DNA of 64,000 nucleotides from an uncultured Planctomycetales bacterium (lineage in GTDB: Bacteria; Omnitrophota; Gorgyraeia; Zapsychrales; JAHFFX01). The DNA is taken from positions 6,253 through 70,252 of the forward strand of contig CAZUJQ010000002.1 of NCBI GenBank assembly GCA_964620805.1, read 5' to 3'. Below the pieces are notes generated by a model. The model was not told the DNA's origin, did no database searches, and saw only the letters and a list, made by a program, of their open reading frames with translations. A program made the translations under genes and the position numbers. This document shows positions 1 through 64,000 of this stretch, one piece after another; the first letter of the stretch is position 1; each line of letters begins with the position of its first letter.

Positions 1-478
1 TCCGTTTTGTCATCCAGTATGTTTTTCTAAACGTGCTAATCGTCATCCAGGCCAATCCGCTCACCACCATAACTAAAGTTGAAGGCTCCGGAGCAAGAGA
101 TTTTGGCCCGTTAAAAATGTGAGAGTCCATTCCTGCTAGTCCTGATGATGTAGAAAAACTTTCCCCAAAAAGTAGGATTAATGAGATCCTCACGGCATAC
201 AATAAATATTTCATTGCTTACCTCTTCTCCTTTCATTGCAGCCCGGAGTATAATAAGTATTAAAAATATAGCAATAGCTGTGCCAAAATACACGGTCTTC
301 CGTTTATTTCCCTTAAAATTTATAAATGCTTCTAAACCATTAAATTGTAGTTTTTATGTTTATATGGAAAAATATGGAAATACCTAGATATTCTTGGATG
401 ATAATAGAATCAGTAGGATTAATAACTGTTGTATTTAGACAACATGCTATTAATCTGCTCAATTATATTAAATTATAT

Positions 479-1111
479 TTAAGGGAGGTGTTTAAGAAGA
501 TAGGGGGTGAGTGCGTAAATAAATTCGTGAATCCAATGAATGGCTTCTTTTTTTCTTCTCTCAGTGATATTGGCTGAAAGCCGAATCAAGGCACTGCTAT
601 GAGGCCTGCCGGTAAGAATGTTAAAGACCATCTTGATTTGTTGTTTCCAATAATTGGAAAGAAAGGAATTTCCGATTTTAAACCAATAGTAAGCATACTG
701 AGTATTCCCTTTCCATTCTAACAGTAAACGGTTTGCAGAGATTGTCGTTCCTCGATCAATCTGGAGAGAAAGCGGTTTTTTTTCTACAATCGATACCCCG
801 CCTCCCAAGTAACAAATTTCCGGTGGATGGAAGGCCTTACGATTATGCTGAGAATACACCATTAATAAGTAAACTTTTTTCTCTCCAGAGGTATAAATAC
901 GAGCGAGGACATTTCTCGTCTCGAGAATTGCATAATCGTCTTCCGACACAGGGACATCCTCACCTTTCCAGTCGCCTATTTGTTTAGGAAAATGATATAT
1001 GTTTACGGTATCGTTTTTTAAATAAGCATTAAAATACAAATTCCATGATACCAGCCCTCCTATAAAGAGCATCATGAACGTTAAAAAAAAATTTTGACGG
1101 GATTCGTTCAT
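479..1111 (-). CDS. epsI: EpsI family protein (exosortase-associated, methanolan-biosynthesis type)
   Basis: 210-aa ORF with N-terminal TM segment and the size and sequence character of the EpsI family. It overlaps the exosortase stop by 4 nt (1108-1111), as expected for the EpsH/EpsI pair. Confidence 0.55.
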   Translation of the reverse strand: MNESRQNFFLTFMMLFIGGLVSWNLYFNAYLKNDTVNIYHFPKQIGDWKGEDVPVSEDDYAILETRNVLARIYTSGEKKVYLLMVYSQHNRKAFHPPEICYLGGGVSIVEKKPLSLQIDRGTTISANRLLLEWKGNTQYAYYWFKIGNSFLSNYWKQQIKMVFNILTGRPHSSALIRLSANITERRKKEAIHWIHEFIYALTPYLLKHLP

Positions 1112-2040
1112 TCCAATATTTTAGTTATAGTCCAAAGAAGAAGGAAGGCCAGGGCAAATACCATAAACCCAGATGCTGTGTGCAGAAATCCGGTTATATA
1201 CCGTGTTCCCCAAATTTCGTTTATCGATGATAAAGCAACTATTCTAAAGACATTGGTCATGATCGCGATAGGAATTGTTGAAAGAAAAAGCAAGATCTTT
1301 TTATACCACGGCCCTTTTAACCAATAGGCAAACAAACTCCCCAAGGCCGTTAACGACATTAAAGATCGCAAGCCGCTACACACATCGTCCACCATCACGT
1401 AAGCATGCATCATTTTAATAAGACTCCCCTCTCTAAGAGCAGACAAATGCAGAAAATGATTTAAGATATAGGTTGCCACTTGGGCGGCAAAGATTTTCAT
1501 CGAAAAGCTGATTTCGGTAATTAATATTTCGGGCAAGGGGGTCATAAAGGCCAGGAAAAAGATCGGGAAAAGAATCTGATATAAAATCTTTTTTCCAAAA
1601 AACCCTAGTATTAATCCGGAAAGAACAATGATCATGGTGAAACCTGCTATAAAGTATATTCGGAGAAATGAACTGAAAAAGAAAACAAAAACGCCCAGAG
1701 CTACCCATAGAATTCCTACCTTCGATGATTCTCTAGGGATGTGTCGGAGTTCGTCCCTTTTTTGCCAAATAAGATAGGCTGTCACCATCGGAATAAGAAT
1801 GCCATGAGAATAATAAGAATCCCGTGCCCACCAGCGATCCCACATCCAAACCAAAATCGGCGTATACATGAAAAGGTAAGCAATCCCTGAAAGGAATTCT
1901 TGATGGTATTTTCGAAATCCAAATCGGATCGTATTGATCATGAGAATTCGAGAAGAAAATTTTAAGGATTGATCACTCCTGCTCGGCAAGGCGGGCCTTC
2001 TGCCACGCCACAGCCTGTCTTGCCCCGATAAATCGGACAA
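1108..2040 (-). CDS. exosortase (XrtA-like, EpsH family); true start probably an internal Met near 1941
   Basis: Polytopic membrane protein with 'WDRWWARDSYYSHGILIP' and a conserved Cys ('DVCSGLRSL'), typical of exosortases. The first ~33 codons overlap the upstream GT2. Confidence 0.65.
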   Translation of the reverse strand: MSDLSGQDRLWRGRRPALPSRSDQSLKFSSRILMINTIRFGFRKYHQEFLSGIAYLFMYTPILVWMWDRWWARDSYYSHGILIPMVTAYLIWQKRDELRHIPRESSKVGILWVALGVFVFFFSSFLRIYFIAGFTMIIVLSGLILGFFGKKILYQILFPIFFLAFMTPLPEILITEISFSMKIFAAQVATYILNHFLHLSALREGSLIKMMHAYVMVDDVCSGLRSLMSLTALGSLFAYWLKGPWYKKILLFLSTIPIAIMTNVFRIVALSSINEIWGTRYITGFLHTASGFMVFALAFLLLWTITKILE

Positions 2041-3148
2041 ACCCGATAAGCGCAGAATAATTTAAAAGACAAAAAACATAGGGAATATAACATAATCGGG
2101 AAATAACCTTAAGCCAGGCATTTTTCGGATGCCTCGCCCAATACCCCACCATAGCCATCGTATAAAAAATCATCTGCAAGATCAAAACTCGTTTATAAAA
2201 AAATAAGGATAGCAAAAAGAAATTAATTCCCGACAGCGCAATCAGGAAAAAAGGAATCAAGACCCGCAAAAGCTTATGGGAAAGAAGTTGAATAGCAATA
2301 GGGCTTTTCCAGAGAAGGAGCATCTCTGGCAACAACATGAAAAGCTGAAAATTTCCATACAAAGTTCTGACTTTTCGAGAATACTCTTCTTGGGGGTCTT
2401 CCGCGACCTGATCAAAAACCTGGGCCCTTGCCTCGAAAACGGCCCGATACCCCCTTTGAATAATCTTTAAAGGAATATACATATCATCGAGGATGACGTT
2501 CTCGGGTGCAATGGGATATAATTCTCGACGGATGGCATAAAGGGCCCCCGTGGCCCCCAAGATAGAATGAATTTGGCTCTCCAGGCGGCGTATAAATTTT
2601 TCATATCGCCAGTAGAGGCGTATCCCTTGGCCTGTACCTTCTTGACTTCCCGCAAAGATCAATTCTCCGCTTACAGATCCCACAAGGGGATCAAAAAAAT
2701 TAGAGACCAGCTCGTGAATTGCCAGGGGATCTAAAATCTGCCGGGCATCGGTAAAAACAACAATCTCTCCCAGGGCAGCGGGGACCAATTGGTTCAAGAT
2801 GGAAATCTTGCCTTTTCTAGTAGGATATTCAAACAGCCGTATTTGCGGATTTTGAATGCGCTTAATGATCTCGTTGGTCTGATCTTGGGATCCATCTGAT
2901 CCAATCAGAATTTCGATTTTCTCTGGGGGATAGTTGAGATTTAAAAGATTATTGATTTTCTTTTCCATCACATCTTCTTCATCACAGACCGACATAACCA
3001 CGGAGACCATGGGGGTGCAGGGAGATTTTCTTACCGGCTTTGATCTGAGCTTGGCCCAGATTCTCAAGAGCAAAGGGTAGCCAAAGTATCCGTAGAAAAT
3101 GAGAAACACCAAAAGCCAAAATACAATTTCCACTAAATTTCCCTCCAA
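1973..3148 (-). CDS. glycosyltransferase family 2, membrane-anchored
   Basis: N-terminal TM, GT-A catalytic region ('ILIGSDGSQDQT', 'DDMYIP') and C-terminal TM helices. Confidence 0.6.
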   Translation of the reverse strand: MEGNLVEIVFWLLVFLIFYGYFGYPLLLRIWAKLRSKPVRKSPCTPMVSVVMSVCDEEDVMEKKINNLLNLNYPPEKIEILIGSDGSQDQTNEIIKRIQNPQIRLFEYPTRKGKISILNQLVPAALGEIVVFTDARQILDPLAIHELVSNFFDPLVGSVSGELIFAGSQEGTGQGIRLYWRYEKFIRRLESQIHSILGATGALYAIRRELYPIAPENVILDDMYIPLKIIQRGYRAVFEARAQVFDQVAEDPQEEYSRKVRTLYGNFQLFMLLPEMLLLWKSPIAIQLLSHKLLRVLIPFFLIALSGINFFLLSLFFYKRVLILQMIFYTMAMVGYWARHPKNAWLKVISRLCYIPYVFCLLNYSALIGFVRFIGARQAVAWQKARLAEQE

Positions 3149-4296
3149 GCATGAGACTGTGATTCATAACCCGCAGACTTGCTCCCGATTAACCCCTCAA
3201 AGCCTGGAGGCAAAAGCCCCTCTTGTCTCGGATCTGCGTAATGAAAGGCCTTGGTCGACCACACCTCTTTTATAATCACTCCATCGTTGGCTATAACGCT
3301 CCCTTGCGTGATGGAGGTGGCGCCAATCTCATCGAACTCGGCTTTCCCATGGGTGTATGTGACCCCTTTGCGAATACCCGATAAAACGGCTATTTCTCGG
3401 TATCCTGACCACGCGATGATATTAATAGGGGTGGGGTTCTTTGCTGAGCCCATCTGATTAAAGCTCACCTGGCCTGTCGCGATAACTGTCAAATTTTGCT
3501 GATCTGCCCTTTCTTCTTCAATGCCGCTGTCCAGAACAACGACGCTGCCTTTCTCTGGGGCACTCCCTTCCACATAGACAATTCTTTTCTTCTGTTCTAG
3601 AAGAGGTTGAGGATTGAGAGTATACGTGTCGTCTCCCTTAATGTAAAGGACTTCTTCTGCAGGATAGGTGTTGACCAGATCCCGATTGAATGCTAGAAAA
3701 TCATCGAATTCATCCATGACACCGTTGGCATTGGCGTCAGGATACTTTAAGGAGACGAAATCTTCGGATAAATTTTCTTTAAGGTCTTCGACATAGGCAC
3801 TGGAATGCTTGGCGGTATTTGTAAGCCGGCCGCTTAATCGGATCTTATCATTAAGCGCCAAAGTGACTTTGTGGCCTTTGATTTCTATATCCCCTTTGAC
3901 CGATAAGGCATGATTGAAGACCTCCGGGGCCTTGGCGGGGAATTCAATCTGGATGCTTCTTTGGCTGCCGTCCACAACACCCGTCGCCGTGACCACCCTT
4001 TTCGCTGGCTGAGAGTCATCTTTAGAAAAATAGACCACACCATTGGGATAAACCCATCTTTGAGGATCGCCCTTTTTTTCCTCTAAGATCAAGGGATTGG
4101 CTTTAATCCTATGGATGGCGGCTTCCGCCAGCCAGAAGGCGGCGGTTAAGTTTTTATACCGACGGGCATCGCTGAGTTCGCGCAATGTCATCATGGCCAA
4201 GCTGGCGGACAAGATCACCAAGACCGACATGGCAAAATAGGCCAAAATTAAAGCCACTCCTTTATTGTTGCGTAATTTTTTCATATGACTCCTCAA
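3133..4296 (-). CDS. PilX-like pseudopilin (type IV pilus minor pilin, PilX_N-type N-terminus); probable ATG start at 4284
   Basis: N-terminus 'KGVALILAYFAMSVLVILSASLAMMTLRELSDARRYKNLTAAFWLAEAAI' resembles the PilX N-terminal domain. The listed ORF starts at TTG, with an in-frame ATG 4 codons downstream. Confidence 0.45.
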   Translation of the reverse strand: MRSHMKKLRNNKGVALILAYFAMSVLVILSASLAMMTLRELSDARRYKNLTAAFWLAEAAIHRIKANPLILEEKKGDPQRWVYPNGVVYFSKDDSQPAKRVVTATGVVDGSQRSIQIEFPAKAPEVFNHALSVKGDIEIKGHKVTLALNDKIRLSGRLTNTAKHSSAYVEDLKENLSEDFVSLKYPDANANGVMDEFDDFLAFNRDLVNTYPAEEVLYIKGDDTYTLNPQPLLEQKKRIVYVEGSAPEKGSVVVLDSGIEEERADQQNLTVIATGQVSFNQMGSAKNPTPINIIAWSGYREIAVLSGIRKGVTYTHGKAEFDEIGATSITQGSVIANDGVIIKEVWSTKAFHYADPRQEGLLPPGFEGLIGSKSAGYESQSHAWREI

Positions 4297-4299
4297 TAA

Positions 4300-4388
4300 G
4301 TTGCCAATGTTTCCAAAGTTTCCAAGGTTTAGGAAGGCAACCTCGGCAACTTTGGCAACTTTGGCAACATGGGAAACATGGGCAACTT
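4300..4388. repeat. family-A 9-mer-arm element, copy A1 (minimal: arms abut, no core)
   Basis: (gttgccaat)(gtttccaaa)(gtttccaag)(gtttaggaa) | (ggcaacctc)(ggcaacttt)(ggcaacttt)(ggcaacatg)(ggaaacatg)(ggcaactt). Confidence 0.8.
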
Positions 4389-4870
4389 CATTTCCGCAGC
4401 GTGATTTTCTCCTGCAGCCGGAAGTTCAGGGTTTCGCTTTTGGATATCTTCTTTTCGGCCCGCAAGGCGATTGCCAGCCGGTCCGTGCTGCTGTAATCAA
4501 AGGAAAGATCCGAGATGTCTCTTGCGATAATCCATTTTTGAGCATTATTTTCTCGGATGATGGTGTTAGCTTCTTTTCCGTTTTTATTAAAAGTAAAGGC
4601 GATGATCCCGACATAAGGTTTCTTAAAACGAATCGCCACACTTTCGGAATCTTTCGTGATGAGGATCCCCTCGGCTTCCCGCAGGTCTTTGACCATGGCA
4701 AAAAGCGCCCAGCGTACCTCCCGCTCCAAGGACAGCTTAGTGTAATAAGTTATCCATGATTTATTTCCTACGGCGAGCACGGTGTAGACTGCCATGATGA
4801 TCCCGGAGAAGATTCCCACAGCAACAAGAACTTCGACCAGACTCAGGGCCCTTTGAGAACGGAGATTCAT
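4388..4870 (-). CDS. prepilin-type N-terminal domain protein (PilW/GspJ-like pseudopilin)
   Basis: 'QRALSLVEVLVAVGIFSGIIMAV' is a degenerate class-III signal peptide / methylation motif followed by a hydrophobic helix. Confidence 0.45.
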   Translation of the reverse strand: MNLRSQRALSLVEVLVAVGIFSGIIMAVYTVLAVGNKSWITYYTKLSLEREVRWALFAMVKDLREAEGILITKDSESVAIRFKKPYVGIIAFTFNKNGKEANTIIRENNAQKWIIARDISDLSFDYSSTDRLAIALRAEKKISKSETLNFRLQEKITLRK

Positions 4871-5265
4871 TTGGTTATGCTTGTGGTCAGCATGACAGAA
4901 TTAATACGGGAGTTCTTCTTCCATCTGACTGTCGTCTGGATATCCAAGGGATTGCTTTCGCTGTTGGTAAAACGGACATCGTGTGTCTCATCCGGTAAAG
5001 TATCAAGGCCTTGCCTTTGAGCCCATTCGAACCAGTTGGTGGCAAGGATATTCGTCAAGGTTGCACGGGATTGCATCTCTTCTAGGATCTGCTCAGCATG
5101 AAGAGTAGCGGTTGTCATATCCGAGGCAAATTCGGCAGACAAAATGGCCTGGGAAAAAAAGAGAAGCACACTCATAATGCCCACGGATAACACAAAAACC
5201 GCAATGAGCATTTCCGCTAAAGTGAATCCCTTGTTTGGATTAGATATTCTACTTCGCATAAGCAA
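4867..5265 (-). CDS. prepilin-type cleavage/methylation domain protein (PilV/GspI-like pseudopilin)
   Basis: Canonical 'KGFTLAEMLIAVFVLSVGI' prepilin N-terminus; overlaps the next pseudopilin by 4 nt. Confidence 0.6.
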   Translation of the reverse strand: MLMRSRISNPNKGFTLAEMLIAVFVLSVGIMSVLLFFSQAILSAEFASDMTTATLHAEQILEEMQSRATLTNILATNWFEWAQRQGLDTLPDETHDVRFTNSESNPLDIQTTVRWKKNSRINSVMLTTSITK

Positions 5266-5454
5266 TTTAATAGAAGGAGGTTACTATTCAGGTACCTTGG
5301 CTCGTCGATAAGAAATTTTAGCCTAAAATTTACTCAAATAAGCTCTCGTCGAGAGTCAATTTCCATTAAGATCACCTGCAATCTGGTTCTCGACGGATAT
5401 GGGTACCTAAGTAGTTACAGAAGGAGAATAAAATCATGGGCCGGCATTTAAATC

Positions 5455-8400
5455 CTACGTGGATTGCTCTTTTTGACAATGATGACTGCAGCCATCGTCA
5501 TCGAGGATATTGCCATCATCGCAGGCTTCGGTTGAGGCTTGGAAAATGCCGTTTCCGCAAATCTCGGTGATACAATGGCGGTCGCATCCGTCCCGATCTT
5601 TGCGATTGCCATCGTCACATAATTCTCCCGGCTGGAGGATACCATTCCCACAGAGTTCTATTTGACAAGAGGCATCGCATCCATCCCCGTTTCTGGAATT
5701 GCCATCGTCACACTGCTCTGTTTTTTGATTGACAGAGCCATCTCCACAGAAGGTCTCTTTTTCTTCCTCCTCCTGCTTTTCCTGTTCTTCTTGCTTTTCC
5801 TCTACTGGAATTAGAGCATCCAGGGATTGAAGGGTTTCTTCCAGGGAGATTGAGGAGGCTGGGGAGTCGTCCTGGAGAGTTTGTTTGCTTTTGCTTTCAA
5901 TGGCCTCTATGAGATTTTTTCGTGATTCGATGGCCTTCTTGACCAAAAGAAACTGTGAGGGAATTTGTTCATTGGCTGATCTCCCCTTGGAATTTTGAGT
6001 TAAACCCACGGGTTTAGGGGTTTGCGTTGTTTTTGTTTGATTGGATTTTTTTATGGAAGACTCTTTGCCATAGGAATCAACCGAGCTTGTCTGGGTTGTT
6101 GTCTTAGGTCTGAAAGTGTCTTGGATCTTAGGCCCGGGGATCTTAAAGCGCGAAGAATAAGAACCCGTATTACTCCTGCTCCCACCGCCACCGCTGCCAC
6201 CAGCGACGACCGAAGAACCACCCTTGCCTTTTTCCACTGTCACTTCTGGGAGAGGAGTGGGACTTAGGGGAATAGACGTTATGTTGGATTTCACATTTGG
6301 ACTAGACTCATTGGCCGGCGGTTTGACAATAGGCTCCTCTTTTTTATCCGTTTGCTCTTGAGGGGGCACGGTATCGGTTATTTTCGGTTGAGGATAAGAT
6401 GATATTTCCACTTTCGGCGAAGCATCCTCCTGAGGAGGCTGGATAACGGGTTGGAGCACGGGGGCCTCTTCTTTTTTCGGCTCCATCTTGGTTTCTTCCT
6501 TTGGGGACTCGATTTTGACTTCTTCTTTCTTGGGTTCTACCTTGATCTCCTCCTGCTTCGGTTCAATCTTGATCTCCTCTTTCTTGGGCTCGATCTTGGT
6601 CTCTTCCTTCGGCAGATTGACCAGGGGCTCAGGCGGCTTGGGGGGATCGATGTCCTCTTTCTTGGCCTCAACCTTGGGCTCCTCTTTCTTGGGCTCCACC
6701 TTGACTTCTTCCTTCGGCAGACTGACCAACGGTTCAGGTGGCTTAGGGGGATCGATCTTGACTTCCTCTTTCTTAGGTTCAGTCTGGGATGATTGCGAGG
6801 GCTGTGACGTTTGAGACGGTTGCGACGCTGGAGATGGCAGAGGAGTTTTGGGCAGCTCTATCTTGATTTCCTCCTTCTTTCCCGATTCCTGGAAATTCAC
6901 CAAAACAATTTTGGGATCACTGGTTGAACTTGAGGAGCTTGTTGGTGAATTTGTCTGCGGAGGATTTTGGGCTGATGGTAAGCTAATAGGATTCGCTTGC
7001 TTAGGTTCCCCCTTTGTTGTACCCGCCGTCGAAGAGTCTGGCTGGGGAAAACGGCTGGAACCGAATTCCAACGCCCCGATATCCCAGGATGCGCCACGAT
7101 CAAACTCATTGTAATCTAAATTCGATAAACCCGGAATCACCAAAGCCGCGTTGATGGCCGGGCTGCCGGCCAAGAGATCCAGGTTATATTCAGCACCGGA
7201 ATAAAAGGAAATGATCGGCCCAATCAATTTGGGGTCCGTGCATTTGGAATGGGATTTATCTTTACAATCGCTGGCAAAGTTTTTTGTATTCCATATAATC
7301 GAGTAATCATCATTCATCGGCAGACTTCCGCAGGGACCATCGGCATTCCCTGTCCTGCCAGAGGCGTAATACAAAGCCGATAAATCTTTGCCGTCATTAA
7401 ACTCGATTCCTCCTAAAAAGATATTGTTTCTGGAGGTAAAAGTCTCTTTCCCAGTGCATTCGGAACCTGAAGACAAAACGATCACATCGCCGTTCCCTGT
7501 GATGGTGCTATTGAGGAGATTGACTTTTGTTCCTGCTCTAAAAGCAGCAGCGATGCTGCTTCCCGCGGCCCGGCAGTGGTTAAAGGTCGCCGACTTCCAA
7601 GTGAAGGGTTGGTTTTTGAAGTACCCACAATTGCCAACGATGAGTGAGTTTTCGATAACCGTGTCTGCCGAGACTTTCACTTGATTGCCCGCATTACCCT
7701 CAAAGCGGGACCGTTTAATTGTGATCGTGCCGTTTCCATTGTGATAGAGCAAATCCAGGCCATCGGAGACATTGTGGCTGAAATCCACGTTGTGGAAGAC
7801 CCAATAGCCGCCGGTGGAATGGGTCCCCAGGCCATCCCCGTATCCACCCTGATCCTGACTGTAGCAATTGTAAGGCTGCTTTCCTTGGGCCAGGCCGGCC
7901 TGCCCGGGGAGGGGATACGTTTCCCCGCATCCGCTGTAAAGGATTTTGGTCCGGTTAAAAGTCATGGTCCCGGAATTGGAGGATTGATTGGCCCCGATAT
8001 CGCCATCCCAGCCCACAAAAGAATTATTGACGATTTGGGAATCTTCGATGGTCCAGTCCTTGATCCGTCCAGCATGAATTCCCCGGTACAAACCGTGGAT
8101 GGCGACGTTTTTAATGAGAACATTGCTGCTATCCGAGGCAGAAATCCCCGTTACTGCCCATTCGCCATAGGGAGGTGCCCCGTCTCTTTTACAAGGTTTA
8201 GGGCCGAAGACCTGGCAGTCGGAATGGTCGGTTATGTCGAGACATTGCAATTCCACATTGTTGCTTGCCTGCAGGCTCAAAACTTGCCATATCCTCTCCA
8301 CGCCAAACAATTGGGGAGGATTGCTACAGTCCGCATCCCAGCCTTTGCCTAAGATTCTTGTGGGACGGGCGGGATCTGGCCCGGAAGGAATCGAGCGCAT

Positions 8401-8763
8401 GACGCAATCCCATGGCCAATTGGGATAACATTTTGAGGTGTCGCCGGTATTGGGAGCACCATAGCCTATTTTATATTCCCCCAACCCAATAATGAGAGTA
8501 TCCCCCCCTTGTAGTTTCGTCGGATTATTTCCGATGGGAGCGATGGCCCAGAAGGGATGATTCCAGGCACAGGATTGATTCTTTCCGGAGCCGGGGTAAG
8601 GATTATCAGCAAGACCAGTGCATTGGGAGGTCGTCCCACCATCGGGCCGGACGTAGTAGGTGGCGGCATGGGCTAAATTTGTTAGGAAAAGAGTCCACAA
8701 AAAAAGGATCAGGAGGTTTCGTACAATCTTATGCTGGGGGTTTGATGACATGGTTGACCTCAT
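5455..8763 (-). CDS. large secreted right-handed beta-helix (pectate-lyase-like) protein with Pro/Glu/Lys-rich repetitive linker and three C-terminal Myxococcus cysteine-rich repeats
   Basis: Signal peptide ('LLILFLWTLFLTNLAHA'); 'YYVRPDGG' start of a parallel beta-helix with 'NVAIHG' / 'SNNVELQ'-type repeat segments. Long EPKKEE/PPKPPEPLV repeat linker, and 3 copies of CGxGxxxxxExCDDGNxxxxDGCxxxC at the C-terminus. Confidence 0.7.
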   Translation of the reverse strand: MRSTMSSNPQHKIVRNLLILFLWTLFLTNLAHAATYYVRPDGGTTSQCTGLADNPYPGSGKNQSCAWNHPFWAIAPIGNNPTKLQGGDTLIIGLGEYKIGYGAPNTGDTSKCYPNWPWDCVMRSIPSGPDPARPTRILGKGWDADCSNPPQLFGVERIWQVLSLQASNNVELQCLDITDHSDCQVFGPKPCKRDGAPPYGEWAVTGISASDSSNVLIKNVAIHGLYRGIHAGRIKDWTIEDSQIVNNSFVGWDGDIGANQSSNSGTMTFNRTKILYSGCGETYPLPGQAGLAQGKQPYNCYSQDQGGYGDGLGTHSTGGYWVFHNVDFSHNVSDGLDLLYHNGNGTITIKRSRFEGNAGNQVKVSADTVIENSLIVGNCGYFKNQPFTWKSATFNHCRAAGSSIAAAFRAGTKVNLLNSTITGNGDVIVLSSGSECTGKETFTSRNNIFLGGIEFNDGKDLSALYYASGRTGNADGPCGSLPMNDDYSIIWNTKNFASDCKDKSHSKCTDPKLIGPIISFYSGAEYNLDLLAGSPAINAALVIPGLSNLDYNEFDRGASWDIGALEFGSSRFPQPDSSTAGTTKGEPKQANPISLPSAQNPPQTNSPTSSSSSTSDPKIVLVNFQESGKKEEIKIELPKTPLPSPASQPSQTSQPSQSSQTEPKKEEVKIDPPKPPEPLVSLPKEEVKVEPKKEEPKVEAKKEDIDPPKPPEPLVNLPKEETKIEPKKEEIKIEPKQEEIKVEPKKEEVKIESPKEETKMEPKKEEAPVLQPVIQPPQEDASPKVEISSYPQPKITDTVPPQEQTDKKEEPIVKPPANESSPNVKSNITSIPLSPTPLPEVTVEKGKGGSSVVAGGSGGGGSRSNTGSYSSRFKIPGPKIQDTFRPKTTTQTSSVDSYGKESSIKKSNQTKTTQTPKPVGLTQNSKGRSANEQIPSQFLLVKKAIESRKNLIEAIESKSKQTLQDDSPASSISLEETLQSLDALIPVEEKQEEQEKQEEEEKETFCGDGSVNQKTEQCDDGNSRNGDGCDASCQIELCGNGILQPGELCDDGNRKDRDGCDRHCITEICGNGIFQASTEACDDGNILDDDGCSHHCQKEQST
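6590..6790. repeat. tandem ~120-bp in-frame repeat inside the giant gene (encodes DPPKPPEPLV[SN]LPKEE.KVEPKKEE units)
   Basis: Directly visible duplicated DNA and protein segment. The + strand shadow ORFs 6451..6792 and 6488..6814 are artefacts of this repeat. Confidence 0.7.
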
Positions 8764-9474
8764 AATAAAAAAACCTATTCTTCTGTTGGGGCTTTACGCA
8801 GCAATCTCGAAGAATAGGTATGAATGACCCGTGCTTCAAAAAGGTTAAACCCTTCTGTGACACGTAATGCATTCCCTGTTTTGGCAGCTGGCTGCCTCTC
8901 CGAAATTGTTCGGTTTAAGGCCCTGCCCCAACGCTCGTTTCTCTCGGCACCGACGTTCTCTGGGAAATTTATATGAGGTGGTCGGAGTGCCGACTGTAAC
9001 GTCGGCATCGGGGTCCCGACTTTCCCGACGCCCCGCCCTTGCGGGGGTCGGGACTCCGACCGAGTTCAACGAACGTCGGAGCCTTTTGAATTTAATCAAG
9101 GAAACGTCGGGATAGTTTTGCCCCGGCTTCGCTCAAATGCTTTCGCTTTGAGTCCGCCTTCGTCAAATACTTTACGTGTTTGACTTCGGCGGCTCCTGCG
9201 TAGCTCGAACAAAAGAGTATTCGAGCGAAGCAGGACCTCGCCGGGCCCCTACTACTTCGCTTTGCGAAGCAAAGCGGTAGGGGGTCTCCGCCTTACGGCA
9301 GATTTGCCCTTATCAGTACAGACTTGACAAAAGAGCAATTTTTACTTTACGGTTGGAGTATAACATGAGCCGCGCCCTCTTGTCAAATACCTATCCTCGA
9401 TGAGATTTAATAAAATCAAGGGGCTTTTCTTTTGCTCGTTTATAGTCCTTAGGAGGGATGTTGTTGAGAGATCG

Positions 9475-10251
9475 TCACTTCCCTAAAAGATGCTCTCTTA
9501 AGCCATCATAGGCCCTCGGCCCTAAAACTTTTTTTGCGAGACCTTTCATCGTCTTCCCGCACACATCCCCCAATGGCTGATGCCCCAACAACGCCTCCTC
9601 AAACCGCCTTAGCGACCAGGAGCCTTTGACCGGCATACGTCCGATACAATTCTTATAAGGAAGAAACCCATTCTGGGAAACGAAGATATGCGAGTAGCCG
9701 ATCTCACGCGCCATATCCACAATCTGTCTATTAAAAAACCCCCGGGGGGCCGAGAAATACGCCACCTTCACCCCTAAGGATTCTTCCAAAATCTCCTTGG
9801 ATTCCATAAACTCTCTTTGAAGCTCCTCTTCACTGCGGTTTAAAAGGATCTCATGATTTAATCCGTGCGACCCGATCGTCATGCCTCCTCTGATAAGCTC
9901 CTTGAGCTGCGGCCAATCCATGTATCCTTTTTGTCCAATCCGGTTGACCGTGACGAAAAAGAGAGCCGGAAATTGATGCTGCTTTAAGATCGGATAGGCC
10001 TGCGTAAAGTTGTTCATCTCTCCGTCATCGAAGGTCAAGATAACTTGTTGTGCCTGCGTGTCTTCAGCCGGTGAAACGCCAACAGTAACATGATATTTCT
10101 TTTTTTTAATAAGTCCCATCTGTTGTTGAAAATTTTCTGCGGGAACATCATAAAGGCGAGCTCCCGGCTCGCGATTTTCCGGAATTTCTGACGGATTCTC
10201 CGGTGTGCCATGATACATGAGGGCGATGATGGGCTGGGGTCGTTTTTTCAT
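9475..10251 (-). CDS. polysaccharide deacetylase (NodB-homology domain)
   Basis: 'ILTFDDGEMNNFTQAYPILKQHQFPALFFV', 'MTIGSHGLNHEIL' NodB motifs. Confidence 0.65.
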   Translation of the reverse strand: MKKRPQPIIALMYHGTPENPSEIPENREPGARLYDVPAENFQQQMGLIKKKKYHVTVGVSPAEDTQAQQVILTFDDGEMNNFTQAYPILKQHQFPALFFVTVNRIGQKGYMDWPQLKELIRGGMTIGSHGLNHEILLNRSEEELQREFMESKEILEESLGVKVAYFSAPRGFFNRQIVDMAREIGYSHIFVSQNGFLPYKNCIGRMPVKGSWSLRRFEEALLGHQPLGDVCGKTMKGLAKKVLGPRAYDGLREHLLGK

Positions 10252-10252
10252 C

Positions 10253-12067
10253 TTAATGAGTCAAACCTCTGGCTTTTCCTGATTGTTCTGCCACATATTG
10301 ATTCCATTCTTCGATCGTTTTGGCGATCGTGTCCCGGACCCGATAAAGCACTTGACTGTCTTTGGTGAAATGATCTATCCCTAAGGCCAGTTCTTTGTCA
10401 ATGGCCAATAAAGCTTGGGTCCGGACATAAAGGGGATAAGCCCCCTTGGGATCGAACCCCAAGGGAGGGCCCATCTTCTCCACTTCCCTCATTTTTTCTT
10501 TCAACAGCGACAAATACTCATAATCTTCCATCCCATCGCGGAAGAGCTCACTGCGGATGGAGCCTAGGGGTCCGTTTTCTCCCGGATAGAATAAAAGTCC
10601 GTTACCATTTTGCGCCCAATCGGTATTTGCGGCGCTTTGAAAAGGATCGACCTTTGGCCACCAATTCACACACCAGTAGAGGAATCCTGTGATATTGTAC
10701 TTCCAGCACAGCCAGGGCACAATCCGATAATCCATCGAATCAAAATCCATGGCCAGGTTGGGCGTCGAGTAGCCACCCGGGCCGGAAATATACATCCAGA
10801 TTTCCATGCCTTTTTCTCTTAATGCGTTTATCTTCCGTTCATCAAAATGGTCGATCTGAAAAGTCCAGATATCGATATCCTTTCCCCAGTCCGGGTCGGA
10901 GTGTGGATCCCAGAAGCCGTGGTAGCAGACCATGTTTTTTAATCCCGGATAGGCCCGATGAATCATCGAAGAGATTTTGGCGACCCGGGGATCGCCGATT
11001 GTCCCTTCATCCCAGGTGTAGATGTAATGCAGGGAAAGTAAATTGTGCAGTTTGAGGTTTTCTCCGTAACTGCGGTACACTCCTAACAATCCTTCAATCT
11101 CACTATCGCTCTGGGGCCAATTGTTGTTGAAGGTGCCTCCCTTTCTCCCAACGGAAAATTGCGTTAACCCAAACCAGCGGTAACGATCCAAGCGGGATAA
11201 ATCCTCGGGAGAAGTTGGGTCAATGTTTAAGACCGGATTCATTCGGGTGCGGAGCATCTCGATTAGGAATTTGTCGTTGAGTTCGTCGATACGGCTTTGA
11301 TAGGCTTGATCGTGTTCCTGTTGGCCCTGTGGATACCGGGCCCGGGTGATGTGTCCGTAAAAGTCAAAGGCGGTTCTAAGGTGGCTGGTCTGGGGAAGAA
11401 CAAAATCATAAACCTTCACGGAAAAAGGGATTTGTTTTAGCAGGACGGTTTGGCTCTTTAGGTAAATCCAGCCCTGGTAATCTCCCGCGGGCGTCTTGGG
11501 AGGGATATAAACCGTGACCCAGAAAGGCTGAACCCTTTGAGCTGGGATATCCATTCTTTTCTCTGGTAAAAGAGGATCCGGCCAGGGCCCCACGAACTTG
11601 ACCGGATAATAAGGCCGGATCGTGGGGACATATCCCACCACCCGCCAGGTGACGTTCGCCCCATCGAGGCGTGCGCCAGAGGGCCCGTTGACCAGATCGG
11701 ATATTTCCAGGCCCACAGACTGGAGAGGTTCTCTTCCGCTGGCGACGGCAATTTGAAACGATTCGTATTCGTTGCCGGCCAGGGCTAAATCCGCTAAGTT
11801 ACGAAACCGTGGCTCTACCAACGTCTGGCCATCTTGGAAGATCCGCTCCAGGCTGGAGGCGACAACGATACGCACACCCTGAGCGTCTGAAAGGACTTGG
11901 CTCCAAAGCCTTGTTGTGTCGTAGCGTTTGGGTTGTTTGATCTTTCGGTAGGTTTTGTAAGCGGCCCAGGTGCCTAAGGACAGCCCACCCAGGACGATGG
12001 CCACGGTTACGATCAAGGATAGCAAAGAAACCGATCGTTTAGGATTGTTGGACATGAAGTTCCTCAT
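10253..12067 (-). CDS. membrane-anchored glycoside-hydrolase-like protein (DUF4091 / GH123-like)
   Basis: N-terminal TM anchor. The C-terminal region 'FRDGMEDYEYL' with W-rich segments resembles DUF4091, which is found in GH123-like proteins. Confidence 0.4.
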   Translation of the reverse strand: MRNFMSNNPKRSVSLLSLIVTVAIVLGGLSLGTWAAYKTYRKIKQPKRYDTTRLWSQVLSDAQGVRIVVASSLERIFQDGQTLVEPRFRNLADLALAGNEYESFQIAVASGREPLQSVGLEISDLVNGPSGARLDGANVTWRVVGYVPTIRPYYPVKFVGPWPDPLLPEKRMDIPAQRVQPFWVTVYIPPKTPAGDYQGWIYLKSQTVLLKQIPFSVKVYDFVLPQTSHLRTAFDFYGHITRARYPQGQQEHDQAYQSRIDELNDKFLIEMLRTRMNPVLNIDPTSPEDLSRLDRYRWFGLTQFSVGRKGGTFNNNWPQSDSEIEGLLGVYRSYGENLKLHNLLSLHYIYTWDEGTIGDPRVAKISSMIHRAYPGLKNMVCYHGFWDPHSDPDWGKDIDIWTFQIDHFDERKINALREKGMEIWMYISGPGGYSTPNLAMDFDSMDYRIVPWLCWKYNITGFLYWCVNWWPKVDPFQSAANTDWAQNGNGLLFYPGENGPLGSIRSELFRDGMEDYEYLSLLKEKMREVEKMGPPLGFDPKGAYPLYVRTQALLAIDKELALGIDHFTKDSQVLYRVRDTIAKTIEEWNQYVAEQSGKARGLTH

Positions 12068-13283
12068 ACAGAGAATGGATTTTGCGGCCGATGGTCTTCC
12101 AGTCGTACTGTTGACAAACCAGCTTGCGGGCCTCTATCCCGAGACTGTGCCGTTTCTCAGACGTTTCCAGTAGAGATACAACCTCATCGGCAAACTCTTC
12201 CGCGGAATCCGCCAGCACGATGTCTTTATCAGAGGTGTAACCGATTCCTTCGGCGCCCAAGGAAGTGGAGACCACGGGCTTGGCCATGGCCATGGCTTCC
12301 AAAATTTTTAGTCTGGTCCCGCCCCCTACGCGGATGGGGCAGACAAAGATTTGGGATTTCGCCAGAAAGGGCCGCACATCCTCGACCTTGCCGGTCACCA
12401 TAATCCTGGAATCCTGAGCAGCTAACGCCAGCAAAGAGCTGCTCGGGGATTTGCCAACGACGTAAAACGTCAGCCGGGGTTTGACCTTCCAGATCAAAGG
12501 CAAAATCTCTTTACAAAAATACAGCACGCCATCGCGATTGGGCCACCAATCCATTGAGCCGGTGAAGATGAGGGATTCGTCAAACTGACGACTGACGACT
12601 GACGACTGACGACTAGATTCTCTAAGCTTTGGGCTCTGAGCTCTGGGCTGAAAATACTCCGTATCCACTCCGTTGGGAACCAGATGCACGGCTGTCCTCT
12701 TCATCCCAAGTTTAAGCAAGCTTTTCTGGTCATCCTCCGAGACCGCCCAGCACATGGAGAACTCCCCCAGACGCCGGGATTCAAAATTTTTCATGGTGCC
12801 AGCCTGATGGGTCAACAGAAACCTTTTGATTCCCGATGGCTCTACCCTTGCGCAACGCTCCAAAATCTTGTGCTCCACATTGTGCCCATCCAGGACACTG
12901 AGCGCCCCATTAAAACAATGCCGGTACTGCGCCATGTGGACATGGTCCACATGAACCGCGTCAAACGACTCTTGCCGAATCAGATATTGGATGTGTTTCC
13001 TCATCTTTAAGGAATGGTATTTCGCCACCGATACCGGCATCTGACGAAACAGCGCCTGGAATAAGACTCCCCACCCCCCTTTTTTCTTAGGCACGAGGGT
13101 CACCGAGATGCCTTCCTTTTCCAGCTCTTTGGCCATTTCAGAATCGTTTTCCTCGAAGGAAAAGCACACAAGATGCACTTGAGCGCCATGCCTAAGCTGC
13201 CGGAGGATGTGCAAAGTCCTGATCTTGCCGCCGGTGTCGGCCGGCAGGGGAAGGCGAGGAGCGAGAAAAAGGATTTTTTTCAT
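12039..13283 (-). CDS. glycosyltransferase family 4
   Basis: GT-B fold, 'GGGTRLKILEAMAMAKPVVST' E-x7-E region. Contains the heptanucleotide tract at 12574-12603. Confidence 0.7.
   Translation of the reverse strand: MKKILFLAPRLPLPADTGGKIRTLHILRQLRHGAQVHLVCFSFEENDSEMAKELEKEGISVTLVPKKKGGWGVLFQALFRQMPVSVAKYHSLKMRKHIQYLIRQESFDAVHVDHVHMAQYRHCFNGALSVLDGHNVEHKILERCARVEPSGIKRFLLTHQAGTMKNFESRRLGEFSMCWAVSEDDQKSLLKLGMKRTAVHLVPNGVDTEYFQPRAQSPKLRESSRQSSVVSRQFDESLIFTGSMDWWPNRDGVLYFCKEILPLIWKVKPRLTFYVVGKSPSSSLLALAAQDSRIMVTGKVEDVRPFLAKSQIFVCPIRVGGGTRLKILEAMAMAKPVVSTSLGAEGIGYTSDKDIVLADSAEEFADEVVSLLETSEKRHSLGIEARKLVCQQYDWKTIGRKIHSLYEELHVQQS
12574..12603. repeat. heptanucleotide tandem repeat (ACTGACG/CTGACGA x4.3) inside the GT4 coding sequence
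   Basis: Directly visible 'actgacgactgacgactgacgactgacgac'; it encodes the linker 'SRQSSVVSRQ'. Confidence 0.8.
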
Positions 13284-15568
13284 ATCTCCTCATAAAGCCG
13301 TTCGTATTTCTCAACCATGTGCTCCAAGGAATAATGCTTTCGGATGAAATCCGAAGCCTCCCGGCCCATCTCTAAAAAGAGACTTCTGTCTTTAACGACC
13401 CGACCCAGGACCTTGACCAATCCGGTGACATCCCCCGGTGCGACAAGAAATCCGTTTTTGCCGTGCCAAATGATTTGCGGGATCCCTCCCACTTTTGTGG
13501 CCACAACTAGACGGGCACAGGCCATGGCCTCCAAAAGCGATAGAGGCACGCCTTCGGTTAAGGAGGTTAAGACAAAGATATCCAGAGCCGGGTAGAGGGA
13601 TGAGATGTCATCGATTAAGCCGGTAAAAAGGATGTGCTTCTCTAAATTTTTGTCCCGGACCAAGGCTTTCAAATAAGTCTCCTCTGGGCCATCGCCCACG
13701 ATCAGAAATTTAACAAGGGGGAACTCTTTTTGGATTTGGTCAGCCGCTTCGATCAACATCGCTTGATTTTTTTCGCGGCTCAGGCGCCCCACCGTGCCGA
13801 TCACGGCTTCTTCGTCCGAGATCCCATAACGGCTCCGAGCCGTTTTTCTTAAAACCGGATCATAGGAAAAGCGGTTCACATCCAGGCCGTTTGGAATCAC
13901 CTGTCTTTTTTGCGCCTTCAAATCCGGCAGGATGTTCTCAGCCACAACAACCACCCGACGAAAAAATGCCTTTAAAAGCCACCTGTCCAGTTTTTCATAC
14001 CAACGGACCGGCCGGGACATTTTTGTGTATCCATGGACCGTGGCGAGGAGGGGAACACCGTTTCCAGCCGTTGCCAGCAATCCCATAAGATCGGATTTGT
14101 AGTTGTGGGTATGGACAATATCAATTCGGTTTTGCCGGATAAATTTCTTTAGTAGCCGGCTGGTCCTCCAATCCCATCGTCCCCGGCTTTTAAATAAGGC
14201 GGTCTTCAGCCCCGCCTCCCGGGCCTTGTGGACAATCTCCAGATGAGGATTTCTCTCATCTTCGATGGCACCGATCATGGGGATAAATTTCCCGTGGTTC
14301 AAATGACGGGCCAGTGACAGGGCCACCCGCTCTGCGCCGAAAAAGCCTCCGCTGCTTATAAAATGTAAAACTTTTTTTATTAAAAGGGCCTGATAAAAAT
14401 TTTCGTATTCCCTCATCATCTGAGGAATGGTAAATTCTTTCTGGGCTCTTTGTCGTGCGTTTTGGCCCATGCTTTGTCTTTTCTCGGGATCCTCAATGAG
14501 TGTGAGCAAGGCCTCCTTTAAGGCCCGGGAATCGCCGGGGGCCACCAAAAGGCCATCCACCCCCTCCCGGATGAGTTCGGGATTGCCGCCCACACGGGTG
14601 GCGACCACGGCCTTGCCGGCCGCCATGTATTCTAAGATGGCGTTGGAGGTGCCTTCGCTCAAAGAGGGCAACACACAGATATCCGCGGCCTCGATAAAAC
14701 GCGAGACATCTTCGCGTTTTCCAAGAAAAAGGACATGCCTTTCCAATCTCTTTTTTCTGATGATCTCTTGTAGCTTTCCCCCCATTTTGTCTTCACCAAT
14801 CAACGCCAATCGGACCCGCGGATGGTCTACCACGATCTCCGGCAAGGCCTCGATGAGATAGATATGCCCTTTGACTGGCCGAAGATTCGCCACATGCACA
14901 ATTAAGGAAATGGGGTCACACCCCATTTCCCCACTTGAGGGAAATGGGGTGTGACCCCATTTTATTGGTGATTCCACGCCGTTATAGATCACCTCAATCC
15001 GCTCCGCGGGGATTCCCTCTTCTTTCATCATCCTCTCTTTTACGGCACCGGCCACCGCAATGAAGGTGTGCACCCAGCGGTTGATCAACTTGTAGGCGCT
15101 TCGATGAATGGGCTTGCGGCAGAACCCCATGTCCCGCCGGTTCGACACAATATGACGGACTCCCGCCCAATGCGCCCAGAACGTGCCCCAGATATCTGAT
15201 CCGAAATGATAGGTTTGGAGGATCTGGATGCGGTTGGCTTTGAGAAACCGCATAAAGCGGAGGCCCTGCACCATCCCCGAGATCCCGTAGATTCTCACCA
15301 CGCGGAAAACCTGGAATTCGCAGCCCGCCTCCCGCATCAGCTGTTGGGTGGACTCACAGATAGGATTCAGGCTGAGAACGAACACTCGATACCGTGAAGG
15401 GTCAAGATGAGAGATGAGCTGGTAAATCTGCTTTTCTGCCCCGGCCTGGAGGTCTTCCAGGACGTCGGTGAGCAATGCTAGGCGGATGGGTTGAGTGTTT
15501 TTCATATGAATATAAAATGTTGCTAATGTTTCCAAGGTTTCCAAAGTTGCCGAGGTTACCTGATTCAT
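13280..15568 (-). CDS. two-module glycosyltransferase (GT4-GT4 fusion); true start probably ATG at 15505 (MKNTQP...)
   Basis: Two successive GT-B GT4 units in one 762-aa ORF. The first 21 codons (MNQVTSATLETLETLATFYIH) are encoded by the family-A repeat. Carries the in-frame hairpin element at 14905-14962. Confidence 0.6.
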   Translation of the reverse strand: MNQVTSATLETLETLATFYIHMKNTQPIRLALLTDVLEDLQAGAEKQIYQLISHLDPSRYRVFVLSLNPICESTQQLMREAGCEFQVFRVVRIYGISGMVQGLRFMRFLKANRIQILQTYHFGSDIWGTFWAHWAGVRHIVSNRRDMGFCRKPIHRSAYKLINRWVHTFIAVAGAVKERMMKEEGIPAERIEVIYNGVESPIKWGHTPFPSSGEMGCDPISLIVHVANLRPVKGHIYLIEALPEIVVDHPRVRLALIGEDKMGGKLQEIIRKKRLERHVLFLGKREDVSRFIEAADICVLPSLSEGTSNAILEYMAAGKAVVATRVGGNPELIREGVDGLLVAPGDSRALKEALLTLIEDPEKRQSMGQNARQRAQKEFTIPQMMREYENFYQALLIKKVLHFISSGGFFGAERVALSLARHLNHGKFIPMIGAIEDERNPHLEIVHKAREAGLKTALFKSRGRWDWRTSRLLKKFIRQNRIDIVHTHNYKSDLMGLLATAGNGVPLLATVHGYTKMSRPVRWYEKLDRWLLKAFFRRVVVVAENILPDLKAQKRQVIPNGLDVNRFSYDPVLRKTARSRYGISDEEAVIGTVGRLSREKNQAMLIEAADQIQKEFPLVKFLIVGDGPEETYLKALVRDKNLEKHILFTGLIDDISSLYPALDIFVLTSLTEGVPLSLLEAMACARLVVATKVGGIPQIIWHGKNGFLVAPGDVTGLVKVLGRVVKDRSLFLEMGREASDFIRKHYSLEHMVEKYERLYEEI
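14905..14962. repeat. in-frame palindromic hairpin pair (GGAAATGGGGT-cac-ACCCCATTTCC ... GAAATGGGGT-gtg-ACCCCATTT) inside the GT4-GT4 gene
   Basis: Two 11-bp-stem hairpins 8 nt apart; translated in frame as 'KWGHTPFPSSGEMGCDPIS'. The same element recurs at 22584-22665. Confidence 0.75.
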
Positions 15569-15723
15569 CCAACATTCTTAAAGTTGCCCTTAAGTTGCCC
15601 AAGGTTACTGATTGATCCGACAATTTGTTGTTGGGTTAAGGCTTTGCAACCTCAAATAACCTTTCTGCAACCTCAAAAGGGCAACCTCGGCAACCTCGGC
15701 AACATGGGAAACATAGGCAACTT
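15519..15723. repeat. family-A element copy A2
   Basis: Left arm gttgctaat-gtttccaag-gtttccaaa-gttgccgag-gttacc; core tgattcatccaacattcttaaagttgcc; right arm ggcaacctc-ggcaacctc-ggcaacatg-ggaaacata-ggcaactt. Confidence 0.8.
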
Positions 15724-15727
15724 TATT

Positions 15728-17125
15728 TTACTTAGCATCTAAAAGGGGAACACCCCGCACATAGTTGCGTGACAACCGCTGGCCATAACTCCGGTATTTG
15801 TGAGTCCTCCCTTTACCATTACCATCTGGAGGGATTTTTTTATTTTGACTCTCCTCTCGATTAATCAAAATCATCCGTCCCACCAATCCCGCAAAAATCC
15901 ACAGATACCCTCCCATCTCCAGATACGTCCAGCGGTCCCCAAAGGTGTTGTTGACCATGGCCACAATCACCGCCAAGGAGAATCCTAATCCCAACGCTTC
16001 GGAGAGATCGTCTTTGCCTCTTCGATAGAGTCTCCATCCCATGCTCATCATTTTCCAGACCAGGATAACGAAAATCGCCAATCCGATGATCCCTTGTTCC
16101 ACCAGGACTTTCAGATAGATGTTGTGCGTATCGCCTAGGACGAATCCCATCCGCCGGAAAACCCCGAAGCCAATCCCCAGGAAGGGTTCCTGTTTCCATA
16201 AATCGATGGCCTGTTGCCACACCAAAATCCGGTTGCCGGCCGAGGATTCCAACTGGCCGTAGACATCGCGGGTCATTTCGATTCTTTCGATGACTTGATC
16301 GGGAAGAAGGCTTTGCCAGAATAAAATAAGAAAAACCAGGGGAACAAAAAGAAAGTTGCGTTTGATTAAAAAAAGCAGAGTTAATCCTACGACCATCCCG
16401 AGGTAGGCCCCCCGTGAGTATAAAAATAAAATGCAATACGTGTTGAGCATGATCAAGACGAACAGCCCGAGCCGTTGAAATTTATTTTTAATGGAAAGAA
16501 ATCCGCTCAAAAGGACAATGGTGATCTGATTATAGAAGGCCGCCACTTCATTGGGCCCCAGGAAGACAAAGGTGGCGTTGATCTTGTCGCGGGAAAGAAG
16601 AGCGTGGTACCACGATATTTGATTGATCGTGTAATAGTCCATAATGAGGAGAGCCGCCCCCATAACGAAGATGACTTCTTTGACCTGTCTTCGGGTCTTG
16701 ACCACGTTCATTGTGAGGAAAAAGAACACAGCCAGCAAGACGTAGTTTTTCCAGTCTTGGACCCGGTCATCGGAGAAATCAAAAGGGGTAAAGTATCCCA
16801 GGGTCATATAACCTTTGAGGAGCGAACAGTACGTATAGATGATCAGGACCCACGCAATCCCTTGAAGAGAGCTCCCGTTTTTGAACTTGTCGCGATGCCT
16901 CATCTTATTAATGAAAATCCCAAGAATGAGACACGCGATCAGGAGATCATTGATGTCCTTGCCTAAAGGGAATACCGTCAGGCGCTCCACGACGTTTCTA
17001 AGCGGCAAAAGAAAGGTCAGGAAAAGAAACGGCCGAAAGGTGCGGCCCGAGGCTGCCATGACGCAGCACAGCAGGGCCGCAACGTAGATAATCAGCGGAG
17101 CTATATTTTTAAGGGAGGCTAGCAT
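15728..17125 (-). CDS. O-antigen ligase / Wzy-like polytopic membrane protein
   Basis: About 10-12 predicted TM helices with a large periplasmic loop, as in the O-antigen ligase/polymerase family. Confidence 0.5.
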   Translation of the reverse strand: MLASLKNIAPLIIYVAALLCCVMAASGRTFRPFLFLTFLLPLRNVVERLTVFPLGKDINDLLIACLILGIFINKMRHRDKFKNGSSLQGIAWVLIIYTYCSLLKGYMTLGYFTPFDFSDDRVQDWKNYVLLAVFFFLTMNVVKTRRQVKEVIFVMGAALLIMDYYTINQISWYHALLSRDKINATFVFLGPNEVAAFYNQITIVLLSGFLSIKNKFQRLGLFVLIMLNTYCILFLYSRGAYLGMVVGLTLLFLIKRNFLFVPLVFLILFWQSLLPDQVIERIEMTRDVYGQLESSAGNRILVWQQAIDLWKQEPFLGIGFGVFRRMGFVLGDTHNIYLKVLVEQGIIGLAIFVILVWKMMSMGWRLYRRGKDDLSEALGLGFSLAVIVAMVNNTFGDRWTYLEMGGYLWIFAGLVGRMILINREESQNKKIPPDGNGKGRTHKYRSYGQRLSRNYVRGVPLLDAK

Positions 17126-17150
17126 TTTAAAATTTTGATCAGCCTATCAG

Positions 17151-17323
17151 GTTGCCTTTGTTTCCAGTGTTTCCGAGGTTGCCGATGTTAATTTATTTAC
17201 GTGACATTTTTAAGGTTGCTTAATGTTGCCTGATGTTGTCTTTTCCAACCTTTAGTAACTTCAGGCAACATCTTGAAAGGCAACCTTGGTAACTTTGGCA
17301 ACATAGGAAACATTGGCAACTTT
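17151..17323. repeat. family-A element copy A3 (core variant, leader ORF disrupted)
   Basis: gttgccttt-gtttccagt-gtttccgag-gttgccgat ... ggcaacctt-ggtaacttt-ggcaacata-ggaaacatt-ggcaacttt. Confidence 0.8.
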
Positions 17324-17891
17324 ATCTTGCCTCTTTACGAGGTTTGCTTTGAACCCTCGCCGGCACCCCCACAACCGTCGCCCCTTCCGGAACATCATCG
17401 ATCACGACCGAATTGGCGCCGACACGGGCATGATTTCCCACGCGGATCGCCCCCAAGACTTTTGCCCCGGTGCCGATGTACACACCATCGCCAATCACCG
17501 GCACGCCAGAATCTCCCAGTCCTCTGGTCCCAATGACGACGCCCGGGCCAATCGAGCAGTTCTCTCCCATCACGACATCGCTATGGAGGATGATTCCCCC
17601 AAAGTGGCCTACGTACAGTCCCCTCCCAATCTGAGCGCTGGCCGGAAGCGAGATGCCGGTCGTCATCTCAATCCATTTGAAGAGCAAAAACACCTCAAGA
17701 CGCAGGAGATGAGAGATCAACGGAAATTTCAAAGCCTGCGCCCACCGGCCGAAACGATACACCGCCAACGCCCAGATTCCCTGCTCGAAGAAAAGGTATA
17801 TCCGGTCTTGTCTCCGGCTATTTCGAAGATACCGGCGAATGTCTGCTGTGAAATTTGGGAACATCATGGTATAAGTTTCCAACGTTTCCAT
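17322..17891 (-). CDS. hexapeptide-repeat acetyltransferase (serine acetyltransferase-like / WcaB-like); start probably MMFPNF at ~17866
   Basis: Left-handed beta-helix hexapeptide repeats ('IGPGVVIGTRG', 'IGDGVYIGTGAKVLGAIRVGNHARVGANSVV') preceded by a SAT-like N-terminal helical region. The first 8 codons come from a degenerate repeat. Confidence 0.55.
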   Translation of the reverse strand: METLETYTMMFPNFTADIRRYLRNSRRQDRIYLFFEQGIWALAVYRFGRWAQALKFPLISHLLRLEVFLLFKWIEMTTGISLPASAQIGRGLYVGHFGGIILHSDVVMGENCSIGPGVVIGTRGLGDSGVPVIGDGVYIGTGAKVLGAIRVGNHARVGANSVVIDDVPEGATVVGVPARVQSKPRKEAR

Positions 17892-17894
17892 CGT

Positions 17895-18707
17895 TTATGC
17901 TTTGTTTGGACAAAGCAATCTCAAAACATTCTCTTTCGTAAAGACCTTCATGTCCAACGGATTCTCCAGGAAATTCACCACATCGCGGTGCACCTTCCGC
18001 CAGTCGGCTTTATCCACCACTTGATAGAGGAAATCCCGCCAATTGTCTTCCCGCGGGATCTCCTTTGTCCATCCCGTTTGCGTCAAGGCATTATGCAGCA
18101 ACCGAATGTTGGGTTTGATATCCCTCCAGCGGGATAGATACCATCCCAAATCAAAAAAGTCCCGGCCTTTGGTGTATTTGCGGCTCAGCAAAGCAGACAC
18201 TTTGCCGGCAAAGAATGACGGAAGATCGAAGGTCAAAAAGGCAAGCGGAAAATATTTGTTGATGATTTGTATTTCGAGCCGGCTGCCCTCAGGCGGGTTG
18301 GTATCAATTTCGATCTTGACCGATAATTTCTGTTTTTTTAACGGGGAGAGACCTGCTTCATACAGCAGTCCCTCGAACTTAACAAAGGCCGATTGAACCG
18401 TTTTGACTTCATTGTAAGTCACCGAAACGTTGTAGCCGGCCAGATCCAATTCCTGCTTGAGCTTCTTGATGAGCTTGACAAAAGACAATGTCCTGCCTTG
18501 TACATGGGAAAAGTCCAAATCCTCGGAAAAGCGAGGCAGATTGTGCAAAAACCGCAGGGCCGTTCCTCCCCAAAAAGCCGTTGTTTGAAAAATCCCGTCA
18601 TCATGGAGAATCCTTAAGACATAGGCCTGCAGATATTCCCGCATCGTATTGAGCCTGACCTGGGATCCTTCCTTCGCGCCCGTCAGCTCTAGGAGGTAGT
18701 CTTTCAT
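17895..18707 (-). CDS. nucleotidyltransferase AbiEii/AbiGii toxin family protein
   Basis: 'FWGGTALRFLHNLPRFSEDLDFS' (DUF1814/AbiEii signature); 4-nt overlap with the upstream AbiEi-like gene. Confidence 0.65.
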   Translation of the reverse strand: MKDYLLELTGAKEGSQVRLNTMREYLQAYVLRILHDDGIFQTTAFWGGTALRFLHNLPRFSEDLDFSHVQGRTLSFVKLIKKLKQELDLAGYNVSVTYNEVKTVQSAFVKFEGLLYEAGLSPLKKQKLSVKIEIDTNPPEGSRLEIQIINKYFPLAFLTFDLPSFFAGKVSALLSRKYTKGRDFFDLGWYLSRWRDIKPNIRLLHNALTQTGWTKEIPREDNWRDFLYQVVDKADWRKVHRDVVNFLENPLDMKVFTKENVLRLLCPNKA

Positions 18708-19342
18708 AAAGTTTTCTCTTTCTTTTTATAGGCCAGGACATAATCTTTAATCATGGCAGCGGATTGTTCCATACGCGGTTTGCCGAAGCGCCTGGCGTAT
18801 TCCGATAATTTCCGCAGGTTGATTTTTTCGACATTTTGCAGGCGCAATTCCGCCAGATAATCCATCGAGACGTCCACATGCCTGAAATAGATCAGATCCA
18901 GAATGGATTTTTCCGGCTCCGCCATAAAAGCTGTTTGCTTTCTGACCTCCAGGGAATGATATCCCCAAAAAAGCGACTGCTGAATGTGCCGGTAATCAAA
19001 AATCCCCACCGGGGTATTAAAACGGCCCTGGCGTTTCGTGGTGACCGCCGTATAAACATTTACAGCCTCCGGAATCAGATTGTGAAATTCCAAGGCCTTC
19101 TCTAAGCTGATGTAGGAAGGCCTCTTCAGAAGGCTGGCGACAGCCGGCTCGAAGATTTCAATCCCTCGATAAGGTTCGGCAAGGATATAAATCCCCCGCT
19201 TTAACTGGATCAACTTGCCGGCCTTTTCCCAGCGGCTGATTTGAACCTTAATCGCATCCGGCTTGAGGGCCCCGGCTGAAAGAATCTGAGTATTGATAAC
19301 CGGCAGATGCTTCACCTGTGAGATGAGCTCAGCAAAGTCCAT
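18704..19342 (-). CDS. AbiEi-family antitoxin (type IV TA / abortive infection partner)
   Basis: 212-aa protein immediately upstream of and overlapping AbiEii; N-terminal wHTH-like region. Confidence 0.5.
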   Translation of the reverse strand: MDFAELISQVKHLPVINTQILSAGALKPDAIKVQISRWEKAGKLIQLKRGIYILAEPYRGIEIFEPAVASLLKRPSYISLEKALEFHNLIPEAVNVYTAVTTKRQGRFNTPVGIFDYRHIQQSLFWGYHSLEVRKQTAFMAEPEKSILDLIYFRHVDVSMDYLAELRLQNVEKINLRKLSEYARRFGKPRMEQSAAMIKDYVLAYKKKEKTL

Positions 19343-19411
19343 GGCGTTAATTTAACATATTTGTTAATTTAATGCAATAGTAATTCCGAGCTGCCCACTT
19401 CAAGCCCTCTC

Positions 19412-20305
19412 TCAAGTCCTCACACGCAAGAGCGATTTCCCCAGGTTCATCCATGCCCAAAATGAGAACGGCGCATGGGCGATGGCCTGGCGGTAATTCT
19501 TCTTAGCCCCTGCAAAATCATGGGTCAAAAGAAATTCATCCCCCAAATCCCGATAGATCTTGGCCAGGGCCTTTTGGCGTATCGCTTCTCGGGGCCCGTT
19601 TGCGGGGCAGAATTTGTCAACCACGTAAAGCCGGGCGCGAAGCATCTTTTCCTGATTGCGGCTCATGCTGGAGGCGCTGACCCGGTAGAGCGCCAGGACC
19701 TTGTCAATATAGCGGACTTTGTGCCTTTGAGAAATCCTCAGCCACAGCTCGCGGTCTTCACAACCCAGTCTCGCCAGATTCGGGTCAAACATTCCCACCT
19801 CTTCGCAGCATTTCTTTCTGAATAAAACAGTCGGGCAGGAGATGTGTGCCTTGCGCAGAAAGATGTTCTCAAAAATATATCCCGACAAATGCCGCGCCTG
19901 GCGCCGGGGCGTACTGAGTATTTCTCCTGTCTCGGAAATCCAGGTGATGTTGGCATGCGCGATGCCTGCCGAGGGATCGGCATCCAGGGCCTTCACCGTT
20001 TCTTCCAGGCGGGTCGGCAGCCAAACGTCATCGGCATCCAGTAGCGCCAGAAATTCTCCCCGCGCCTGCCGGATGCCGGTATTCCGCGCGCAGGCCAGCC
20101 CCTGGTTTTCTTGATGGATGTAGCGGATTCTGTCCGCAGGAGCGCTTCTATAACGTTCCACGATTTTTCGTGTATCATCGGTCGAACCATCGTCAATGAC
20201 GATGATTTCCCAATCGGTGTAGGTTTGTTTTAATACACTTTCGATGGCTTGCGCGATCGTGCGTTCACCGTTATAAACTGGCATTAAGATACTGACTTGG
20301 GGCAT
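19412..20305 (-). CDS. glycosyltransferase family 2
   Basis: 'VSILMPVYNGERTIAQAIESVLKQTYTDWEIIVIDDGSTDDT' GT-A N-terminus; DxD 'LDADD'. Confidence 0.7.
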   Translation of the reverse strand: MPQVSILMPVYNGERTIAQAIESVLKQTYTDWEIIVIDDGSTDDTRKIVERYRSAPADRIRYIHQENQGLACARNTGIRQARGEFLALLDADDVWLPTRLEETVKALDADPSAGIAHANITWISETGEILSTPRRQARHLSGYIFENIFLRKAHISCPTVLFRKKCCEEVGMFDPNLARLGCEDRELWLRISQRHKVRYIDKVLALYRVSASSMSRNQEKMLRARLYVVDKFCPANGPREAIRQKALAKIYRDLGDEFLLTHDFAGAKKNYRQAIAHAPFSFWAWMNLGKSLLRVRT

Positions 20306-20323
20306 TGGCGTTACTCGTAAGTA

Positions 20324-20624
20324 TCATTGCGACCCCGCCGTAGTTTGGCGGGGGAAGCAATCTTTTTACAATTTATCCCATAAATCTCCCCATGTAGAAA
20401 ACGCTGGTATAGGCTTCGTTCTTCTTCGCTCTCAGCCAAAGGCTGATCCGCCTCTGGCAGAAAATGTTCTTGCGTTTGCCCGCCCCGGCTATCGTGACTA
20501 GGCGGGCCAGGGAGCTTCGAAGGAACGATTCCTACGAAGCTCAAACATGAAAGTATTCGAGCGGAGAATAAAAGATTGCTTCGTCGCTTCGCTCCTCGCA
20601 ATGACACATTCCTCGCATGACACA
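20324..20624. repeat. family-B palindromic element core (TCATTGCGA...GAAGCAATCTTTT // AAAAGATTGCTTC...CTCGCAATGACA) split by a ~200-bp insertion that carries further repeat modules
   Basis: Left part 20324-20368 and right part 20568-20606 match the cores at 29731-29838 and 62458-62560. The insert contains 'AGAAAACGCTGGTATAGGCTTCG' (also at 24333) and 'CGAAGGAACGATTCCTACGAAGC'. Confidence 0.65.
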
Positions 20625-20636
20625 TGGAGAATAAGC

Positions 20637-21626
20637 TCAAGCGAGATTGTCTGTTGGGACATCCGCTTTTGTCCATCCCAATTTCCATAAGAGAAACTTG
20701 AGCACATAAAAAAACTGCGCCGCGTAAGGTTTCAGGAAACGGTACGGCAGGGAAAATCTTATTCTCTCTGCCTCTTGCGGCCAGAAGTGTACGCCGATCC
20801 AGGGGAGATTTAAAACCGCGAGAGCGTAACAACGCGCCGCCTTTAGGTACTCCCGTATCCGAGAATAGAACATCCCGAATCGGTAATAATTGACAGCCCG
20901 GAACTTCCTGTATTCCGTCCCCCTCAGACGGCTGCGGATGACCGGTTTATCCAGGATTGTCAAATGGTCTTTGAGGTGAAGGTCCAGGCCTTTGCTGAAG
21001 TTCCCGGGGTGCCTTCGAAACTTTGCCAAAGGGCGATTGGTGTACTCAAAACGGTATTTTGTAGCAATACGGATCCACAAATCGTGATCCTGGTTGGTCA
21101 GAAGACTTTCATCGAAATGGCCCATTTCCTCGGAGACTTTTCGGCGGATGACCACCGTCAAGTGCCACACGAAATTGTCGAAAAGGAGGCTCTTAAACGA
21201 TTGTTCCCGATACCTCCCATCGACCGAGGTTTTGTAAATCTCGCTGTTGGCGTCCATGAAATAGGTTCCCGCACAAACAAAGGCAACGTCAGGATTCTGG
21301 TCCAGAACCGCTACCTGCCGTTCCAGCATGTCGGGCATCAGGGCATCGTCATTGCCGAGGATCACGTAATATTCGCCCTTGGCGTGACGCACGCCGGTAT
21401 TCATCGCCCCCGGTGGCCCCAAATTCTCCTGGTAAATGTACCGAATCCTGTCGCCGTATTTTTTCAAGACCTCAGCGGTATGATCCGTTGAGCCGTCATC
21501 GACAACGATGATTTCATAGTCTAAGAAAGTCTGCGCCAGGACGCTGTCGATCGCCTCACAGATATAATGAGGCCGGTTATACGTTGGTATTATGACGCTG
21601 ACTTTGGGCATGGGGCGATCACTCAC
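20637..21626 (-). CDS. glycosyltransferase family 2 (likely ATG start at 21611)
   Basis: 'KVSVIIPTYNRPHYICEAIDSVLAQTFLDYEIIVVDDGSTDHT'. The listed ORF starts at GTG 5 codons upstream of the first ATG. Confidence 0.7.
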   Translation of the reverse strand: MSDRPMPKVSVIIPTYNRPHYICEAIDSVLAQTFLDYEIIVVDDGSTDHTAEVLKKYGDRIRYIYQENLGPPGAMNTGVRHAKGEYYVILGNDDALMPDMLERQVAVLDQNPDVAFVCAGTYFMDANSEIYKTSVDGRYREQSFKSLLFDNFVWHLTVVIRRKVSEEMGHFDESLLTNQDHDLWIRIATKYRFEYTNRPLAKFRRHPGNFSKGLDLHLKDHLTILDKPVIRSRLRGTEYRKFRAVNYYRFGMFYSRIREYLKAARCYALAVLNLPWIGVHFWPQEAERIRFSLPYRFLKPYAAQFFYVLKFLLWKLGWTKADVPTDNLA

Positions 21627-21637
21627 TTTGAATATAA

Positions 21638-21802
21638 GTTGCCGATGTTTCCAAGGTTTCCGAGGTTGCCAAGGTTACCCTATTCATCTGACATCCTTTA
21701 AGGTTGATTGAGGTTATCTATGAGGGAAACCTCACGTAACTTTAGGCAACCTCTAAGAGGCAACCTTGGTAACTTTGGCAACATAGGAAACATCGGCAAC
21801 CT
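21638..21802. repeat. family-A element copy A4
   Basis: gttgccgat-gtttccaag-gtttccgag-gttgccaag-gttaccct; core attcatctgacatcctttaaggttg; right arm ggcaacctt-ggtaacttt-ggcaacata-ggaaacatc-ggcaacctg. Confidence 0.8.
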
Positions 21803-21820
21803 GATTGTCGGCTTCTTTTA

Positions 21821-23098
21821 TTAGACGCCGCCCCCAAACGCCTTGATGGCCTCCTGATAAGCCTTAAGCGATTCTTCCACTAATTTTTGATAGGAATAGG
21901 CTGTCCGGACCTTCTTTAACCCGTTGGCAGCCAGTTTAAGGCGTAACGCCTCATCTTGCAAGAGACGCAGGATGGCCTTCGCCAGCATCATAGCGTCCCC
22001 GGGATTAACCAGCAGGCCGTCTTTTTCGTGATGAATCAATTCTTTTAAACCTCCAGCGGTGGAAGCGATGAGGGCGCACCCCGAGGCCATCGCCTCCAGG
22101 GCGCTTAAGGGCAAACCCTCATCGTAAGAAGGCATGATCAGGATGGAACTTTTTCTTAACCAAATTTTAAGCTGATCCGGTGGCAATGTCCCCAGATATT
22201 CAAAATTTTTTGCTCCTATGGCTTCCCGCAGCATTTGACTGTTTTTCTTTCCATCAGAGGAGAAGGCATCAGCGCCCGCGACCGCCAATTGGACGTCAGG
22301 GAATTCTTTAATGACCAGGGGCAGGGCTTGGGCCATCACATCAATGCCTTTTCTTGGAATCAATCGACCGGCAAACAGGATCTGGCAAGGATCTTTTTTT
22401 CCATTGGGAGAGAAAATTTGACTATCAACCGCGTTATAAATGGTCTTGATATTCCGATTAATCCTCCAGACCTGCTTTACGAAATCCGCCGTATCCCTAG
22501 AGACCGCCGCCAAGCCATCCGCCTTAAGCAGGGTGTCCCGCTGCATGGCCCAAGAGATTCGCTCCTTTAAGCTCAAGGTGGTTGAAATGGGGTCACACCC
22601 CATTTCCCTGCCTAACGTTTCCTGGGTTGGAAATGGGGTTGGAAATGGGGTGTGACCCCATTTCCTAGACCATCCGTGCAGGCGAAAAAAGACCGGAAGG
22701 CGATTGTGGCGCCGGGCGTAAATAAACCCTTGCCGGAAATAATCGAAAGTTTCCACGATATCCAGGGCATATTCCGCTTGGACGGACTCGATTTTCTTCG
22801 CCACGGCTTTCGAATACCGCAAATCATTCAAGGGAAGAAACCGCTCAATCTTCCAGACCCCCGGGAAGAGATCGTCATCAAAGGGGACGTGGTGAACAAA
22901 AATATTTTGTCCCAATCGGCCGCGGTTTAAATCCCCTTCGTCCTGGCAAAGGATATGGACGGAGTGCCCCGCCTCACTCAAGGCCCTGGCATAATGGGCC
23001 GTGAAGGTCTCGATCCCGCCGGAATCTTGGTGAAAATTTCGACACAAAAGACAGATGTTCATCGGACTCCCCATCTCTCTCTTACTCAAGGGATTCAA
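21821..23098 (-). CDS. glycosyltransferase family 4
   Basis: GT-B fold, 'ILIMPSYDEGLPLSALEAMASGCALIASTAGG'. Carries the in-frame hairpin element at 22584-22665 ('RKWGHTPFPTPFPTQETLGREMGCDPIS'). Confidence 0.7.
   Translation of the reverse strand: MNPLSKREMGSPMNICLLCRNFHQDSGGIETFTAHYARALSEAGHSVHILCQDEGDLNRGRLGQNIFVHHVPFDDDLFPGVWKIERFLPLNDLRYSKAVAKKIESVQAEYALDIVETFDYFRQGFIYARRHNRLPVFFRLHGWSRKWGHTPFPTPFPTQETLGREMGCDPISTTLSLKERISWAMQRDTLLKADGLAAVSRDTADFVKQVWRINRNIKTIYNAVDSQIFSPNGKKDPCQILFAGRLIPRKGIDVMAQALPLVIKEFPDVQLAVAGADAFSSDGKKNSQMLREAIGAKNFEYLGTLPPDQLKIWLRKSSILIMPSYDEGLPLSALEAMASGCALIASTAGGLKELIHHEKDGLLVNPGDAMMLAKAILRLLQDEALRLKLAANGLKKVRTAYSYQKLVEESLKAYQEAIKAFGGGV
22584..22665. repeat. second copy of the in-frame palindromic hairpin pair (loop cac ... 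loop gtg), here with a 33-nt spacer holding an extra half-arm
   Basis: 'gaaatggggtcacaccccatttcc...ggaaatggggtt ggaaatggggtgtgaccccatttcc'; translated in the same frame as the copy at 14905-14962. Confidence 0.75.
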
Positions 23099-24248
23099 TC
23101 AAACCGGGAAGACCCGTAAATGTGACCTGAGTCCCTGCGTATTTCCTAGAGAACGTTCTATCTACATCCTGGGCCACAACAAAAACTTTGGCTTCAGGAT
23201 ATTGATAAAGAAAGGCCTCTAAGTTGTGACCGTCAAATTGATTAGCTTTCCATTTACATTCTATGGCAATAGGGCTAATGACCTTTCCCTTATTAGGAAT
23301 CACAAAGTCTATCTCGTGGCCTCGCTTGTCACGCCAGTAATGAATCTGGCGCTTATAAAGCTTCGCTAGAATTTCATTAAGAACATAATGTTCCCACAAA
23401 ATCCCCAAGTCCTGTTCCCGTAATTCGTACCATCCGCGGTAATAACAGACAAATCCTGTATCAAATCCATACACCTTGGGAGCTGAAATAATCTCGGTGG
23501 GACGATGAGAACTAAAAGGATGAACAATGTGAGCTACAAATGTCATCTCCAGAACCTTAAGATAATTGGTAATCGTGGTCCGACTCACCTCACAGGGAGC
23601 CGTAAATCGTGTGGCTTCAAAAATGCTCCCGCTTTGGGCCATAATCAATTCGATAAATTTTTGAAAAGAATACTTTCGCTCCAACCGAAACAATTCTTGA
23701 ATGTCCTTAGCCCAGTAAGCATCCATCCATTCCTGAAAATCAGCTTCTGGAAACTCCTTGGATAAAAGAAACGGTGGTAACCCCCCTCTTAATAAGCGAA
23801 ACTTGAAATCCTTGATTTCGAAATCCATCAGATCTTCATTAATAGCTGGAGCCAACCATATTTCCTTCTTTCTTCCTGACAACGTGTCTTTAAATTTTGA
23901 AGACGCGCCCAGAGTCGAGGAACCTGTGGCCAGAATTTTGATTCCCGGATAATGATCGGCAGCGATCTTAAGAAGCTGGGCTGGATTCTCATGCCGGTGA
24001 ATCTCATCCAACACAATACGCTCCCCCTTATTCTTAAAACTTTCCAGGAATTCTTCCGGATCTTCCATGAGGCGGCGTACCCGAGGCAACTCGCAATCGA
24101 AATATTCAACGGTATCCAAACTTTTAGACAAATACGTCTTGCCTACACGTCGGACTCCGGAAAGCCAAATCACTGAGCGCGTTTGCCATGACTTTTCTAT
24201 CTCTTTGACCCAGTAGTTTCTTTTTACCATTTGTATATATAATATCAT
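23082..24248 (-). CDS. ATP-binding protein (AAA domain + DUF4143)
   Basis: Walker A 'GVRRVGKT', Walker B 'IVLDEIH'; C-terminal DUF4143-like region. Similar in architecture to 30075..31343. Confidence 0.6.
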   Translation of the reverse strand: MILYIQMVKRNYWVKEIEKSWQTRSVIWLSGVRRVGKTYLSKSLDTVEYFDCELPRVRRLMEDPEEFLESFKNKGERIVLDEIHRHENPAQLLKIAADHYPGIKILATGSSTLGASSKFKDTLSGRKKEIWLAPAINEDLMDFEIKDFKFRLLRGGLPPFLLSKEFPEADFQEWMDAYWAKDIQELFRLERKYSFQKFIELIMAQSGSIFEATRFTAPCEVSRTTITNYLKVLEMTFVAHIVHPFSSHRPTEIISAPKVYGFDTGFVCYYRGWYELREQDLGILWEHYVLNEILAKLYKRQIHYWRDKRGHEIDFVIPNKGKVISPIAIECKWKANQFDGHNLEAFLYQYPEAKVFVVAQDVDRTFSRKYAGTQVTFTGLPGLIESLE

Positions 24249-24439
24249 TTAGTAGCACTAAATGATATTATAAATTTTTGTCGTATTTCCCCAGGAAGTT
24301 TCCTATTTTCCTACGTCTTAGTAATAGAAAACGCTGGTATAGGCTTCGGAGAATTATTCCTACGAGAATATTCTACGAAGCATATACTATCGTTTCTATT
24401 GCTTATGCGAAGTAGAATAAAGAGGAACCAAGATAATAT

Positions 24440-24545
24440 CTATGGTGTGCCCGCTCAGAGCCAAGGCTTTAGCCATTTCACAGGTGAAGGTTTCAATCCC
24501 TCCCGAATCTTTATGAAAATTTCGGCATAAAAGGCAGATGTTCAT
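24440..24545 (-). pseudogene. remnant of a GT4 gene 5' end (resembles the N-terminal codons of the GT4 at 21821..23098)
   Basis: About 70% nucleotide similarity to 22940-23060, including the start context '...aaaggcagatgttcatgg'; no extended ORF. Confidence 0.45.
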
Positions 24546-24582
24546 GGGGCTCCTAGTATTTTCACTTTAGTTCCAATATAAA

Positions 24583-25150
24583 GTTTCCGATGTTTCCAAA
24601 GTTTCCGAGGTTTCCAATGTTACCTCATTGATTCGAGATGCTTTAAGGTTGCTTAACGTTGTTTCAGGTTAAATTTCATTCTTTCCGGGTGTTGTCCATT
24701 TACCTTTATTGGACGACTTGTTCATGGACTTAAGGTATTGATTACTCATGTAAAGAGCGCTTTTACATAGTTTGGTCAATTGATCGTGTTCTTGAGGATT
24801 GATTAGCTTATCTTCCAAGCAATCATCAATATCTCCGCTTAATTCTTCCAAGGATCCTTGGCTTATGCGTATGGCCTTCAGAAACTCGGCTAAACTTCCT
24901 CGGCTGTAGCCCTCCCTGATATTCTGCTTTGCTGAGCGCGTCGCGCTTCTCATCTCACTGACAAGTCTAATATGGCTTTTTTCAAATCGTGTTATGATAG
25001 CCGCAACTAACTTGCGAAGCTCGCATATGTCTTGATAAAATTTGAGCTTTTCGTATGGTCTTGCTGGCATCTGCAACCTCACATAACTTCTTTGCAACCT
25101 CCAAGAGGCAACCTCGGTAACTTCGGCAACATGGGCAACATCGGCAACCT
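24583..25150. repeat. family-A element copy A5 with the four-helix-bundle gene inserted between core and right arm
   Basis: Left arm 24583-24625 plus core ttgattcgagatgctttaaggttgcttaacg; right arm 25071-25150 begins immediately after the 4HB start codon. Confidence 0.75.
24669..25097 (-). CDS. four-helix-bundle protein (23S rRNA intervening-sequence protein family; probable start at 25070, MPARPY)
   Basis: 'SATRSAKQNIREGYSRGSLAEFLKAIRISQGSLEELSGDIDDCLE' matches the S23/IVS four-helix-bundle family. Sits entirely inside family-A repeat copy A5. Confidence 0.6.
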   Translation of the reverse strand: MQRSYVRLQMPARPYEKLKFYQDICELRKLVAAIITRFEKSHIRLVSEMRSATRSAKQNIREGYSRGSLAEFLKAIRISQGSLEELSGDIDDCLEDKLINPQEHDQLTKLCKSALYMSNQYLKSMNKSSNKGKWTTPGKNEI

Positions 25151-25204
25151 CCTTTTACAGGCTCCTCATATATTCATGAATATTTAAGGCATAGGGCTAA
25201 ATAA

Positions 25205-26506
25205 TCAATAACATGAACTGCCCTTGGGGTCAGGGTGAATATGTTTGAACGCTAGCGTTTCCCTCTCTTTGTGTTGGATTTTCCACTGAGTTTTAGGGCG
25301 AAAAACCACCTCCGTAAACTTTTCATTTAAATTCGCTTCCACCTGGAATATATCTTTTTTGCGGATAAGAAAAGGATGCATCAGGTCCTTATCCCAGATG
25401 CCAAAGCGGACGAGATAAATCCCCGGAGACAACGGGGAATCCAAAAGCTGGACATCCACACTTCCCCGCCCTTGGAGGGAGTCCGTGGTGATCCCCATCT
25501 CCCGCGTATGGGAGCCGCAGCAGATCACGCCGTCCCGGCGGACAATCTCGATCGAAAAAATGGGTGTCGGGATCGTTTCCTTCGCTAAGAATTCGACATG
25601 GATGAAGAGGGAATCGTCGAACTGAAAGCTATCGGTCGCCTTGCCATCTCCTTTATGGAGCAGAGAGTTTAGGATTTCAATCGGTTCCTGAGTCGCCACC
25701 TTGACCTTTTCCGATTTTGAAATCGTTCTTCTCAATTCTTCTTCATGCTCGTGCAAGACCAGATTCTCATAGCTGGGAATGATCTCATCCGCGGGGCCCT
25801 CTTTGAGGATTTCGCCTTTGTTGAGTAAAAAAACCCGTTGGCACAAACTCTGGATCAATTCCATGTTATGGGAAACCAAAAGGATCGTGGTTCCGGATTT
25901 AAGGAGTTCCCTCATTTTTTGAGCACACTTGGATTGGAAGGCCAAATCTCCAACGGCCAAGACTTCATCCACCAAGAGAACGTCGGGATGAATATGGGCG
26001 GCCACGGAAAACCCCAGGCGCGAATACATCCCCGAGGAGTATCGTTTGATGGGGGTATCGATAAATTCCCTGAGACCCGAGAATTCCACGATCTGCTCCA
26101 ATCTCTCATCAATCTCCCGGCGTTTCATCCCTAGGATGGTCCCATTGAGATAGATGTTCTCTCGTCCTGTCAATTCAGGATGAAATCCTGCCGTGACTTC
26201 AATCAGGGCGGAGAGCCGTCCTTGGATCTTCATCGTCCCTTGGGTAGGATGCATGATTCTGGACAAAAGCTTAAGGATGGTGCTTTTGCCGGCGCCATTG
26301 GGGCCGATAAAGCCCACCACATCGCCCGGCTTCATGGTAAAGCTCACATCCTTAAGGGCCCAGAACTCCTTCTCCTTAAGGGTCCCGTTGGTTATTCCTT
26401 TTTTGCTCAGCGTTCGGATGAGATTGGGGATGCTGTCTCTTAAGGAATTGAATTTTTCTCCTCTTTGAAACTTCTTCCAGATATGGTGGAATTCGATGGG
26501 ATTCAT
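25205..26506 (-). CDS. wzt: polysaccharide ABC exporter ATP-binding protein (Wzt/TagH-like) with C-terminal carbohydrate-binding domain
   Basis: Walker A 'GPNGAGKST', signature 'YSSGMYSRLGF', Walker B 'LLVDEVLAVGD'; ~180-aa C-terminal extension as in Wzt. Confidence 0.7.
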   Translation of the reverse strand: MNPIEFHHIWKKFQRGEKFNSLRDSIPNLIRTLSKKGITNGTLKEKEFWALKDVSFTMKPGDVVGFIGPNGAGKSTILKLLSRIMHPTQGTMKIQGRLSALIEVTAGFHPELTGRENIYLNGTILGMKRREIDERLEQIVEFSGLREFIDTPIKRYSSGMYSRLGFSVAAHIHPDVLLVDEVLAVGDLAFQSKCAQKMRELLKSGTTILLVSHNMELIQSLCQRVFLLNKGEILKEGPADEIIPSYENLVLHEHEEELRRTISKSEKVKVATQEPIEILNSLLHKGDGKATDSFQFDDSLFIHVEFLAKETIPTPIFSIEIVRRDGVICCGSHTREMGITTDSLQGRGSVDVQLLDSPLSPGIYLVRFGIWDKDLMHPFLIRKKDIFQVEANLNEKFTEVVFRPKTQWKIQHKERETLAFKHIHPDPKGSSCY

Positions 26507-26632
26507 GGATTGGTTTCCTTTAAAAATTTAAAGCCTGGAAAGCATAGACAACTTTTTATTATATTTGACAATGTCCTGCCCTCTGTTTTATACTTTTTTC
26601 GTTGGGAATGACTCTCTTTTTTATTATTAACC

Positions 26633-26778
26633 GAACTTGAGTTTGGCAAATTTTCGAATTTGTCGTCGGAAAAGTCTCTCGGATCGCAAAAACAGGTTTT
26701 CGATACCACAAAATTGCTTTCTCGACGAGAACTACCTGAAAATACGGCCCAAAAGCCCGAAAAAGTGCCAAACTCAAG
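26633..26778. mobile_element. MITE-like element copy 1 (146 bp, terminal inverted repeats GAACTTGAGTTTGGCA / TGCCAAACTCAAG), possible 5-bp target duplication AACCG
   Basis: 146/146 identity with 59589-59734 as far as I can align by eye; flanks '...attAACCG|aacttgag...ctcaag|AACCGaat'. Confidence 0.7.
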
Positions 26779-26801
26779 AACCGAATAAACAAGGAAGCGC
26801 C

Positions 26802-27014
26802 ATGACTGTTAAAAACATCGAACGGAATATTCTTAAGCTAAACCCCCTTGAACGCATCCGCCTTATCGAAAGCCTCATATCGAGTCTGAACAAACCTGAC
26901 CCTGCCATTGAACGCGCTTGGGCCACGGAATCCGACAAACGTCTTATGGCATATAAAAAAGGATCTGTCAAAGGCATCGCTTGGGAAATTGTCAGAAAAC
27001 GCTTTGTCAAATGA
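26802..27014 (+). CDS. addiction-module antitoxin (TIGR02574-like)
   Basis: 'MTVKNIERNILKLNPLERIRLIESLISSL...'; stop overlaps the start of the RelE/ParE gene. The listed ORF start at 26637 is a repeat-encoded extension. Confidence 0.5.
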   Translation: MTVKNIERNILKLNPLERIRLIESLISSLNKPDPAIERAWATESDKRLMAYKKGSVKGIAWEIVRKRFVK

Positions 27015-27295
27015 AAATAGAATTCCTTCCCGTGGCTCAACAAGAGCTGATGGAAGCGGTTGAATTTTACGAAAATCAACTTAACGGCCTCGGCGTTCTC
27101 TTTTACAAAGAAATTTCTGAAGCCATCGAGCTTATACGAATTTTCCCTGAAGGCTGGCAACGGATTACTAAATTGAGCCGCAAATGTTGTCTGCATAAAT
27201 TCCCTTACATGATCCTTTATGGGATCGTTGACAATGTCATCGTTATTTCTTCCATCACCCACCAGCACCGGCACCCCGAATCCTATCTTCGCTGA
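27011..27295 (+). CDS. RelE/ParE-family type II toxin
   Basis: 94-aa 'MKIEFLPVAQQELMEAVEFYENQ...' ParE-like; 4-nt overlap with the antitoxin. Confidence 0.6.
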   Translation: MKIEFLPVAQQELMEAVEFYENQLNGLGVLFYKEISEAIELIRIFPEGWQRITKLSRKCCLHKFPYMILYGIVDNVIVISSITHQHRHPESYLR

Positions 27296-27336
27296 ACCTG
27301 CAGTTGACATCTTTTGAGAAACGTTGGCAACTTCTT

Positions 27337-28122
27337 TTAGATATTCTCCGCAAATTCCGGTTCTTTGCGATGGAACAAATAAAGGCCGAGAATGAATACT
27401 CCAATAGAGCAAAGACCGGCGTAGGTTAACCAGAAGGGATCCGGGACTTCCTTAAGAACAACAACCCTGTTGACAGATTCCAGAATACTTCCGATCGGAT
27501 TGAGCAGGAGGAGGATTTTCCAATTCCCGAAATGGCTGGCTTCATAATAGACAGGGGTAAAGAAAATGCCGTACATAAGGACAATCTCCACAATATACTT
27601 GACATCCCGATAAAAAAGGTTGGCCGCTGAAAGAAGAAGCCCTAATCCGGCGGTCAATAAAATGAGAAACACTGCAAGGACCAGAAGCCACAAGAGATAA
27701 AGGCTTATGCCCAGCTTCACGATCGTCAGAATCACCACAACCACTCCCGTGGCCACAACGAAATCAAAGAAGCACGCCGCAACCGAAGCCAAAGGCAGAA
27801 CCGCCTTGGGAAAATAGATCTTGGTCACCAGCATGCTGTTTCCCACCAGGCTCTGCATGCTAAAACGCAGAGAGCTAATGAAAAACATCCAAGGCAGAAC
27901 CTTGACGGAGATGGAGGCCAGATCGATCATCGCGATCCGCTCGCCGGCAACAACCGCCATGGCCTTCTTGATCAGGATCCCAGCGGCCACGGCCACAAAC
28001 GGCATAAAAATCGCCCAGAGAAATCCCATGGCGGCCTGCTTGTAACGGATACGGATGTCCCTGACCGTTAACATATATAAGAGATCCCGATATCGGAAAA
28101 TTTCAAGAATGGCGTTTTTCAT
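27337..28122 (-). CDS. wzm: ABC-2 type polysaccharide exporter permease (Wzm-like)
   Basis: Six TM helices, ABC-2 family layout, adjacent to wzt. Confidence 0.65.
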   Translation of the reverse strand: MKNAILEIFRYRDLLYMLTVRDIRIRYKQAAMGFLWAIFMPFVAVAAGILIKKAMAVVAGERIAMIDLASISVKVLPWMFFISSLRFSMQSLVGNSMLVTKIYFPKAVLPLASVAACFFDFVVATGVVVVILTIVKLGISLYLLWLLVLAVFLILLTAGLGLLLSAANLFYRDVKYIVEIVLMYGIFFTPVYYEASHFGNWKILLLLNPIGSILESVNRVVVLKEVPDPFWLTYAGLCSIGVFILGLYLFHRKEPEFAENI

Positions 28123-28745
28123 GTTCTGCTCAATTCTATCCTTTTATATAGCCTTGCATTGAGAAAGATACATCCGACTGACCAAGTACCGTTGAAGCAT
28201 GAGATAAATCATGTAGCTTTATCTCGACTTTAGACATTTTTGAGCCCCTTAATAAGGCTAGCTCTCATCGAGTGGGTATTTTTAAAAATGAATTTTTGCA
28301 TCTTTGGGATCTAATCAAATGGCTTGGGACATTAAAAAATCCGGCAACTCTGATATGGCCTCGATGAGGCAAACTTTTTAAGAGGCTCCAAAAGCCCCGA
28401 AAAATGTCTAAAGTCGAGTTTATAATATGCAAGATAAGCACTCTCCCGACTGTGTCGGGAGAGTGCACACTAGACCCCGTCGCTTTACTTCGTCCCGTGA
28501 AAGGCTTTGCCTTTCACGGGATTAAATCCCTGAAATCGCGAAGCGATTTCAGGGGACAAAGCGAATCACAGGGGTCACATTGGAATCTCCTGCCTGGGCT
28601 TATCTTTTCCCCCGCGCTTTGTCCCGATGTTACATCGGGACAGCGGGGAATCGGAATTTCGCTTTTGAAATTCCGATGTGACAAGCCTATATAGTAAACC
28701 CCGTAAAGAGGTAAAGGATATGTCCATGGTCATTGAGATAGCGGA

Positions 28746-29714
28746 TCAAGAAGAAAGATAACAACTTTCGGTCTTCTCCCAACAATATTTATAAAAAATA
28801 AGAGGTAAATAGAAACACAAAAGAAGAAAGACCTTTATCTTTAGAACACGCTTTCTTTTACTCTCCTTGAATAATTCATTCCAATTCATCCAGATAAATG
28901 CATGACGTAAATTGTGCGCAAAAGAATGGTAAGGATCCTTGAGAATCGTAATCAAACGGTTGCGTCCCTGAAGTCGTATGAGCCATTCGGGTTTGGACAT
29001 ATGAGAACTCATGTGGGCACCCATGTGGTAGTGCAACACACGGCTATTTGTCACACAGGCAATCCTAAATCCTCGGAATTTGGCCCTTCTGGAGAAATCA
29101 AGATCCTCATCGTACAGAAAATAGAAGGGATCAAGTCCACCGATTTTTTTAAAGACCTCTTTCTTAACCAGCATACAGACGCCCCCCATCCAATCCACCT
29201 CATAAAATTCAGAAAGGTGTCCTTTCTTCTGATCTTCCATATAACTTGTGCGAGCAAGCATTTTTGACCGGAAAATGTAATCGATTTCTTTCCCTTCATA
29301 ATCATATTGAATAGGGCCTAGAATTCCTATGTCGGGGTGGACCTGGAAGACTTTGATCATTTCCGTTAACCAGGTGCGCTCGGCTTTAATATCTTGATTT
29401 AAGATTCCAACATAGTTTGCATTCCTTTTGATGGCCTCCTGAATCCCAAGATTGTAAGCCGATGATCCGAGATTCTTCTTGCATCGAATAAGCAAAATAT
29501 TTTTGAAGTTGTGTTCAATGTAAGAAGGACTGTCATCCGTGGAGTGATTATCAACGGCAATGACCTGGAGATTAGAATAGTCCGTTTCCAGAAGGGAACG
29601 CAGGCATAAATCTATCCATTTTTTCCCGTTATAAATCAAGACCACCAAGGTGACACGTGGCCAACGATCGCTTTTCATAAGGGTCCTTCCCTCCCTTCTA
29701 GTCGGTATTGTCAA
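28746..29714 (-). CDS. glycosyltransferase family 2
   Basis: 'VTLVVLIYNGKKWIDLCLRSLLETDYSNLQVIAVDNHSTDDS', 'YDEDLDF'. Confidence 0.6.
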   Translation of the reverse strand: MTIPTRREGRTLMKSDRWPRVTLVVLIYNGKKWIDLCLRSLLETDYSNLQVIAVDNHSTDDSPSYIEHNFKNILLIRCKKNLGSSAYNLGIQEAIKRNANYVGILNQDIKAERTWLTEMIKVFQVHPDIGILGPIQYDYEGKEIDYIFRSKMLARTSYMEDQKKGHLSEFYEVDWMGGVCMLVKKEVFKKIGGLDPFYFLYDEDLDFSRRAKFRGFRIACVTNSRVLHYHMGAHMSSHMSKPEWLIRLQGRNRLITILKDPYHSFAHNLRHAFIWMNWNELFKESKRKRVLKIKVFLLLCFYLPLIFYKYCWEKTESCYLSS

Positions 29715-29908
29715 AAGTTATTAACTTTGGTGTCATTGCGAGCCATCGTTGATATTTCGTTTTGGCGAAGCAATCTTTTTAGACGATCTCAAAGATTGCT
29801 TCGTCGTCGCTAAAAAGCGCTCCTCCTCGCAATGACACGATCTGGCATCCCCAAGTTTCATACTAATATTCTTTTTGATACCTACTCTTCATAAAACTTT
29901 TGACAGTA
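29708..29908. mobile_element. family-B MITE-like element (TIRs TTGTCAAAAGTT ... AACTTTTGACA with internal multi-hairpin core TGTCATTGCGAG...CTCGCAATGACA)
   Basis: Matches 62436-62630 in the same architecture, and the core at 20324-20624. Confidence 0.6.
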
Positions 29909-30074
29909 CCTTCCAAGGACTCTAGTCCTTAGGAATCGATGATTTCTACATGGGGGGCAGGATAAACCTTGTCTTGGCATTGCCCCAGGAGCGCACCTTG
30001 CGGATGATCTCGTCTTTTATAATCTCTCTAACCTTAAAACCCTCGAACATATCCTCCCCCACCTTTCGCTTTTC

Positions 30075-31343
30075 TCATTTCTCCAAGAGCCACTTCCATA
30101 ATGGCAAAATTTGAATTTTTTCCCCGCCGGCCTTTTCTTCCCCCTCCTGATCGCTGGTGACGACCAGTAAGCGCCGGCATTGAAGAGACCGCCCCACCCT
30201 TAAAAGGGCCTTGATTTCCCGTTTTTTCGTCTCTCCGTCGTTCAGAGAACGGCAAACCTGGATCAACTGCGCTATTTTTTTGCCTTCTTTTACAAGGAAA
30301 TCCACCTCAAAAGAGGGATCCGAATAATAGAACACCTCTTTTCCCCTTCGTTTTAATTCCAAAAATACGGCGTTCTCCATGATTCTTCCATGGTCAATCG
30401 TCGTTTTCGGGATGAGGGCGGAAATGAGTCCTGTGTCTATACAGTAGACCTTGCGCGGTTGTTTGACCTGCTCTTTTATTTTAAATGAAAAAGGTTCCAA
30501 TTGAAACACCAGGTAAGTCTCCTCCAGGTAATTTAGATAATTTTTAACCGTATGGACGCTTTTCATTTCAAAAATATTCTTTAATTTATTGTAAGTCAGC
30601 CTTGCGCCGAAATTTGAGATCACATAAAGGGCCGCTTCTTTGAGGGCCTTAACATATTTTATGTTGTAACGCAAAACAACGTCCCGCGTGATGATCTTGT
30701 CGAAAAGTTCCCGGAGATATTGAGACCAGGCCTCAAGATGAAGGACCTCGGGAAATCCCCCCATTGTCAGATATTCATCGAGGGACCGGTTGATCAGGGC
30801 CCTCTTCTCGGTGGCATAGAAATCTTTTTCGTCAATGGAAATGTCTCTATAGGAGAGAAACTCCTTAAAGGAAAATGGATAAAGCTCAATTGTGAAATGC
30901 CTTCCCGTCAGATGGGTCGCCAGCTCTTTGCTGAGAAGTTTCGCGTTGCTGCCCGTAACGGTGATGATGTAGCGGCGCCTTTTCAGGCGGTTGACAAACA
31001 GTTCCCATCCTTCGATATTCTGCGCCTCATCCAGCAATAAATATTTAAAGCCCGGATGGATCTCCTGGAGAACCTCCAGAAAGTTGTTAAGGTCTTCTTT
31101 GGTGGCGCCGATAAGCCGCTCATCGTCAAAGTTGATATAACCGTATTCTTGGGAGCGCAGGGACTGATGCGCCAGGACCGATTTGCCGCATCTGCGGACC
31201 CCCATGATCACCTTGACCAAATCGGCCCCAAACATTTTTTTTGTCGACTGCCCGCACTCTCTTTCGACAATCCGTTCCTTAAAAAGATCGGCAACCTCTC
31301 CTTTTTGTTCTAGCAATATTTGCTTGATGAGATGTTTTTCCAT
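30075..31343 (-). CDS. ATP-binding protein (AAA domain + DUF4143)
   Basis: Walker A 'GVRRCGKS', 'LLLDEAQ'; same family as 23082..24248. Confidence 0.6.
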   Translation of the reverse strand: MEKHLIKQILLEQKGEVADLFKERIVERECGQSTKKMFGADLVKVIMGVRRCGKSVLAHQSLRSQEYGYINFDDERLIGATKEDLNNFLEVLQEIHPGFKYLLLDEAQNIEGWELFVNRLKRRRYIITVTGSNAKLLSKELATHLTGRHFTIELYPFSFKEFLSYRDISIDEKDFYATEKRALINRSLDEYLTMGGFPEVLHLEAWSQYLRELFDKIITRDVVLRYNIKYVKALKEAALYVISNFGARLTYNKLKNIFEMKSVHTVKNYLNYLEETYLVFQLEPFSFKIKEQVKQPRKVYCIDTGLISALIPKTTIDHGRIMENAVFLELKRRGKEVFYYSDPSFEVDFLVKEGKKIAQLIQVCRSLNDGETKKREIKALLRVGRSLQCRRLLVVTSDQEGEEKAGGEKIQILPLWKWLLEK

Positions 31344-31666
31344 ATTATTCTCCTTCGCCCCGCCTGTCTGCCGACAGGCAGACAGGCGGGGCTTCGGAGG
31401 AATTATTCTGCTCGAGAATATTCCTGCGAAGCCCCACCTCTTGCATTCTGCAAGAATGCGGTGGGGCGTAGCAGAATAGCCGCCTTCTCATTGTTGTCAA
31501 CAGACTGCATAAGATATATCTATTTTGTGCAGTGTACTGCACCAAATAGATAATACCATGAAAGAATCTCCCGGTGCAATTTTTTTCTTTTCCTGTCCGT
31601 TCTCATCGTAACAGGACGCTCCCGTAATGTCCGCTGGCGGCGAGGTCTTGCTCCGCTCAGATATCA

Positions 31667-32962
31667 TCAATCCACGATCTCCACCTTGGGGTGCGGCAGA
31701 ATGAATTTAGTCTTATGGTTTCCCCAGGACCTGACCTTCTTGATGATCTCATCCTTATAATTCCAAATCGTCAAAAGGTAATAATCCGGGGGATTGAGCA
31801 TGGCCTCTTCTTCGCTGATCACTTTGATGTTGGCCAAAGGAATATATTTCCCCTGCTTGGTCGGCGTGGAATCCACTACCATGGGAACAAGATCCTTGCG
31901 GATTCCGTAGTAGTTAAAGAGTGTCGTCGATTTCGCTGAGGCGCCGTAGGCGTGGACGCTTTTGCCTTCGGACTTAAGCCGCAAAAGCAGCCGGATCATG
32001 TCTTCCTTGTTTTGCTGAAGACGGGTGCGGAAATCCGCATAATATCCCGGCTGGTGCAGGTCTTTTTCCGATTCCAGATATTTTTTGACCTCTTCGGAGG
32101 TGGGATAGCCCGCGCAGGCCAGTTTGGCCACAAATGTCATGGTTCCACCGTGAATGGCGCTGTGCATCACATCCACCAGAATCATTCCATAACGTTTGAG
32201 GATTTCCGAGATGCTACGCACGGAATAGTAATACATGTGTTCATGATAGACCTGGTCGAACTCCTGCTTGACCATCGTATCCAGAAAATAGGCATTTTCT
32301 ATGATGAGGGTCCCTTCATCCGAGAGAAGGATTTGCACGCCTTCCAGCATGCGCCACGGTTTTTCGTTATGCGCAAAACAATGCCTGGCCACGATCACGC
32401 TCTTACGCCCTTCGAAGGCCAGGAGCCTTTGGGCCGCCTCAGAGTTGAAAAAACTATTGAGGGTTGAGATGCCGCGTTGATTGGCCATGGCCGCCACGTT
32501 GGAAGCAGGATCCACGCCAGTCACGGAGCGCACGTGAGGGGAAACGAATTCCAGAAAACGGCCGATATTGCTTCCGATTTCGAGCAACCGGGATGATGAG
32601 GAAAGAAACCCTTTGCCTTTCAGGAAATCCAGGATTTTCCCGTAATGCGCCGTCAACTCCCCGCTGACCGGAGTGATGTAATTGTAATTATCATAAAGCT
32701 CATGGCTGTCTGCGCAATAACTGAGTTGGGCTGCCGAGCATTGACGACAGATCAAAAGCACCAAGGGATAGATTTTCACCGGATCATGCAGTGAGGAAAC
32801 GAGCGCATTGGCGAAAGGGTGATGCCCCAGATCCAGCAAAACAAAAGTCTTTCCACCGCAGATACGACAATCGATTGTTGGTTCGTGATCCACCGGAATA
32901 CGCTCCGCAGCTACAGGCATAACTGCGGCTGTTTTTGTATCGCTCAGCGATATCTCAGCCAT
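31667..32962 (-). CDS. NDP-sugar C-methyltransferase-like class I SAM methyltransferase with N-terminal Zn-ribbon
   Basis: N-terminal 'CRICGG...CRQC' Cys pairs; 'LLEIGSNIGRFLEFV' SAM motif I; C-terminal C-methyltransferase-type domain (TylCIII/NovU-like architecture). Confidence 0.5.
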   Translation of the reverse strand: MAEISLSDTKTAAVMPVAAERIPVDHEPTIDCRICGGKTFVLLDLGHHPFANALVSSLHDPVKIYPLVLLICRQCSAAQLSYCADSHELYDNYNYITPVSGELTAHYGKILDFLKGKGFLSSSSRLLEIGSNIGRFLEFVSPHVRSVTGVDPASNVAAMANQRGISTLNSFFNSEAAQRLLAFEGRKSVIVARHCFAHNEKPWRMLEGVQILLSDEGTLIIENAYFLDTMVKQEFDQVYHEHMYYYSVRSISEILKRYGMILVDVMHSAIHGGTMTFVAKLACAGYPTSEEVKKYLESEKDLHQPGYYADFRTRLQQNKEDMIRLLLRLKSEGKSVHAYGASAKSTTLFNYYGIRKDLVPMVVDSTPTKQGKYIPLANIKVISEEEAMLNPPDYYLLTIWNYKDEIIKKVRSWGNHKTKFILPHPKVEIVD

Positions 32963-32977
32963 GAGAGGTTACCTCCT

Positions 32978-34249
32978 CTATACGTTGCCGAAGGGGAAAG
33001 TAGGGACAGCGCCCACTTTTGAAAAAGTAGGCGCTGTCCCTACTTTCCGAATTTCCTCCCAGGCCCGAAGAGCCAGGCTGTCAGGAATCTCCAAATCCTG
33101 GAAGGTCAAGATTTGCTCGGGTTCAACCGTTCTCTTGACGAGGGCGTTATGCACCAACCCCAAGGGCATATGCCCCGGATGTTCGGTCATTTTGACCGTC
33201 ACGCCCCGCAAAGAAAAGCTTCCCATGCCATGGGGAATCGATTCTCCCGGTGATAATTTCTTTTTCGCGATCGCGGCGATGCTGACTGTAGGACGGCTAG
33301 AGTTGTTGAGAAGAGCCGATCTTCCTTCAAAAGCCCTGCGAATAGTTTTAGGAATTTCCAGATGGCAGAGAATATGATTTTTAAAGAGCGAATAATAGGG
33401 TCCCTCTCCTAGTTTGAAATAATCCAGGGCCTGCTGCTGCACTTCGTCATGTTCCGCGATTAGAAAAATTTTGAAATGCGATTTGGCGATGACCGTGTAA
33501 TCGCTGATCGCTTGGCCGAGGCGCTTGGCTTCCTCAGCCAGGATATTCACGCACTCCTGAAAATTCTTAGTCTGGGGGCCCAGCATCCCGGTCTGTAGAA
33601 TAGTGGCGTTGAGGCCGTTGGCTATCAAGGCTTGCTCATACTGCATCTTGGTTCCATCGGTCGCGGCTGTGACCATGCCTAAAGTCAATCTCTGTTTCCT
33701 GGACCAAAATTGCATGTTTTCCAAAGACGGATTGGGATCGTAGAATCCCTTGACATTGCCAAAGACCAAGGGCCGAAATCCCATTTGGACAGCGTCCTCA
33801 TGGAGGGCCGCCAGGCAGCCGGGTTGATCTCCTTCGGCCTCGGTCAGATAACCTTTGTCCACAAAAAAAGAACCGGTCGTCACGTGGAATTCAGAGTTCA
33901 TGGTGACGACCGGAAGGCCCGCTTGAAAAGCGCGGTTGACAACCTCGGTGGCATGCAGAACATCGCCGCTACATTCCACGATCAAATCGGAATGGTCGAT
34001 GAGTTCGTCCAGAGAATTGGTCATAAGGTCCGACCGCGGGAATTCCCAACAGGAAGCAATGGGCCGGCGGGTCAAAACTTTGGAGACCGCGAAATCCTGC
34101 ACATTCTGCATGGCGAGCATAAAGCCCCGGGCGATGAATCCTGAGCCGACGACACCGATTTTTTTGATGGAACTTTTCATGGTTTTAAATTGCTCAAATG
34201 TTTCCAATGTTTCCGAAGTTTCCGAGGTTGCCAAGGTTATCTTATTCAT
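32978..34249 (-). CDS. NAD(P)-binding oxidoreductase with C-terminal SAF-like domain (COG4091-like); start probably MKSSIKK at 34180
   Basis: 'IGVVGSGFIARG' Rossmann motif. The first 23 listed codons are repeat-encoded. Confidence 0.4.
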   Translation of the reverse strand: MNKITLATSETSETLETFEQFKTMKSSIKKIGVVGSGFIARGFMLAMQNVQDFAVSKVLTRRPIASCWEFPRSDLMTNSLDELIDHSDLIVECSGDVLHATEVVNRAFQAGLPVVTMNSEFHVTTGSFFVDKGYLTEAEGDQPGCLAALHEDAVQMGFRPLVFGNVKGFYDPNPSLENMQFWSRKQRLTLGMVTAATDGTKMQYEQALIANGLNATILQTGMLGPQTKNFQECVNILAEEAKRLGQAISDYTVIAKSHFKIFLIAEHDEVQQQALDYFKLGEGPYYSLFKNHILCHLEIPKTIRRAFEGRSALLNNSSRPTVSIAAIAKKKLSPGESIPHGMGSFSLRGVTVKMTEHPGHMPLGLVHNALVKRTVEPEQILTFQDLEIPDSLALRAWEEIRKVGTAPTFSKVGAVPTFPFGNV

Positions 34250-34364
34250 TCCGACATTCTTAAGGTTAATTAACGTTGCCTGACGTTTTCAACCTTTTGT
34301 AACTTCGGGTAACCTCTAAAAGGCAACTTCGGCAACGTCGGCAACCTGGGAAACATTGGCAACA
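34190..34364. repeat. family-A element copy A6
   Basis: gtttccaat-gtttccgaa-gtttccgag-gttgccaag-gttatctta; core ttcattccgacattcttaaggttaattaacgttgcc; right arm ggcaacttc-ggcaacgtc-ggcaacctg-ggaaacatt-ggcaacata. Confidence 0.8.
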
Positions 34365-34370
34365 TAATCA

Positions 34371-35402
34371 CTAAGCATCCACCTCCGTAACTTCCATCAC
34401 CTTCTTAACCTCCATAACCTCATTAACCTTAAATTCCCTTTCCTTGAGCTTCTGGAGCCAATCCTCATGCTCGACATACCATTGAATCGTCCGGTCTAAA
34501 CCTTTCTCAAAATCAACAGAAGGCCTCCAGCCCAGTTCATCTTGAATTTTATGAGAATCAATCGCGTAGCGGCGGTCATGTCCCAGGCGATCCTCCACAA
34601 ACTCGATCAAAGACTCCGGTTTTCTTAGTTTTTTCAATAGCAATTTCACGAGATCGATGTTTCGCCATTCGTTGCTCCCCCCGATGTTATAGATCTCCCC
34701 CAACCGGCCTTTTTGCAGGACGACGTCAATCGCCCGGCAATGATTCTCTACGTAGAGCCAATCCCGGACATTCAGCCCGTCCCCGTAGACCGGCAATTTC
34801 TTATTGGCCAGGGCGTTGTTGATCATAAGAGGAATGAGTTTCTCCGGATACTGGTAGGGCCCGTAATTGTTGGAGCAGCGCGTGATGATCGCGGGAAACT
34901 TATATGTTTCATAATAGGATCGGACCAGGCAATCAGAGCCGGCCTTGCTGGCGGAATAAGGGCTGTTGGGCATAAGGGGTGAAGTCTCCAGGAAATAACC
35001 GCTGTGGCCCAAAGTGCCGTAGACCTCGTCCGTTGAGACATGAATGAATCTTTTCACTTGAGCCCTCATGGCCGCCTCTAAAAGATGGTAAGTGCCCAGG
35101 ACATTGGTGCGGACAAAAGCGGAGGCATCCTTGATGCTGCGGTCCACATGGGTTTCCGCGGCAAAATGAACCACATAAGCCGCACCTTCCATGGCCTTCC
35201 AGACATCGTCGAACTCCGCAATGTCTCCCAGGACGAAATTGTAGTGCGGATCGTCTTCTAGATCTCGAAGGTTGTTGAGATTGCCGGCGTAGGTGAGCTT
35301 GTCCAGATTAACGATGGCAACATCGGGATGAGTTCCCATCATATACCGCACAAAGTTTGATCCGATGAATCCGCAGCCACCGGTGACGAGTATTTTTTTC
35401 AT
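34371..35402 (-). CDS. rfbB: dTDP-glucose 4,6-dehydratase
   Basis: 'MKKILVTGGCGFIGSNFVRYM', YxxxK and full-length similarity pattern to RfbB. Confidence 0.8.
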   Translation of the reverse strand: MKKILVTGGCGFIGSNFVRYMMGTHPDVAIVNLDKLTYAGNLNNLRDLEDDPHYNFVLGDIAEFDDVWKAMEGAAYVVHFAAETHVDRSIKDASAFVRTNVLGTYHLLEAAMRAQVKRFIHVSTDEVYGTLGHSGYFLETSPLMPNSPYSASKAGSDCLVRSYYETYKFPAIITRCSNNYGPYQYPEKLIPLMINNALANKKLPVYGDGLNVRDWLYVENHCRAIDVVLQKGRLGEIYNIGGSNEWRNIDLVKLLLKKLRKPESLIEFVEDRLGHDRRYAIDSHKIQDELGWRPSVDFEKGLDRTIQWYVEHEDWLQKLKEREFKVNEVMEVKKVMEVTEVDA

Positions 35403-35431
35403 AGATTCCTTTCAGAAATTAGGGACAGCTC

Positions 35432-36331
35432 CTACTTTTTATAAAAAAATGCATTGTCAGCAAAAGTAGGCGCTGTCCCTAATTTTTCTAGAAACCGCTC
35501 AACGGCGTCCTGCCACGTTGGAGGTGTCATTTTGAGATCATCCGCCAACTTCTTGTTGGACATGGCGGAAAACGCCGGCCGCCGCGCCTGAAGCCTAAAC
35601 GAATCTGCCGGAACCGGGATCAATTCCATCGTCCTTCCGATTCTCTCGAAATAATATCTTGCCCATTCCAGGCGGGAACAATAGCCGCTGTTGGTCAAGT
35701 GATACAGGCCTTCTAATCTCTTGTTTAGCGCCAAAAATGTAAACTCGACCACATCCTCTGTGAAGGTGGGAACGGAGGTCTCATCACAGGCGATTTGAAG
35801 ACGATCGGTATTTTTCGCCCATTCCTCAAGCCGGAAAAGAAAATTATTCTTGCCCTGCCCGAAAAGCCAGCTCAATCGGAATATCAGAAATTGATCCGTG
35901 TATTTCTCAACCGCCTTCTCCCCTTCCCACTTGCTGTGTCCGTACACGCTGATGGGGTCCGGTTGATCCTCTTCTGTGTAAGGGGTCCCTTTCTGGCCGT
36001 TGAAGACGTAATCCGAGCTGAAGTGAACCAGAAATATTCCCTGGCTGTGGCATAGGCGTGCCAGGTTCTCTACCGCTTCCTGGTTGACCTGATAGGCCTT
36101 GGCCTTTTCTTTTTCGGCCTGGTCCACATGATTGAAGGCTGTGCAGTTGATGATGAGATCCGGCCCGATTGTCTGGAGCATGGCCTCCATCTGGGTTTTA
36201 TTCGTGATGTCCAAGTGGGCGTAATCGAAGCCCGCATAAGACACTTTGGACAACTCGAGCTTTCGGACAAATTCCCCTCCAAGCTGGCCTTCGCTTCCGA
36301 GAATCAAAGTTTTCTTATTGGTTTTTATCAT
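35432..36331 (-). CDS. rfbD: dTDP-4-dehydrorhamnose reductase
   Basis: 'LILGSEGQLGGEF' N-terminus, RmlD-type short-chain reductase. Confidence 0.75.
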   Translation of the reverse strand: MIKTNKKTLILGSEGQLGGEFVRKLELSKVSYAGFDYAHLDITNKTQMEAMLQTIGPDLIINCTAFNHVDQAEKEKAKAYQVNQEAVENLARLCHSQGIFLVHFSSDYVFNGQKGTPYTEEDQPDPISVYGHSKWEGEKAVEKYTDQFLIFRLSWLFGQGKNNFLFRLEEWAKNTDRLQIACDETSVPTFTEDVVEFTFLALNKRLEGLYHLTNSGYCSRLEWARYYFERIGRTMELIPVPADSFRLQARRPAFSAMSNKKLADDLKMTPPTWQDAVERFLEKLGTAPTFADNAFFYKK

Positions 36332-36360
36332 AGGTTGCCAATGTTATCTCATTTTATAAA

Positions 36361-36486
36361 TAGGTTAGGTAGTGTGGTAAAGGTTAAGTTGTGAGTTTAG
36401 TAGTGAGGTTAAGAAGTGTGTCAAATGCCGACACTCACTACCCACTACTCACAACTTAACACACTCCCTTACCCTAACCTCACAAC
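36361..36486. repeat. family-E long inverted repeat (left arm C-free, right arm G-free) downstream of rfbC
   Basis: About 55-nt arms: 'ggttaggtagtgtggtaaaggttaagttgtgagtttagtagtgag' versus 'ctcactacccactactcacaacttaacacactcccttaccctaacc'. Confidence 0.7.
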
Positions 36487-36512
36487 CCATCCTTTCGTAG
36501 CTTCAGACAACC

Positions 36513-37097
36513 TTATTGTTGAGCATGCGAGTCAACACGTGCTCCGTAGCTAAAATTGCAATCCGCCTCCTTTAACCGTGGATATTGACTGTCCTTTTCT
36601 GACAGAACGGGCTTTCGGACCGGCCAAGTAATGGCCAGGTCCGGGTCATTCCAAAGGATGCCGCGTTCCTCTTCGGGTGTATAAACCTCTGTACAGTAAT
36701 AAATCACCTGAGCGCGTTTCGAAAGGACGCAGAATCCATGCGCAAATCCTTCCGGAATGTAAAGCATCTTTTTTTGCTCTGAGTTCAGATATTTGGCCAC
36801 CCAGCGCCCGAAATAGGGAGAACCGGATCTTAAGTCCACGGCCACATCAAAGATTTTGCCTTCGACAACGCTGACCATCTTTCCCTGAGCGGCGGGATGC
36901 TTTTGATAATGCAATCCCCTTAAGGTGTCCTGGCTGCTATGAGAATGATTCACTTGCACAAAGGGTTTAAGGATGCCGTTTTGCTGGAATTCCGGGAATT
37001 TATACACTTCGGTAAAATATCCTCGGCTGTCGCGATAGACATCGGACTCGATCTCTAGGACATCGGGGATCTCGTTTTTAAAGAAGCGAAAGGCCAT
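36513..37097 (-). CDS. rfbC: dTDP-4-dehydrorhamnose 3,5-epimerase
   Basis: Cupin-fold RmlC signature 'DSRGYFTEVYK...HYQKHPAAQGKMVSVVEGKIFDVAVDLR'. Confidence 0.8.
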   Translation of the reverse strand: MAFRFFKNEIPDVLEIESDVYRDSRGYFTEVYKFPEFQQNGILKPFVQVNHSHSSQDTLRGLHYQKHPAAQGKMVSVVEGKIFDVAVDLRSGSPYFGRWVAKYLNSEQKKMLYIPEGFAHGFCVLSKRAQVIYYCTEVYTPEEERGILWNDPDLAITWPVRKPVLSEKDSQYPRLKEADCNFSYGARVDSHAQQ

Positions 37098-37131
37098 GGT
37101 TTTCCTTAAATGCTGATTCTAATAATCAGAG

Positions 37132-37250
37132 GGCTGTGAGGTTAAGGTAAGGTAGTGTGTTAAGTAATGTGGTTAAGTAGTGGGTCAGGACTCACTACTC
37201 ACTACCCACAACTAAACTCACTACATAACCTTTACCCCACATCCAGATTT
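37132..37250. repeat. family-E long inverted repeat (second copy) upstream of rfbC
   Basis: 'gtgaggttaaggtaaggtagtgtgttaagtaatgtggttaagtagtggg' (no C) / 'ctcactactcactacccacaactaaactcactacataacctttacccc' (no G). Confidence 0.7.
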
Positions 37251-37300
37251 CTGAATATCAATAATCTCTTCCATCAACTCGTATACTACCAACTCGTATA

Positions 37301-38179
37301 CTACTCTTCCGCTAAAACACGCAAATAGTCGCTATAAGGCGTCTTGATTCCATCCGCCAATCGCAGGAGTTGTTGTTGGTCGATGAATCCCATCCGGTAC
37401 GCCACTTCCTCGATGCAACCGACTTTCAGGCCCTGATGATCTTCCAGGGCCCTGACGAAAGAGGAGGCGTTCAAAAGAGAATCATGGGTTCCGGTGTCCA
37501 GCCACGCATAGCCGCGGCCCAAGAGCGCCACTTTCAATTGCCTGCGGGAGAGGTATTCCATATTGACGTCCGTGATTTCCAGCTCTCCCCGCAGTGAAGG
37601 TTTCAGGGATTTGGTAATGGATACGATGTCCTGATTGTAGAAATACAGACCCGTGACGGCGTAATTGGATTTAGGATTCTTGGGCTTTTCTTCAATGGAA
37701 ACAACATTTTTCTGACCGTCGAATTCCACAACCCCGTAGCGTCCGGGGTCCTTCACGTAATAGGCAAAGACCGTGGCAAAGGGATCACTATCGGCTGTTT
37801 TGAGAAGATCAACGAAGCCGTTCCCAAAAAAGAGATTGTCCCCCAGGATCAAAGCGACATTGCTTTGTCCCAGGAACTTCTCCCCGATGATAAAGGACTC
37901 CGCGATGCCCTTGGGCTCTTCCTGCCTGGCGTATTGGATGTTTATCCCTAAATCCCGGCCGTCTGTGAAAAGATCCTCAAACAAAGGCAGAGCCTGGGAG
38001 GTGGAGATCACCAGAATGTTGCGAATGCCGGCCAGCATCAAAACCGACAGGGGATAATAGATCATCGGTTTATCATAAACCGGCAAAAGCTGTTTGCTGA
38101 CCCGCTTGGTGATGGGATAGAGCCGGGTGGCCTTGCCGCCGGCGAGGATGATGCCTTTTCGTTGTTTATGTTGGGTCAT
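37301..38179 (-). CDS. rfbA: glucose-1-phosphate thymidylyltransferase
   Basis: 'KGIILAGGKATRLYPITKRVSKQLLPVYDKPMIYYPLSVLMLAGI' RmlA signature. Confidence 0.85.
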   Translation of the reverse strand: MTQHKQRKGIILAGGKATRLYPITKRVSKQLLPVYDKPMIYYPLSVLMLAGIRNILVISTSQALPLFEDLFTDGRDLGINIQYARQEEPKGIAESFIIGEKFLGQSNVALILGDNLFFGNGFVDLLKTADSDPFATVFAYYVKDPGRYGVVEFDGQKNVVSIEEKPKNPKSNYAVTGLYFYNQDIVSITKSLKPSLRGELEITDVNMEYLSRRQLKVALLGRGYAWLDTGTHDSLLNASSFVRALEDHQGLKVGCIEEVAYRMGFIDQQQLLRLADGIKTPYSDYLRVLAEE

Positions 38180-38197
38180 TTTTTATTTCCGTAATAA

Positions 38198-38397
38198 GTT
38201 GCCGATGTTTCCAGAGTTTCCGAGGTTTCCGATGTTACCTGATTCATCCGACATCCTTTAAGGTTGCTTAAGGCTGTCTTTCTGAACCTCTTGTAACCTT
38301 AGGGAAACCTCTGAAAAGGCAACCTCGGCAACCTGCCTGCCATTTGCAGTGTCAATCGGCAGGCAGGCATTGGCAACGTTGGAAACATGGGCAACCT
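38198..38397. repeat. family-A element copy A7 (right arm interrupted by a 36-bp palindrome at 38333-38368)
   Basis: gttgccgat-gtttccaga-gtttccgag-gtttccgat-gttacctga; core ttcatccgacatcctttaaggttgcttaagg; right arm ggcaacctc-ggcaacctg-[cctgcctgcc...ggcaggcagg]-ggcaacgtt-ggaaacatg-ggcaacctt. Confidence 0.8.
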
Positions 38398-39350
38398 TAC
38401 TTGCCCCACTTCCCCTTAAAATATTCGGCCGTCTTTGCCAGCCCCTCTTCGAACTCCACGATGGGTTTATACTTAAGCACCTTTTTAATCTTGGAGATAT
38501 CCGCGTTGGTGCGAAACACATCTCCCGGCCGGACCGGCAGGAGTTGGGGGTCAATATTTTTCCCCAGGATGCGGTTTAAGACCGCCGCGAGTTTAAGAAC
38601 CGTATGGTCCTGTCCACTGGCGACGTTCAGGACCTCGTGCCGGAGACCAGGAGTTGTGGCCGCCAGGATGTTGGCGAAAATGACGTTCTCGATATACGTA
38701 AAATCCCGGGATTGCTTTCCTGTTCCGAAAATTGGCGGCTGTTCATTATGCAAAAGAGAATGGATGAATTTTGGGATGACCACGGCATATTCATCATCCA
38801 GCGATTGTTTTGGCCCGAAGACGTTAAAATAGCGTAGGCACACCGTCTCCACCCCAAAAAATTCCGAGAAGATCCGACAGTAATACTCCCCCGCGAGTTT
38901 GCTTAAGGCATAAGGTGAAATCAACAAAGGAAGATCCGTCTCTTTTTCCGGGAATTTTTTAACGTCTCCGTAGATCGAGCTCGAAGACGCGAAGACAAAG
39001 CGTTTGATTTTATTGTGGGAAGCGGCCTGAAGCATAAAAAGCGTCCCGTTGATATTCACGTCATGATAGCTTTCTGGATCTTTCATGGATTTGGGAACCG
39101 AACGTAGCGCCGCCTGATGAAGGACGTAATCCATTCCCTGACAGGCCTTTTGGCAAGTGCCCTTATCACGGATGTCCCCTAGCATCAGCTCAAATCTGTC
39201 TTTGCCCAAAGTTTTGGCAAATTCCAGATTGTCTTGGGTGCCGGAAGAGAAATTGTCTAGAACTCTCACAAAATGATTTTGTTTGATGAGGGCCTCGGCA
39301 ATATTGGATCCGATGAATCCTGCCCCACCGGTGATGAGGTATTTATCCAT
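38397..39350 (-). CDS. NAD-dependent nucleotide-sugar epimerase/dehydratase (WbpP/TviC-like UDP-sugar 4-epimerase family)
   Basis: 'ITGGAGFIGSNIAEAL', YxxxK 'YALSK' extended SDR. Confidence 0.65.
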   Translation of the reverse strand: MDKYLITGGAGFIGSNIAEALIKQNHFVRVLDNFSSGTQDNLEFAKTLGKDRFELMLGDIRDKGTCQKACQGMDYVLHQAALRSVPKSMKDPESYHDVNINGTLFMLQAASHNKIKRFVFASSSSIYGDVKKFPEKETDLPLLISPYALSKLAGEYYCRIFSEFFGVETVCLRYFNVFGPKQSLDDEYAVVIPKFIHSLLHNEQPPIFGTGKQSRDFTYIENVIFANILAATTPGLRHEVLNVASGQDHTVLKLAAVLNRILGKNIDPQLLPVRPGDVFRTNADISKIKKVLKYKPIVEFEEGLAKTAEYFKGKWGK

Positions 39351-39479
39351 ATATTAACCTTTCCTTTGCTGAGAGCACAGCGCATAGAGCTTAGGGCTAA
39401 TGGCGTATGGCTCATAGCTCATAGCTTTGGGCTGTGGGCTATGGGCCATGAGCTCTACGCCCTTAGCCCTATGCTGACA

Positions 39480-40265
39480 TCACAAATACCGATAAATATA
39501 CTCGGGCAAGTGATATTCAATATTGGTTAGGACATGCCCCAAGAGTTGCGCATGGGCCTGATCCAGGCGTTCGGTGCAGCGCTCGATGATCCCGCGCTGG
39601 GTCCGGCCCGCCTGAATCACCATGATCACCCCATCCGCCAGCGCTCCCAAAACCCCGGCATCGGTCACGGCAATGACGGGCGGGGTGTCAATGAGGATAA
39701 AATCAAAGTTTGGCCGCACCTCGTTGAGAAATGTTTTCATCGTATCGCAGGCCAATAATTCGGAAGGGTTGTCGGGGACTGTTCCACTCGCCATAAAGGT
39801 CAGGTTTTCCAGATCGATCTTAAACAACGCGTCCTTCAGGGAAATTTGCCCCCGTAGAAAGTCGCTTAAGCCGGTCTCTTGTTTTACCCCGAGATACGTG
39901 GCGATCCGTCCCCGTCTCATATCGGCGTCTATGAGCAGGATTTTGGGCTTATGGACCCCCTGGGCCATGGCAACGACCAGGTTTAAGGCCGTAATGGTTT
40001 TGCCTTCCGAGTGAAGGGCGCTGGTCATGACCACCACTTGCGGTGACTTGCCGTGATTCAGAGACATAAAATTGGTTCGTAAAATTTTGTATTGTTCGGT
40101 AATCAGGGATTGAGGATCAAAATAGGTCACGATCCGGGCGTCCAATCGTGAGGATCCTATCTTTTTGACGATGAGTTGTTCTTGCTCAGTGATCCGATTG
40201 ATCTTGTCCAACCGGGTGTGTCTTTCTTCGGCTGCCTTTTTTAATGCTTCGGTAATCTTTCCCAT
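39480..40265 (-). CDS. BY-kinase-type tyrosine kinase / chain-length regulator ATPase (EpsG-like of PEP-CTERM systems)
   Basis: Walker A' 'VVMTSALHSEGKTITALN', 'LLIDADMRRG', Walker B 'ILIDTPP'. The C-terminal 'EYHLPEYIYRYL' tail has four Tyr. Confidence 0.6.
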   Translation of the reverse strand: MGKITEALKKAAEERHTRLDKINRITEQEQLIVKKIGSSRLDARIVTYFDPQSLITEQYKILRTNFMSLNHGKSPQVVVMTSALHSEGKTITALNLVVAMAQGVHKPKILLIDADMRRGRIATYLGVKQETGLSDFLRGQISLKDALFKIDLENLTFMASGTVPDNPSELLACDTMKTFLNEVRPNFDFILIDTPPVIAVTDAGVLGALADGVIMVIQAGRTQRGIIERCTERLDQAHAQLLGHVLTNIEYHLPEYIYRYL

Positions 40266-40284
40266 AACTTTCCTTTCGGTTGGC

Positions 40285-41238
40285 CTACTTTGCCTTGCGC
40301 TCCTTCAAGGGCAGATCCCAATCGTGTTCCGGGAGGCCCGGGTCCACTTGCGGATCTTTTAGGAATTGACCCGAAGAGGAATCAATCCCGTGCCGGATTC
40401 CCTCAAGGCTATTGAGGGGATTGCCCGTGATTTGAGCGGTCGGAGAGTTTTTGATTTCTTCTTTTATGATTTCTTCGTCAATGACTGGCGCCTCCAGCAC
40501 ATAGCCGCTTAATAACGCGTTATCGCAAATCTGATTGATGAGCCTCGGCACGCCTTTCGAAAATTCATAGATCAACTCCAAGGCCTTGTGGCTAAAGTAT
40601 GGACGGTTCGTTCCACTGGCAATCTTTAAACGGTGCCGGATATATTCGAGAGATTCCTCAAGGCTTAAAGGCATGAGGTGATAATAAACAGCGATGCGCT
40701 GGCGAAGCTGTTTTAACCTGCTTAACGCCAGTTTTTCTCTTAACTCCGGCTGGCCTAAAAAGATGATTTGGATGAGTTTTTCATTTTCGGTTTCGAGATT
40801 GGAAAGCAGGCGGACCTCTTCGAGAAGAGATGTAGATAAGTTTTGGGCTTCGTCAATAATGAGAACCACATTGTTGTTTTCCTTGAGCTTCTGAATAAGA
40901 TAGCGATTCAGATGAGAAAGGAGGTGGACCTTGGATCTGCGGGTGAATTCCACCCCCAAATCTTCCAGAATCAGGCTTAAGAGATCGCCTCTGGTGATCA
41001 GGGTATTCGTAATCAAGGCCACTTTCGTTTTGGTCTGTAATTGGTTGAGCAAAGCCCGGCAGATCGTGGTTTTCCCGGCGCCCACCTCGCCGGTAATCAC
41101 CACAAATCCTTTCCTCTCTTCAATCGCGTAGATCAGGGTATTTAAGGCCTCCAGATGCTTTGCACTCGGAAAAAAGAAATGGGAACTCGGGGTGATGTTG
41201 AAGGGTTGTTCCTTGAATCCATAAAAGCGATGATACAT
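40285..41238 (-). CDS. XrtA/PEP-CTERM system-associated AAA ATPase (ExeA/GspA-like)
   Basis: 'VVITGEVGAGKTT' Walker A, 'LIIDEAQ' Walker B, ExeA-like layout; sits between the BY-kinase and Wzz as in PEP-CTERM loci. Confidence 0.6.
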   Translation of the reverse strand: MYHRFYGFKEQPFNITPSSHFFFPSAKHLEALNTLIYAIEERKGFVVITGEVGAGKTTICRALLNQLQTKTKVALITNTLITRGDLLSLILEDLGVEFTRRSKVHLLSHLNRYLIQKLKENNNVVLIIDEAQNLSTSLLEEVRLLSNLETENEKLIQIIFLGQPELREKLALSRLKQLRQRIAVYYHLMPLSLEESLEYIRHRLKIASGTNRPYFSHKALELIYEFSKGVPRLINQICDNALLSGYVLEAPVIDEEIIKEEIKNSPTAQITGNPLNSLEGIRHGIDSSSGQFLKDPQVDPGLPEHDWDLPLKERKAK

Positions 41239-41257
41239 GAGGGCTCCTTGTATAATT

Positions 41258-42556
41258 TTATTTAAGCAATCGCGAGATCATCAATGTGATCATGACCAAG
41301 ATAATCCCAGCCAGGGCGGCTACGCCCGAAAACAATCGCTGTCGTTGCCGTTCCTGGCGCAATGTCTCCAGGGTATTGATCTTGGAGATCGCCCCTAAAA
41401 GAGGGACACCGAGATACTCTTTGGCCTCCTCCACATCCAAAAACGATTTATCCAGAAGCTCTCTTAGGACAACCAAGCCGGCCCCCCCAAGCCCACCCAA
41501 AAATAATCCAATGAAACCCACCATAAACTTATTGGGAGAAAACGGCTGCAAGGGAACGCGGGGTGGATCGAGAATGGTGTATTTGGTTCCTTCCTTCGAG
41601 GCCTGGAGGCGCTGAGTGATTCTGGCTGTTTCCAGGCGTTGAAGAAGCATATTATAGATCTGGGTATTCACGTCCACATCCCGGGCCATGACATTGTCCA
41701 GCTTGTCAATCAGCATCAATTTATAATAGAGGTCTTTGTCTTGGGGCGCCATCGTCCGGGGGTCAGGGAGGTTGGATTTGCCTTCGACTGTGTCCAGGGC
41801 CTTGCGGATTTCCTCAACGATCGGCGTGGTGGTCTTGGCGTCTAAAATCGCATTTTCTGTGTACTCCAAATTTTCCTTTTCAAGTTCCGCGGTTTTCACA
41901 CGAATCTGTTCGCGCAGTTGTTTGACGCGGGGGTGATGCTCGGTGGAATCCATCAAAAGGCTATTCAGCTCATCCTTGAACTGGGCAATCTCCGCCGACT
42001 TGATCTTTCCCTTGTAGACGTGCAGTTGGCTTTCAATAAAGGAAATGGCATCTCGGGTCTCTTTGTCTTGAATCTCTAAGTTCTGTTGAATAAAAATTTC
42101 CGTGATATTTCTAACAATAGCCTGTGTCGTATGGGGGTTTGGACCTACGTAGGAGAGGTCGATAATATTGGGGCTGCGCAAAAGGATGCTGACGTTTCTA
42201 CGGATTCGTCCAACCAATTGTTCCATTTGTTGCTGGTTGGTAATATCCTTATCCATATTGAGGCGTTTCACCAAGGTCACAACACTATGCCAGCCCAGCA
42301 TAGATTCATGGATGGCCGTCATTCGCTGGTTGAAGCTGGTGGAAACCGCCAAGTTGCTAAAAAGCGGATTGTCGGTTTTTCCCTCTTCCACCAAAATAAT
42401 CGTGGAGGATCGATATTGCGGGGGGAGCATGAATCCTACACAAATTCCCAGAATTAATCCTCCATAAACCGGGACAAAAAACAAAGCCTTCCTGCGAAAT
42501 AAGATCTTTAAATAATTCATCAAAGAAAATGATGGGGATTGAACGGACTGATCCAT
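41258..42556 (-). CDS. polysaccharide chain-length determinant (Wzz/PCP family; PEP-CTERM locus type)
   Basis: N-terminal TM, long coiled-coil periplasmic region, C-terminal TM 'FMVGFIGLFLGGLGGAGLVVL'. Confidence 0.55.
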   Translation of the reverse strand: MDQSVQSPSFSLMNYLKILFRRKALFFVPVYGGLILGICVGFMLPPQYRSSTIILVEEGKTDNPLFSNLAVSTSFNQRMTAIHESMLGWHSVVTLVKRLNMDKDITNQQQMEQLVGRIRRNVSILLRSPNIIDLSYVGPNPHTTQAIVRNITEIFIQQNLEIQDKETRDAISFIESQLHVYKGKIKSAEIAQFKDELNSLLMDSTEHHPRVKQLREQIRVKTAELEKENLEYTENAILDAKTTTPIVEEIRKALDTVEGKSNLPDPRTMAPQDKDLYYKLMLIDKLDNVMARDVDVNTQIYNMLLQRLETARITQRLQASKEGTKYTILDPPRVPLQPFSPNKFMVGFIGLFLGGLGGAGLVVLRELLDKSFLDVEEAKEYLGVPLLGAISKINTLETLRQERQRQRLFSGVAALAGIILVMITLMISRLLK

Positions 42557-42574
42557 TTTTTAATCCTTTCTAAA

Positions 42575-43327
42575 CTAAAATCCGGGATATGCCGTTCTGG
42601 CAGTTCCCGCTGCTGTCCCAACAGGCTGGGCCACGGGATTGATGACCCGCATGGCCTTCGCCATCATGGTAGCCGGAATATAAAGGGTATCCCCTGGTTT
42701 CATGACCAGATCTTCTCTTAAATCTCCTTTGTAGAGGAGGGCCTCCACATTGACAATTTTTAGTTCCGGCTTTCCATCATTCGAGGGAGTAATGAGCCGG
42801 CTCTTTTTTCCGGCTGCACTTAATAAAGGAAGTCCCGCCTCCAGGAGGGCTTCTCTGACGGTAATCGTATCTCCGCGCATAAAGATCTTCCCGGGGTTGC
42901 CCACTTCCCCGATCACATAGACCACTTTGCTGTTAAATTCGACGATTTTGACCGTAACTTCTGGGGAGACAATATACACCGATAACTTCTCTGCAACCAG
43001 TTTCCTGACTTCCTCTTTTGTCATCCCGTCAATCTTAATATCACCGACAAATTCATATTGGATGGCGCCTTCACTATTAATAACGTATTCACCCGATACC
43101 TCCGGATGACGTAAAACCATGATTTCAATGACATCATTGATTCCTAAGGTATAACGGCTCGATTCCTCTAAGGCAATGATCTGTTGCGTAATTTCTTCGT
43201 TTGTAACCGCATCAGTTGAGTTATCAGCCTTGACAGCAGTCACGAAAGCAATCATGACAATAAGACCGCAAGAGCCAACGAGCCACCTTTTAAAGCCTAT
43301 TTTCCTATTAGAAAAAATCGTATACAT
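42575..43327 (-). CDS. polysaccharide export protein (Wza-like, Poly_export + SLBB domains)
   Basis: Signal/TM N-terminus; 'YTLGINDVIEIMV' Poly_export motif; SLBB-like 'VYVIGEVGNPGKIFM'. Confidence 0.6.
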   Translation of the reverse strand: MYTIFSNRKIGFKRWLVGSCGLIVMIAFVTAVKADNSTDAVTNEEITQQIIALEESSRYTLGINDVIEIMVLRHPEVSGEYVINSEGAIQYEFVGDIKIDGMTKEEVRKLVAEKLSVYIVSPEVTVKIVEFNSKVVYVIGEVGNPGKIFMRGDTITVREALLEAGLPLLSAAGKKSRLITPSNDGKPELKIVNVEALLYKGDLREDLVMKPGDTLYIPATMMAKAMRVINPVAQPVGTAAGTARTAYPGF

Positions 43328-43361
43328 TTTTTTCTCCTTTTGAAAATGAAAATCTTAAATA

Positions 43362-43547
43362 TTAAATCTCAAACACGGTTTCGTGGAATTCTCTGATCTG
43401 AGAGAGATCCTCTTCATCGTATACTCGCCATCCCCGCCAGTCGCGTTTGGATTTTCGGATTTTTCCCAGCTTTTCCCATCTGGCAAGGGTTTTGGGAGTA
43501 ATACCAATGAGATTTGCCACCTCTGTGATCGTCATCCGCTTATTCAC
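43362..43547 (-). CDS. small helix-turn-helix DNA-binding protein (MerR/excisionase-like)
   Basis: 61 aa, 'MTITEVANLIGITPKTLARWEKLGKI' HTH. Confidence 0.4.
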   Translation of the reverse strand: MNKRMTITEVANLIGITPKTLARWEKLGKIRKSKRDWRGWRVYDEEDLSQIREFHETVFEI

Positions 43548-44022
43548 TTGTACCCCTCCTTCTAATGTTTAAATTTTTTTAATAAAAATAAGGCCATTTA
43601 TCCTTAAAGAAAGATCCAAAACCATGTTTATTGAGTAGCAATTACTATGCCAGTCGTGTACACAGTAAGTCATCTTTTTAGAGTCAGATAGCAAACCTCT
43701 ATTTCCCACGGTATTAAATTTTTCTTAGTTAAATTGGATATCCCCTTCAAAGAAACAAACGTTCTCTCCTAATGTTTAAGATAATAAACTACTTTATCCT
43801 GGATATACCAAGATAATCTTAGAACTCTTGGATAAATAGCCACTTAAGTCACTGTTGACTTTTGTCGTCATAGGATCCTTTTTACCCTGTAAAGAAAACA
43901 CCTCTTTACCCCGTTAGAGAAAGACGCCGATTTCAACCCCGTTAGAAAATATTCATTTTATCAAAGGTCTTGCTTGCATCCACTCGGGGCAAGGCCTTTA
44001 AGAAAATTTTGTAATCATTATC

Positions 44023-45417
44023 TTGTTATGGTATACTCAACCCATGCAATTAAAATTATCTCCTGCTCAAATCCAGAAAACAGTCCTTTCTCCCTTTATG
44101 CAGCAAGCGATGGCTGTTTTGATGGTTCCCATTATGGATCTCACCCAGGCCATTGAAGATGTTCTGCTAGAGAACCCTCTTCTAGAACGCACAGAAGAAA
44201 CAAACGGCCGTACACCAAATCAGGATGGAAAAGAAAAAATCTGCCTCAATTGGGAACGGTATCATAGAAGCTATGAGCGTTTAGATGAAAACATCGCGCC
44301 TGACGACTTCCCGGAAGAAAGGCCCCTCACCCGTCCCGTGACCCTCGAAGAGCATCTCCTTCAACAGCTTCATTGGGAGGTTTCTGACCCCGTTAAGCTC
44401 TGTCTAGGAGAATTTATTATCGGGAATATCGATGAAGACGGCTATCTTAAAATGACCTCCCAAGAGATCGCGGACGCCTTAAGGATCGGTGATCTCAACT
44501 GTGTGGAAGAAACTCTCAAGACAATCCAGAATTTTGAGCCTACGGGAATCGCATCACGCAACCTCGAAGAATGCCTTTGTATTCAGGCGGTGAGCAAATA
44601 CAATGGGAAAAGTGATTTGCTTTCAGAACTGATCCGGCTTCATCTGGATGATTTGGGCGCAAAGCAATACGCTAAAGTCGCCCGAAAGCTTAAGACCACA
44701 CCTCAAGAAATCCAGGAATTAGCCCGGATGATTGCTGATCTGGAACCCAAGCCTGCCCGGAATTATCGAGACCTCCCACCCAATATTTATATCAAACCCG
44801 ATTGCATTATTAAAAAAGATCCTGAGGCTGGATTCCAGGTCTATCTCAACCAAGACGGTATCCCGCCTTTAAAAATCAATGCTCTTTATAAAAACATGCT
44901 CAAATCTCCCCATCTCAAAGAGGAAGAAAGGCTTTTTATCCGCGACAAGCTTAAAGTTGCCATACAGTTTATAAAAAATTTGGAGCAGCGTGGCAAGACT
45001 CTTTGCCTGATTGCCCAGTGTATTGTGGATCGTCAGAAGGATTTCTTGGGAGGAACTCAATCTTCCATAGCGCCCATGGCGCTCAAAGAGGTGGCCATTC
45101 TCATCAATCGAAGTGAATCGACCGTATCTCGGGCGATCCATGGGAAATATATCGATACCCCGCAGGGGCTCTTTCCCATGAAATTTTTCTTTTCTCACGC
45201 TGTCTTAGAGAATCAAGACGGCCCGATATCTTCCCAAAGTATCAAAGAAAGAATGAGAGAGCTTATTGAAACTGAAGACAAATGCTCGCCGCTCTCCGAT
45301 CAGGATATCCAAAACTATTTTACCTCTCAGAACCTTAGACTGGCCCGCAGAACCATCGCCAAGTATCGCAAGGCGTTAAAAATCCCTCCCGGTTACCAGA
45401 GACGCACATACCGCTAA
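44023..45417 (+). CDS. rpoN: RNA polymerase sigma-54 factor (likely start at 44044, MQLKLSPAQ)
   Basis: N-terminal Gln/Leu-rich region I, core-binding domain, C-terminal HTH and RpoN box 'ARRTIAKYRKALKIP'. Confidence 0.85.
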   Translation: MLWYTQPMQLKLSPAQIQKTVLSPFMQQAMAVLMVPIMDLTQAIEDVLLENPLLERTEETNGRTPNQDGKEKICLNWERYHRSYERLDENIAPDDFPEERPLTRPVTLEEHLLQQLHWEVSDPVKLCLGEFIIGNIDEDGYLKMTSQEIADALRIGDLNCVEETLKTIQNFEPTGIASRNLEECLCIQAVSKYNGKSDLLSELIRLHLDDLGAKQYAKVARKLKTTPQEIQELARMIADLEPKPARNYRDLPPNIYIKPDCIIKKDPEAGFQVYLNQDGIPPLKINALYKNMLKSPHLKEEERLFIRDKLKVAIQFIKNLEQRGKTLCLIAQCIVDRQKDFLGGTQSSIAPMALKEVAILINRSESTVSRAIHGKYIDTPQGLFPMKFFFSHAVLENQDGPISSQSIKERMRELIETEDKCSPLSDQDIQNYFTSQNLRLARRTIAKYRKALKIPPGYQRRTYR

Positions 45418-45514
45418 ATTTCGCGAAAGTTTCGCGAAATGACGCTAAATTCTCTTGGAGTTTTGCGTTATTTCGCGCTAGTTTCCACTATCTATTACTC
45501 TTTAATGGGAACCA

Positions 45515-45886
45515 TCACCCACGATCATAGTCATCCTGCAGTCGAATGATATCGTCTTCGGCCAAATAATCCCCGCAGCCTACTTCAATAAAGACCATCT
45601 CCTCTTCACCGGTGTTCCCAATGCGATGAATCGCCCCCATGGGCACGTCCACCACGGTTCCCGGCTCAACGGAAAGCTCCCGGCCGTTGACCACGGCCAG
45701 TCCTTTTCCTTTGACCACAATCCACTTTTCCGAGCGGTGGCTATGCTTTTGCAGGCTTAAACGCTCGCCGGGTTTGACTTCAACCCTCTTGACCCATACC
45801 CCCGGCTCCTGAAAGAGTTTTTGGTAGTGGCCCCAGGGTCGTTCGGAGTAATAGTCGGGATTTTTTTCTGCAGTGTGTTTTTTCAT
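45515..45886 (-). CDS. cupin-domain protein (mannose-6-phosphate isomerase type II C-terminal cupin-like)
   Basis: 'VEVKPGERLSLQKHSHRSEKWIVVKGKGLAVV...GAIHRIGNTG' cupin motifs. Confidence 0.5.
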   Translation of the reverse strand: MKKHTAEKNPDYYSERPWGHYQKLFQEPGVWVKRVEVKPGERLSLQKHSHRSEKWIVVKGKGLAVVNGRELSVEPGTVVDVPMGAIHRIGNTGEEEMVFIEVGCGDYLAEDDIIRLQDDYDRG

Positions 45887-46326
45887 CTTTCTAAATCATC
45901 CACAATGGTCTGCAGGATTTCCCGGGATTTTACCTCATCCCCCAAAGCGCCTACCCTGACACTGAGCCGGGTGATCTTTGAGGAGACGTGTTTCATTTTA
46001 ATCCAGACCCGCTGTTTATCCGCGGTTTCTGATTCGAGGATCGCGGATAATTGATCCATTCGGTCAAGCAGGATAGGAAGATCCAGATCTTTTAAGGCAT
46101 TTTTACTAGCTTCATACACTTCGTCCAAAGGCCTGTCAATGTCTTGACGTAAAGTTCCCTTGACCCATACAATACCCCCGGCCCCGGCTGCAGCGCCCAC
46201 CATGAGCGGCACACATCCCGAGACGTAGAACAACAGTAATCCATAAAGAGCGACTTTTACGAATCTCACGATATGGTTAAACATAACATCTCCTTTCTTC
46301 AGGACAACATTCATTTCGCTCCACAC
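45883..46326 (-). CDS. putative lipoprotein (DUF3568-like)
   Basis: Lipobox 'VSGC' after a hydrophobic signal. Confidence 0.35.
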   Translation of the reverse strand: MWSEMNVVLKKGDVMFNHIVRFVKVALYGLLLFYVSGCVPLMVGAAAGAGGIVWVKGTLRQDIDRPLDEVYEASKNALKDLDLPILLDRMDQLSAILESETADKQRVWIKMKHVSSKITRLSVRVGALGDEVKSREILQTIVDDLER

Positions 46327-47606
46327 CTTAAAAAATCCTTGATGACACCAGCGAGTTGATCGAGATCTTTTGACTCGTGAACTGCCGCAATAAAAAACGC
46401 CTCCAAATCCGCGGGGGGCCAGAAAATCCCTGCCTGCAAAAGTCGTTGAAAAAGCCGAGCATACTTTTCTTTTGAGTTGGCCTTCAACGCTTCATGATAA
46501 TCCAAAGGCGGCTTAAGGGCAAACCAAAGGCTCATCATGGATTGATAGCCCGACAAGGAAGCGGGGATATTCTCTCTTTGAAAATATCCATTGAGATCAT
46601 CACAGAAGCGCCGCGCCAGGCTTCCCAGACGTTTATACACTTTGGCATTGAGGGCTTTTAACGTCACCAATCCGGCTGTCATGACAACCGGGTTCCCCGA
46701 GAAGGTTCCGGCTTGGTAGACTTCCCCTAAGGGCGCGAGGCAATCCATAATATCTTTTCTCCCTCCATACGCGCCCACAGGGAAACCTCCGCCGATGATC
46801 TTTCCCAGGCACGTCATATCCGGAATGATGTTTAATTCAGATTGCACACAACCCAGATGGGTTCGGAATCCGGTTATAATCTCATCAAAAATCAAAATGA
46901 TTTTATAGCGGCTGGTCAATCGGCGCAAAGTCTTTAAAAAATCCATTTGAACGGGAATCACCCCCATGTTGCCGGCCACCGGCTCCAGGATGACACAGGC
47001 GATCTGGGAATGAAAACGCTCCAAGGTCTCTCCCAGAACCTGGGTATTATTATAGGGAAGGCTGATCGTGTCTGTGATGTGCGAAGGAGTAATTCCCAAA
47101 CTCGAGGATTCTTTCAGATGGCTTACTCCGGAGCCGGCCTTAATCAGGAAATCGTCAAAATGACCGTGATAACAGCCATCGAATTTTACGATCTTATGAC
47201 GTTGGGTATAGCCACGGGCCAACCTAACCGCGCTCATTGTGGCCTCGGTCCCGGAGTTGACAAAACGGATGCGCTCCAGGGAGGGAACATGGTGCACAAT
47301 GAATTTGGCAATTTCGATCTCTGGACGGGTGGTTGTGCCGAAGCCCGTTCCATTTTTAAGTGCTTTTTTTATGGCGGAAAGCACTTTGGGATGGGCGTGT
47401 CCTAAAATCAAGGCCCCCCAGGACAAACAATAATCGGTATAGGATCGGTTGTCCTCATCGTAGACTTGGCGTCCTTTGGCTTTCTTTATCATCAGAGGAT
47501 CCCCTCCCACCACCTGAAAAGATCGGACAGGACTGTTCACTCCCCCCACCATGACTTGGGGAGCTTCTTTGATCAATGGAATCGAATTTCTCATCCTTCG
47601 ACGCAC
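46311..47606 (-). CDS. hemL: glutamate-1-semialdehyde 2,1-aminomutase
   Basis: Class-III aminotransferase with 'GGVNSPVRSF', PLP-Lys region 'CLGKIIGGGFPVGAYGG'. Confidence 0.85.
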   Translation of the reverse strand: MRRRMRNSIPLIKEAPQVMVGGVNSPVRSFQVVGGDPLMIKKAKGRQVYDEDNRSYTDYCLSWGALILGHAHPKVLSAIKKALKNGTGFGTTTRPEIEIAKFIVHHVPSLERIRFVNSGTEATMSAVRLARGYTQRHKIVKFDGCYHGHFDDFLIKAGSGVSHLKESSSLGITPSHITDTISLPYNNTQVLGETLERFHSQIACVILEPVAGNMGVIPVQMDFLKTLRRLTSRYKIILIFDEIITGFRTHLGCVQSELNIIPDMTCLGKIIGGGFPVGAYGGRKDIMDCLAPLGEVYQAGTFSGNPVVMTAGLVTLKALNAKVYKRLGSLARRFCDDLNGYFQRENIPASLSGYQSMMSLWFALKPPLDYHEALKANSKEKYARLFQRLLQAGIFWPPADLEAFFIAAVHESKDLDQLAGVIKDFLRCGAK

Positions 47607-47752
47607 TCCTCATTTTATTCGTCGTTTGCTCAGGATGACCCTGAGCGTAGTGGTTCGACAGGCTCACCACACTTCTGGTTCGCTTTTCGCTCACCATCCC
47701 GAGCGAAAAGCGAGGGAGAACCACACTGAGCGCAGTCGAAGTGTCGAATGGG

Positions 47753-48736
47753 TCATAGCCATCTTAAGACATCCTGAGCATGATAGCTGATAATGATATC
47801 TGCACCGGCCCTTTTCATGGCGGTCAGGTTTTCCAGGACCACCGCCTTTTCCTCCAGCCATTTTTGCTGGGAAGCGGCTTTGATCATAGCGTATTCCCCG
47901 CTGACACTATAGGCCACAAGGGGGACGTTCAACTCCCGTCTTAAAAGAGAAATCACATCGAGATAAGGAAGGGCCGGTTTCACCATAATGAAATCCGCGC
48001 CCTCCGCGACATCCTGGGCGGCCTCCTTAAGGGCTTCTCTCTGATTGGCGTAATCCATCTGATAGCTCTTGCGGTCCCCAAACTGAGGAGGCGAATCCGC
48101 GGCATCCCGAAAAGGCCCATAAAACGAAGAGGCATACTTGACCGCGTATGACATGATAGGGACATCTGGAAATCCGTTTTGATCCAGGTCGTCTCTGATA
48201 TGCGCCACCCGGAAATCCATCATATCCGAGGGAGCGATGATATCTGCTCCGGCCTGGGCATGTGAGACGGCCATCTTCCCCAACAAGATCAGGGTCTCAT
48301 CATTGTCCACCTCTCCTTTTTTATTGACCACCCCGCAGTGGCCGTGGCTCATATAAGCGCATAAACAAACATCGGTCACAACCAGAAAATCCGGGAATTC
48401 CTTCTTGACCGCTTTCAGAGCCTTTTGCACAATGCCAGAGGAAGAAGTGGCGGCCGTGGCTTTCAAATCCTTTTTTGAGGGAATCCCGAAAAGAAGACCT
48501 GTCTTGCCTCCTGCTTGAATATACTTTTCGATGGCCTTAACGAGGCCATCCACCGAATACCGATAGATTCCCGGCATGGAAGGAATGGCTTCTTTCTTAT
48601 TTTGACCCCCTACGACAAAAAACGGCTGAATGAGTTGATCGGGGCTGATATGCGTCTCACGCACCAAACGCCGGATCCCGTCGTTTTGCCGCAAACGTCG
48701 ATAGCGATGCCTAAACATAGCCTCTCCTTGGATCAT
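47753..48736 (-). CDS. hemB: porphobilinogen synthase (delta-aminolevulinic acid dehydratase)
   Basis: 'DVCLCAYMSHGHCG' Zn-site, 'IMVKPALPYLDVI' active-site Lys region. Confidence 0.85.
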   Translation of the reverse strand: MIQGEAMFRHRYRRLRQNDGIRRLVRETHISPDQLIQPFFVVGGQNKKEAIPSMPGIYRYSVDGLVKAIEKYIQAGGKTGLLFGIPSKKDLKATAATSSSGIVQKALKAVKKEFPDFLVVTDVCLCAYMSHGHCGVVNKKGEVDNDETLILLGKMAVSHAQAGADIIAPSDMMDFRVAHIRDDLDQNGFPDVPIMSYAVKYASSFYGPFRDAADSPPQFGDRKSYQMDYANQREALKEAAQDVAEGADFIMVKPALPYLDVISLLRRELNVPLVAYSVSGEYAMIKAASQQKWLEEKAVVLENLTAMKRAGADIIISYHAQDVLRWL

Positions 48737-50852
48737 TTACTTTCATAAGTATCTCACTCTCATATCCTTTTTCTTTTAACGTCTGATGCGTTGACGGCCC
48801 CCGGCTTAAAATCTGCCAATGACCGGGGATCTCGCCGTAGGCCTCCAGAAAATTTCTCACAATCGAGGGACTGGTAAAAAGAACCTTGCGGATCCCCCCC
48901 ATCGGAAGTTCCTGGAAGGGTGTTTTCCGGTTTTCATAAACGACCAATTCCTGGACACAAGCGCCCAGTCGATTAAGCTCTTCTTTAATATAAGGATTTG
49001 GCAATGAGGAACGGGGAAACAAAATCCGTTTTCCTTTAAGATCATATTTTTCTTTTAAGGTCTGCACGAGACCAGGCCCGGTTTCAAGGGCGGCAATGAT
49101 CGTGGGTTGAATACCGTATTCCCTAAGCAGCGAAGCAGTCTCGCCTCCGATCACGGCCCAATCCAGCTTCCTCGCGTTTAAAGGCAATGTTGTCCCTTCT
49201 CTAATGATCTTTAGAAAATTTCGTATTGTCTCTTCCCTAATGATTTTTAGGAAATACCGCACGGCAAAGCGGCTGGTCAAGATGACCATCTGATAGCTTC
49301 CTAGCTCCTCTCGGATTTGTTCTTTTTGCTGGGCCGTGAATTCCACGGGAACGATATCAATCATAGGAAGATGGACAATCTGGCCTAGGAGTTTGTATTT
49401 ATCAGGATGGGTCCCGAGATACAGGATCCGTTCGTCGGATGTTTTTTCATCGAGGGATTCAAAATGGGTTGACGTATTCGTATCCCAGAATTTAACCACT
49501 GCTCCAATAACAATGAGTGCCGGTGGCTCCAGATGTTGGTTTAAAACAAGCTGTTCAATCGCCTCGATCGTTCCACAGATGAGTTTTTGATCCCAGCGCG
49601 TTCCCCGGGAAATAATCAGGACCGGCGTGTCCTTTTTCCATCCGGATTTATTTAGCGATTGGATAATGAGTTTAAGACGGGTTAACCCCATCAGAAAGAC
49701 AATCGTGTCAACTTTCGGGATTTCCAGGGGTTGGGTGGCGTCAGCGCTCTCCTCCGGGCCGTGGGCGCTTAAGAAGGCGACCGAAGAAGAAACCCCCCGG
49801 GCGGTCAAAGGAATTCCCAGGCTGGATGGGATCCCCGTTGCGGAGCTGATCCCAGGAATGATTTCCACCTCGATATGATAAGCCCGAAGATATTCAATCT
49901 CCTCAGCGCCGCGGCCGAAAATCAGAGGATCGCCGCCTTTGAGGCGCACCACGTTTTTTCCCGCCATGGCGTTTTGGCGGAGCATCTTGGAGAGCTCGCT
50001 TTGTGGCAGGGTGTGTTCCCCTTTTCTTTTTCCCACATAAATCTTCTCGGCTTTGCGGGCATACCTTAACAGAGATTTATCAATAAGATAATCATAAAAG
50101 ACACAATTAGCCCTGCGCAGGGTCTTGATGGCCTTGAGGGTGATGAGTTCCGGGTCGCCGGGACCGGCCCCTACCAGAACGACCTTTCCGTATCGGGCGC
50201 GTACATCCAGGGGTTTGCATAATGCCTTGAGCTCCTCATCTTCAACGCGGCCCACTACGGCGAGCTGTCCTTGTAAGGGAGTGCTCTCCCACGGCATGAT
50301 TTCCGTGATTAAGTGTTCGAGATTCAAGCGTTTGAGAGCGCAGGTGGCCACAATCAGACCATCGATTTTGTTCTGATCAAACAAACTCAAACGCTCTTCA
50401 ATTGTGCCCCGCACCTGAACGGCCGTGGTGTTGGGATTTAAATTTTTCAGGGATTGGCTTCTCATGAGGCTGCTGGTTCCGATCTTTGATCCGGCCTTAA
50501 GATCGGCTAATTTGTTGTGAGCCACGAGACTGTCGGTTTCATCAAGGGAGGCGGTCAAGGCAAAGATCTCCAGGCCTGGGTGCTTCTTTTGGGGAAGATC
50601 TTTGGCGCTATGAATCGCCAAGTCAATCTCTTTTTTAAGAAGAGCCTGATCCAGGCTATCGGTAAAGAAATCATCCGGCACATTTCCCGATAAAGGAGTT
50701 GTTTTATCCAGATCTCCAAGGGTTTCATAGAGAACAAGCTCATAGCGGAGATCTATTCCCTGGGTCTTGGCCAAGGAAAGAACCTCTTCCACTTGTTTTA
50801 TGGCCAGCCGGCTCCGGCGGGAGCCGATTTTAATGGTTCGTTGAGTCGACAT
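48711..50852 (-). CDS. multidomain tetrapyrrole enzyme: HemC-like N-terminal domain + uroporphyrinogen-III C-methyltransferase (CobA) + uroporphyrinogen-III synthase (HemD)
   Basis: N-terminal 'IKIGSRRSRLAIKQ...DLAIHSAKDLP' (porphobilinogen-deaminase-like, ~215 aa); 'VVLVGAGPGDPELITLKAIKTL' SUMT domain; C-terminal HemD-like half. Contains an in-frame 2x33-bp tandem duplication at ~49196-49262 ('ETIRNFLKIIRE' x2). Confidence 0.55.
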   Translation of the reverse strand: MSTQRTIKIGSRRSRLAIKQVEEVLSLAKTQGIDLRYELVLYETLGDLDKTTPLSGNVPDDFFTDSLDQALLKKEIDLAIHSAKDLPQKKHPGLEIFALTASLDETDSLVAHNKLADLKAGSKIGTSSLMRSQSLKNLNPNTTAVQVRGTIEERLSLFDQNKIDGLIVATCALKRLNLEHLITEIMPWESTPLQGQLAVVGRVEDEELKALCKPLDVRARYGKVVLVGAGPGDPELITLKAIKTLRRANCVFYDYLIDKSLLRYARKAEKIYVGKRKGEHTLPQSELSKMLRQNAMAGKNVVRLKGGDPLIFGRGAEEIEYLRAYHIEVEIIPGISSATGIPSSLGIPLTARGVSSSVAFLSAHGPEESADATQPLEIPKVDTIVFLMGLTRLKLIIQSLNKSGWKKDTPVLIISRGTRWDQKLICGTIEAIEQLVLNQHLEPPALIVIGAVVKFWDTNTSTHFESLDEKTSDERILYLGTHPDKYKLLGQIVHLPMIDIVPVEFTAQQKEQIREELGSYQMVILTSRFAVRYFLKIIREETIRNFLKIIREGTTLPLNARKLDWAVIGGETASLLREYGIQPTIIAALETGPGLVQTLKEKYDLKGKRILFPRSSLPNPYIKEELNRLGACVQELVVYENRKTPFQELPMGGIRKVLFTSPSIVRNFLEAYGEIPGHWQILSRGPSTHQTLKEKGYESEILMKVNDPRRGYV

Positions 50853-50947
50853 TTTAGACTTTATATCTCAAATCAGGTGGGGCTCATTATATCAAACGGA
50901 TGGGAAGTAAGGGGGGAATTTTTTGGGGTGGGGATTAAGACCGCGGG

Positions 50948-53023
50948 TTAAAGGTTACCAACCAGTTTTTTGATTTTCGCCAATTGTGCGCGGGCGGCTT
51001 CCTCTCCGCTTTTAATCAACCGATCCACTTGATAAATTTCAAACCAGTTGACACCGATAAGCTCGGGGTGAATGACACAATCGGCCTGCTGGGCGCTCTG
51101 CTCGGCAATAACATATTCGCTGGCCTGTAGGGTGCGGATAATGATATCAGGGATATTGGGTACAAAAAGTTTTTGCAGCCGCACCCCAAGAAACTTCCAG
51201 GGAGAGTGGAAAAAGGGGATCTTATGATCTTCCTCCAGCTGTCTTTTGTCCAGCTCATAGCCTTTGGAAACATCTTCCGGAGATTGAAGGACATTGACCG
51301 CAATGATCTTTTTGATTCCCATCCGCGTCAACACATTGGTGGGTAGGGGATTTAAGACCCCACCGTCAATGATCATCTGATTCCCCTTGATCACGGGGAC
51401 AATCACACCGGGGATCGCGATGCTTTCGCGGACAGCCTCCACGAGGCCTCCCTCTTCAATGATTTGCTCTTGCCGGTGGATGAGATCGTAGCTGGTGATT
51501 TTGAGGGGGATTTTCGTATCGGCAAAGGTCTTATCTCCCAAGTGTTTCCTAAGCCATCTTTTGATGAACCGGCCTCCGATAAATCCCAATAGAGACAGAG
51601 CCGGGTCCAACAATTTAAGGCCCTTATACTCTTTTTCAAACTCCCGGGCGATGGCTTCGATTTGATCCGCCTTGTTCCCAACGACCCAAAGACTCGCGAT
51701 GACCGCTCCCATGCTGCTTCCCACCACCAGATCAATAGGAATCTTTTCTTGTTCCAGAACCCGGATGACCCCGATATGGGCAATCCCCAGGGCCGCGCCG
51801 CCTCCTAAAACGAGCCCCACCATAACCCCTCCGATTCGACGCGCCATCGAGGTGACCGCCAGGGAATACGCGCTGTTCTCATCCGGGAGAATGGCGGTGA
51901 TATCTTCGGAGACGATCGCTCGATTTAATTGCGAGCGCTCAATAAATGGGAGAAAACCGGTGACCGGATAATCCAGAATTTTATGGGTCTCCTCCCGGGA
52001 TAATGGCGCTTGCGGATCCAGATCGCTGATGATCACCTGAACATGGTCTTTGTCAAATTTCTCTTTTAATTTCCGCTGGATGTCATCAATCACCGGACGG
52101 CTCAATTTCAAATTTTTTTCCCTGCGAAGCGAAACCAAATGCACGACATCTGACTGCGTTAACGTCTGCAAGACCACATCGTCCATGTCGTTGGGGAGAT
52201 CCACCACCACATAATAATAATCATAGACCAGGCTGCTCACTAGCTCATTGATGTGACGGGTGGCCGTCTCATGATGAGGATCAAAACTGACATTCAAAAG
52301 GTCTAGGTTGAACTCACCGGTTGTGATGTGTTGTTTGATCTTGCGATGATCCGCGATGAGCTCCGGGAGATACACGCCGGGCTTTTTCCATTGAGGAGAG
52401 GCCTCTCCCACCGCAGAGTCGGGGAGCGGTTCATTGTGCAAGATGGAATTGATATGGAGAAAAATGACACGGCGCTGGGTTTCCCGTTTGAGGCTGAGGG
52501 CGAGATTCATGGCATAGGTCGAACTGCCCGAGCCCTTGACCGGACTGTAAATGGAAATGACGGTGTTCTCTAAGAACGGCTCACTTCGGGTAATCTTGTC
52601 TCGGATCCTTTTGGAGAGGCTCTGGGTCAGCCCAATCCCGAGACCCGGAATCGTCTTGGAGAGATTTAAGAAATCTCCTTTAGGGATTTTGATGACAGTC
52701 GAGTCATTGAGGGCCTCTACGGTTTGAGAATGATTCTCACCGGTAAAAATGGAAACAACCCCGAAATGCATCCCCCTAAAAATGAATTCCACATTCTGTT
52801 TTTTCCCGCTGGGGCTTAAGGTATAAGCCTGCAGACGCCCGGAAACCAGACAATAAAAACCACCGCCCGGGGTATCCTCCTGGCAGATGATATCGCCTTT
52901 TTTATATTCTTCTAAGATGCATTTTCTGGCAATGACGGTGAGCTCAAACCAATTGAACTGGCTGAAAATGGGCAGCTGTTTGATGATGGAAATTTTTTGG
53001 GAAATTTGAGAGAATCCGTTCAT
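50948..53023 (-). CDS. NTE-like protein: cyclic-nucleotide-binding domains + patatin-like phospholipase
   Basis: N-terminal cNMP-binding regions ('GDIICQEDTPGGGFYCLVSGRL'). Patatin 'GLVLGGGAALGIAHIGV', GxSxG 'GSSMG', catalytic 'DGG'. Confidence 0.6.
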   Translation of the reverse strand: MNGFSQISQKISIIKQLPIFSQFNWFELTVIARKCILEEYKKGDIICQEDTPGGGFYCLVSGRLQAYTLSPSGKKQNVEFIFRGMHFGVVSIFTGENHSQTVEALNDSTVIKIPKGDFLNLSKTIPGLGIGLTQSLSKRIRDKITRSEPFLENTVISIYSPVKGSGSSTYAMNLALSLKRETQRRVIFLHINSILHNEPLPDSAVGEASPQWKKPGVYLPELIADHRKIKQHITTGEFNLDLLNVSFDPHHETATRHINELVSSLVYDYYYVVVDLPNDMDDVVLQTLTQSDVVHLVSLRREKNLKLSRPVIDDIQRKLKEKFDKDHVQVIISDLDPQAPLSREETHKILDYPVTGFLPFIERSQLNRAIVSEDITAILPDENSAYSLAVTSMARRIGGVMVGLVLGGGAALGIAHIGVIRVLEQEKIPIDLVVGSSMGAVIASLWVVGNKADQIEAIAREFEKEYKGLKLLDPALSLLGFIGGRFIKRWLRKHLGDKTFADTKIPLKITSYDLIHRQEQIIEEGGLVEAVRESIAIPGVIVPVIKGNQMIIDGGVLNPLPTNVLTRMGIKKIIAVNVLQSPEDVSKGYELDKRQLEEDHKIPFFHSPWKFLGVRLQKLFVPNIPDIIIRTLQASEYVIAEQSAQQADCVIHPELIGVNWFEIYQVDRLIKSGEEAARAQLAKIKKLVGNL

Positions 53024-54870
53024 TTGATAATATCACTCTCCAGCCATTCGAATTCCTTGGCCAGAACACCCTTGGCGATCCGGATCGTTTTTGGGTCGTG
53101 GTTGGATTGATTTTCTTTAAAATTGGCTTCGATGCGTTTTCTCGCTTCCCGGCAAAAGAGATCCGCCAATTCTATCGAATTTTTTGTGATGGAATTCTTG
53201 GCGAGGTGCCCCGCATAGGAAACACTGGCGGCCATGGCAAAAAGATCGGTTCCGATATCCACAACGCGGTTTAAGAGACTCTGTTTGGATTCTAACTTTT
53301 TTTGGTGTCTCAGCATGGCCTGAAAGATCACCCGGCCTAAACGCCGGCTTTTGCTATCAATGAAATTTAGATGATCGACAAGGTTCCCTGGCATAGTTCC
53401 CAAGAAGCCTGTTTTTACGAAAGGTTTCCAGAGCTTAAGATACCACGTCAGGTAATGAAGACCGATAGAGACAGCGTTTTGCATTCGTTTTCCAAACTTA
53501 AGCTTGGGATCGAGAAGCGCTTTGAGCCGTGTCAGATGCGGATCTAGGGCCTCGCGCGCAATAAAAAGGTGCATAATCTCCGTTGTCCCCTCGATGATGA
53601 GATTGATCCGGACATCCCTAAGAACCCTTTCCACCGGCCAATAATCCGCCCCCCTTGCCCGAAGAGAAGAGGCCTGCTCGTATCCCTGGCCGCCGCGGAT
53701 TTGGAGGGTATCATCCACGATTTTCCAGCTATGATAGGTGCAAAAATGTTTCGCCATGGCTGCCTCCAGACGGATATCCTTCTTTTGATCGTCCGCCATG
53801 GCGGCGGTCAGCCAACTGACGGCCTCCATCGCAAAGGTATGGCTGGCCATGGAACCCAGTTTTAATCCGATCGCCTCATGCTCGCCGATGGGCTGGCCCC
53901 ATTGCTTTCGTTTGGCAGCCCACTGCCGGGCCACGTGCAAACACCATTTGGCGATTCCCGCTGAAGCCGCTGGAAGCGTCAAGCGCCCGGTGTTGAGTGT
54001 GGTAAGAGCGAGTTTCAATCCCTCGCCTTCTCCCAGGATGATATTTTCTCGGGGGATCTCGACGTCTTTCAAACGGATCAGGCCATTTTGGATCCCGTGC
54101 AGTCCCATGAAATGGCAGCGGTGGACCACCTCAAAGCCTGGGGTATCTGTCTCCACAATGAAAGCGGTGAATTGTTTTTGTTCTTTGCCATTGACGATTT
54201 TCGGGGGTGTGACCGCCATCACCACGATGACGCCGGCGATGGGACCGTTGGTGCACCATAACTTTTCGCCGTTCAAGAGAAAATATTTCCCATCTTCCAT
54301 TGGGGTTGCGGTTGTGGTCATCTGCCGGGGATCGGAACCGGCGCCTTCTTCGGTTAAGGCAAAGGCGGAAATCATCCCTTGCGCAAATTTGGGAAAGTAT
54401 TTTTTCTTTTGCTCTGGGGTTCCAAAAAGCTTTAGGGGCTGCGGCACTCCAATGCTTTGATGCGCCGAAAGCAAGACCGCCGTGGATCCGCAAAAACTAG
54501 CGACCAGATGAATGGCACGGTTATAATTCACCTGGCTTAAACCTAATCCTCCATATTCTTTAGGGATCTTGATGGCAAAGGCCTTCAGGTCCGCAAGGCC
54601 TTGAATGACCTCCGGAGGAATTACACTGGTTCGATCCACTTCATCCGGGTCCAGTCTCTCTTTGAGCAATTTTTCGAGTTTAGACAGCAATTCGTCGCCT
54701 TGTCTTTTTTCCTCTTCGGATTGAATGGGAAAAGGATAGATCAATGGCCAATCCACAACGCCATGAAAGAGTTTCAAGGCGAAGCTCGGGTACTTCCACT
54801 CCTTCTCCCGTGCCGCCTCAACGAGTTCCAGAGAGGCCCTCTTCTCTTCGCTGATGTGTTTGTCGAACAC
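53020..54870 (-). CDS. long-type acyl-CoA dehydrogenase family protein
   Basis: 'FALTEEGAGSDPRQMTTTA...LNGEKLWCTNGPIAG' ACAD middle-domain motifs; about 600 aa. Confidence 0.7.
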   Translation of the reverse strand: MFDKHISEEKRASLELVEAAREKEWKYPSFALKLFHGVVDWPLIYPFPIQSEEEKRQGDELLSKLEKLLKERLDPDEVDRTSVIPPEVIQGLADLKAFAIKIPKEYGGLGLSQVNYNRAIHLVASFCGSTAVLLSAHQSIGVPQPLKLFGTPEQKKKYFPKFAQGMISAFALTEEGAGSDPRQMTTTATPMEDGKYFLLNGEKLWCTNGPIAGVIVVMAVTPPKIVNGKEQKQFTAFIVETDTPGFEVVHRCHFMGLHGIQNGLIRLKDVEIPRENIILGEGEGLKLALTTLNTGRLTLPAASAGIAKWCLHVARQWAAKRKQWGQPIGEHEAIGLKLGSMASHTFAMEAVSWLTAAMADDQKKDIRLEAAMAKHFCTYHSWKIVDDTLQIRGGQGYEQASSLRARGADYWPVERVLRDVRINLIIEGTTEIMHLFIAREALDPHLTRLKALLDPKLKFGKRMQNAVSIGLHYLTWYLKLWKPFVKTGFLGTMPGNLVDHLNFIDSKSRRLGRVIFQAMLRHQKKLESKQSLLNRVVDIGTDLFAMAASVSYAGHLAKNSITKNSIELADLFCREARKRIEANFKENQSNHDPKTIRIAKGVLAKEFEWLESDIIK

Positions 54871-54907
54871 GTTGATTTGTAGATCTCCTTCTTACCCTAA
54901 CCACATC

Positions 54908-55192
54908 CTATTTCAAATACCTCTCCGCCAGCGTCCCGACCTCTTCCACGCGCACCCCGCTATGCCAAACGCAATCCGGATAAACCATGATATTGACCCC
55001 CTGACTGCACTGACCGAGGCATTTGGCCTGGGCCACGCGGATTTTGGGATGCAACCCCCGTTCCTTGGCTAGACGCCGTAATTCCTGAAAAACCACCTCG
55101 CCCTGATGATCGGCGCAGCTGGGGCTCTGGCCCTGACGGTCATTGGTGCAGACAAAGATTTGCTTTTGATAGGGGATCTCTTTGGTATTCAT
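54908..55192 (-). CDS. thioredoxin-like [2Fe-2S] ferredoxin
   Basis: 'FVCTNDRQGQSPSCADHQ...CLGQCSQGVNIMVYPD' four-Cys pattern of NuoE-like ferredoxins. Confidence 0.55.
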   Translation of the reverse strand: MNTKEIPYQKQIFVCTNDRQGQSPSCADHQGEVVFQELRRLAKERGLHPKIRVAQAKCLGQCSQGVNIMVYPDCVWHSGVRVEEVGTLAERYLK

Positions 55193-55204
55193 GGTTTGTA
55201 CCTT

Positions 55205-55280
55205 CTTTCCTCCGACATCTTTTAAGGATGATATAACAAATCAAAGGCAACCTTGGAACACTAGAAACATGGGCGACTTG
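55205..55280. repeat. family-A element, partial copy A8 (core + right arm only)
   Basis: tccgacatcttttaaggatg ... ggcaacctt-ggaacacta-gaaacatgg-gcgacttg, upstream of the ferredoxin gene. Confidence 0.55.
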
Positions 55281-55322
55281 ACTCCTCGGTGACTTCCACG
55301 AGATTTTGGCTTTCGGGGAGGT

Positions 55323-55880
55323 TCATTGGTTGATTTGAAAAGAATTGATCATATCCCACGCCGTGCCGGCATAGTCCTTATAATGATCCGCGTCAGCGGT
55401 AAAGGTGATGATGTACGCTTTATAACCCTGGATCATCCATACCTGGAGGATCTTAATATCAAACTCGGCCTTGACCACATACTCAATCTTATGGCCGACT
55501 TTACCGGCCAAAACCGCTGGACTCGAATCTAGAACTTCAATGTTCTGGTACATGACCCGCAGTTGATTAATGGCCATCTCGCTAAATTGCATCAGGGGCA
55601 TGGGACGCCCCCCTAAGTCCTGGACCGTGATGTTGAGATTCTCTTGAAAGACATCCATACGGTCTTTCCTGGGAGACTTAAAAGCCACAACCGCCAGGCC
55701 CTCTGCCTTTTCATGGACGGTCCAGTCCTTTGGGTATTTGATCTTAATGCCATAAACAGATTCCTGGTACCATTGATAGCGAGAGGCGCAGCCGGATAAA
55801 GCCGTACTCAAAATAATTAAAATGGATATTGTAAAATTTCTAAAATAGTTCATTGCTAAATCTCCTCCCTCAACCGCCAC
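55323..55880 (-). CDS. putative lipoprotein of unknown function (start probably MNYFRNF at ~55853)
   Basis: Signal plus lipobox 'LSGC'; no recognisable catalytic motifs. Confidence 0.35.
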   Translation of the reverse strand: MAVEGGDLAMNYFRNFTISILIILSTALSGCASRYQWYQESVYGIKIKYPKDWTVHEKAEGLAVVAFKSPRKDRMDVFQENLNITVQDLGGRPMPLMQFSEMAINQLRVMYQNIEVLDSSPAVLAGKVGHKIEYVVKAEFDIKILQVWMIQGYKAYIITFTADADHYKDYAGTAWDMINSFQINQ

Positions 55881-57958
55881 AAATACTCACACGGACGAAA
55901 GCGCTCAGCCTTCAACGTCAGTTCAAAACCTTTAAGGGCATGAGTGATCTTATCAATGCCAACACTCTTAGCGTAATGGATAAGCCCTCCCCGAAAAGGC
56001 GGAAAACCCGTGCCTAAAATCATGCCTATGTCGAGCGTATCGGGATCGTCCACAATCTGCTCCTGTAAGCAACGCGCCGCTTCGTTAATCATCGTATAGA
56101 TCATCCGCTGCAGACACTCCTCGGGTGTCGTGCTGCGGTTGTTTTTATTCGTAAGGAATTGATAGATCGCGGGATTGGGGGTCCTTTGACGATTGTGGAT
56201 GTAAAATCCTTTTCCGGATTTTTTACCCAAGAGGCCCTGGAGATAAACCTTTTCAAAAATGTCAACGGGTTTAAACCGCTCTCCAAAGCTCTCTTTAAGC
56301 AAATGCAGGACCTTGATCCCGATATCCAAACCCACCTCATCCGACAACCGGAAAGGCCCCATGGGCATCCCAAAATCCGTTATGATCCTATCAATCCATT
56401 CCAGTTTGGTCCCTTCTTCTAAAAGCCGGCCGGCCTCGTTGACATAACTTAAGAGAATCCGGTTGATCAAAAACCCGCAGGAATCTTTGACGAGGATGGG
56501 AGTTTTCTTAAGGCGCCTGGCCAAATGAAAACTCGAGGCCAGGGTTTCGGGAGAGGTGAATTCGGTTTTGATAATCTCCACCAAAGGCATACGGTGGACC
56601 GGATTAAAGAAATGAAAGCCAACGACTCGGGAAGGATCGTTGGTCGCTTTGGCGATCTCGGTAACCGATAAGGCCGAGGTGTTGGTGCACAAGACGGTCT
56701 CTGGTTGCGTCACCTCTGCCAGCTCTTTGAAAATTCTTTTTTTGATGTCTGGATCCTCGACAACGGCCTCTAGGACGCAATCGGCCTTGGCAAAGCCGCT
56801 GTAATTCAGGCTGATGGTGATCTGTCCCATGCGTCGTTCGGCTTCAAATTTTTTAAGCTTTCTTTTTTGAACCGCCTCCTGATAAATCTTGTGGGCCGCT
56901 TTAAGTCCCTTGGTCAGCGCTTCATAATTGACATCTTTGAGCCTGACCGAGATTCCCTTTGAGCTTAAAATCTGCGCGATCCCACCGCCCATCACGCCGG
57001 CGCCGACCACAGCGCATTTCTCGATCGTCTTCGGCTTAATTTGTTCTGCTCCCGATGGTAAAAATTTCTTAAATCGCTCTGTTAAGTAATAAACCTTAAT
57101 TAGATTCTTGGAGACACGACTGACGACCAGCTCACCGAAGGCCTGGGCCTCGATCTGAAGGGCCCTTGAGCGCCCGAGCTTGTGAGCCTTTTGAAGGACA
57201 TCCATGGCCTTCAATGGCGCGGGATAAAATCCTTTCGTCCTTTGTTCAGCCATCTTTCGGGATTGGGAAAAGAGAATCGATTGGCCGGCACGGTTGGATT
57301 CTAGGAATCGGGTAAGCGGATCCTTGTTAAAGCTGCGCGGTTTGACTTTCTTGGCTAAGATTTCATCAAGAAATTCTCGGAGAGATTCATTGAGGCCATT
57401 CTGAGAAAAAAGACGATCCACTAAACCGATCTTATAAGCTTCCCATCCGCTTAAGACCCTTCCTCCGGAGATAATTTTGATAGCTTCCTTAAGACCCACA
57501 AGCCGAGGCAGGCGATAAGTTCCGCCGAATCCGGGAATAACTCCCAGATTCACCTCGGGAAGGCCGATCTTCACTTTTTCGTTAAACGTGGCCACGCGAT
57601 AGCGGCAGCTTAACGCCAGCTCGCAGCCGCCCCCTAAGGCCACGCCGTTGATGACGGCCACCGTGGGGACTTTGAGATCTTCGAGTTTATTCAAAACGTC
57701 TTGACCGGCTTTGGATTTGGCTTCGCCGTCTTTAGGATCGGTAATGAGTTCGATCTCTTTGATGTCCGCGCCAGCGAGAAAGACATCCTTTTTCAAACTG
57801 GAGATGACAACGCCGGCCAAAGAGCTCTTGTTTTGCAACTCATCCAAGATCCTCACAAGCTCCTCCAGCACTTTGGCCGTCAAGAGATTGACCTTGGCCT
57901 CGGGCTGATCGAATTCAATAAAGGCGATGTTGTTTTCAATTCGAAATTCTACGGGCAT
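55856..57958 (-). CDS. fatty-acid oxidation multifunctional protein: enoyl-CoA hydratase / 3-hydroxyacyl-CoA dehydrogenase (FadB/FadJ-like)
   Basis: N-terminal crotonase fold 'AVINGVALGGGCELAL'; C-terminal 'KCAVVGAGVMGGGIAQI' NAD-binding 3HCDH. Confidence 0.8.
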   Translation of the reverse strand: MPVEFRIENNIAFIEFDQPEAKVNLLTAKVLEELVRILDELQNKSSLAGVVISSLKKDVFLAGADIKEIELITDPKDGEAKSKAGQDVLNKLEDLKVPTVAVINGVALGGGCELALSCRYRVATFNEKVKIGLPEVNLGVIPGFGGTYRLPRLVGLKEAIKIISGGRVLSGWEAYKIGLVDRLFSQNGLNESLREFLDEILAKKVKPRSFNKDPLTRFLESNRAGQSILFSQSRKMAEQRTKGFYPAPLKAMDVLQKAHKLGRSRALQIEAQAFGELVVSRVSKNLIKVYYLTERFKKFLPSGAEQIKPKTIEKCAVVGAGVMGGGIAQILSSKGISVRLKDVNYEALTKGLKAAHKIYQEAVQKRKLKKFEAERRMGQITISLNYSGFAKADCVLEAVVEDPDIKKRIFKELAEVTQPETVLCTNTSALSVTEIAKATNDPSRVVGFHFFNPVHRMPLVEIIKTEFTSPETLASSFHLARRLKKTPILVKDSCGFLINRILLSYVNEAGRLLEEGTKLEWIDRIITDFGMPMGPFRLSDEVGLDIGIKVLHLLKESFGERFKPVDIFEKVYLQGLLGKKSGKGFYIHNRQRTPNPAIYQFLTNKNNRSTTPEECLQRMIYTMINEAARCLQEQIVDDPDTLDIGMILGTGFPPFRGGLIHYAKSVGIDKITHALKGFELTLKAERFRPCEYLWRLREEI

Positions 57959-58306
57959 GATTTTTTAACCCCCATAGAAAACCTGTGTCACAGTAACATG
58001 TCGCAGCATGTCACAGTAGCGTGTCACAGTAAATGTCTTGGAGGCGTGTCCTAAAATGTCCCATATGGATGTCCTATAATGTCCTATATTTTGCCGCAGT
58101 TGATGATAAAACATAGTAGGCCCCTTTAAGCTCGCCCTTCATCTCAGTGTCCACTAATTTTTATTTCATCTCGTGTTCCTGACTTATGGAGTCATTAACA
58201 TCACCCAGTTTCTTTTGCCAATAAGATAAGCTAGATATTCTTTTTTATGTATGCGAAATTGGTAATAGCCTGTTGTTTTTTCGTTTTCAAACATGGGGTC
58301 GTTAAA

Positions 58307-59581
58307 TTACCTTTCCAAGATTACCGCCGCGCCCTGGCCCCCGCCCACGCACAGCGCCACCAATCCCGCATGGAGATTGTTTCGATGAAGGTGCTTGAGC
58401 ATGGTGAGAATGAGGCGCGCCCCGCTGGCGCCCACGGGATGGCCTAAGGCGATGGCCCCTCCATTGACATTGAGAATCTCGGGTTGGATCGATCCCGTGA
58501 ACCCTTCATAGCTGAACTCCCGAGCGAAGGCCGGGCTTTCTAACGCCTTAAGGCATGCTAACACTTGCGCGGCAAAGGCCTCGTTGATTTCGATGGCATC
58601 GATGTCTTTTAAACTCATCTCTGCTTTTTTTAGAACGCGGGGAATCGCGTGCGCCGGCCCAATCCCCATCCGGTGCGGCTCAACGCCGGCAAAAGTAAAC
58701 GCCCGCAAATACCCTAAAGGCTTAAAGCCCATATCTCTGGCTTTGCTTTCTCTCATCACCAGCAGGGCCACCGCCCCGTCGGTCACTTGGCTGGAATTTC
58801 CAGCGGTGACCGTGCCGGCGACGCGATCAAAAATCGGCCTCAAGGCCGCCAGCGCCTCGAGCGTTTGGTTCTCCCGGGGGCCGTTGTCTTTGTCCACAAC
58901 GCTTTTATAATGGGGGCCGGGAATGACCGGAACGATTTCTTCTTTTAAGCGCTCGCGTCCGGCGATGGCCCGTTGGTGGCTCCGCAGGGAAAATTGATCC
59001 TGATCTTTGCGGCTAATGCCGAATTCCTTGGCCAGAACTTCCCCTGTCTGGCCCATATTCAGACCGCACACTGGATCCGTGAGGCCTAGGTTCAAGCCGA
59101 TACGCGGCTTTAAAAATCTAGGCCGAATCTGGCTTAAGGCCCGCAGTTTTTCCAGAAAAGTCTTGGATTTGCTGAATCTAAAAATAATCTCCTGGAGGCC
59201 TTTGGAGACGAAAAACGGGATGTTGCTCATGGATTCGGTCCCTCCGGCCAGAACACAATCCACTTCATTCATGTGTATTTTGGCAGCGGCGCTTGTCACG
59301 GCCTCCAGACCGGAGGCGCAGTTTCGATGAACAGTAAAAGCCGGTGTTGTGGAAGGAATCCCGCTTAAGAGCGCGATGACCCGCGAGATATTGGCGGCGT
59401 CGGGCGGTTGGGAGACATTCCCAAAAATGACTTCGTCAATCAGAGTCACATCCAGATTCAATCGTTCGATCAACTCTCGTGCGGCGATCCTTCCCAGCTC
59501 CTGGGCGCTTAAGTCGTTAAAGACCGTGCCCATCTTGGCAAAGGGGGTGCGGATGCCGTCTATGATGGCGATTCTTTCCAT
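58307..59581 (-). CDS. acetyl-CoA C-acyltransferase (thiolase); listed ORF start 59665 is a MITE-encoded extension, real start MERIAII at 59581
   Basis: 'NRNCASGLEAV' active-site Cys, C-terminal 'NVNGGAIALGHPVGASGARL', 'CVGGGQGAAVILER'. Confidence 0.8.
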   Translation of the reverse strand: MERIAIIDGIRTPFAKMGTVFNDLSAQELGRIAARELIERLNLDVTLIDEVIFGNVSQPPDAANISRVIALLSGIPSTTPAFTVHRNCASGLEAVTSAAAKIHMNEVDCVLAGGTESMSNIPFFVSKGLQEIIFRFSKSKTFLEKLRALSQIRPRFLKPRIGLNLGLTDPVCGLNMGQTGEVLAKEFGISRKDQDQFSLRSHQRAIAGRERLKEEIVPVIPGPHYKSVVDKDNGPRENQTLEALAALRPIFDRVAGTVTAGNSSQVTDGAVALLVMRESKARDMGFKPLGYLRAFTFAGVEPHRMGIGPAHAIPRVLKKAEMSLKDIDAIEINEAFAAQVLACLKALESPAFAREFSYEGFTGSIQPEILNVNGGAIALGHPVGASGARLILTMLKHLHRNNLHAGLVALCVGGGQGAAVILER

Positions 59582-59588
59582 TATATTA

Positions 59589-59737
59589 GAACTTGAGTTT
59601 GGCAAATTTTCGAATTTGTCGTCGGAAAAGTCTCTCGGATCGCAAAAACAGGTTTTCGATACCACAAAATTGCTTTCTCGACGAGAACTACCTGAAAATA
59701 CGGCCCAAAAGCCCGAAAAAGTGCCAAACTCAAGTTC
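59589..59737. mobile_element. MITE-like element copy 2 (identical to 26633-26778), immediately upstream of the thiolase start
   Basis: Perfect 16-bp TIR 'gaacttgagtttggca...tgccaaactcaagttc'. Confidence 0.7.
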
Positions 59738-59783
59738 TCTACTTCTTTACTTCTGACTTCTGACCTCTGACTTCTGACCTCTC

Positions 59784-61265
59784 CTACGATTTCGGACGAA
59801 GATCCAAAATTCTCTTTTCCTTAGAAGAGGTCTCTAATTCCAATCTTTTAACCAATTCCGGCAACGAGGTGAAAATGATCTGATTCGGCGTGACCTCGGT
59901 GGCGGAAGCAATGCTTTTTTTGAGTTCTTCTTCCATCTGCCGTTTTTCGGAATTTTGGGAGCACACGTACACCACCAGCTCATCGACCTCATGAGGATCA
60001 TTGTCTTTCTTACGAATCTCGATCTGCCATTCGATGATCCCGGGAAAACCGTTTAACACGGTGGCAAAGTGATTCAAGTCGACCAAGGCCCCTTTGATCT
60101 TGGAGAGCGCCAATCCCTTGATATCGGAGATCCGCGTGATTTGACTGCTGATCCGGCCAACTTGCCGGCGGCAGTACGGGCACGGCTCATAGGTGATACC
60201 GCCTTTGACAAAATCCCCGGTTCGGTAGCGCACCACCGCGCTGCCCCGGCAATCCAGGGCGGTATAAACCAATTCGCCGTCTTCTCCCTCTTTCTGGGTT
60301 TCGCCCGTGTGGGGATCAATCACTTCAAAGATCTCCTTGTCGGGATAAAGATGATATCCGCTGGATGTGCCTGGTTTAGAGGGGCACTCCGCCCATGCCG
60401 AGCGGGCCTCGGTAAATCCATAGGTCCCAAAAATCGCGGTCTGGGTTGCGCCCATGGACATCAAAAGGTTTCTCAGTTTATCTTTATACGGCTCGGTCAC
60501 CGTGGCCGCGCCCAAAACCACCTTTTTGACAAAATCCATCCGGCATCCTTTTTCCTGAGCCACACGAAAAAAATGATAAACGTAGCTGGGCACGCCGAGA
60601 ATCACTGCGGGTTTCATCTTGAGGATCGCGTTGATATTGCCTTCGGTGGTCATCACCTTGCCGCCTCCGGTGCTCAAGGCCAGAACCCCTGAAGACAGCC
60701 CGCCAAAGACGACCTGCCAAAACGCCAGATGCGGAGCAAACGGAAAGACATTGACAATCCGCTCGGAGTCTTTGATGTCGAACAACTTCAGCATCCGGGC
60801 CCCCGAGAGATAAAGATTGTTGATGTCGTACATCGAATATAAGAATGATACCGGCGTGTGCGTTGTGCCCGTGGTGAAGGTCATAAAGACAGGACGGTAC
60901 TCTTTGCCCATTTGATCATGGAGAAATTCCTCGCCTCGTAAAATCTTCTTTAAAGCCAGTTGGAGAAGCCGAGGGGCCGGCCAGAAGCGCCGGATTTTTT
61001 CCGCATCCGGCTGCAGCACAAATTCCTTAAACTTCTCGAGGGACTCGGGTGAGGGAAGAAAATCCAGCTTCGAGGTCATGGGGACGCGCCTTAAGTCCTC
61101 GATCGTCCGGATGGTGCGGGGATCGATACGGTTTTGATCGAAGAGTTTCCGGTAATAGGGGCTGAAAGGATAAACCTGTCGGGTGATAAACTCGTACAGC
61201 TTTTTGTTTTGGAGTTTACGGATCTGGTTGTAGGAAAAATGGGAAATGGGACTCCAGGGATTCAT
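59784..61265 (-). CDS. adenylate-forming enzyme of the phenylacetate-CoA ligase / coenzyme F390 synthetase family
   Basis: 'FMTFTTGTTHTPVSF' AMP-binding motif, ~490 aa PaaK-like layout. Confidence 0.6.
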   Translation of the reverse strand: MNPWSPISHFSYNQIRKLQNKKLYEFITRQVYPFSPYYRKLFDQNRIDPRTIRTIEDLRRVPMTSKLDFLPSPESLEKFKEFVLQPDAEKIRRFWPAPRLLQLALKKILRGEEFLHDQMGKEYRPVFMTFTTGTTHTPVSFLYSMYDINNLYLSGARMLKLFDIKDSERIVNVFPFAPHLAFWQVVFGGLSSGVLALSTGGGKVMTTEGNINAILKMKPAVILGVPSYVYHFFRVAQEKGCRMDFVKKVVLGAATVTEPYKDKLRNLLMSMGATQTAIFGTYGFTEARSAWAECPSKPGTSSGYHLYPDKEIFEVIDPHTGETQKEGEDGELVYTALDCRGSAVVRYRTGDFVKGGITYEPCPYCRRQVGRISSQITRISDIKGLALSKIKGALVDLNHFATVLNGFPGIIEWQIEIRKKDNDPHEVDELVVYVCSQNSEKRQMEEELKKSIASATEVTPNQIIFTSLPELVKRLELETSSKEKRILDLRPKS

Positions 61266-61336
61266 AGGGGCCTTTAGGTCGTTTGGGGATTATACTACAA
61301 AACAGGACACCAGACACTCCCCTCTTTAAATTTTTT

Positions 61337-62269
61337 CTATAAAGCCAAAAATTTCTGGATCAGCAGGGCAAATCCTAAGGTGAGTCCGGTGGCCGTCAGA
61401 AGGTATACGATCGCGCACCGTTTGCCAAACTTGGTCCAGATCACAAAGAGTTCCGTGAAGTCGGTTGTGACTCCAACCAGGACGATGACGAAAACAACGG
61501 CAAGGGTAGCACCCATTTGATAGAGTTGGCCGGCAAAAACCGAAAACCCCTCGGAACAAAGTTCCACCATGGCCGCCACCGGCACAGCCAGAAAGACCGG
61601 ATTAAAAGAGGCGTGGACACCCAAATAACGAATGATCCAGGGCGTTGGGATAAACGCTTTCAGGCCGGCCGCCAAAAGAAGCCCAAATCCCAGATATTTC
61701 CAAAGCTCCCCAAACGCCTGGCCGGCCTGCTTTAAGGCCCGAAGGATTCTTTGGGATAAAGAAAGCTGAGCCTTTTGCTCGTCGTTAAGCTCTGTTTTAA
61801 AAACCTCCTGATCTGTTGGAAGGGATTCTGGAAACCAGGCACGATCTTCCAAACAACCTATCAACACTCCGGTGAGGAAGGCCACCGTCAAGGCCCCTAG
61901 GAAAATGATCGTCGTTCCTGTCAATCCCAGGAATTTATAAAAAACCGTCAATTGCACCAACCCCGCCCAAGGTGCCGCCAGCAGGAAGGTCAGGGCAGCC
62001 GCTCTGGTAGCGCCCTGCTTTCTTAAGGTGACAGCGATGGGGATGGCCCCGCAAGAACACAGGGAGGCCACTGTCCCGGAAAGAGTAGCGCGCAGGAGTG
62101 TCCCCAGGCTGTTTTTCCCCAGATAACGCAGAAGACTTTGGCGGGGGACAAACTCGGCAATGAGCCCAGCGATGAGAAAGCCGATCAGAAAATAGGCCCA
62201 GAGTTCTGCGAATAAACTCTTCAAGGCATTCGCATAGGCGATGGCAAAGTTGAAAAAAGGATTTGTCAT
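61337..62269 (-). CDS. permease (DUF318/ArsP-like family)
   Basis: Eight-plus TM helices with the family-typical 'CSCGAIP' motif. Confidence 0.5.
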   Translation of the reverse strand: MTNPFFNFAIAYANALKSLFAELWAYFLIGFLIAGLIAEFVPRQSLLRYLGKNSLGTLLRATLSGTVASLCSCGAIPIAVTLRKQGATRAAALTFLLAAPWAGLVQLTVFYKFLGLTGTTIIFLGALTVAFLTGVLIGCLEDRAWFPESLPTDQEVFKTELNDEQKAQLSLSQRILRALKQAGQAFGELWKYLGFGLLLAAGLKAFIPTPWIIRYLGVHASFNPVFLAVPVAAMVELCSEGFSVFAGQLYQMGATLAVVFVIVLVGVTTDFTELFVIWTKFGKRCAIVYLLTATGLTLGFALLIQKFLAL

Positions 62270-62435
62270 CCTAGCCCAATCCGCATTTTCTGTTAAGACT
62301 ATTAAAGTCTACCCAGAAACTTTCCTTAAGTCTTTGTTTCTCTGGAATAATTTTCAAACAGTTGATGAGCCAAAAGGCCAGAATGAGTATCACAATTGTT
62401 TCTATCATATTTACCTCCTTGCTTACTCTGCAGTT

Positions 62436-62630
62436 CTGTCAAAAGTCCTCATCTATCGTGTCATTGCGAGGCCGCCGCAGTTTGGCGGGGGAAGCAATCT
62501 TTTAAACTCTAAAGAGATTGCTTCGTCGTCGCTAAGAAGCGCTCCTCCTCGCAATGACACATAGTTGTTGTTGCAAATTTTCCGTATAACTTCTCTTCTT
62601 TCATAAAACTTTTGACAATACCTACTCTGC
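62436..62630. mobile_element. family-B MITE-like element (second full copy)
   Basis: 'ctgcagttcTGTCAAAAGT...gtgtcattgcgagg...cctcgcaatgacac...ACTTTTGACAatacctactctgcag'; flanking 'tactctgcag' on both sides. Confidence 0.6.
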
Positions 62631-64000
62631 AGAGTTTGAGAGCCTTACGGTCTGCTGCTTTCTTACTTCATAATTCCACTTCCACACCGCATAAATGGCG
62701 GGGTACACCAGAAGCTCCATAATAAACGACGTGAAAATCCCCCCGACCATGGGCGCGGCGATCCGCTTCATCACATCCGCGCCGGTCTCCCAGCTGGCTG
62801 ACCACATGATGGGCAAAAGCCCGACAAAGGTGGTGCCCACCGTCATCAGTTTGGGACGAATGCGTTTGACCGCACCGTGCACAATCGCCTCCTTAAGATC
62901 AGAGAAATCGCGCATCGCGCCTTTTCGGCGGGCTTCCTCATAGGCCAGATCCAGATACAAAAGCATGATGACGCCGGTTTCGGCATCCACGCCTGCCAGC
63001 GCAATGAGCCCCACCCATACGGCGATCGACAGGTTATAGCCCAACACCCACAAAAGCCAGAGCGCGCCCACCAAGGAAAAAGGCACAGCCAAAAACACAA
63101 TGCCGGTTTTCACCAACGACTTGGTATTGATGTACAGAAGAAAGAAGATGATAAAAAATGTGAGGGGCACAACCACCATCAGCCGGCTCTTCACGCGTTC
63201 CATGTATTCGTACTGGCCGCTCCAAGTCAAGGCGTAGCCGGTGGGCAGTTTAAGTTTTTCGCTGACAATTTTTTTGGCTTCAGTGACATAACTTCCAATA
63301 TCCCGGCCCGTCATATCGACATAAACGTAACCGGCCAGCAGACCGTTTTCATCGCGGATCATGGCCGGGCCGTAGCGGAGTACAATATCCGCAATCTGGA
63401 TCAGCGGAATGTGCTGACCCAAAGGGGTCGGCACCAAGACGCGTTTGAGGTTGTCAACGTCATCGCGCAACTCCCGCGGATAGCGCACATTGACCGGATA
63501 GCGCTCCCGGCCTTCCACGGTCGTTGTGATATTCTCTCCACCGATTGCGGACATCACGATCATCTGAGCCTCTTCCACCGAAAGGCCATACCGGGCCAGT
63601 TGGTCGCGCTTCAATTCAAAGTCCAGAAAATAACCGCCCGCCACCCGCTCGGCGTAGATGCTGCGGGTCCCGGGGATTTCTTTGAGGATCCGCTCCAGCT
63701 CTATGCCGATTGCCTCGATTTTTTTGAAATCCGAGCCGAAGATCTTGATGCCGATCGGGGTGCGGACACCCGTCGTGAGCATGTCGATCCGGTTTTTGAT
63801 GGGCATGGTCCAGGCGTTGGTGGTGCCGGGAATCTTGAGGGCCTGATCCATTTCGTTGATCAATTGCTCATACGAAATTTTGCGCTTCCCTTCTTGCTGG
63901 GGTTTCAGCAGAACCACGGTTTCCATCATGGAAAAGGGGGCCGGGTCCGTGGAGCTTTCGATGCGGCCCGCCTTGCCAAAGACGCGCTCCACTTCCGGGA
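62622..64000 (-). CDS. RND efflux transporter, CusA/CzcA (HME) family, C-terminal part (gene continues past the window end)
   Basis: Large periplasmic loop plus C-terminal TM bundle. No upstream in-frame stop before coordinate 64000. Confidence 0.65.
   Translation of the reverse strand, partial: PEVERVFGKAGRIESSTDPAPFSMMETVVLLKPQQEGKRKISYEQLINEMDQALKIPGTTNAWTMPIKNRIDMLTTGVRTPIGIKIFGSDFKKIEAIGIELERILKEIPGTRSIYAERVAGGYFLDFELKRDQLARYGLSVEEAQMIVMSAIGGENITTTVEGRERYPVNVRYPRELRDDVDNLKRVLVPTPLGQHIPLIQIADIVLRYGPAMIRDENGLLAGYVYVDMTGRDIGSYVTEAKKIVSEKLKLPTGYALTWSGQYEYMERVKSRLMVVVPLTFFIIFFLLYINTKSLVKTGIVFLAVPFSLVGALWLLWVLGYNLSIAVWVGLIALAGVDAETGVIMLLYLDLAYEEARRKGAMRDFSDLKEAIVHGAVKRIRPKLMTVGTTFVGLLPIMWSASWETGADVMKRIAAPMVGGIFTSFIMELLVYPAIYAVWKWNYEVRKQQTVRLSNSAE

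What the first reader, a model, noticed from the sequence alone, without database searches (positions are those of the whole stretch)
5455..8763. Secreted beta-helix protein carrying Myxococcus-type cysteine-rich repeats and a 120-bp tandem-repeat linker, sited between pseudopilins and a deacetylase
Three near-perfect C-terminal CGxG-x7-E-x-CDDGN-x4-DGC-x3-C repeats match the Myxococcus cysteine-rich repeat family, together with a pectate-lyase-like beta-helix. This suggests a surface-anchored polysaccharide-modifying or adhesive protein.

The Pro/Glu/Lys-rich linker contains an exact ~120-bp tandem duplication at 6590-6790, a likely length-variable region. The protein lacks a PEP-CTERM signal despite the adjacent exosortase.
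Basis: partly seen in the sequence, partly recalled or inferred. Interest (0 to 1): 0.5.

Follow-up and report, generated by a model that had tools for sequence, protein, structure and literature searches.

The report
Riboswitch-controlled secreted beta-helix protein beside pilins

Summary
The ORF is real: 5455-8763 (-), 1102 aa.

**Confirmed**
- Three C-terminal cysteine-rich repeats match TIGR02232 (95.6 bits, cut-off 20.8) and DUF4215.
- There is no PEP-CTERM signal or any other anchor.

**Corrected**
- The "exact 120-bp" duplication is a 105-bp unit present twice at 77-84% identity, over about ten 27-bp sub-units.

**New**
- In Omnitrophota, orthologues lie in a conserved block. The order is deacetylase, beta-helix gene, three minor pilins (the third a ComZ/GspK-like pilin with an ice-binding-type solenoid), GT2, exosortase, EpsI.
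- 16 of 22 such loci carry a c-di-GMP-I riboswitch plus a sequence-conserved terminator just upstream of the beta-helix gene.
- In the window the aptamer is present but split (9322-9284, 9121-9112, 8924-8874) by closed, structured insertions of 162 and 187 nt. Rfam scores it below threshold.
- Related riboswitches in metagenomes directly precede pilin operons.

Best reading: a c-di-GMP-regulated extracellular glycan-active or glycan-binding protein, coupled to a pilus-tip and exopolysaccharide module. Its chemistry, the direction of the switch and whether the split aptamer still works are untested.

The parts
5455..8763 (-). CDS, 1102 aa: signal peptide, beta-helix domain, Pro/Glu/Lys/Ser-rich linker, three Cys-rich repeats
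   Evidence: family hits; at least 1774 homologues of the N-terminal domain
8665..8763 (-). Predicted Sec signal peptide (aa 1-33; basic n-region, hydrophobic LLILFLWTLFLTNL, AHA|A cleavage site, no lipobox Cys)
   Evidence: Read from the sequence. Inference only; no signal-peptide predictor was available.
7054..8664 (-). Right-handed parallel beta-helix domain (aa 34-570). Invariant motifs are ITDHS, GWDGD, GGYGDGLGT, SHNxSDGLDLLYH, EGNAGNQVK and CR, plus a C-terminal choice-of-anchor-Q-like cap.
5752..7062 (-). 437-aa low-complexity linker (67% P/E/K/S/T/Q, no Cys), probably a disordered stalk
   Evidence: Composition. In the closest orthologues the corresponding spacer is only 11-47 aa.
6452..6893 (-). 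About ten degenerate 27-bp (9-aa, EPKKEEIKI-type) units, containing a 105-bp (35-aa) duplication at 6544-6774 (77-84% identical)
5476..5748 (-). Three TIGR02232/DUF4215 cysteine-rich acidic repeats, four Cys each
9357..9386 (-). Sigma-70-like promoter TTGACA-18-TATACT with a TG extension (11/12 match), about 35 nt upstream of the aptamer
   Evidence: consensus match only
9284..9322 (-). c-di-GMP-I aptamer piece 1: P1 5' strand (UCUG), AAGGGCAAA, P2 hairpin with GUAA loop, GAC
   Evidence: RF03167 half-match of 23.3 bits. Lineage model R2 scores 33.8 bits, E about 4e-6, the only hit in 64 kb.
9122..9283 (-). Insertion A (162 nt): a hairpin plus a closed three-way domain, at the P2/J2-3 junction
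   Evidence: MFE -84.9 kcal/mol, z -8.9, ends paired. Orthologues L010 and L017 have 40-46-nt insertions at the same site. 95% identical over 95 nt to the same site of metagenome locus L105.
9112..9121 (-). Aptamer piece 2: J2/3 plus the outer 5' strand of P3, GCAAAACUAU (L006 has GCAAAACUAC)
   Evidence: Chosen after the fact, but the adjoining CUAUCCCGACGUUUCC matches the junction of L012/L014 and 22 metagenome loci.
8925..9111 (-). Insertion B (187 nt): one closed domain with a 10-bp closing stem, inside P3
   Evidence: MFE -96.0 kcal/mol, z -7.2. Shorter versions (about 50-190 nt) occur in L012, L014 and at least 16 metagenome loci.
8874..8924 (-). Aptamer piece 3: inner P3 (AGGGCCUUAAACC...GGCAGCC), AGCUGCC, P1 3' strand (ACAGG)
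   Evidence: Lineage model R1 scores 36.1 bits, E about 1e-8, the only hit in 64 kb. The 13-mer AGCCAGCTGCCAA is unique in the window.
8767..8818 (-). Intrinsic terminator CCUAUUCUUC...GAAGAAUAGG plus U7, ending 4 nt before the ATG
   Evidence: dG -15.7 kcal/mol. The same stem sequence follows the aptamer in all 13 orthologous leaders examined.
4867..5265 (-). PilV/GspI-like minor pilin (132 aa)
   Evidence: N_methyl 29.4 bits; weak pilV/gspI hits. Conserved next to the beta-helix gene in Omnitrophota loci.
4388..4870 (-). PilW/GspJ-like minor pilin (160 aa); overlaps the previous gene by 4 nt
   Evidence: TIGR02532 17.1 bits against cut-off 16.3; weak gspJ hit; synteny
3133..4296 (-). Large minor pilin (387 aa) without Glu5: pilin fold plus an ice-binding-protein-type beta-solenoid, ComZ/GspK-like
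479..3148 (-). GT2 (1973-3148), exosortase (1108-2040) and EpsI (479-1111), with overlapping or abutting reading frames following the pilin genes
   Evidence: same order in L006, L008, L020, L027 and others
9475..12067 (-). Polysaccharide deacetylase (9475-10251) and a GH123-like protein (10253-12067) upstream
   Evidence: syntenic in L001/L006

Best explanation
**What it is.** The gene encodes a Sec-exported extracellular protein with three parts.
- A disulfide-rich right-handed beta-helix domain, highly conserved across phyla. It belongs to the fold class used by polysaccharide lyases, epimerases and hydrolases, so it is probably a glycan-cleaving or glycan-modifying enzyme, or at least a glycan binder.
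- A flexible Pro/Glu/Lys stalk of about 440 aa.
- Three cysteine-rich acidic repeats that probably act as a rigid attachment or interaction module.

**How it is connected.** It belongs to an Omnitrophota module. The beta-helix gene is followed by a GspI/J/K-like minor-pilin triad whose large member carries an adhesin-type solenoid. Here and in many of the closer relatives the module is embedded in an exosortase/exopolysaccharide locus.

**How it is regulated.** Transcription starts about 590 nt upstream and passes through a c-di-GMP-I riboswitch and then a conserved intrinsic terminator. Expression of the beta-helix gene, and probably of the pilin genes behind it, is therefore set by c-di-GMP.

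**What is special in this genome.** The aptamer has been expanded by two self-contained structured insertions, but it keeps every conserved core nucleotide.

**Shown:** the domains, the fold, the synteny, the riboswitch in orthologues, and the split aptamer pieces.

**Inferred:** secretion, enzymatic activity, co-transcription with the pilins, ligand response of the split aptamer, and the direction of the switch. Terminator complementarity in orthologues hints at an OFF switch.
For: **Domains**
- TIGR02232 95.6 bits and DUF4215 65.1 bits.
- At least 1774 homologues. Identity to Chloroflexota, Myxococcota, Acidobacteriota and Patescibacteria proteins is 45-50%.
- 35 invariant columns, with acidic, His, Lys and Arg motifs recurring at about 22-residue spacing, that is, on successive coils.

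**Module**
- All three pilin genes follow the beta-helix gene in the window and nine GTDB Omnitrophota loci (L006-L010, L014, L020, L022, L027); L011 ends after the second. Exosortase and EpsI are also within the stretch fetched in all ten except L011, where they are not seen.
- Pilin-like genes are also adjacent in L002, L003, L017 and the P0012 contig, with no exosortase in the stretch fetched or listed.
- They are absent from all loci of other phyla.
- The large pilin is ComZ/GspK-like with an ice-binding-protein-type solenoid.

**Riboswitch**
- RF01051 or RF03167 scores above the gathering threshold immediately upstream of the beta-helix gene in 12 loci.
- Both aptamer halves are found by pattern in 16 of 22 Omnitrophota-type loci, the window included.
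- In the window, two covariance models built without the window sequence each give one hit in 64 kb: 33.8 bits (E about 4e-6) at 9284-9318 and 36.1 bits (E about 1e-8) at 8874-8924. They lie on the same strand and in the right order.
- The spliced pieces keep all 36 invariant columns and 22 of 25 base pairs, against 19-24 of 25 in bona fide orthologues.
- The flanks are nearly identical to those of the closest relative, L006, although a blastn of the intergenic region against the loci held at that point found nothing (E<=0.01).
- Both insertions fold as end-closed domains.
- Intermediate forms with 40-190-nt insertions at the same two sites exist.
- A conserved terminator follows in all leaders.
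- Metagenomic riboswitches of the same insertion type directly precede pilV/W/X triads or a pilA-like gene.
Against: - No Pfam or NCBIfam catalytic-family model hits the beta-helix domain. A PDB profile search gives only E 0.099 to GH110.
- Rfam scores the window aptamer at only 23.3 bits (gathering score 59).
- Enforcing the aptamer pairs in the full leader costs 27.8 kcal/mol relative to the MFE. One P3 pair is A.C.
- The insertions sit in or next to J2/3, which contacts the ligand in known structures (own knowledge), so the aptamer may be inactive.
- A 189-nt gap with a weak terminator-like hairpin (5355-5343) separates the gene from the pilins, so co-transcription is not shown.
- No pilus or T2SS assembly genes lie in the window.
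- Five Omnitrophota loci show no riboswitch: three have little upstream sequence, but L021 and L027 have 1 kb or more.
Confidence: 0.55

Rival explanations
1. The beta-helix is a non-catalytic adhesin or matrix scaffold. The helix and the Cys-rich repeats simply bind surfaces or glycans, and the stalk projects them away from the cell.
For: - DUF4215 repeats occur in an adhesive trail protein of diatoms (10.1101/2023.03.06.531300).
- No catalytic-family HMM hit was found.
- The neighbouring large pilin carries an adhesin-type solenoid.
Against: - Conservation across phyla is very high (45-50% identity, 35 invariant and about 150 near-invariant positions). Charged and His motifs stack on consecutive coils. 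This is more typical of an active site than of a binding surface.
- The top structural matches are enzymes.
Confidence: 0.25
2. The protein is a partner or cargo of the pilus-like machinery. It could be displayed at a filament tip through the GspI/J/K-like triad (a PilY1-like role), or it could be the dedicated substrate that a T2SS-type pseudopilus pushes out. This does not exclude it being an enzyme.
For: - The triad is adjacent in every sufficiently long Omnitrophota locus, and in several with no exosortase in the stretch seen.
- The same riboswitch type controls pilin triads and a pilA-like gene elsewhere.
- The large pilin resembles ComZ and GspK, both tip subunits.
Against: - No domain resembles the PilY1 propeller or any known pilin-docking module.
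- In L002 and the P0012 contig the pilins are convergent with the beta-helix gene, not in the same operon.
- Homologues outside Omnitrophota lack pilin neighbours.
- Nothing shows a physical interaction.
Confidence: 0.25
3. The riboswitch in this genome is a relic. Two parasitic or slippage-derived structured insertions broke the aptamer, and the gene is now controlled only by the promoter and terminator.
For: - The Rfam score is below threshold.
- The insertions are in or next to the ligand-contacting J2/3.
- The constrained fold is 27.8 kcal/mol above the MFE.
- Part of insertion A is 95% identical in an unrelated gene context (L105), as a mobile element might be.
Against: - All 36 invariant aptamer positions and 22 of 25 pairs survive, although a blastn of the intergenic region against the loci held at that point found nothing.
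- Both insertions are end-closed domains, which lets the core reassemble.
- The same two sites carry insertions of graded size in many independent riboswitches, 8 of which still pass Rfam's threshold.
- The conserved element occupies the identical aptamer position in L105 and was found nowhere else in about 1.4 Mb of loci, nor elsewhere in the window.
Confidence: 0.35
4. The protein is a substrate of the adjacent exosortase through a non-canonical C-terminal signal.
For: - The exosortase and EpsI are conserved about 3 kb downstream.
- Some orthologues end in short Trp-rich or basic tails.
Against: - The window protein ends ...CQKEQST, with no hydrophobic helix or basic cluster. No PEP-CTERM-type model hits.
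- The orthologue tails are not transmembrane segments.
- The module also occurs with no exosortase in the stretch seen.
Confidence: 0.03

Closest known systems
Beta-helix polysaccharide epimerases and lyases: AlgE4 A-module (2pyg), alginate epimerase/lyase 8ja4, Pel9A (1ru4), Vibrio cholerae RbmB (9ozd)
   Same: - Extracellular.
- Like RbmB, and like the enzymes built into many EPS operons, it is encoded inside a polysaccharide/matrix locus.
   Different: - Sequence identity is only 12-19%.
- No PL, GH or epimerase family HMM hit was found.
- It has its own invariant motifs (ITDHS, GWDGD, GGYGDGLGT, SDGLDLLYH, EGNAGNQVK).
- It carries about 130 extra N-terminal and about 100 extra C-terminal residues, many conserved cysteines, and a stalk plus Cys-rich repeats.
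- No substrate is known.
TIGR02232 / PF13948 (DUF4215) 'Myxococcus cysteine-rich repeat' proteins
   Same: Three repeats score well above both curated cut-offs. The four-Cys acidic CDDGN...DGC pattern is present.
   Different: - Only three copies, at the end of a long disordered linker. Orthologues carry 4 to at least 9 copies directly after the beta-helix.
- The repeat has no established function.
c-di-GMP-I (GEMM-I) riboswitches, e.g. Vc2 (RF01051), and c-di-GMP riboswitch control of pilin genes, e.g. the type II riboswitch before pilA1 in Clostridioides difficile (own knowledge)
   Same: - Same aptamer core: P1, P2 with a GNRA loop, J2/3 (CAAAAC), P3 with a receptor-like CCUUAAACC, and AGCCAGCUGCC.
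- It is followed by an intrinsic terminator and lies upstream of surface and pilus genes.
   Different: - The core is interrupted at two sites by 162-nt and 187-nt structured domains, so P2 and inner P3 are 360 nt apart instead of about 20.
- It is below Rfam's gathering score.
- It regulates a beta-helix protein together with a GspI/J/K-like triad in Omnitrophota. The Omnitrophota survey that was read does not mention this.
Minor-pilin tip complexes: GspI-GspJ-GspK (3ci0), PilV/W/X with PilY1, and Thermus ComZ (6qvi)
   Same: - Three consecutive genes of small, medium and large size with prepilin-type N-termini.
- The large one lacks Glu5, as GspK does, and has an inserted beta-solenoid, as ComZ does.
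- A large secreted non-pilin protein is encoded alongside, as PilY1 is.
   Different: - No sequence-level family membership beyond the N-terminal helix.
- The solenoid is closest to ice-binding (DUF3494) domains.
- The partner protein is a beta-helix, not a propeller.
- The genes are fused into an operon with a glycosyltransferase, an exosortase and EpsI.
Tapirins of Caldicellulosiruptor (own knowledge; 6n2c, 6n2b and 4wa0)
   Same: Beta-helical, non-pilin surface proteins encoded next to type IV pilus genes that bind a polysaccharide.

Membership tests
TIGR02232 / PF13948 cysteine-rich acidic repeat | HMM score above the curated cut-off, in repeated copies | tested here: met
   95.6 bits against 20.8, and 65.1 bits against 27; three stretches each
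Right-handed parallel beta-helix (pectin-lyase fold) | Three-dimensional fold of stacked coils | tested here: met
   [not shown]
Pfam Beta_helix (PF13229) / Pectate_lyase_3 (PF12708) | HMM match on this sequence | tested here: not met
   No hit at E<=1 (whole protein) or E<=10 (domain alone). Many homologues do carry a precomputed PF13229 hit.
Pectate/alginate lyase or mannuronan epimerase (PL1/PL6/PL9/AlgE) | Family catalytic residues (Ca2+ ligands plus a Lys/Arg base, or the YG(F/I)DPH(D/E) motif) | not testable with these tools
   Model coordinates and residue-level structural alignments are not returned. There are no family HMM hits. Invariant D/H/K/R motifs exist, but their equivalence is not established.
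Choice-of-anchor Q domain (NF041518) | HMM score of at least 25 bits | tested here: inconclusive
   24.1 bits at aa 521-567, just under the cut-off. One homologue is named this way by NCBI (P0102).
PEP-CTERM / exosortase substrate | C-terminal PEP motif, TM helix and basic cluster | tested here: not met
   The C-terminus is ...CSHHCQKEQST. No model hit. A crude window-wide motif scan found no convincing candidate.
c-di-GMP-I riboswitch (RF01051 / RF03167) | Covariance-model score at or above the gathering threshold | tested here: not met
   The whole-window gathering search gave 0 hits. The best sub-threshold match is RF03167 at 23.3 bits against 59, covering P2 only.
c-di-GMP-I riboswitch (RF01051 / RF03167) | Presence and order of the conserved core elements (P1, P2/GNRA, J2/3, P3, 3' AGCCAGYUGCC) | tested here: met
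   Half-models R2 and R1 give unique hits with E about 4e-6 and 1e-8. The spliced sequence keeps 36 of 36 invariant columns and 22 of 25 pairs. Orthologous leaders pass Rfam thresholds.
c-di-GMP-I riboswitch (RF01051 / RF03167) | Binds c-di-GMP and changes termination | not testable with these tools
   Needs in-line probing, ITC or a transcription termination assay.
Type IV pilin / T2SS pseudopilin superfamily (the three downstream genes) | Prepilin N-terminal motif plus pilin fold | tested here: met
   - N_methyl or TIGR02532 above cut-off for the 132-aa and 160-aa proteins.
- PDB profile hits to pilin N-termini.
- Membership of the specific GspI, GspJ or GspK equivalogs is not met; all scores are far below the cut-offs.

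The most novel reading that the evidence does not exclude
Omnitrophota carry a distinct, under-detected class of c-di-GMP-I riboswitches. In this class the core tolerates, or makes use of, large structured expansion domains at two fixed sites. One of these is a three-way domain that is 95% conserved between unrelated operons. The riboswitches form a regulon that switches an attachment or attack module on or off. That module is a pilus-tip triad with an ice-binding-type adhesin solenoid plus a secreted glycan-active beta-helix protein, in ultra-small, possibly host-dependent bacteria. The window holds the most expanded example, still functional.
Probability: 0.25. Interest if true: 0.75.

Novelty: new variant of a known kind. 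Interest (0 to 1): 0.55.

Why it matters
**The protein.** It is a member of a very large family: at least 1774 homologues in the protein search, and GTDB hits from about a dozen differently named phylum-level groups. The family is unusually conserved and has no assigned function. Linking it to c-di-GMP control and to pilus-tip genes gives a first functional handle on it.

**Omnitrophota.** The phylum is uncultured. Type IV pili have been proposed to mediate attachment to hosts (PMC10066038). This work identifies a concrete, signal-regulated module that could be tested.

**RNA biology.** The split aptamer shows that a well-known riboswitch class can carry insertions of hundreds of nucleotides at defined sites and then drop below Rfam thresholds. 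Only 8 of 20 metagenomic insertion-bearing loci scanned passed. Riboswitch regulons in such lineages are therefore probably under-counted.

Tried and rejected
**Protein family and structure searches**
- Pfam and NCBIfam catalytic families for the beta-helix: none found.
- PDB sequence-profile search for the beta-helix: only GH110 at E 0.099.
- PDB profile searches for the pilin triad: only N-terminal helix hits.

**RNA searches**
- Rfam over the whole window at gathering thresholds: nothing. This first suggested that there was no RNA element.
- The RF03167 'GGC variant' label on several orthologues was not taken as evidence for a different ligand. The sequences have the canonical CAAAGC J2/3.
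- Reading the leader as tandem degenerate aptamers was considered, because insertion A contains GCAAAGCG and AGGGGCC look-alikes and a GAAA hairpin. It was set aside in favour of one aptamer with two insertions, because L010, L017, L012, L014 and L105 show exactly those two insertion sites.

**Similarity and strain variation**
- blastn of the 711-nt upstream region against the related loci held at that point: no hits.
- Strain-level repeat variation: an exact linker 29-mer finds nothing in metagenome contigs, and the closest protein is 71% identical.

**Sorting signals**
- A PEP-CTERM-like motif scan of the window gave only two implausible hits.

**Switch direction**
- Complementarity between the terminator's 5' arm and the aptamer is significant in 8 of 15 orthologous leaders but not in the window. 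The direction is left open.

Full report
**1. The observation**

The ORF at 5455-8763 (- strand) is real and encodes 1102 aa.
- The N-terminus looks like a Sec signal peptide: basic residues, LLILFLWTLFLTNL, then AHA|A, with no lipobox Cys. This is inferred from the sequence.
- The C-terminus carries three four-cysteine repeats at aa 1006-1033, 1038-1064 and 1069-1096.
- They match TIGR02232 (95.6 bits, cut-off 20.8) and PF13948/DUF4215 (65.1 bits, cut-off 27), three stretches each.
- They are 50-64% identical to one another, so not near-perfect. They are the only such motifs in the window.

Between the beta-helix domain and the repeats lies a 437-aa linker.
- It is 67% P/E/K/S/T/Q and contains no cysteine.
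- Its repeat structure differs from what was reported. A 105-bp (35-aa) unit occurs about twice at 6544-6774. Identity is 84% by TRF, 81% by the repeat finder and 81/105 nt in codon register.
- This sits on a bed of about ten degenerate 27-bp units spanning 6452-6893.
- It is neither exact nor 120 bp.

**2. The beta-helix**

No Pfam beta-helix or pectate-lyase model matches the sequence, even at E<=10. The only near-hit is NCBIfam 'choice-of-anchor Q' at aa 521-567 (24.1 bits against cut-off 25). The fold claim is nevertheless correct.
- With 60 homologues as the alignment, AlphaFold2 gives pLDDT 94.4 and pTM 0.93, with a long run of short strands.
- GH87, GH110 and many phage tailspike depolymerases follow. 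Adhesins such as PfbA and Vag8 also appear. Sequence identity in these matches is 8-19%.

The domain belongs to a very large family.
- The protein search found at least 1774 proteins at E<=1e-3.
- The best match is 71% identical, from an Omnitrophota MAG. Identity is 45-50% to proteins named Chloroflexi, Anaerolineae or Patescibacteria by their sources.
- The tails differ between members: DUF4215 repeats, a T9SS domain, Big/PKD domains, dockerin, a PG-binding domain, or nothing.
- A scan of one genome per GTDB species found 360 relatives. By identity the top of the list (55-71%) is Omnitrophota, or 'uncultured Planctomycetales' by record title. At 43-50% come Chloroflexota, Myxococcota, Acidobacteriota, Planctomycetota and others.
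- The alignment has 35 invariant columns and about 150 columns at 90% or more.
- Charged motifs recur at roughly one-coil spacing: ITDHS, GWDGD, GGYGDGLGT, SHNxSDGLDLLYH, EGNAGNQVK and CR. There are many conserved cysteines.
- I read this as an enzyme active site on a disulfide-stabilised extracellular domain. I could not map the residues in three dimensions, so this is inference.

**3. Genomic context**

Everything from 479 to about 30,000 is a polysaccharide locus on the - strand.
- It contains Wzy, GT2 and GT4 enzymes, Wzm/Wzt, a GH123-like protein and a deacetylase.
- Downstream of the target lie a PilV/GspI-like 132-aa gene, a PilW/GspJ-like 160-aa gene overlapping it by 4 nt, and a 387-aa gene.
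- Then come GT2, an exosortase and EpsI, with overlapping frames.
- The exosortase reaches no subtype cut-off (best XrtD-like, 188 bits against 400; XrtA 163 against 208).

The 387-aa protein has no family hit. It begins NNKGVALILAYFAMSVLVIL, a pilin-like helix without Glu5.
- With 37 homologues it models at pLDDT 88.9, as a long N-terminal helix, a pilin sheet and a C-terminal solenoid.
- All 44 detected homologues that carry a source name are Omnitrophica/Omnitrophota; one is annotated PilX_N.
- The triad is therefore best described as a GspI/J/K- or PilV/W/X-like tip set whose large member carries an adhesin-type solenoid.

**4. Conservation of the module**

- The closest relative (GCA_023247725.1; L001 = L006) is fully syntenic. 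The order is double GT4, GT4, GH123-like, one extra gene, deacetylase, beta-helix (763 aa), two pilins, a 379-aa pilin, one extra gene, GT2, exosortase, EpsI.
- A phmmer screen of all fetched loci found all three pilin genes directly after the beta-helix gene in L006, L007, L008, L009, L010, L014, L020, L022 and L027. Exosortase and EpsI were also found in each.
- L011 has the first two pilin genes and then ends.
- In more distant Omnitrophota-type loci (L002, L003, L017 and the P0012 contig), pilin-like genes are again adjacent. No exosortase appears in the stretch fetched or listed, and in two cases the pilins are convergent.
- None of about 60 loci from other phyla has them.
- The association with the pilin triad is thus lineage-specific and does not depend on the EPS genes.

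**5. Tail variation**

At the same genomic position, orthologue tails range from 70 to 740 aa.
- Some have 4 to at least 9 Cys-rich repeats starting 11-47 aa after the helix (L006, L020, L027, L002).
- Some have other Cys-rich modules, and some have Ser/Thr/Pro-rich tails without cysteines.
- Several end in short Trp-rich or basic segments.
- The window protein is unusual in combining a 437-aa stalk with only three repeats.
- Strain-level copy-number variation cannot be assessed. No closer relative exists in the protein database, and an exact linker 29-mer has no metagenome match.

**6. The upstream region: a c-di-GMP-I riboswitch**

The 711-nt intergenic region (8764-9474) has a strong promoter-like site on the - strand at 9386-9357 (TTGACA-18-TATACT with TG).
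- The resulting 587-nt leader folds far better than shuffles: -263.1 against -182.5 +/- 7.2 kcal/mol, z -11.1. The opposite strand gives z -8.3.
- Rfam at gathering thresholds finds nothing in the window.
- A permissive search gives a half-match to c-di-GMP-I-GGC (23.3 bits, gathering score 59). It covers only the P2 hairpin at 9272-9317.

Scanning the orthologous loci changed the picture.
- A c-di-GMP-I aptamer (RF01051 or the related RF03167) scores above threshold immediately upstream of the beta-helix gene in 12 loci, at 43-72 bits.
- Simple patterns for the two aptamer halves find both upstream of the gene in 16 of 22 Omnitrophota-type loci, the window included.
- The halves are normally 57-80 nt apart. 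They are 97-116 nt apart in L010, L012, L014 and L017, and 417 nt apart in the window.

**7. Anatomy of the split aptamer**

On the sense (-) strand the order is:
- P1 5' strand UCUG (9322-9319);
- AAGGGCAAA, then P2 (UCUGCC-GUAA-GGCGGA), then GAC (to 9284);
- insertion A (9283-9122, 162 nt);
- J2/3 and the outer 5' strand of P3, GCAAAACUAU (9121-9112);
- insertion B (9111-8925, 187 nt);
- inner P3 AGGGCCUUAAACC...GGCAGCC, then AGCUGCC and the P1 3' strand ACAGG (8924-8874).

The evidence that this is a real aptamer is as follows.
- Two covariance models built only from orthologues each hit the window exactly once. The 5' half scores 33.8 bits, E about 4e-6, at 9284-9318 (next best 11.4 bits). 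The 3' half scores 36.1 bits, E about 1e-8, at 8874-8924 (next best 10.4 bits).
- The 13-mer AGCCAGCTGCCAA is unique in the window.
- The three pieces joined together align with 11 orthologous aptamers, keeping all 36 invariant columns.
- The joined sequence forms 22 of 25 pairs of the structure taken from Rfam's alignment of L006. The genuine orthologues form 19-24 of 25.
- The flanks are nearly identical to those of L006 (UCUGUACUGAUAAGGGCAAA against UCUGAAGUGAUAAAGGCAAA; AGCCAGCUGCCAAAACAGGGAAU against AGCCAGUUGCCAAAACAGAGAAU). A blastn of the intergenic region against the loci held at that point found nothing at E<=0.01. This argues for continued selection on the pieces.
- Each insertion folds on its own into a domain whose two ends are paired. 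Insertion A is a hairpin plus a closed three-way junction (-84.9 kcal/mol, z -8.9). Insertion B has a 10-bp closing stem (-96.0 kcal/mol, z -7.2). This is the geometry needed for the core to reassemble.

Intermediates exist at exactly these two sites.
- L010 and L017 carry 40-46-nt two-hairpin insertions between P2 and J2/3.
- L012 and L014 carry a 52-nt insertion between GCUAU and AGGGCC. It begins CCCGACGUUCC, as the window's does.

Caveats:
- Piece 2 was picked after the fact.
- One P3 pair is A.C.
- Forcing the aptamer pairs in the whole leader costs 27.8 kcal/mol. The native fold of the minimal spliced aptamer is also 15 kcal/mol above its own MFE, so nearest-neighbour energies say little here.

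**8. Wider occurrence**

An exact scan of metagenome contigs for the junction CAAARCTATCCCGACGTTYC returned 22 loci.
- In at least 16 of them the 3' half lies 79-120 nt downstream rather than about 30. It is 219 nt downstream in L106. The 5' half is 216 nt upstream in L105.
- Only 8 of the 20 loci scanned pass Rfam's threshold, at 36-50 bits.
- The genes behind these riboswitches are pilV/pilW/pilX-like triads, without a beta-helix gene. This holds for L085, L088, L089, L093, L096, L102 and two consecutive riboswitch-triad units in L100.
- L105 carries both insertion types. Its insertion A is 95% identical over 95 nt to the window's three-way domain.
- The L105 riboswitch lies between a PilC/GspF-like gene (my reading of the ORF translation, not an HMM hit) and a PilA-like major pilin gene.
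- That element occurs nowhere else in the window or in the other loci fetched.

**9. Expression platform**

In the window and in all 13 orthologous leaders examined, the aptamer is followed 40-90 nt later by an intrinsic terminator.
- Its stem sequence, not just its pairing, is conserved: CCUAUUCUUUG...AGAAUAGG-U5-9.
- In the window it lies at 8818-8774, with U7 at 8773-8767, dG -15.7 kcal/mol, ending 4 nt before the ATG.
- In 8 of 15 orthologous leaders the terminator's 5' arm is complementary to the P2 loop and 3' strand. This is 10 bp, -11.4 to -12.4 kcal/mol, against about -7 +/- 1.8 for shuffled arms.
- That would make ligand-stabilised P2 favour termination, an OFF switch.
- It does not hold for L006, L013 or L015. 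In the window the best partner is a strand of insertion A, at a non-significant level. I leave the direction open.

**10. Interpretation**

The target is best explained as an extracellular protein controlled by a c-di-GMP riboswitch.
- A conserved beta-helix domain acts on, or binds, a glycan.
- A long flexible stalk carries it, and a small disulfide-knotted repeat module terminates it.
- It works together with a pilus-tip-like triad. In this genome it also works with an exosortase-type exopolysaccharide system.

If it is a lyase or epimerase, the analogy is to enzymes built into matrix loci (own knowledge). RbmB acts in dispersal, and AlgE and AlgG modify the polymer.

If the OFF-switch hint is right, the protein and the pilins would be made at low c-di-GMP. 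That would fit a dispersal or host-seeking state.

Type IV pili have been proposed to attach Omnitrophota to other cells (PMC10066038). That paper does not mention c-di-GMP, riboswitches, exosortases or beta-helix proteins, and a full-text search found no paper linking them.

**11. Comparison and novelty**

- The cysteine-rich repeat membership is met.
- The fold class is met.
- Membership of any lyase, hydrolase or epimerase family is not established.
- PEP-CTERM is excluded.
- The riboswitch fails Rfam's threshold but has all core elements.
- The protein itself is a new member of a known but uncharacterised kind.
- The variant aspects are the doubly expanded aptamer and the regulon that joins beta-helix proteins to minor-pilin triads in Omnitrophota.
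- Interest is moderate. Nothing overturns known biology, but several concrete and testable links emerge.

Noticed in passing
window 8764-9350 (- strand): The leader as a whole is exceptionally structured: MFE -263 kcal/mol against -182 +/- 7 for shuffles, z -11.1. In the MFE its extreme 5' end pairs with the U-rich stretch just before the start codon.
   Followed up: yes
L105 (metagenome contig Ga0114945_10000810), about 8100-8640 after reverse-complementing the locus: This riboswitch carries both insertion types. Its three-way domain is 95% identical over 95 nt to the window's, while P2, P3 and the third hairpin differ. It sits between a PilC/GspF-like gene (my reading of the ORF translation) and a PilA-like gene. 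It could be a conserved functional add-on or a horizontally moved segment.
   Followed up: partly
L100 4754-4813 and 8437-8522: Two c-di-GMP-I riboswitches lie on one contig. The first precedes a full pilV/pilW/pilX-like triad. The second precedes pilV- and pilW-like genes only, and the locus ends at 11050.
   Followed up: partly
Orthologue C-termini: L007, L010, L011, L014, L013, L017, L022, P0007: Many orthologues end in short Trp-rich or basic segments (LWRKMLRWFSGG, GWYWWRKN, KGWWKHHN, RIIRRR). This could be an unrecognised retention or sorting signal. The window protein has none.
   Followed up: no
window 1108-2040: The exosortase passes the general 8TM_EpsH model but no subtype cut-off (XrtD-like 188 against 400, XrtW 177 against 425, XrtA 163 against 208). 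It is translationally coupled to pilin genes, an arrangement I do not know from described exosortase systems. No PEP-CTERM-type substrate was seen in the window.
   Followed up: partly
window 17895-18707 and 23082-24248: An AbiEii-type toxin gene and an AAA_14/DUF4143 ATPase gene are inserted within the polysaccharide locus. An AbiEii gene and a RelB/YafQ pair are likewise inserted in the syntenic locus L003.
   Followed up: no
window 50948-53023: A cyclic-nucleotide-binding domain is fused to a patatin-like phospholipase (691 aa).
   Followed up: no
P0121 (JGI, 1019-nt contig): A 319-aa fragment is 100% identical to the window's 387-aa pilin. The window's organism is therefore present, poorly assembled, in at least one JGI metagenome.
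   Followed up: no
window 20530-20566: A 37-nt stretch is 81% identical to part of insertion A of the leader (blastn E about 9e-4). It may be chance.
   Followed up: no
window 8845-9099 (-) and 8867-9115 (+): Mechanical ORFs of 84 and 82 aa lie inside the structured leader. They are probably artefacts of the GC-rich hairpins. Homology was not tested.
   Followed up: no

What the first reader, a model, noticed from the sequence alone, without database searches (positions are those of the whole stretch)
8764..9474. 700-bp highly structured non-coding region upstream of the giant beta-helix protein gene
This region has no credible ORF. It contains a 10-bp stem hairpin at 8774-8818 and a GC-rich nested stem (GTCGGAGT...CCCGACGCCCCGC-cctt-GCGGGGGTCGGGACTCCGAC) at 8982-9060. 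Further stems are GCTCGAACAAAAGAGTATTCGAGC and CGCTTTGCGAAGCAAAGCG, and the motifs GTCAAATAC and ACAAAAGAG recur.

This could be a long structured 5' leader or riboswitch-like regulator of the 3.3-kb adhesin/lyase gene, or an independent ncRNA.
Basis: seen in the sequence. Interest (0 to 1): 0.5.

Follow-up and report, generated by a model that had tools for sequence, protein, structure and literature searches.

The report
Split c-di-GMP riboswitch with giant insertions
The 700-bp "structured non-coding region" is the leader of a secreted beta-helix protein gene and holds a known type of RNA sensor for the bacterial signal c-di-GMP. Its sensing domain is cut into three pieces by two large self-folding insertions (162 and 187 nt), so standard annotation misses it.

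Summary
All the stems exist, and the minus strand folds far better than shuffles (z = -9.8). The region is neither an unknown RNA nor an independent ncRNA.

It is a class I c-di-GMP (GEMM-I) riboswitch leader, read on the minus strand:
- a near-consensus promoter (9386..9357)
- the aptamer
- an intrinsic terminator (8819..8773 plus a U-run)
- the start codon at 8751

Eighteen relatives (Candidatus Omnitrophota) carry an Rfam-scoring c-di-GMP-I aptamer and the same terminator; 17 of them carry these just upstream of the orthologous gene.

In the window every core piece is present, including all 35 invariant positions and 16 of 17 core pairs. The core is interrupted twice:
- insertion A (9283..9122) lies directly 3' of the C44 equivalent
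- insertion B (9111..8925) lies in a P3 bulge

Each insertion folds as a closed domain. Seven relatives carry shorter hairpin insertions at exactly these two sites. The five that Rfam does not score are all among those seven.

Whether the expanded aptamer still binds c-di-GMP is untested. I judge it about even. The origin of the insertions is unresolved.

Verdict: a new structural variant of a known riboswitch class, of moderate interest.

The parts
9357..9386 (-). Sigma-70-type promoter: -35 TTGACA (9386..9381), an 18-nt spacer with TG, and -10 TATACT (9362..9357). The inferred transcription start is near 9350.
   Evidence: 11 of 12 consensus match with an extended -10. The same TTGACA-N17/18-TGnTAnACT arrangement lies upstream of the aptamer in relatives. 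The transcription start is inferred, not mapped.
9318..9322 (-). P1 5' strand (UCUGU). It pairs with ACAGG at 8879..8875.
   Evidence: It forms in the unconstrained MFE of the aptamer segment. Relatives have CUGUUG...CAACAG at the same place.
9284..9310 (-). Aptamer piece 1: AGGGCAAA, the P2 hairpin UCUGCC-GUAA-GGCGGA (9302..9287), then GAC. It holds the G20 equivalent (G9308) and the C44 equivalent (C9284).
   Evidence: Partial Rfam hit to c-di-GMP-I-GGC, 23.3 bits, E 0.0064. A core HMM built from relatives only hits 9318..9284. P2 pairs are all standard and include compensatory changes.
9122..9283 (-). Insertion A (162 nt), made of hairpin A1 (9283..9246) and a four-way domain A2 (9245..9122) closed by CCCGGC/GCCGGG. 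It sits between the C44 and G45 equivalents.
   Evidence: Absent from 16 aptamers in relatives. L009, L098, L099 and L126 have 41-52-nt two-hairpin inserts at the same phosphodiester. It folds as a closed domain at -84.9 kcal/mol, z = -7.7. The fold is the same in the constrained whole-aptamer fold.
9112..9121 (-). Aptamer piece 2: J2/3 and the start of P3, GCAAAACUAU. It holds the A47 equivalent (A9119). G9121 and C9120 pair with C9306 and G9307.
   Evidence: It aligns to GCAAAGCUAU of relatives. It is followed by CCCGACGUU, as in L011 and L013.
8925..9111 (-). Insertion B (187 nt), a GC-rich nested-stem domain closed by CCCGACGUUU / AAACGAGCGUUGGG. It sits in the bulge of the P3 5' strand (CUAU|AGGGCC).
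Evidence: L011 and L013 have a 52-nt insert at the same site with the same termini and a shared GGGACCCCGA. L026 has an unrelated 58-nt insert there. It folds at -96 kcal/mol, z = -6.3.
8883..8924 (-). Aptamer piece 3: P3 (AGGGCCUUAAACCGAACAAUUUCGGAGAGGCAGCCAGCUGCC). It holds the G83 equivalent (G8892) and the C92 equivalent (C8884).
   Evidence: It is the best hit of the relatives-only core HMM in the whole window, 8924..8879, E 0.0012. P3 pairs are standard apart from one A.C.
8875..8879 (-). P1 3' strand (ACAGG).
8822..8874 (-). Hairpin between the aptamer and the terminator (GAAUG...CAUUC). It is part of the expression platform and its role is unknown.
   Evidence: Predicted in the MFE of the leader. 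It has not been tested by covariation.
8767..8819 (-). Intrinsic terminator: 11-bp stem ACCUAUUCUUC / GAAGAAUAGGU (8819..8809 with 8783..8773), a 25-nt loop and a U-run (8773..8767).
   Evidence: Perfect inverted repeat I9. The same CCUAUUCU...AGAAUAGG plus U-run follows the aptamer in relatives. The consensus scan missed it because its loop exceeds 8 nt.
5455..8751 (-). The regulated gene: a 1098-aa secreted protein with a signal peptide, a conserved ~560-aa right-handed beta-helix domain and C-terminal DUF4215 cysteine-rich repeats. A GAGG Shine-Dalgarno sequence lies at 8760..8757.
   Evidence: Gene callers on identical contigs start it at this ATG.

Best explanation
The region is the 5' leader of the beta-helix protein gene, about 585 nt long, transcribed on the minus strand from a promoter at 9386..9357. 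It is a class I c-di-GMP (GEMM-I) riboswitch that works by transcription attenuation: an aptamer followed by an intrinsic terminator 15 nt before the start codon.

**What is unusual.** The aptamer is not contiguous. Its three core pieces are 9310..9284, 9121..9112 and 8924..8883. They are separated by two large, independently folding insertions.
- Insertion A is 162 nt and lies immediately 3' of the C44 equivalent.
- Insertion B is 187 nt and lies in a bulge of P3.

Each insertion closes on itself. The flanking core nucleotides can therefore come together and form the usual three-helix junction around c-di-GMP.

**Proposed mechanism (inferred, not shown).** When c-di-GMP is bound, the folded core (P1, J2/3 and P3) is unavailable for alternative pairing, the terminator forms and transcription stops. 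This is an OFF switch. Without ligand, transcription reads through into the gene.

**What is shown and what is inferred.**
- Shown: the anatomy, the homology of the pieces, and the recurrence of the insertion sites.
- Inferred: ligand binding by the expanded aptamer, and the ON/OFF direction.

The stated confidence is for the identification as a split c-di-GMP-I riboswitch leader. I put the probability that it still responds to c-di-GMP at about 0.5.
For: **1. Orthologous position.** Rfam gathering-score hits to c-di-GMP-I (RF01051 or RF03167, 43-72 bits) occur in 18 fetched Omnitrophota loci, in 17 of them directly upstream of the orthologous gene (in L012 about 3.2 kb upstream). Each is followed by the CCUAUUCU...AGAAUAGG plus U-run terminator.

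**2. All core pieces are present, in order, on the right strand.**
- An HMM built from relatives only gives its two best hits in the whole 64-kb window at 9318..9284 and 8924..8879.
- The in-silico spliced sequence scores 50.3 bits, E 7e-15.

**3. Core conservation.**
- The spliced core keeps all 35 columns that are invariant in 22 sequences.
- It forms 16 of 17 core pairs, including window-specific compensatory pairs. The alignment is 99.5% paired, with covariation above all 500 shuffles and all slid controls.
- The equivalents of the ligand contacts G20, A47 and C92, and of the universally conserved interhelical pair C44-G83 (named in PMC4744006), are all present: G9308, A9119, C8884, C9284 and G8892.

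**4. The insertion sites recur.**
- Site A carries two end-to-end hairpins in L009, L098, L099 and L126.
- Site B carries inserts in L011, L013 and L026.
- L011 differs from its close relative L094 by a precise 52-nt indel.
- All of these keep the core and the terminator.

**5. The insertions are closed, very stable domains.** They give z = -7.7 and z = -6.3. They keep the same fold whether or not the native core is enforced.

**6. A conserved promoter precedes the aptamer**.

**7. OFF logic in relatives.** In 13 of the 22 relatives tested (11 of 19 intact-junction loci with p <= 0.003, plus L103 at p = 0.010 and spliced L011), the terminator 5' arm CCUAUUCUUUGUG is complementary to the aptamer segment ACAAAGCUAUAGG, at -12.8 to -20 kcal/mol.
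Against: - Rfam itself does not call the window: there is no gathering-score hit, and the only match is a 23-bit half-aptamer hit.
- Insertion A sits next to the binding pocket, between C44 and G45, where a 162-nt domain could well prevent ligand binding.
- One P3 base pair next to the junction is an A.C mismatch in the window.
- The native-core fold is 13 kcal/mol less stable than the MFE in the nearest-neighbour model.
- The only other copies of the window's insertions are identical contigs, so their structure cannot be tested by covariation.
- The antiterminator complementarity seen in many relatives is not significant in the window. The J2/3-P3 strand is split by insertion B, and the alternatives have p = 0.09 to 0.56. 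The switching mechanism in this particular leader is therefore not demonstrated.
- Full-length MFE folds always show the terminator.
- There are no expression or binding data.
Confidence: 0.85

Rival explanations
1. A disabled (relic) riboswitch. The same anatomy applies, but the two insertions, or just insertion A next to the pocket, have destroyed c-di-GMP binding. The leader would then act as a constitutive attenuator or stabiliser, and the intact-looking core would simply reflect a recent insertion.
For: - Insertion A lies between C44 and G45, beside the ligand contacts.
- There is an A.C mismatch in P3.
- The canonical antiterminator strand is split by insertion B, and no significant substitute was found.
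- The terminator is the stable state in every fold.
- No curated model scores the window.
Against: - All 35 invariant core positions and 16 of 17 pairs are retained, although the window's core has diverged in sequence from every relative with compensatory P2 changes.
- The same two sites carry inserts in seven other relatives, scattered on the protein tree. All of these also retain the core and the terminator. That is what permissive sites would look like, not random disruption.
- The inserts are always fully self-paired from end to end.
Confidence: 0.4
2. The insertions are mobile or repetitive palindromic DNA elements (REP/MITE-like) that landed in the leader. This concerns the origin of the extra 349 nt and is compatible with either functional state of the riboswitch.
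For: - Insertion B in the window and the 52-nt insert of L011 and L013 share termini (CCCGACGUU...CGU(C/U)GGGG) and an internal GGGACCCCGA, although their hosts lie in different clades.
- L011 and L094 differ by a precise indel.
- A hairpin in L017 (3844-3882, between terminator and start codon) shares TCCTGCGTAGCTC...GAGCGRAGCAGGA with window 9195-9235 and resembles window 9152..9123.
Against: - No other copy of any part of the inserts exists in the 64-kb window or in about 1 Mb of fetched loci apart from L017.
- The CCCGACG and TCCGACG motifs occur at chance frequency in the window.
- No target-site duplication was seen.
- The single match in viral contigs lies inside a coding region of an unrelated GC-rich contig.
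- A mild excess of short direct repeats links insertion A with the promoter and 5' leader, which hints at local duplication instead.
Confidence: 0.3
3. An independent structured ncRNA, or a novel riboswitch class unrelated to known families.
For: Very strong folding z-scores and no Rfam gathering hit.
Against: - The region is bracketed by a promoter, the aptamer pieces of a known class, and a terminator directly abutting the start codon. All three are shared with orthologous leaders.
- The extra structure is absent from most relatives.
Confidence: 0.03

Closest known systems
c-di-GMP-I (GEMM-I) riboswitch, Rfam RF01051 / RF03167, clan CL00126; type example Vibrio cholerae Vc2
   Same: - P2 hairpin with a GNRA loop, flanked by GGCAAA...GAC.
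- J2/3 of the form GCAAA(A/G)C.
- P3 with the AG bulge and the GCC tail.
- Equivalents of G20, A47, C92 and the C44-G83 pair.
- A 5'-UTR location with an intrinsic terminator.
- Association with a secreted surface or polysaccharide-related protein in an exopolysaccharide locus.
   Different: - The aptamer is interrupted by 162 nt after C44 and by 187 nt in a P3 bulge. It therefore spans about 450 nt instead of about 90.
- It fails the curated score.
- I found no description of such insertions in the searchable literature. That library is incomplete.
Insertion-bearing c-di-GMP-I aptamers of other Candidatus Omnitrophota MAGs (L009, L098, L099, L126, L011, L013, L026), apparently unannotated
   Same: They have the same two insertion sites, self-closed hairpin inserts, a conserved core and a conserved terminator. 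Rfam scores none of their full aptamers: L009, L026, L098, L099 and L126 get no gathering-score hit. L011 and L013 pass only through an alignment that substitutes part of the insert for P3.
   Different: They carry one insertion of 41-58 nt. The window carries both sites at once, each expanded to a multi-helix domain three to four times larger.
Variable peripheral expansions in other structured RNAs, for example the long variable P3 stems of eukaryotic TPP riboswitches (own knowledge, not tested here)
   Same: A conserved ligand-binding core tolerates lineage-specific helical expansions at defined sites.
   Different: In those cases the expansions extend the distal ends of existing helices. 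Here they branch from an internal loop next to the ligand pocket and from a helix bulge.
REP / MITE-type palindromic repeats
   Same: Short terminal inverted repeats, perfect hairpins, presence or absence as precise indels, and nested arrangement.
   Different: No multi-copy dispersal was detected in the available sequence, and no target-site duplication was seen.

Membership tests
c-di-GMP-I riboswitch (RF01051/RF03167) | Contiguous match to the curated covariance model at or above the gathering score | tested here: not met
   There is no gathering hit in the window. The best match is 23.3 bits against a threshold of 59, covering only the P2 half with a 37-position deletion. Truncated searches of each half also fail. 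The failure is explained by the two insertions. Of 23 distinct aptamer-bearing relatives, the 16 without inserts score 59.5-72 bits, and five of the seven with inserts get no gathering-score hit.
c-di-GMP-I riboswitch (RF01051/RF03167) | P2 hairpin with GNRA tetraloop, flanked by GGCAAA and GAC and closed by the G21-C46 / C22-G45 pairs | tested here: met
   The window has GGGCAAA-UCUGCC-GUAA-GGCGGA-GAC. All 8 pairs are standard and two changes are compensatory. The closing pairs span insertion A.
c-di-GMP-I riboswitch (RF01051/RF03167) | Ligand-contacting nucleotides G20, A47 and C92, and the interhelical pair C44-G83 (PMC4744006) | tested here: met
   By alignment to Rfam-scored relatives these are G9308, A9119, C8884, C9284 and G8892. 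All lie in columns that are invariant across 22 sequences. The mapping to Vc2 numbering rests on my own alignment of the consensus.
c-di-GMP-I riboswitch (RF01051/RF03167) | P3 helix pairing J2/3-proximal AGCU and GGGCC with GGC-AG-CC-AGUU | tested here: met
   8 of 9 pairs are standard. One is A.C where relatives have G.U, A-U or G-C.
c-di-GMP-I riboswitch (RF01051/RF03167) | Cis-regulatory position: 5' UTR with an expression platform | tested here: met
   The order is promoter, aptamer, terminator, Shine-Dalgarno sequence and ATG, and it is syntenic with relatives.
c-di-GMP-I riboswitch (RF01051/RF03167) | Selective binding of c-di-GMP and ligand-dependent gene control | not testable with these tools
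   This needs in-line probing or ITC, and transcription or reporter assays.
REP / MITE-like mobile palindromic element (for the insertions) | Multiple dispersed copies in the same genome | tested here: not met
   There is no second copy in the 64-kb window, and the motif counts are at chance. The rest of the genome is not available, so the test is weak.
REP / MITE-like mobile palindromic element (for the insertions) | Terminal inverted repeats, and presence or absence as a precise indel between close relatives | tested here: met
   The termini are CCCGACG...CGUCGGG, and L011 and L094 differ by a precise 52-nt indel.
REP / MITE-like mobile palindromic element (for the insertions) | Target-site duplication | tested here: not met
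   No duplication longer than one ambiguous T is present at the L011/L013 junctions.

The most novel reading that the evidence does not exclude
The expanded RNA is a working c-di-GMP sensor with an aptamer of about 450 nt. Under this reading the C44|G45 linkage and the P3 bulge are natural ports in GEMM-I where whole folded domains can be grafted without loss of ligand binding. The recurrent two-hairpin insert at site A would then define an unrecognised structural subclass of c-di-GMP-I riboswitches in Candidatus Omnitrophota that current models systematically miss. The grafted domains may add function, such as binding of a protein or a second ligand, processing, or control of folding kinetics.
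Probability: 0.35. Interest if true: 0.65.

Novelty: new variant of a known kind. Interest (0 to 1): 0.5.

Why it matters
**Annotation.** Curated covariance models miss this riboswitch. They also miss five of the seven insertion-bearing relatives found here and score the other two only by a wrong P3 alignment. c-di-GMP regulons in uncultured phyla such as Omnitrophota are therefore under-counted. A model that allows inserts at the two sites would recover these cases.

**RNA structure.** If the expanded aptamers bind ligand, they mark two positions in a well-studied riboswitch that tolerate insertion of whole folded domains, one of them right beside the binding pocket. That bears on aptamer engineering and on how structured RNAs grow.

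**Biology.** The finding links c-di-GMP signalling to a family of secreted beta-helix / DUF4215 proteins encoded next to an exosortase-type exopolysaccharide locus, in a phylum with almost no experimental genetics.

Tried and rejected
- **Rfam on the window.** The gathering threshold gave nothing. The permissive search gave only a half-aptamer hit plus chance hits to rpfG, ar45, a CRISPR repeat, ctRNA and TLS-PK6. Cutting the search at the insertion borders to provoke truncated hits did not recover the 3' half.
- **Repeat-family idea.** blastn of the region against the window found no other copy. The CCCGACG and TCCGACG counts are at chance.
- **Hairpin module in viral contigs.** The pattern search gave one match, inside a coding region of an unrelated GC-rich contig. 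I judged it a chance match.
- **J2/3-P3 motif in viral contigs.** The scan found ordinary insertion-free GEMM-I aptamers only.
- **Antiterminator formed by the P1 3' strand and the terminator 5' arm.** This is nominally significant (p <= 0.04) only in L004, L007, L014 and L017, and not in the window.
- **Antiterminator supplied by the insertions.** This is not significant in any of eight cases. The window's A1 3' arm gives -13.9 kcal/mol, p = 0.09.
- **Purifying selection on insertion B, from L011 against L013.** The insert is identical in both, but the whole leader is about 96% identical, so this is uninformative.
- **Tandem-aptamer or duplication remnants inside insertion A.** A third weak core-HMM hit at 9155..9140 has E 0.09, and the direct repeats are only 9-mers. 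This is suggestive and not established.
- **Formal covariation on the site-A hairpins.** Only three alignable sequences exist and the automatic alignment is poor. Compensatory changes between L098 and L099 were read by eye.
- **ORFs inside the region.** None has a Pfam match.
- **Literature searches** for such insertions or for Omnitrophota c-di-GMP riboswitches found nothing.
Full report
**Setting.** Region 8764-9474 lies between two minus-strand genes.
- Upstream is a polysaccharide deacetylase (10251..9475).
- Downstream is a 1098-aa secreted protein (8751..5455) with a signal peptide, a conserved beta-helix domain and DUF4215 cysteine-rich repeats.
- The neighbourhood is an exopolysaccharide locus. 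It holds several glycosyltransferases, a GH123-like hydrolase, Wzy, a Wzt-type ABC ATPase, exosortase EpsH with DUF3485, and pilin-like N-methyl proteins.
- Homologues of the large protein are mostly from Candidatus Omnitrophota.
- Three metagenome contigs carry the region with 100% identity.

**The observation.**
- The four ORFs of 50-84 aa that overlap the region have no Pfam match.
- The minus-strand leader (9352..8752) folds at -266.5 kcal/mol against -186.4 +/- 8.2 for dinucleotide shuffles, z = -9.8.
- The minus strand folds better than the plus strand in most sub-windows.
- No other copy of the region or its parts occurs in the 64-kb window.

**What it is.**
- Rfam at curated thresholds finds nothing in the whole window. 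The permissive search gives one suggestive hit: 9317..9272 (minus) to c-di-GMP-I-GGC, 23.3 bits, E 0.0064, covering only the P2 hairpin half.
- The decisive evidence came from relatives. I fetched 79 genome loci and 80 metagenome loci encoding homologues of the beta-helix domain.
- nhmmer showed that two separate parts of the window's leader align to the short leader of the closest relative, L004. That leader, and L014's, read as a canonical GEMM-I aptamer plus terminator.
- Rfam confirms this. In total 18 loci have gathering-score c-di-GMP-I hits of 43-72 bits, in 17 of them just upstream of the orthologous gene. Each is preceded by a TTGACA-N17/18-TGnTAnACT promoter and followed by a CCUAUUCU...AGAAUAGG plus U-run terminator.
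- The window has the same promoter, with an 11 of 12 match at 9386..9357. It also has the same terminator, 8819..8773 plus a run of seven U (8773..8767), 15 nt before the ATG at 8751.

**The split aptamer.** Reading the window against the relatives shows all core elements, in order, but in three pieces.
- Piece 1 is AGGGCAAA-UCUGCC-GUAA-GGCGGA-GAC (9310..9284).
- Piece 2 is GCAAAACUAU (9121..9112).
- Piece 3 is AGGGCC...GGCAGCCAGCUGCC (8924..8883).
- P1 is formed by UCUGU (9322..9318) and ACAGG (8879..8875).

The evidence that these pieces are one aptamer is as follows.
- An HMM built from 21 relatives, without the window, places its two best hits in the entire window, both strands, at 9318..9284 and 8924..8879. 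It scores the in-silico spliced sequence at 50.3 bits, E 7e-15.
- In a 22-sequence alignment the spliced window keeps all 35 invariant columns.
- It forms 16 of 17 core pairs. The exception is an A.C in P3 where relatives have G.U, A-U or G-C. Overall the alignment is 99.5% paired. Seven pairs show changes on both sides, and covariation exceeds all 500 shuffles and all slid controls.
- The nucleotides that PMC4744006 names as ligand contacts in Vc2 (G20, A47, C92), and the universally conserved interhelical pair, map to G9308, A9119, C8884 and C9284-G8892. All are present. The numbering transfer is my own alignment.

**The insertions.**
- Insertion A (9283..9122, 162 nt) lies between the C44 and G45 equivalents. 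It consists of hairpin A1 and a four-way domain closed by CCCGGC/GCCGGG. It folds at -84.9 kcal/mol, z = -7.7.
- Insertion B (9111..8925, 187 nt) lies at CUAU|AGGGCC. This is the position where Rfam's alignment already has an insert column in the P3 5' strand. It is closed by a 10-bp terminal helix and folds at -96 kcal/mol, z = -6.3.
- Both domains fold identically in isolation, in the unconstrained fold of the 453-nt aptamer segment, and when the native core pairs are enforced (-203.3 against -216.4 kcal/mol).

**The same sites are used in relatives.**
- Site A carries 41-52-nt inserts in L009, L098, L099 and L126. Each folds as two adjacent hairpins that pair from the first to the last inserted nucleotide. 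The second hairpin shows compensatory differences between L098 and L099, read by eye.
- Site B carries a 52-nt insert in L011 and L013 and an unrelated 58-nt insert in L026.
- The L011/L013 insert shares its termini (CCCGACGUU...CGUCGGGG) and an internal GGGACCCCGA with the window's insertion B.
- L011 and its close relative L094 differ by a precise 52-nt indel within flanks more than 90% identical.
- On a neighbour-joining tree of the protein domain the insertion states are scattered, which implies several gains or losses.
- All insertion-bearing relatives keep the invariant core and the terminator.
- Rfam detection tracks the inserts. All 16 distinct insertion-free aptamers score 59.5-72 bits. 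L009, L026, L098, L099 and L126 get no gathering-score hit. L011 and L013 pass only through an alignment that replaces P3 with part of the insert.
- Counting distinct loci, 8 of 24 aptamers in this gene family carry an insert. The window is the only one with both sites occupied, and its inserts are by far the largest.

**Mechanism.** The architecture, with promoter, aptamer, terminator and then the Shine-Dalgarno sequence and ATG, is that of a transcription-attenuating riboswitch.
- In 13 of the 22 relatives tested the strongly conserved terminator 5' arm (CCUAUUCUUUGUG) is complementary to the aptamer's J2/3-P3 strand (ACAAAGCUAUAGG). The duplex energies are -12.8 to -20 kcal/mol, with p <= 0.003 against shuffles in all but L103 (p = 0.010).
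- This explains why a terminator is conserved in sequence. It also implies that ligand binding, by locking that strand into the aptamer, frees the terminator, which makes an OFF switch.
- In L004, L007, L014 and L017 the P1 3' strand and the sequence after it pair with the terminator 5' arm better than most shuffles (p 0.01-0.04), an overlapping but weaker signal.
- In the window neither complementarity is significant, and the J2/3-P3 strand is split by insertion B. The best alternative partner of the terminator 5' arm is the 3' arm of hairpin A1 (-13.9 kcal/mol), but p = 0.09.
- Full-length MFE folds show the terminator in nearly all leaders, so thermodynamic folding cannot settle the direction.

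I therefore treat attenuation as strongly supported by the anatomy. The OFF direction is an inference from relatives. Ligand responsiveness of this expanded aptamer is open, at about 0.5.

**Origin of the insertions (unresolved).**
- In favour of mobile palindromic elements are the shared termini of insertion B across clades, the precise indel, and a hairpin in L017. That hairpin lies between terminator and start codon. Its arms match window 9195-9235, and its inner part matches window 9152..9123.
- Against this, there is no other copy in the window or in about 1 Mb of loci, the motif counts are at chance, and there is no target-site duplication.
- A mild excess of exact 9-mer direct repeats (4 against 0.97 expected, p about 0.01) links the promoter and 5' leader with loops of insertion A. 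This hints at local direct and inverted duplication.

**Comparison and novelty.**
- The element works like, and by every sequence-level criterion except contiguity is, a c-di-GMP-I riboswitch.
- It fails the curated score solely because of the insertions.
- I found no description of GEMM-I aptamers with inserted domains, or of c-di-GMP riboswitches in Omnitrophota, in the searchable literature. That library is incomplete.
- I classify it as a new structural variant of a known kind, of moderate interest. Its value lies in the annotation blind spot and in the two apparent permissive ports of a well-studied aptamer, one of them beside the ligand pocket.

Noticed in passing
L026:3690-3835: The aptamer upstream of the orthologous gene in this Omnitrophota MAG has A instead of G at the G20-equivalent position (CUAGUAAACC against AAGGUAAACC), as well as a 58-nt site-B insertion. 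From my own knowledge, G20A-type GEMM-I variants in Geobacter sense 3'3'-cGAMP, so this one might have altered ligand specificity.
   Followed up: partly
L005:3810-3830 and equivalents in L006, L007, L008, L017, L022, L084-L086, L090, L094: The terminator 5' arm CCUAUUCUUUGUG is conserved in sequence because it is complementary to the aptamer's J2/3-P3 strand ACAAAGCUAUAGG (-14 to -20 kcal/mol, p <= 0.003). This is a built-in antiterminator that predicts an OFF switch.
   Followed up: yes
L017:3844-3882, compared with window 9195-9235 and 9123-9152: L017 has a hairpin between its terminator and start codon, UCCUGCGUAGCUCAACGCGAAGCAUUUGAGCGGAGCAGGA. It shares 13 of 13 and 12 of 13 nt of its arms with a hairpin inside the window's insertion A, apparently in the opposite orientation judging by the internal-loop bases. 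Its inner half matches another insertion-A hairpin. This could be a dispersed hairpin module.
   Followed up: partly
L005, L011, L013 and L094 leaders (alignment A5, columns 290-400): The 100-150 nt between the terminator and the start codon are also highly conserved, about 95% against 72-82% in the coding region. They contain further hairpins, for example UUGUCGGCUGGAUUAGCCGACAA. The leader may therefore hold additional functional RNA structure downstream of the terminator.
   Followed up: no
window 9162-9176, 9209-9217, 9327-9351, 9382-9390: Exact 9-mers from the promoter and 5' leader (GTATTTGAC at the -35 element, CGTAAAGTA near the transcription start, CTCTTTTGT in the early leader) recur inside hairpin loops of insertion A. 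CGTAAAGTA and GTATTTGAC overlap there as CGTAAAGTATTTGAC, which looks like a head-to-tail junction of the promoter segment. This may be a trace of local duplication.
   Followed up: partly
window 17895-19342 (minus strand): An AbiEii toxin / AbiEi antitoxin pair (type IV toxin-antitoxin) sits inside the glycosyltransferase cluster.
   Followed up: no
window 479-2040 (minus strand): Exosortase EpsH and a DUF3485 (EpsI-like) protein lie downstream of the regulated gene. The beta-helix protein itself has no PEP-CTERM tail and ends in DUF4215 repeats.
   Followed up: partly
L012:732-831: In this relative the c-di-GMP-I aptamer (63.7 bits) lies about 3.2 kb upstream of the matched beta-helix gene, so it presumably controls another gene or a longer operon.
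   Followed up: no
L164, L165, L166, L168, L172, L178 (IMG/VR contigs): Ordinary, insertion-free GEMM-I aptamers with the same CAAAGCUAUAGGGCC junction occur on contigs classed as viral. L166 has two in tandem, each with its own terminator-like hairpin.
   Followed up: no

What the first reader, a model, noticed from the sequence alone, without database searches (positions are those of the whole stretch)
12574..12603. Heptanucleotide tract (CTGACGA)x4 inside a GT4 gene: candidate slipped-strand phase-variation switch
Four perfect tandem 7-mers, not a multiple of three, lie in the inter-domain linker of the GT4 at 12039-13283 and encode SRQSSVVSRQ. Gain or loss of one unit would frameshift and remove the C-terminal GT-B domain.

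Phase-variable glycosyltransferases are a classic way to vary surface glycans. A related purine-rich 7-mer tract (CTTCTGA/CCTCTGA x5) sits at 59745-59783, just 3' of the ligase gene.
Basis: partly seen in the sequence, partly recalled or inferred. Interest (0 to 1): 0.55.

Follow-up and report, generated by a model that had tools for sequence, protein, structure and literature searches.

The report
Heptamer microsatellite in glycosyltransferase linker loop
A real run of four 7-base repeats sits in a floppy loop between the two halves of a sugar-transferase gene of an uncultured Omnitrophota-like bacterium; it is one instance of short 7/8-base repeat arrays that litter this lineage's genomes, could frameshift the gene when it slips, but nothing yet shows it is used as an on/off switch.

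Summary
The tract is real but about 10 bases off: (CTGACGA)x4 lies at 12585-12612, and the maximal period-7 run is 12584-12614 (4.4 units). It is far beyond chance.

It encodes aa 224-234 of a GT4/GT-B glycosyltransferase, inside the model's only disordered segment, the interdomain loop. One, four or seven units keep the frame. Other counts truncate the protein at 229-267 aa.

No other copy number was found, but only one population has been sampled.

Context weakens the idea of a dedicated switch:
- At least 7 distinct orthologues in close relatives carry unrelated 7- or 8-nt arrays in the same loop. All are in frame. None of about 125 distant homologues has one.
- The same kinds of array also occur in intergenic DNA and in other GT linkers.
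- The older half of this insert matches an intergenic heptamer hairpin at 39.4 kb.
- Neighbouring genes carry in-frame palindromes at similar sites.

Such arrays do mutate. Two 98%-identical contigs differ only by three octamer units in this loop.

Best reading: a slippage-prone microsatellite tolerated in a permissive loop, a by-product of lineage-wide array proliferation (0.55). A true phase switch remains possible (about 0.25).

The parts
12584..12614 (-). Perfect heptanucleotide array. On the coding strand it reads (TCGTCAG)x4 plus 3 nt, 4.43 units, and encodes aa 224-234 (SRQSSVVSRQ).
12613..12647 (-). Five degenerate heptamer units 5' of the perfect array on the coding strand: CCCAGAG CTCAGAG CCCAAAG CTTAGAG AATCTAG. 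This is the older part of the loop insert. It aligns in register with the intergenic heptamer hairpin at 39.4 kb.
12039..13283 (-). GT4 (GT-B fold) glycosyltransferase gene, 414 aa, TIGR03087-like (PEP-CTERM/XrtA-associated). It overlaps the upstream double-GT4 gene by 4 nt and the downstream GH123-like gene by 29 nt.
12654..13283 (-). N-terminal Rossmann-like domain (about aa 1-210).
12042..12575 (-). C-terminal (nucleotide-sugar binding) domain, aa 237-413. It is lost in all out-of-frame copy numbers.
59749..59782 (-). Second heptamer array, read on the minus strand as GGTCAGA AGTCAGA GGTCAGA AGTCAGA AG. It is intergenic, starts one base after the stop codon of the acyl-CoA ligase gene, and forms no significant hairpin.
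39351..39479 (-). Intergenic hairpin made of inverted heptamer arrays (z = -6.2). Its left arm is homologous to the degenerate units of the GT4 loop.
14908..14962 (-). Perfect palindrome (24-nt arms) translated in frame in the first interdomain loop (aa 203-221) of the neighbouring double-GT4 gene. It shows the same 'permissive loop collects repeats' pattern.

Best explanation
The tract is a young, still perfect heptanucleotide microsatellite. It grew by replication slippage inside a structurally permissive, disordered loop that joins the two Rossmann-like domains of a GT4 glycosyltransferase. The gene sits in an exosortase/PEP-CTERM-type polysaccharide cluster of an Omnitrophota-like bacterium.

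It is translated in frame as extra loop (SRQSSVVSRQ). It is one local case of a lineage-wide tendency to generate and spread 7- and 8-nt tandem arrays, often as inverted hairpin-forming pairs, in intergenic DNA and in the few coding positions that tolerate them.

Shown:
- the location of the tract and its frame arithmetic
- disorder of the encoded loop
- recurrence of arrays in orthologues
- dispersal of the same units elsewhere in the same contigs
- copy-number change between near-identical strains

Inferred: single-unit slips at this tract produce null alleles at an elevated but modest rate (only 4 units). These are usually removed by selection rather than used as a regulated switch. Only changes that keep the frame, such as three units, persist.
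For: 1. Permissive site. In the AlphaFold2 model (mean pLDDT 88) the only segment with pLDDT below 50 is aa 217-233, which is the repeat-encoded loop. The fold is GT-B/GT4. The loop is 39 nt long in most of about 145 homologues but 57-219 nt in many close relatives.

2. Recurrence with unrelated units. Seven distinct close orthologues (at least 45% identity) carry arrays in this loop: WIN, L084, L083, L091 (TCCCACA x6.9), L100, L086 and L095. All have period 7 or 8 and all are in frame. None of about 125 distant homologues has one.

3. The phenomenon is genome-wide in the lineage.
- The same units recur in intergenic DNA and in other GT linkers of the same contigs: L098 AGTTCAA at four sites, L095 AACGCAA, L084 and L086 at aa 183 of other GT4s.
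- Period-7-family arrays with TRF score of 40 or more occur at 7.7 per 100 kb in close-relative contigs against 1.7 per 100 kb in distant ones (Poisson P = 2e-6).

4. Link to a dispersed family in this genome. The degenerate half of the insert aligns in register with the intergenic heptamer hairpin at 39.4 kb. They share an 11-mer found only at those two sites (0.03 expected).

5. Other permissive coding sites in the window hold in-frame palindromes.

6. Arrays are mutable, but only in-frame alleles are seen. L095 and L167 are 98% identical over 1.6 kb, and their sole indel is 24 nt, or 3 octamer units.

7. Published precedents. Dispersed heptamer arrays are mostly intergenic, and in-ORF copies sit at the periphery of proteins (PMC4679880). 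Heptamers are over-represented among long bacterial SSRs (PMC4692102). Protein biophysics shapes where SSRs survive within genes (PMC3315296).
Against: - The exclusive use of non-triplet periods (7 or 8) at one site in many orthologues is also what recurrent selection for a frameshift switch would produce.
- The window tract is perfect, which suggests recent or ongoing slippage.
- Growth from 1 to 4 units in single steps would pass through OFF states, so null alleles must at least be survivable.
- The sampled loci are GT-rich by construction, so I cannot show that GT linkers are hit no more often than other permissive sites.
- No read-level data were available.
Confidence: 0.55

Rival explanations
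1. The tract is a true contingency locus. It works as a slipped-strand phase-variation switch that reversibly turns this glycosyltransferase ON (1, 4 or 7 units) and OFF. It may also reduce expression of the translationally coupled downstream GH123-like and deacetylase genes. The effect would be to diversify the exopolysaccharide, for example against phages or predators.
For: - The frame arithmetic and truncated products fit.
- The tract is perfect.
- The gene encodes a surface-glycan enzyme inside a tightly overlapping operon.
- Non-triplet arrays recur at the same site in at least 7 orthologues and in other GT4 linkers.
- Array length changed between 98%-identical strains.
- In-ORF heptanucleotide and octanucleotide SSRs are proposed phase-variation mediators in Haemophilus influenzae (PMC2651432).
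Against: - The tract has only 4 units. The H. influenzae heptanucleotide SSRs proposed as mediators have 8-38 units (PMC2651432), and SSR mutability rises steeply with length (PMC3315296).
- No allele other than 4 copies was found: three assemblies, the predicted products for 0-8 copies in a collection of about 15 billion proteins, and no N-terminal fragment among the top hits.
- All arrays in orthologues are in frame, and most are degenerate at 65-92% match.
- The tract is mid-gene rather than 5'-proximal.
- The same kinds of array lie in intergenic DNA, where frame is irrelevant.
Confidence: 0.25
2. The loop insert is the remnant of a dispersed, possibly mobile, hairpin or array element (MITE/RPE-like) that landed in frame. 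The perfect four units are a secondary local amplification. Any effect on the gene is incidental.
For: - The degenerate half matches the left arm of the 39.4 kb intergenic hairpin.
- Orthologous loops in L083 and L086 contain complete inverted arrays that fold as hairpins (z = -5.8 and -3.1).
- Two palindrome families are inserted in frame at several genes of the window.
- There is a precedent in Rickettsia palindromic elements, which insert in frame (PMC10969869).
Against: - No terminal inverted repeats, target-site duplications or transposase were identified.
- The window's GT4 region has no significant hairpin (z = -1.4).
- Array units differ between genomes, which fits local generation better than a shared mobile element.
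- This reading overlaps the best explanation more than it excludes it.
Confidence: 0.15
3. The tract is a chance repeat or an assembly artefact.
For: None beyond the short length of the tract.
Against: - About 2e-10 such runs are expected by chance, and the maximum in 200 simulations was 18 nt.
- The tract is identical in three separate assemblies (window, ENA, JGI).
- At 31 nt it is shorter than typical reads and assembly k-mers.
Confidence: 0.01

Closest known systems
SSR contingency loci in glycosyltransferase and adhesin genes of host-adapted pathogens (for example Haemophilus influenzae tetranucleotide LOS genes, and heptanucleotide or octanucleotide SSRs at hmw and HI1369-like genes; PMC2651432)
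   Same: - A non-triplet tandem repeat lies inside an ORF for a surface-glycan enzyme.
- A change of one unit frameshifts the gene.
- Orthologous arrays differ in copy number between strains.
   Different: - The tract has only 4 units, against 8-38 for the H. influenzae heptanucleotide SSRs.
- It lies mid-gene in a disordered loop rather than near the 5' end.
- No OFF alleles are seen anywhere.
- The organism is free-living or environmental and uncultured.
- The same arrays abound in intergenic DNA.
Dispersed heptamer tandem repeats of bacteria: cyanobacterial STRR heptamers (Calothrix, Nostoc), GGGAATC in Xanthomonas, TAACTGA in Beggiatoaceae, Cyanobacteria and Bacteroidetes (PMC4692102, PMC4679880)
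   Same: - Units are 7 nt, with 2-7 copies per array.
- There are many loci per genome, mostly intergenic, and some form inverted pairs.
- Occasional in-ORF copies lie outside conserved domains.
- Length varies between close relatives.
   Different: - There is no single dominant unit here. Each genome, and even each locus, has its own unit.
- Octamers occur as well.
- Insertion recurs in one particular protein loop across orthologues.
- The phylum (Omnitrophota-like) did not come up in my literature searches for such repeats.
Rickettsia palindromic elements (RPE) and other intragenic MITEs (PMC10969869)
   Same: Repetitive, hairpin-forming DNA is inserted in frame into unrelated enzyme genes at positions compatible with the fold. 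It is translated as extra peptide.
   Different: - RPEs are about 150 bp and encode conserved peptides in defined families. Here the inserts are short tandem arrays or 47-80 nt palindromes.
- No mobility features were detected.

Membership tests
GT4 / GT-B fold glycosyltransferase | Two Rossmann-like domains, with matches to the Pfam GT4 N-terminal and Glycos_transf_1-type C-terminal models | tested here: met
   PF13439 scores 41.7 bits (cut-off 28.5) and PF13692 scores 100.8 bits (cut-off 27). The AF2 model matches MshA, BshA, PimB' and GlgM with TM 0.66-0.74.
TIGR03087 (stp1) PEP-CTERM/XrtA-system glycosyltransferase | Score at or above NCBIfam's curated cut-off (316.65 bits) | tested here: not met
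   It is the best NCBIfam hit, but at 275.3 bits it falls below 316.65. The context fits: an EpsI/exosortase-like gene lies at 479-1111 and a TIGR03088-like double GT4 lies next door. The protein is related, but not a member by the curated threshold.
SSR-mediated phase-variable (contingency) gene | An uninterrupted non-triplet tandem repeat within the ORF, or in the promoter, whose length change alters expression | tested here: met
   The run is 4.43 perfect 7-nt units. One, four or seven units are ON and other counts are truncated. It passes the permissive detection threshold of at least 3 units used for heptanucleotides in PMC2651432.
SSR-mediated phase-variable (contingency) gene | Observed repeat-number polymorphism at the locus within or between closely related strains, including OFF alleles | tested here: not met
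   Only the 4-unit allele was found in the window, L001 and L002. The predicted products for 0-8 units are absent from a collection of about 15 billion proteins. A flank-gap-flank scan of metagenome contigs found nothing. Sampling is very thin, with one population, so this is weak negative evidence. In an orthologue, an in-frame 3-unit difference was seen, but no OFF allele.
SSR-mediated phase-variable (contingency) gene | High-frequency, reversible switching measured in a population | not testable with these tools
   This needs read-level data or culture, and neither was available.
Dispersed heptamer repeat families (STRR / TAACTGA / GGGAATC type) | Many arrays of 7-nt units per genome, predominantly intergenic, over-represented relative to other periods | tested here: inconclusive
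   The window has 5-6 heptamer arrays, 3-4 of them intergenic. At TRF score of 30 or more the count is not above simulation. Across close-relative contigs, the period-7 family is 4.5-fold enriched over distant contigs (P = 2e-6). Only 64 kb of this genome was available, so no whole-genome census was possible.
Dispersed heptamer repeat families (STRR / TAACTGA / GGGAATC type) | One conserved unit sequence shared by the arrays of a genome | tested here: not met
   Units differ between loci in the window: TCGTCAG, CCCANAG, GTGAGTA, GTCAGAR. Partial sharing exists: the GT4 loop and the 39.4 kb hairpin, L098 AGTTCAA at four sites, and L095 AACGCAA at three sites.
RPE/MITE-like intragenic elements | A repeated element family with copies inserted in frame in unrelated genes | tested here: met
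   This holds for the palindromes, not for the tract itself. AAATGGGGTCACACCCCATTT is found in two GT4 genes, and AAAAGTAGGSGCTGTCCCTA at the C-terminal tails of two other enzymes.
RPE/MITE-like intragenic elements | Terminal inverted repeats, target-site duplications or other evidence of transposition | not tested
   No empty-site comparison was possible, because no close relative of this genome was available.

The most novel reading that the evidence does not exclude
Omnitrophota-type bacteria maintain non-triplet (7/8-nt) arrays in the interdomain loops of several exopolysaccharide glycosyltransferases as genuine contingency loci. The arrays evolved convergently with different unit sequences at the same loop in many species. 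This would give uncultured environmental nanobacteria a combinatorial, phase-variable surface glycan, a strategy so far documented mainly in host-adapted pathogens.
Probability: 0.2. Interest if true: 0.7.

Novelty: new variant of a known kind. Interest (0 to 1): 0.4.

Why it matters
If it is only a tolerated microsatellite, the tract itself is ordinary. The pattern around it is still instructive. A lineage of uncultured bacteria repeatedly places non-triplet arrays and palindromes in the same permissive loops of GT-B enzymes. This shows how selfish or slippage-generated DNA becomes protein linker, and how protein structure filters where repeats survive.

If the arrays are used as switches, SSR phase variation of surface polysaccharides would extend to free-living or episymbiotic candidate phyla. 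It would also offer a sequence signature, non-triplet arrays in GT-B linkers, for finding such loci in metagenomes.

Either way the tract is a ready-made strain-typing and microdiversity marker for this population.

Tried and rejected
- **Metagenome scan for other copy numbers.** I searched for left flank, N{10,40}, right flank. It gave 0 hits, although the pattern works on the window. The source sample is evidently not in that collection, so the result is uninformative.
- **Exact look-up of predicted allele products.** The products for 0, 1, 2, 3, 5, 6, 7 and 8 copies are all absent.
- **Genome-collection scan for close relatives or the source genome.** The best hit is only 47% identical, a Planctomycetales MAG. 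The source genome is not among the representatives returned.
- **mRNA structure at the tract.** There is no significant fold (z = -1.4). The second tract also has none (z = -1.0). A structural or attenuator role for these two arrays is rejected.
- **Programmed ribosomal frameshift site.** TCGTCAG does not fit the X XXY YYZ slippery pattern, and there is no downstream structure. This rests on inspection.
- **Rfam and tRNA scans of the window.** No matches.
- **Enrichment of period-7 arrays in the window alone at a low TRF threshold.** Not significant (4 observed against 1.7 simulated). Enrichment appears only at a higher score and across relatives.
- **Frameshifted (OFF) orthologues among 20 close loci.** None found. 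The long tblastn spans were adjacent paralogous GT genes.
- **Promoter and terminator consensus scan around the gene.** Nothing above background, except that it revealed the in-ORF palindrome at 14912-14958.

Full report
**1. Observation**

The tract exists but is displaced by about 10 nt from the coordinates given. (CTGACGA)x4 occupies window 12585-12612. The maximal perfect period-7 run is 12584-12614 (31 nt, 4.43 units).

It is the only perfect array of 3 or more copies with period 5-12 in the 64-kb window. It is far beyond chance: the longest lag-7 run in 200 first-order Markov simulations was 18 nt, and the analytic expectation is 2.4e-10.

It lies in the minus-strand ORF 12039-13283 (414 aa). 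On the coding strand the unit is TCGTCAG, starting at gene nt 672 (aa 224), and it encodes SRQSSVVSRQ.

About nine units (63 nt, 21 aa) of the loop are therefore heptamer-built.

**2. The host gene and the site**

- Pfam assigns a GT4 N-domain (aa 49-209) and a Glycos_transf_1-type C-domain (aa 237-373).
- An AlphaFold2 model built on 20 homologues has mean pLDDT 88. Its single segment below pLDDT 50 is aa 217-233, which is the repeat-encoded loop between the last N-domain strand and the first C-domain strand.
- Foldseek places the model among retaining GT4 enzymes such as MshA, BshA, PimB' and GlgM, with TM 0.66-0.74.
- The best NCBIfam model is TIGR03087 (PEP-CTERM/XrtA-system glycosyltransferase), at 275 bits, below the curated cut-off of 316.65.

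The gene sits in a long minus-strand polysaccharide cluster. The cluster includes a double GT4, a Wzy-like polymerase, a GH123-like protein, a polysaccharide deacetylase, an EpsI/exosortase-like protein, sugar-nucleotide enzymes and Wzt. The gene overlaps its upstream neighbour by 4 nt and its downstream neighbour by 29 nt.

All named near relatives of the window's HemB are Omnitrophica/Omnitrophota (68-70% identity). The organism is most likely an uncultured member of that phylum. This is an inference from best hits.

**3. Frame arithmetic**

One, four or seven units give full-length protein (407, 414 or 421 aa). Zero, 2, 3, 5, 6 or 8 units give products of 229-267 aa that lack the C-domain. 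The mechanical prerequisite for an ON/OFF switch is therefore met.

**4. Search for length variants of this tract**

- The identical protein occurs on contigs from ENA (L001, 1 mismatch in 21 kb) and JGI (L002, identical). Both have four units.
- The exact predicted products for 0-8 units other than 4 are absent from a collection of about 15 billion proteins.
- No high-identity N-terminal fragment appears among the best hits. The next relative is 53-55% identical.
- A flank-gap-flank scan of metagenome contigs found nothing. The source sample is apparently not in that collection, since the pattern does match the window itself.

In effect only one population has been sampled. This is weak negative evidence.

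**5. Comparative evidence at the same loop**

I extracted the loop, between the invariant F211 and F240 equivalents, from about 145 homologous loci.

- The basal length is 39 nt.
- None of about 125 homologues at 40% identity or less has a tandem array there.
- Among about 20 close relatives (at least 45% identity, with the conserved GT4, GH123-like, deacetylase gene order), seven distinct orthologues carry arrays of period 7 or 8 with unrelated units:
  - the window
  - L084: CCCAGCT and CGAGGAG
  - L083: CAGTTGGC x7.8 plus the inverted AACTGGCA x4.5
  - L091: TCCCACA x6.9
  - L100: GCCCCAGA x11.6
  - L086: CAGAGAC and the inverted AAGTCTC
  - L095: GCGAGTTG x4
- All are in frame, and no close locus is frameshifted.
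- Further orthologues known only as proteins show 7- or 8-residue periodic loops.
- The inverted arrays in L083 and L086 fold as hairpins inside the ORF (z = -5.8 and -3.1). The single-arm arrays, including the window's, do not.

**6. The arrays are mutable**

L095 and L167 come from different sources. They are 98% identical over 1.6 kb, with 8 mismatches. Their only indel is 24 nt, exactly three octamer units, in this loop: 4.0 copies against 7.4.

L091 and L168 are 92% and 84% identical in nucleotide sequence on either side of the loop. Their loop arrays are quite different, with a length difference of 84 nt, or 12 x 7.

Copy number therefore changes much faster than the flanks diverge. Only frame-preserving alleles are seen.

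**7. The phenomenon is not confined to this gene**

- In relatives' contigs the same units recur in intergenic DNA and in other GT linkers:
  - L098: AGTTCAA in a double GT4 at aa 239 and at several intergenic sites
  - L095: AACGCAA in an ORF and in intergenic DNA, with an inverted partner
  - L084 and L086: arrays at aa 183 of other GT4 genes
- Period-7-family arrays with TRF score of 40 or more occur at 7.7 per 100 kb in close-relative contigs against 1.7 per 100 kb in distant ones (Poisson P = 2e-6). In the window alone, at a low threshold, the excess is not significant.
- Within the window, heptamer arrays lie in the gaps at 36.3-36.5, 37.1-37.3, 39.35-39.48 and 59.67-59.78 kb. The first three are inverted arrays that fold as long hairpins (z = -4.2 to -6.2).
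- The degenerate half of the GT4 loop aligns in register with the left arm of the 39.4-kb hairpin. It shares an 11-mer that occurs only at those two places (0.03 expected).
- Other permissive coding sites in the window hold perfect in-frame palindromes:
  - 14908-14962, in the first interdomain loop of the neighbouring double GT4 (z = -7.2)
  - the same element at 22584-22664, in another GT4
  - a second family at the C-terminal tails of a DRL-like oxidoreductase and RmlD

**8. The second tract**

The second tract (59749-59782) is intergenic. It starts one base after the stop codon of an AMP-binding acyl-CoA ligase gene and lies about 84 nt upstream of a thiolase gene. It is unstructured. It cannot act through a frameshift, and it shares only GTCAG with the GT4 unit.

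**9. Interpretation**

The best-supported account has three parts.

- This lineage generates, and to some extent disperses, 7/8-nt tandem arrays.
- Such arrays survive in intergenic DNA and in the few coding positions where extra disordered peptide is harmless. The GT-B interdomain loop is one of these.
- The window's tract is a young, locally amplified array next to an older, decayed one.

It is slippage-prone in principle. Single-unit slips give null alleles and may reduce expression of the coupled downstream genes (inference). With only four units the rate is probably modest.

For comparison, in H. influenzae the heptanucleotide SSRs proposed as phase-variation mediators have 8-38 units, and 3 units is only a permissive detection threshold (PMC2651432). 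SSR mutability rises non-linearly with length. Repeats are generally suppressed in the middle of proteins unless the structure tolerates them (PMC3315296).

Dispersed heptamer arrays with occasional in-ORF copies outside domains are known from Beggiatoaceae and cyanobacteria (PMC4679880) and from Xanthomonas and Nostoc (PMC4692102). In-frame palindromic insertions are known from Rickettsia (PMC10969869).

**10. What keeps the switch hypothesis alive**

- The arrays at this loop are exclusively non-triplet.
- They recur in several GT genes.
- The window tract and the L091 tract are perfect or near-perfect.
- Stepwise growth implies passage through OFF states.

I put this rival at about 0.25. 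Read-level length heterogeneity would decide it.

**11. Verdict**

Novelty: a new variant of known kinds (coding microsatellite and dispersed heptamer arrays) in a phylum for which my literature searches returned no report of such arrays.

Interest is moderate (0.4). It rests mainly on the recurrent same-site non-triplet arrays and on the repeat-rich architecture of the cluster, not on the tract itself.

Noticed in passing
window 4297-4387, 15519-15727, 17126-17320, 21627-21820, 24570-24668 + 25098-25204, 34190-34370, 38180-38396, 55193-55322: Nearly every intergenic gap of the minus-strand polysaccharide cluster holds the same module. It has 4-6 tandem 9-mers NNNGTTKCC right after the upstream stop, then a conserved core (..GAGGTTGCC.AAGTTAC.. 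/ ..AACCTTAAAGGATGTCGGATGAAT.AGGTAAC), then 3-5 tandem 9-mers of the reverse complement just before the next start codon. There are 37 pattern hits against 0 expected. The modules fold as long beaded hairpins (z = -5.6 and -6.9). The module is absent from all 166 loci of other genomes and has no Rfam match. It may punctuate the operon mRNA, for example as a processing, stability or protein-binding element.
   Followed up: partly
window 14908-14962 and 22584-22664: A perfect palindrome (24-nt arms, 100% complementary, z = -7.2 for the first) is translated in frame as KWGHTPFP..GEMGCDPIS in two different GT4 genes. The first copy is at aa 203-221 of the double GT4, in its first interdomain loop. 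The second is at aa 145-172 of the 425-aa GT4. It looks like an RPE-like in-frame repeat family.
   Followed up: partly
window 32995-33048 and 35416-35485: A second palindrome family (AAAAGTAGGSGCTGTCCCTAMTTT, 24-26-nt arms, 96%) lies at the extreme C-terminal tails of a DRL-like oxidoreductase (aa 401-419 of 423) and of RmlD (aa 283-299). It is translated as KVGTAPTF / KLGTAPTF.
   Followed up: partly
window 36332-36512, 37098-37300, 39351-39479: These intergenic hairpins are built from inverted arrays of heptamers (GTGAGTA.../...TACTCAC, and CCCATAG CCCACAG CCCAAAG CTATGAG...), with z-scores of -4.2 to -6.2. The 39.4-kb one is homologous to the degenerate part of the GT4 loop insert.
   Followed up: yes
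L095:1175-1215 vs L167 (gene 1254-2474): Two contigs from different data sources are 98% identical over 1.6 kb. They differ only by three octamer units (24 nt) in the orthologous GT4 loop array. Similarity ends abruptly after L095 nt 1613, and the downstream gene differs, which suggests a recombination breakpoint inside the cluster.
   Followed up: partly
L091:2124-2171: An orthologous GT4 carries (TCCCACA)x6.9, including five perfect CCCACAT units, in the same loop. This is a longer and better candidate for slippage than the window's tract. Its 81%-identical relative (L168) has a different, 84-nt longer loop made of 7- and 21-nt repeats.
   Followed up: partly
window 20306-20636, 29715-30074, 31344-31666, 8764-9474, 47607-47752: Several larger gaps contain GC-rich palindromic repeats of the 'GTGTCATTGCGAGGAGCGAAGCGACGAAGCAATC' type and other stem-loops. 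These are dispersed repeats of unknown role, distinct from the 7- and 9-mer arrays.
   Followed up: no
window 6524-6756: In-frame 27-nt and 105-nt tandem repeats lie inside the 1102-aa secreted-type protein (cysteine-rich acidic repeats at its C-terminus, DUF4215-like). This is an ordinary coding repeat, but it adds to the repeat richness of the locus.
   Followed up: no
window 18138-19342 and 23082-24248, 30075-31343: AbiEii-like and AAA_14/DUF4143 ATPase genes are interspersed among the glycosyltransferase genes of the cluster. These are possible defence or mobile-element cargo within the polysaccharide locus.
   Followed up: no
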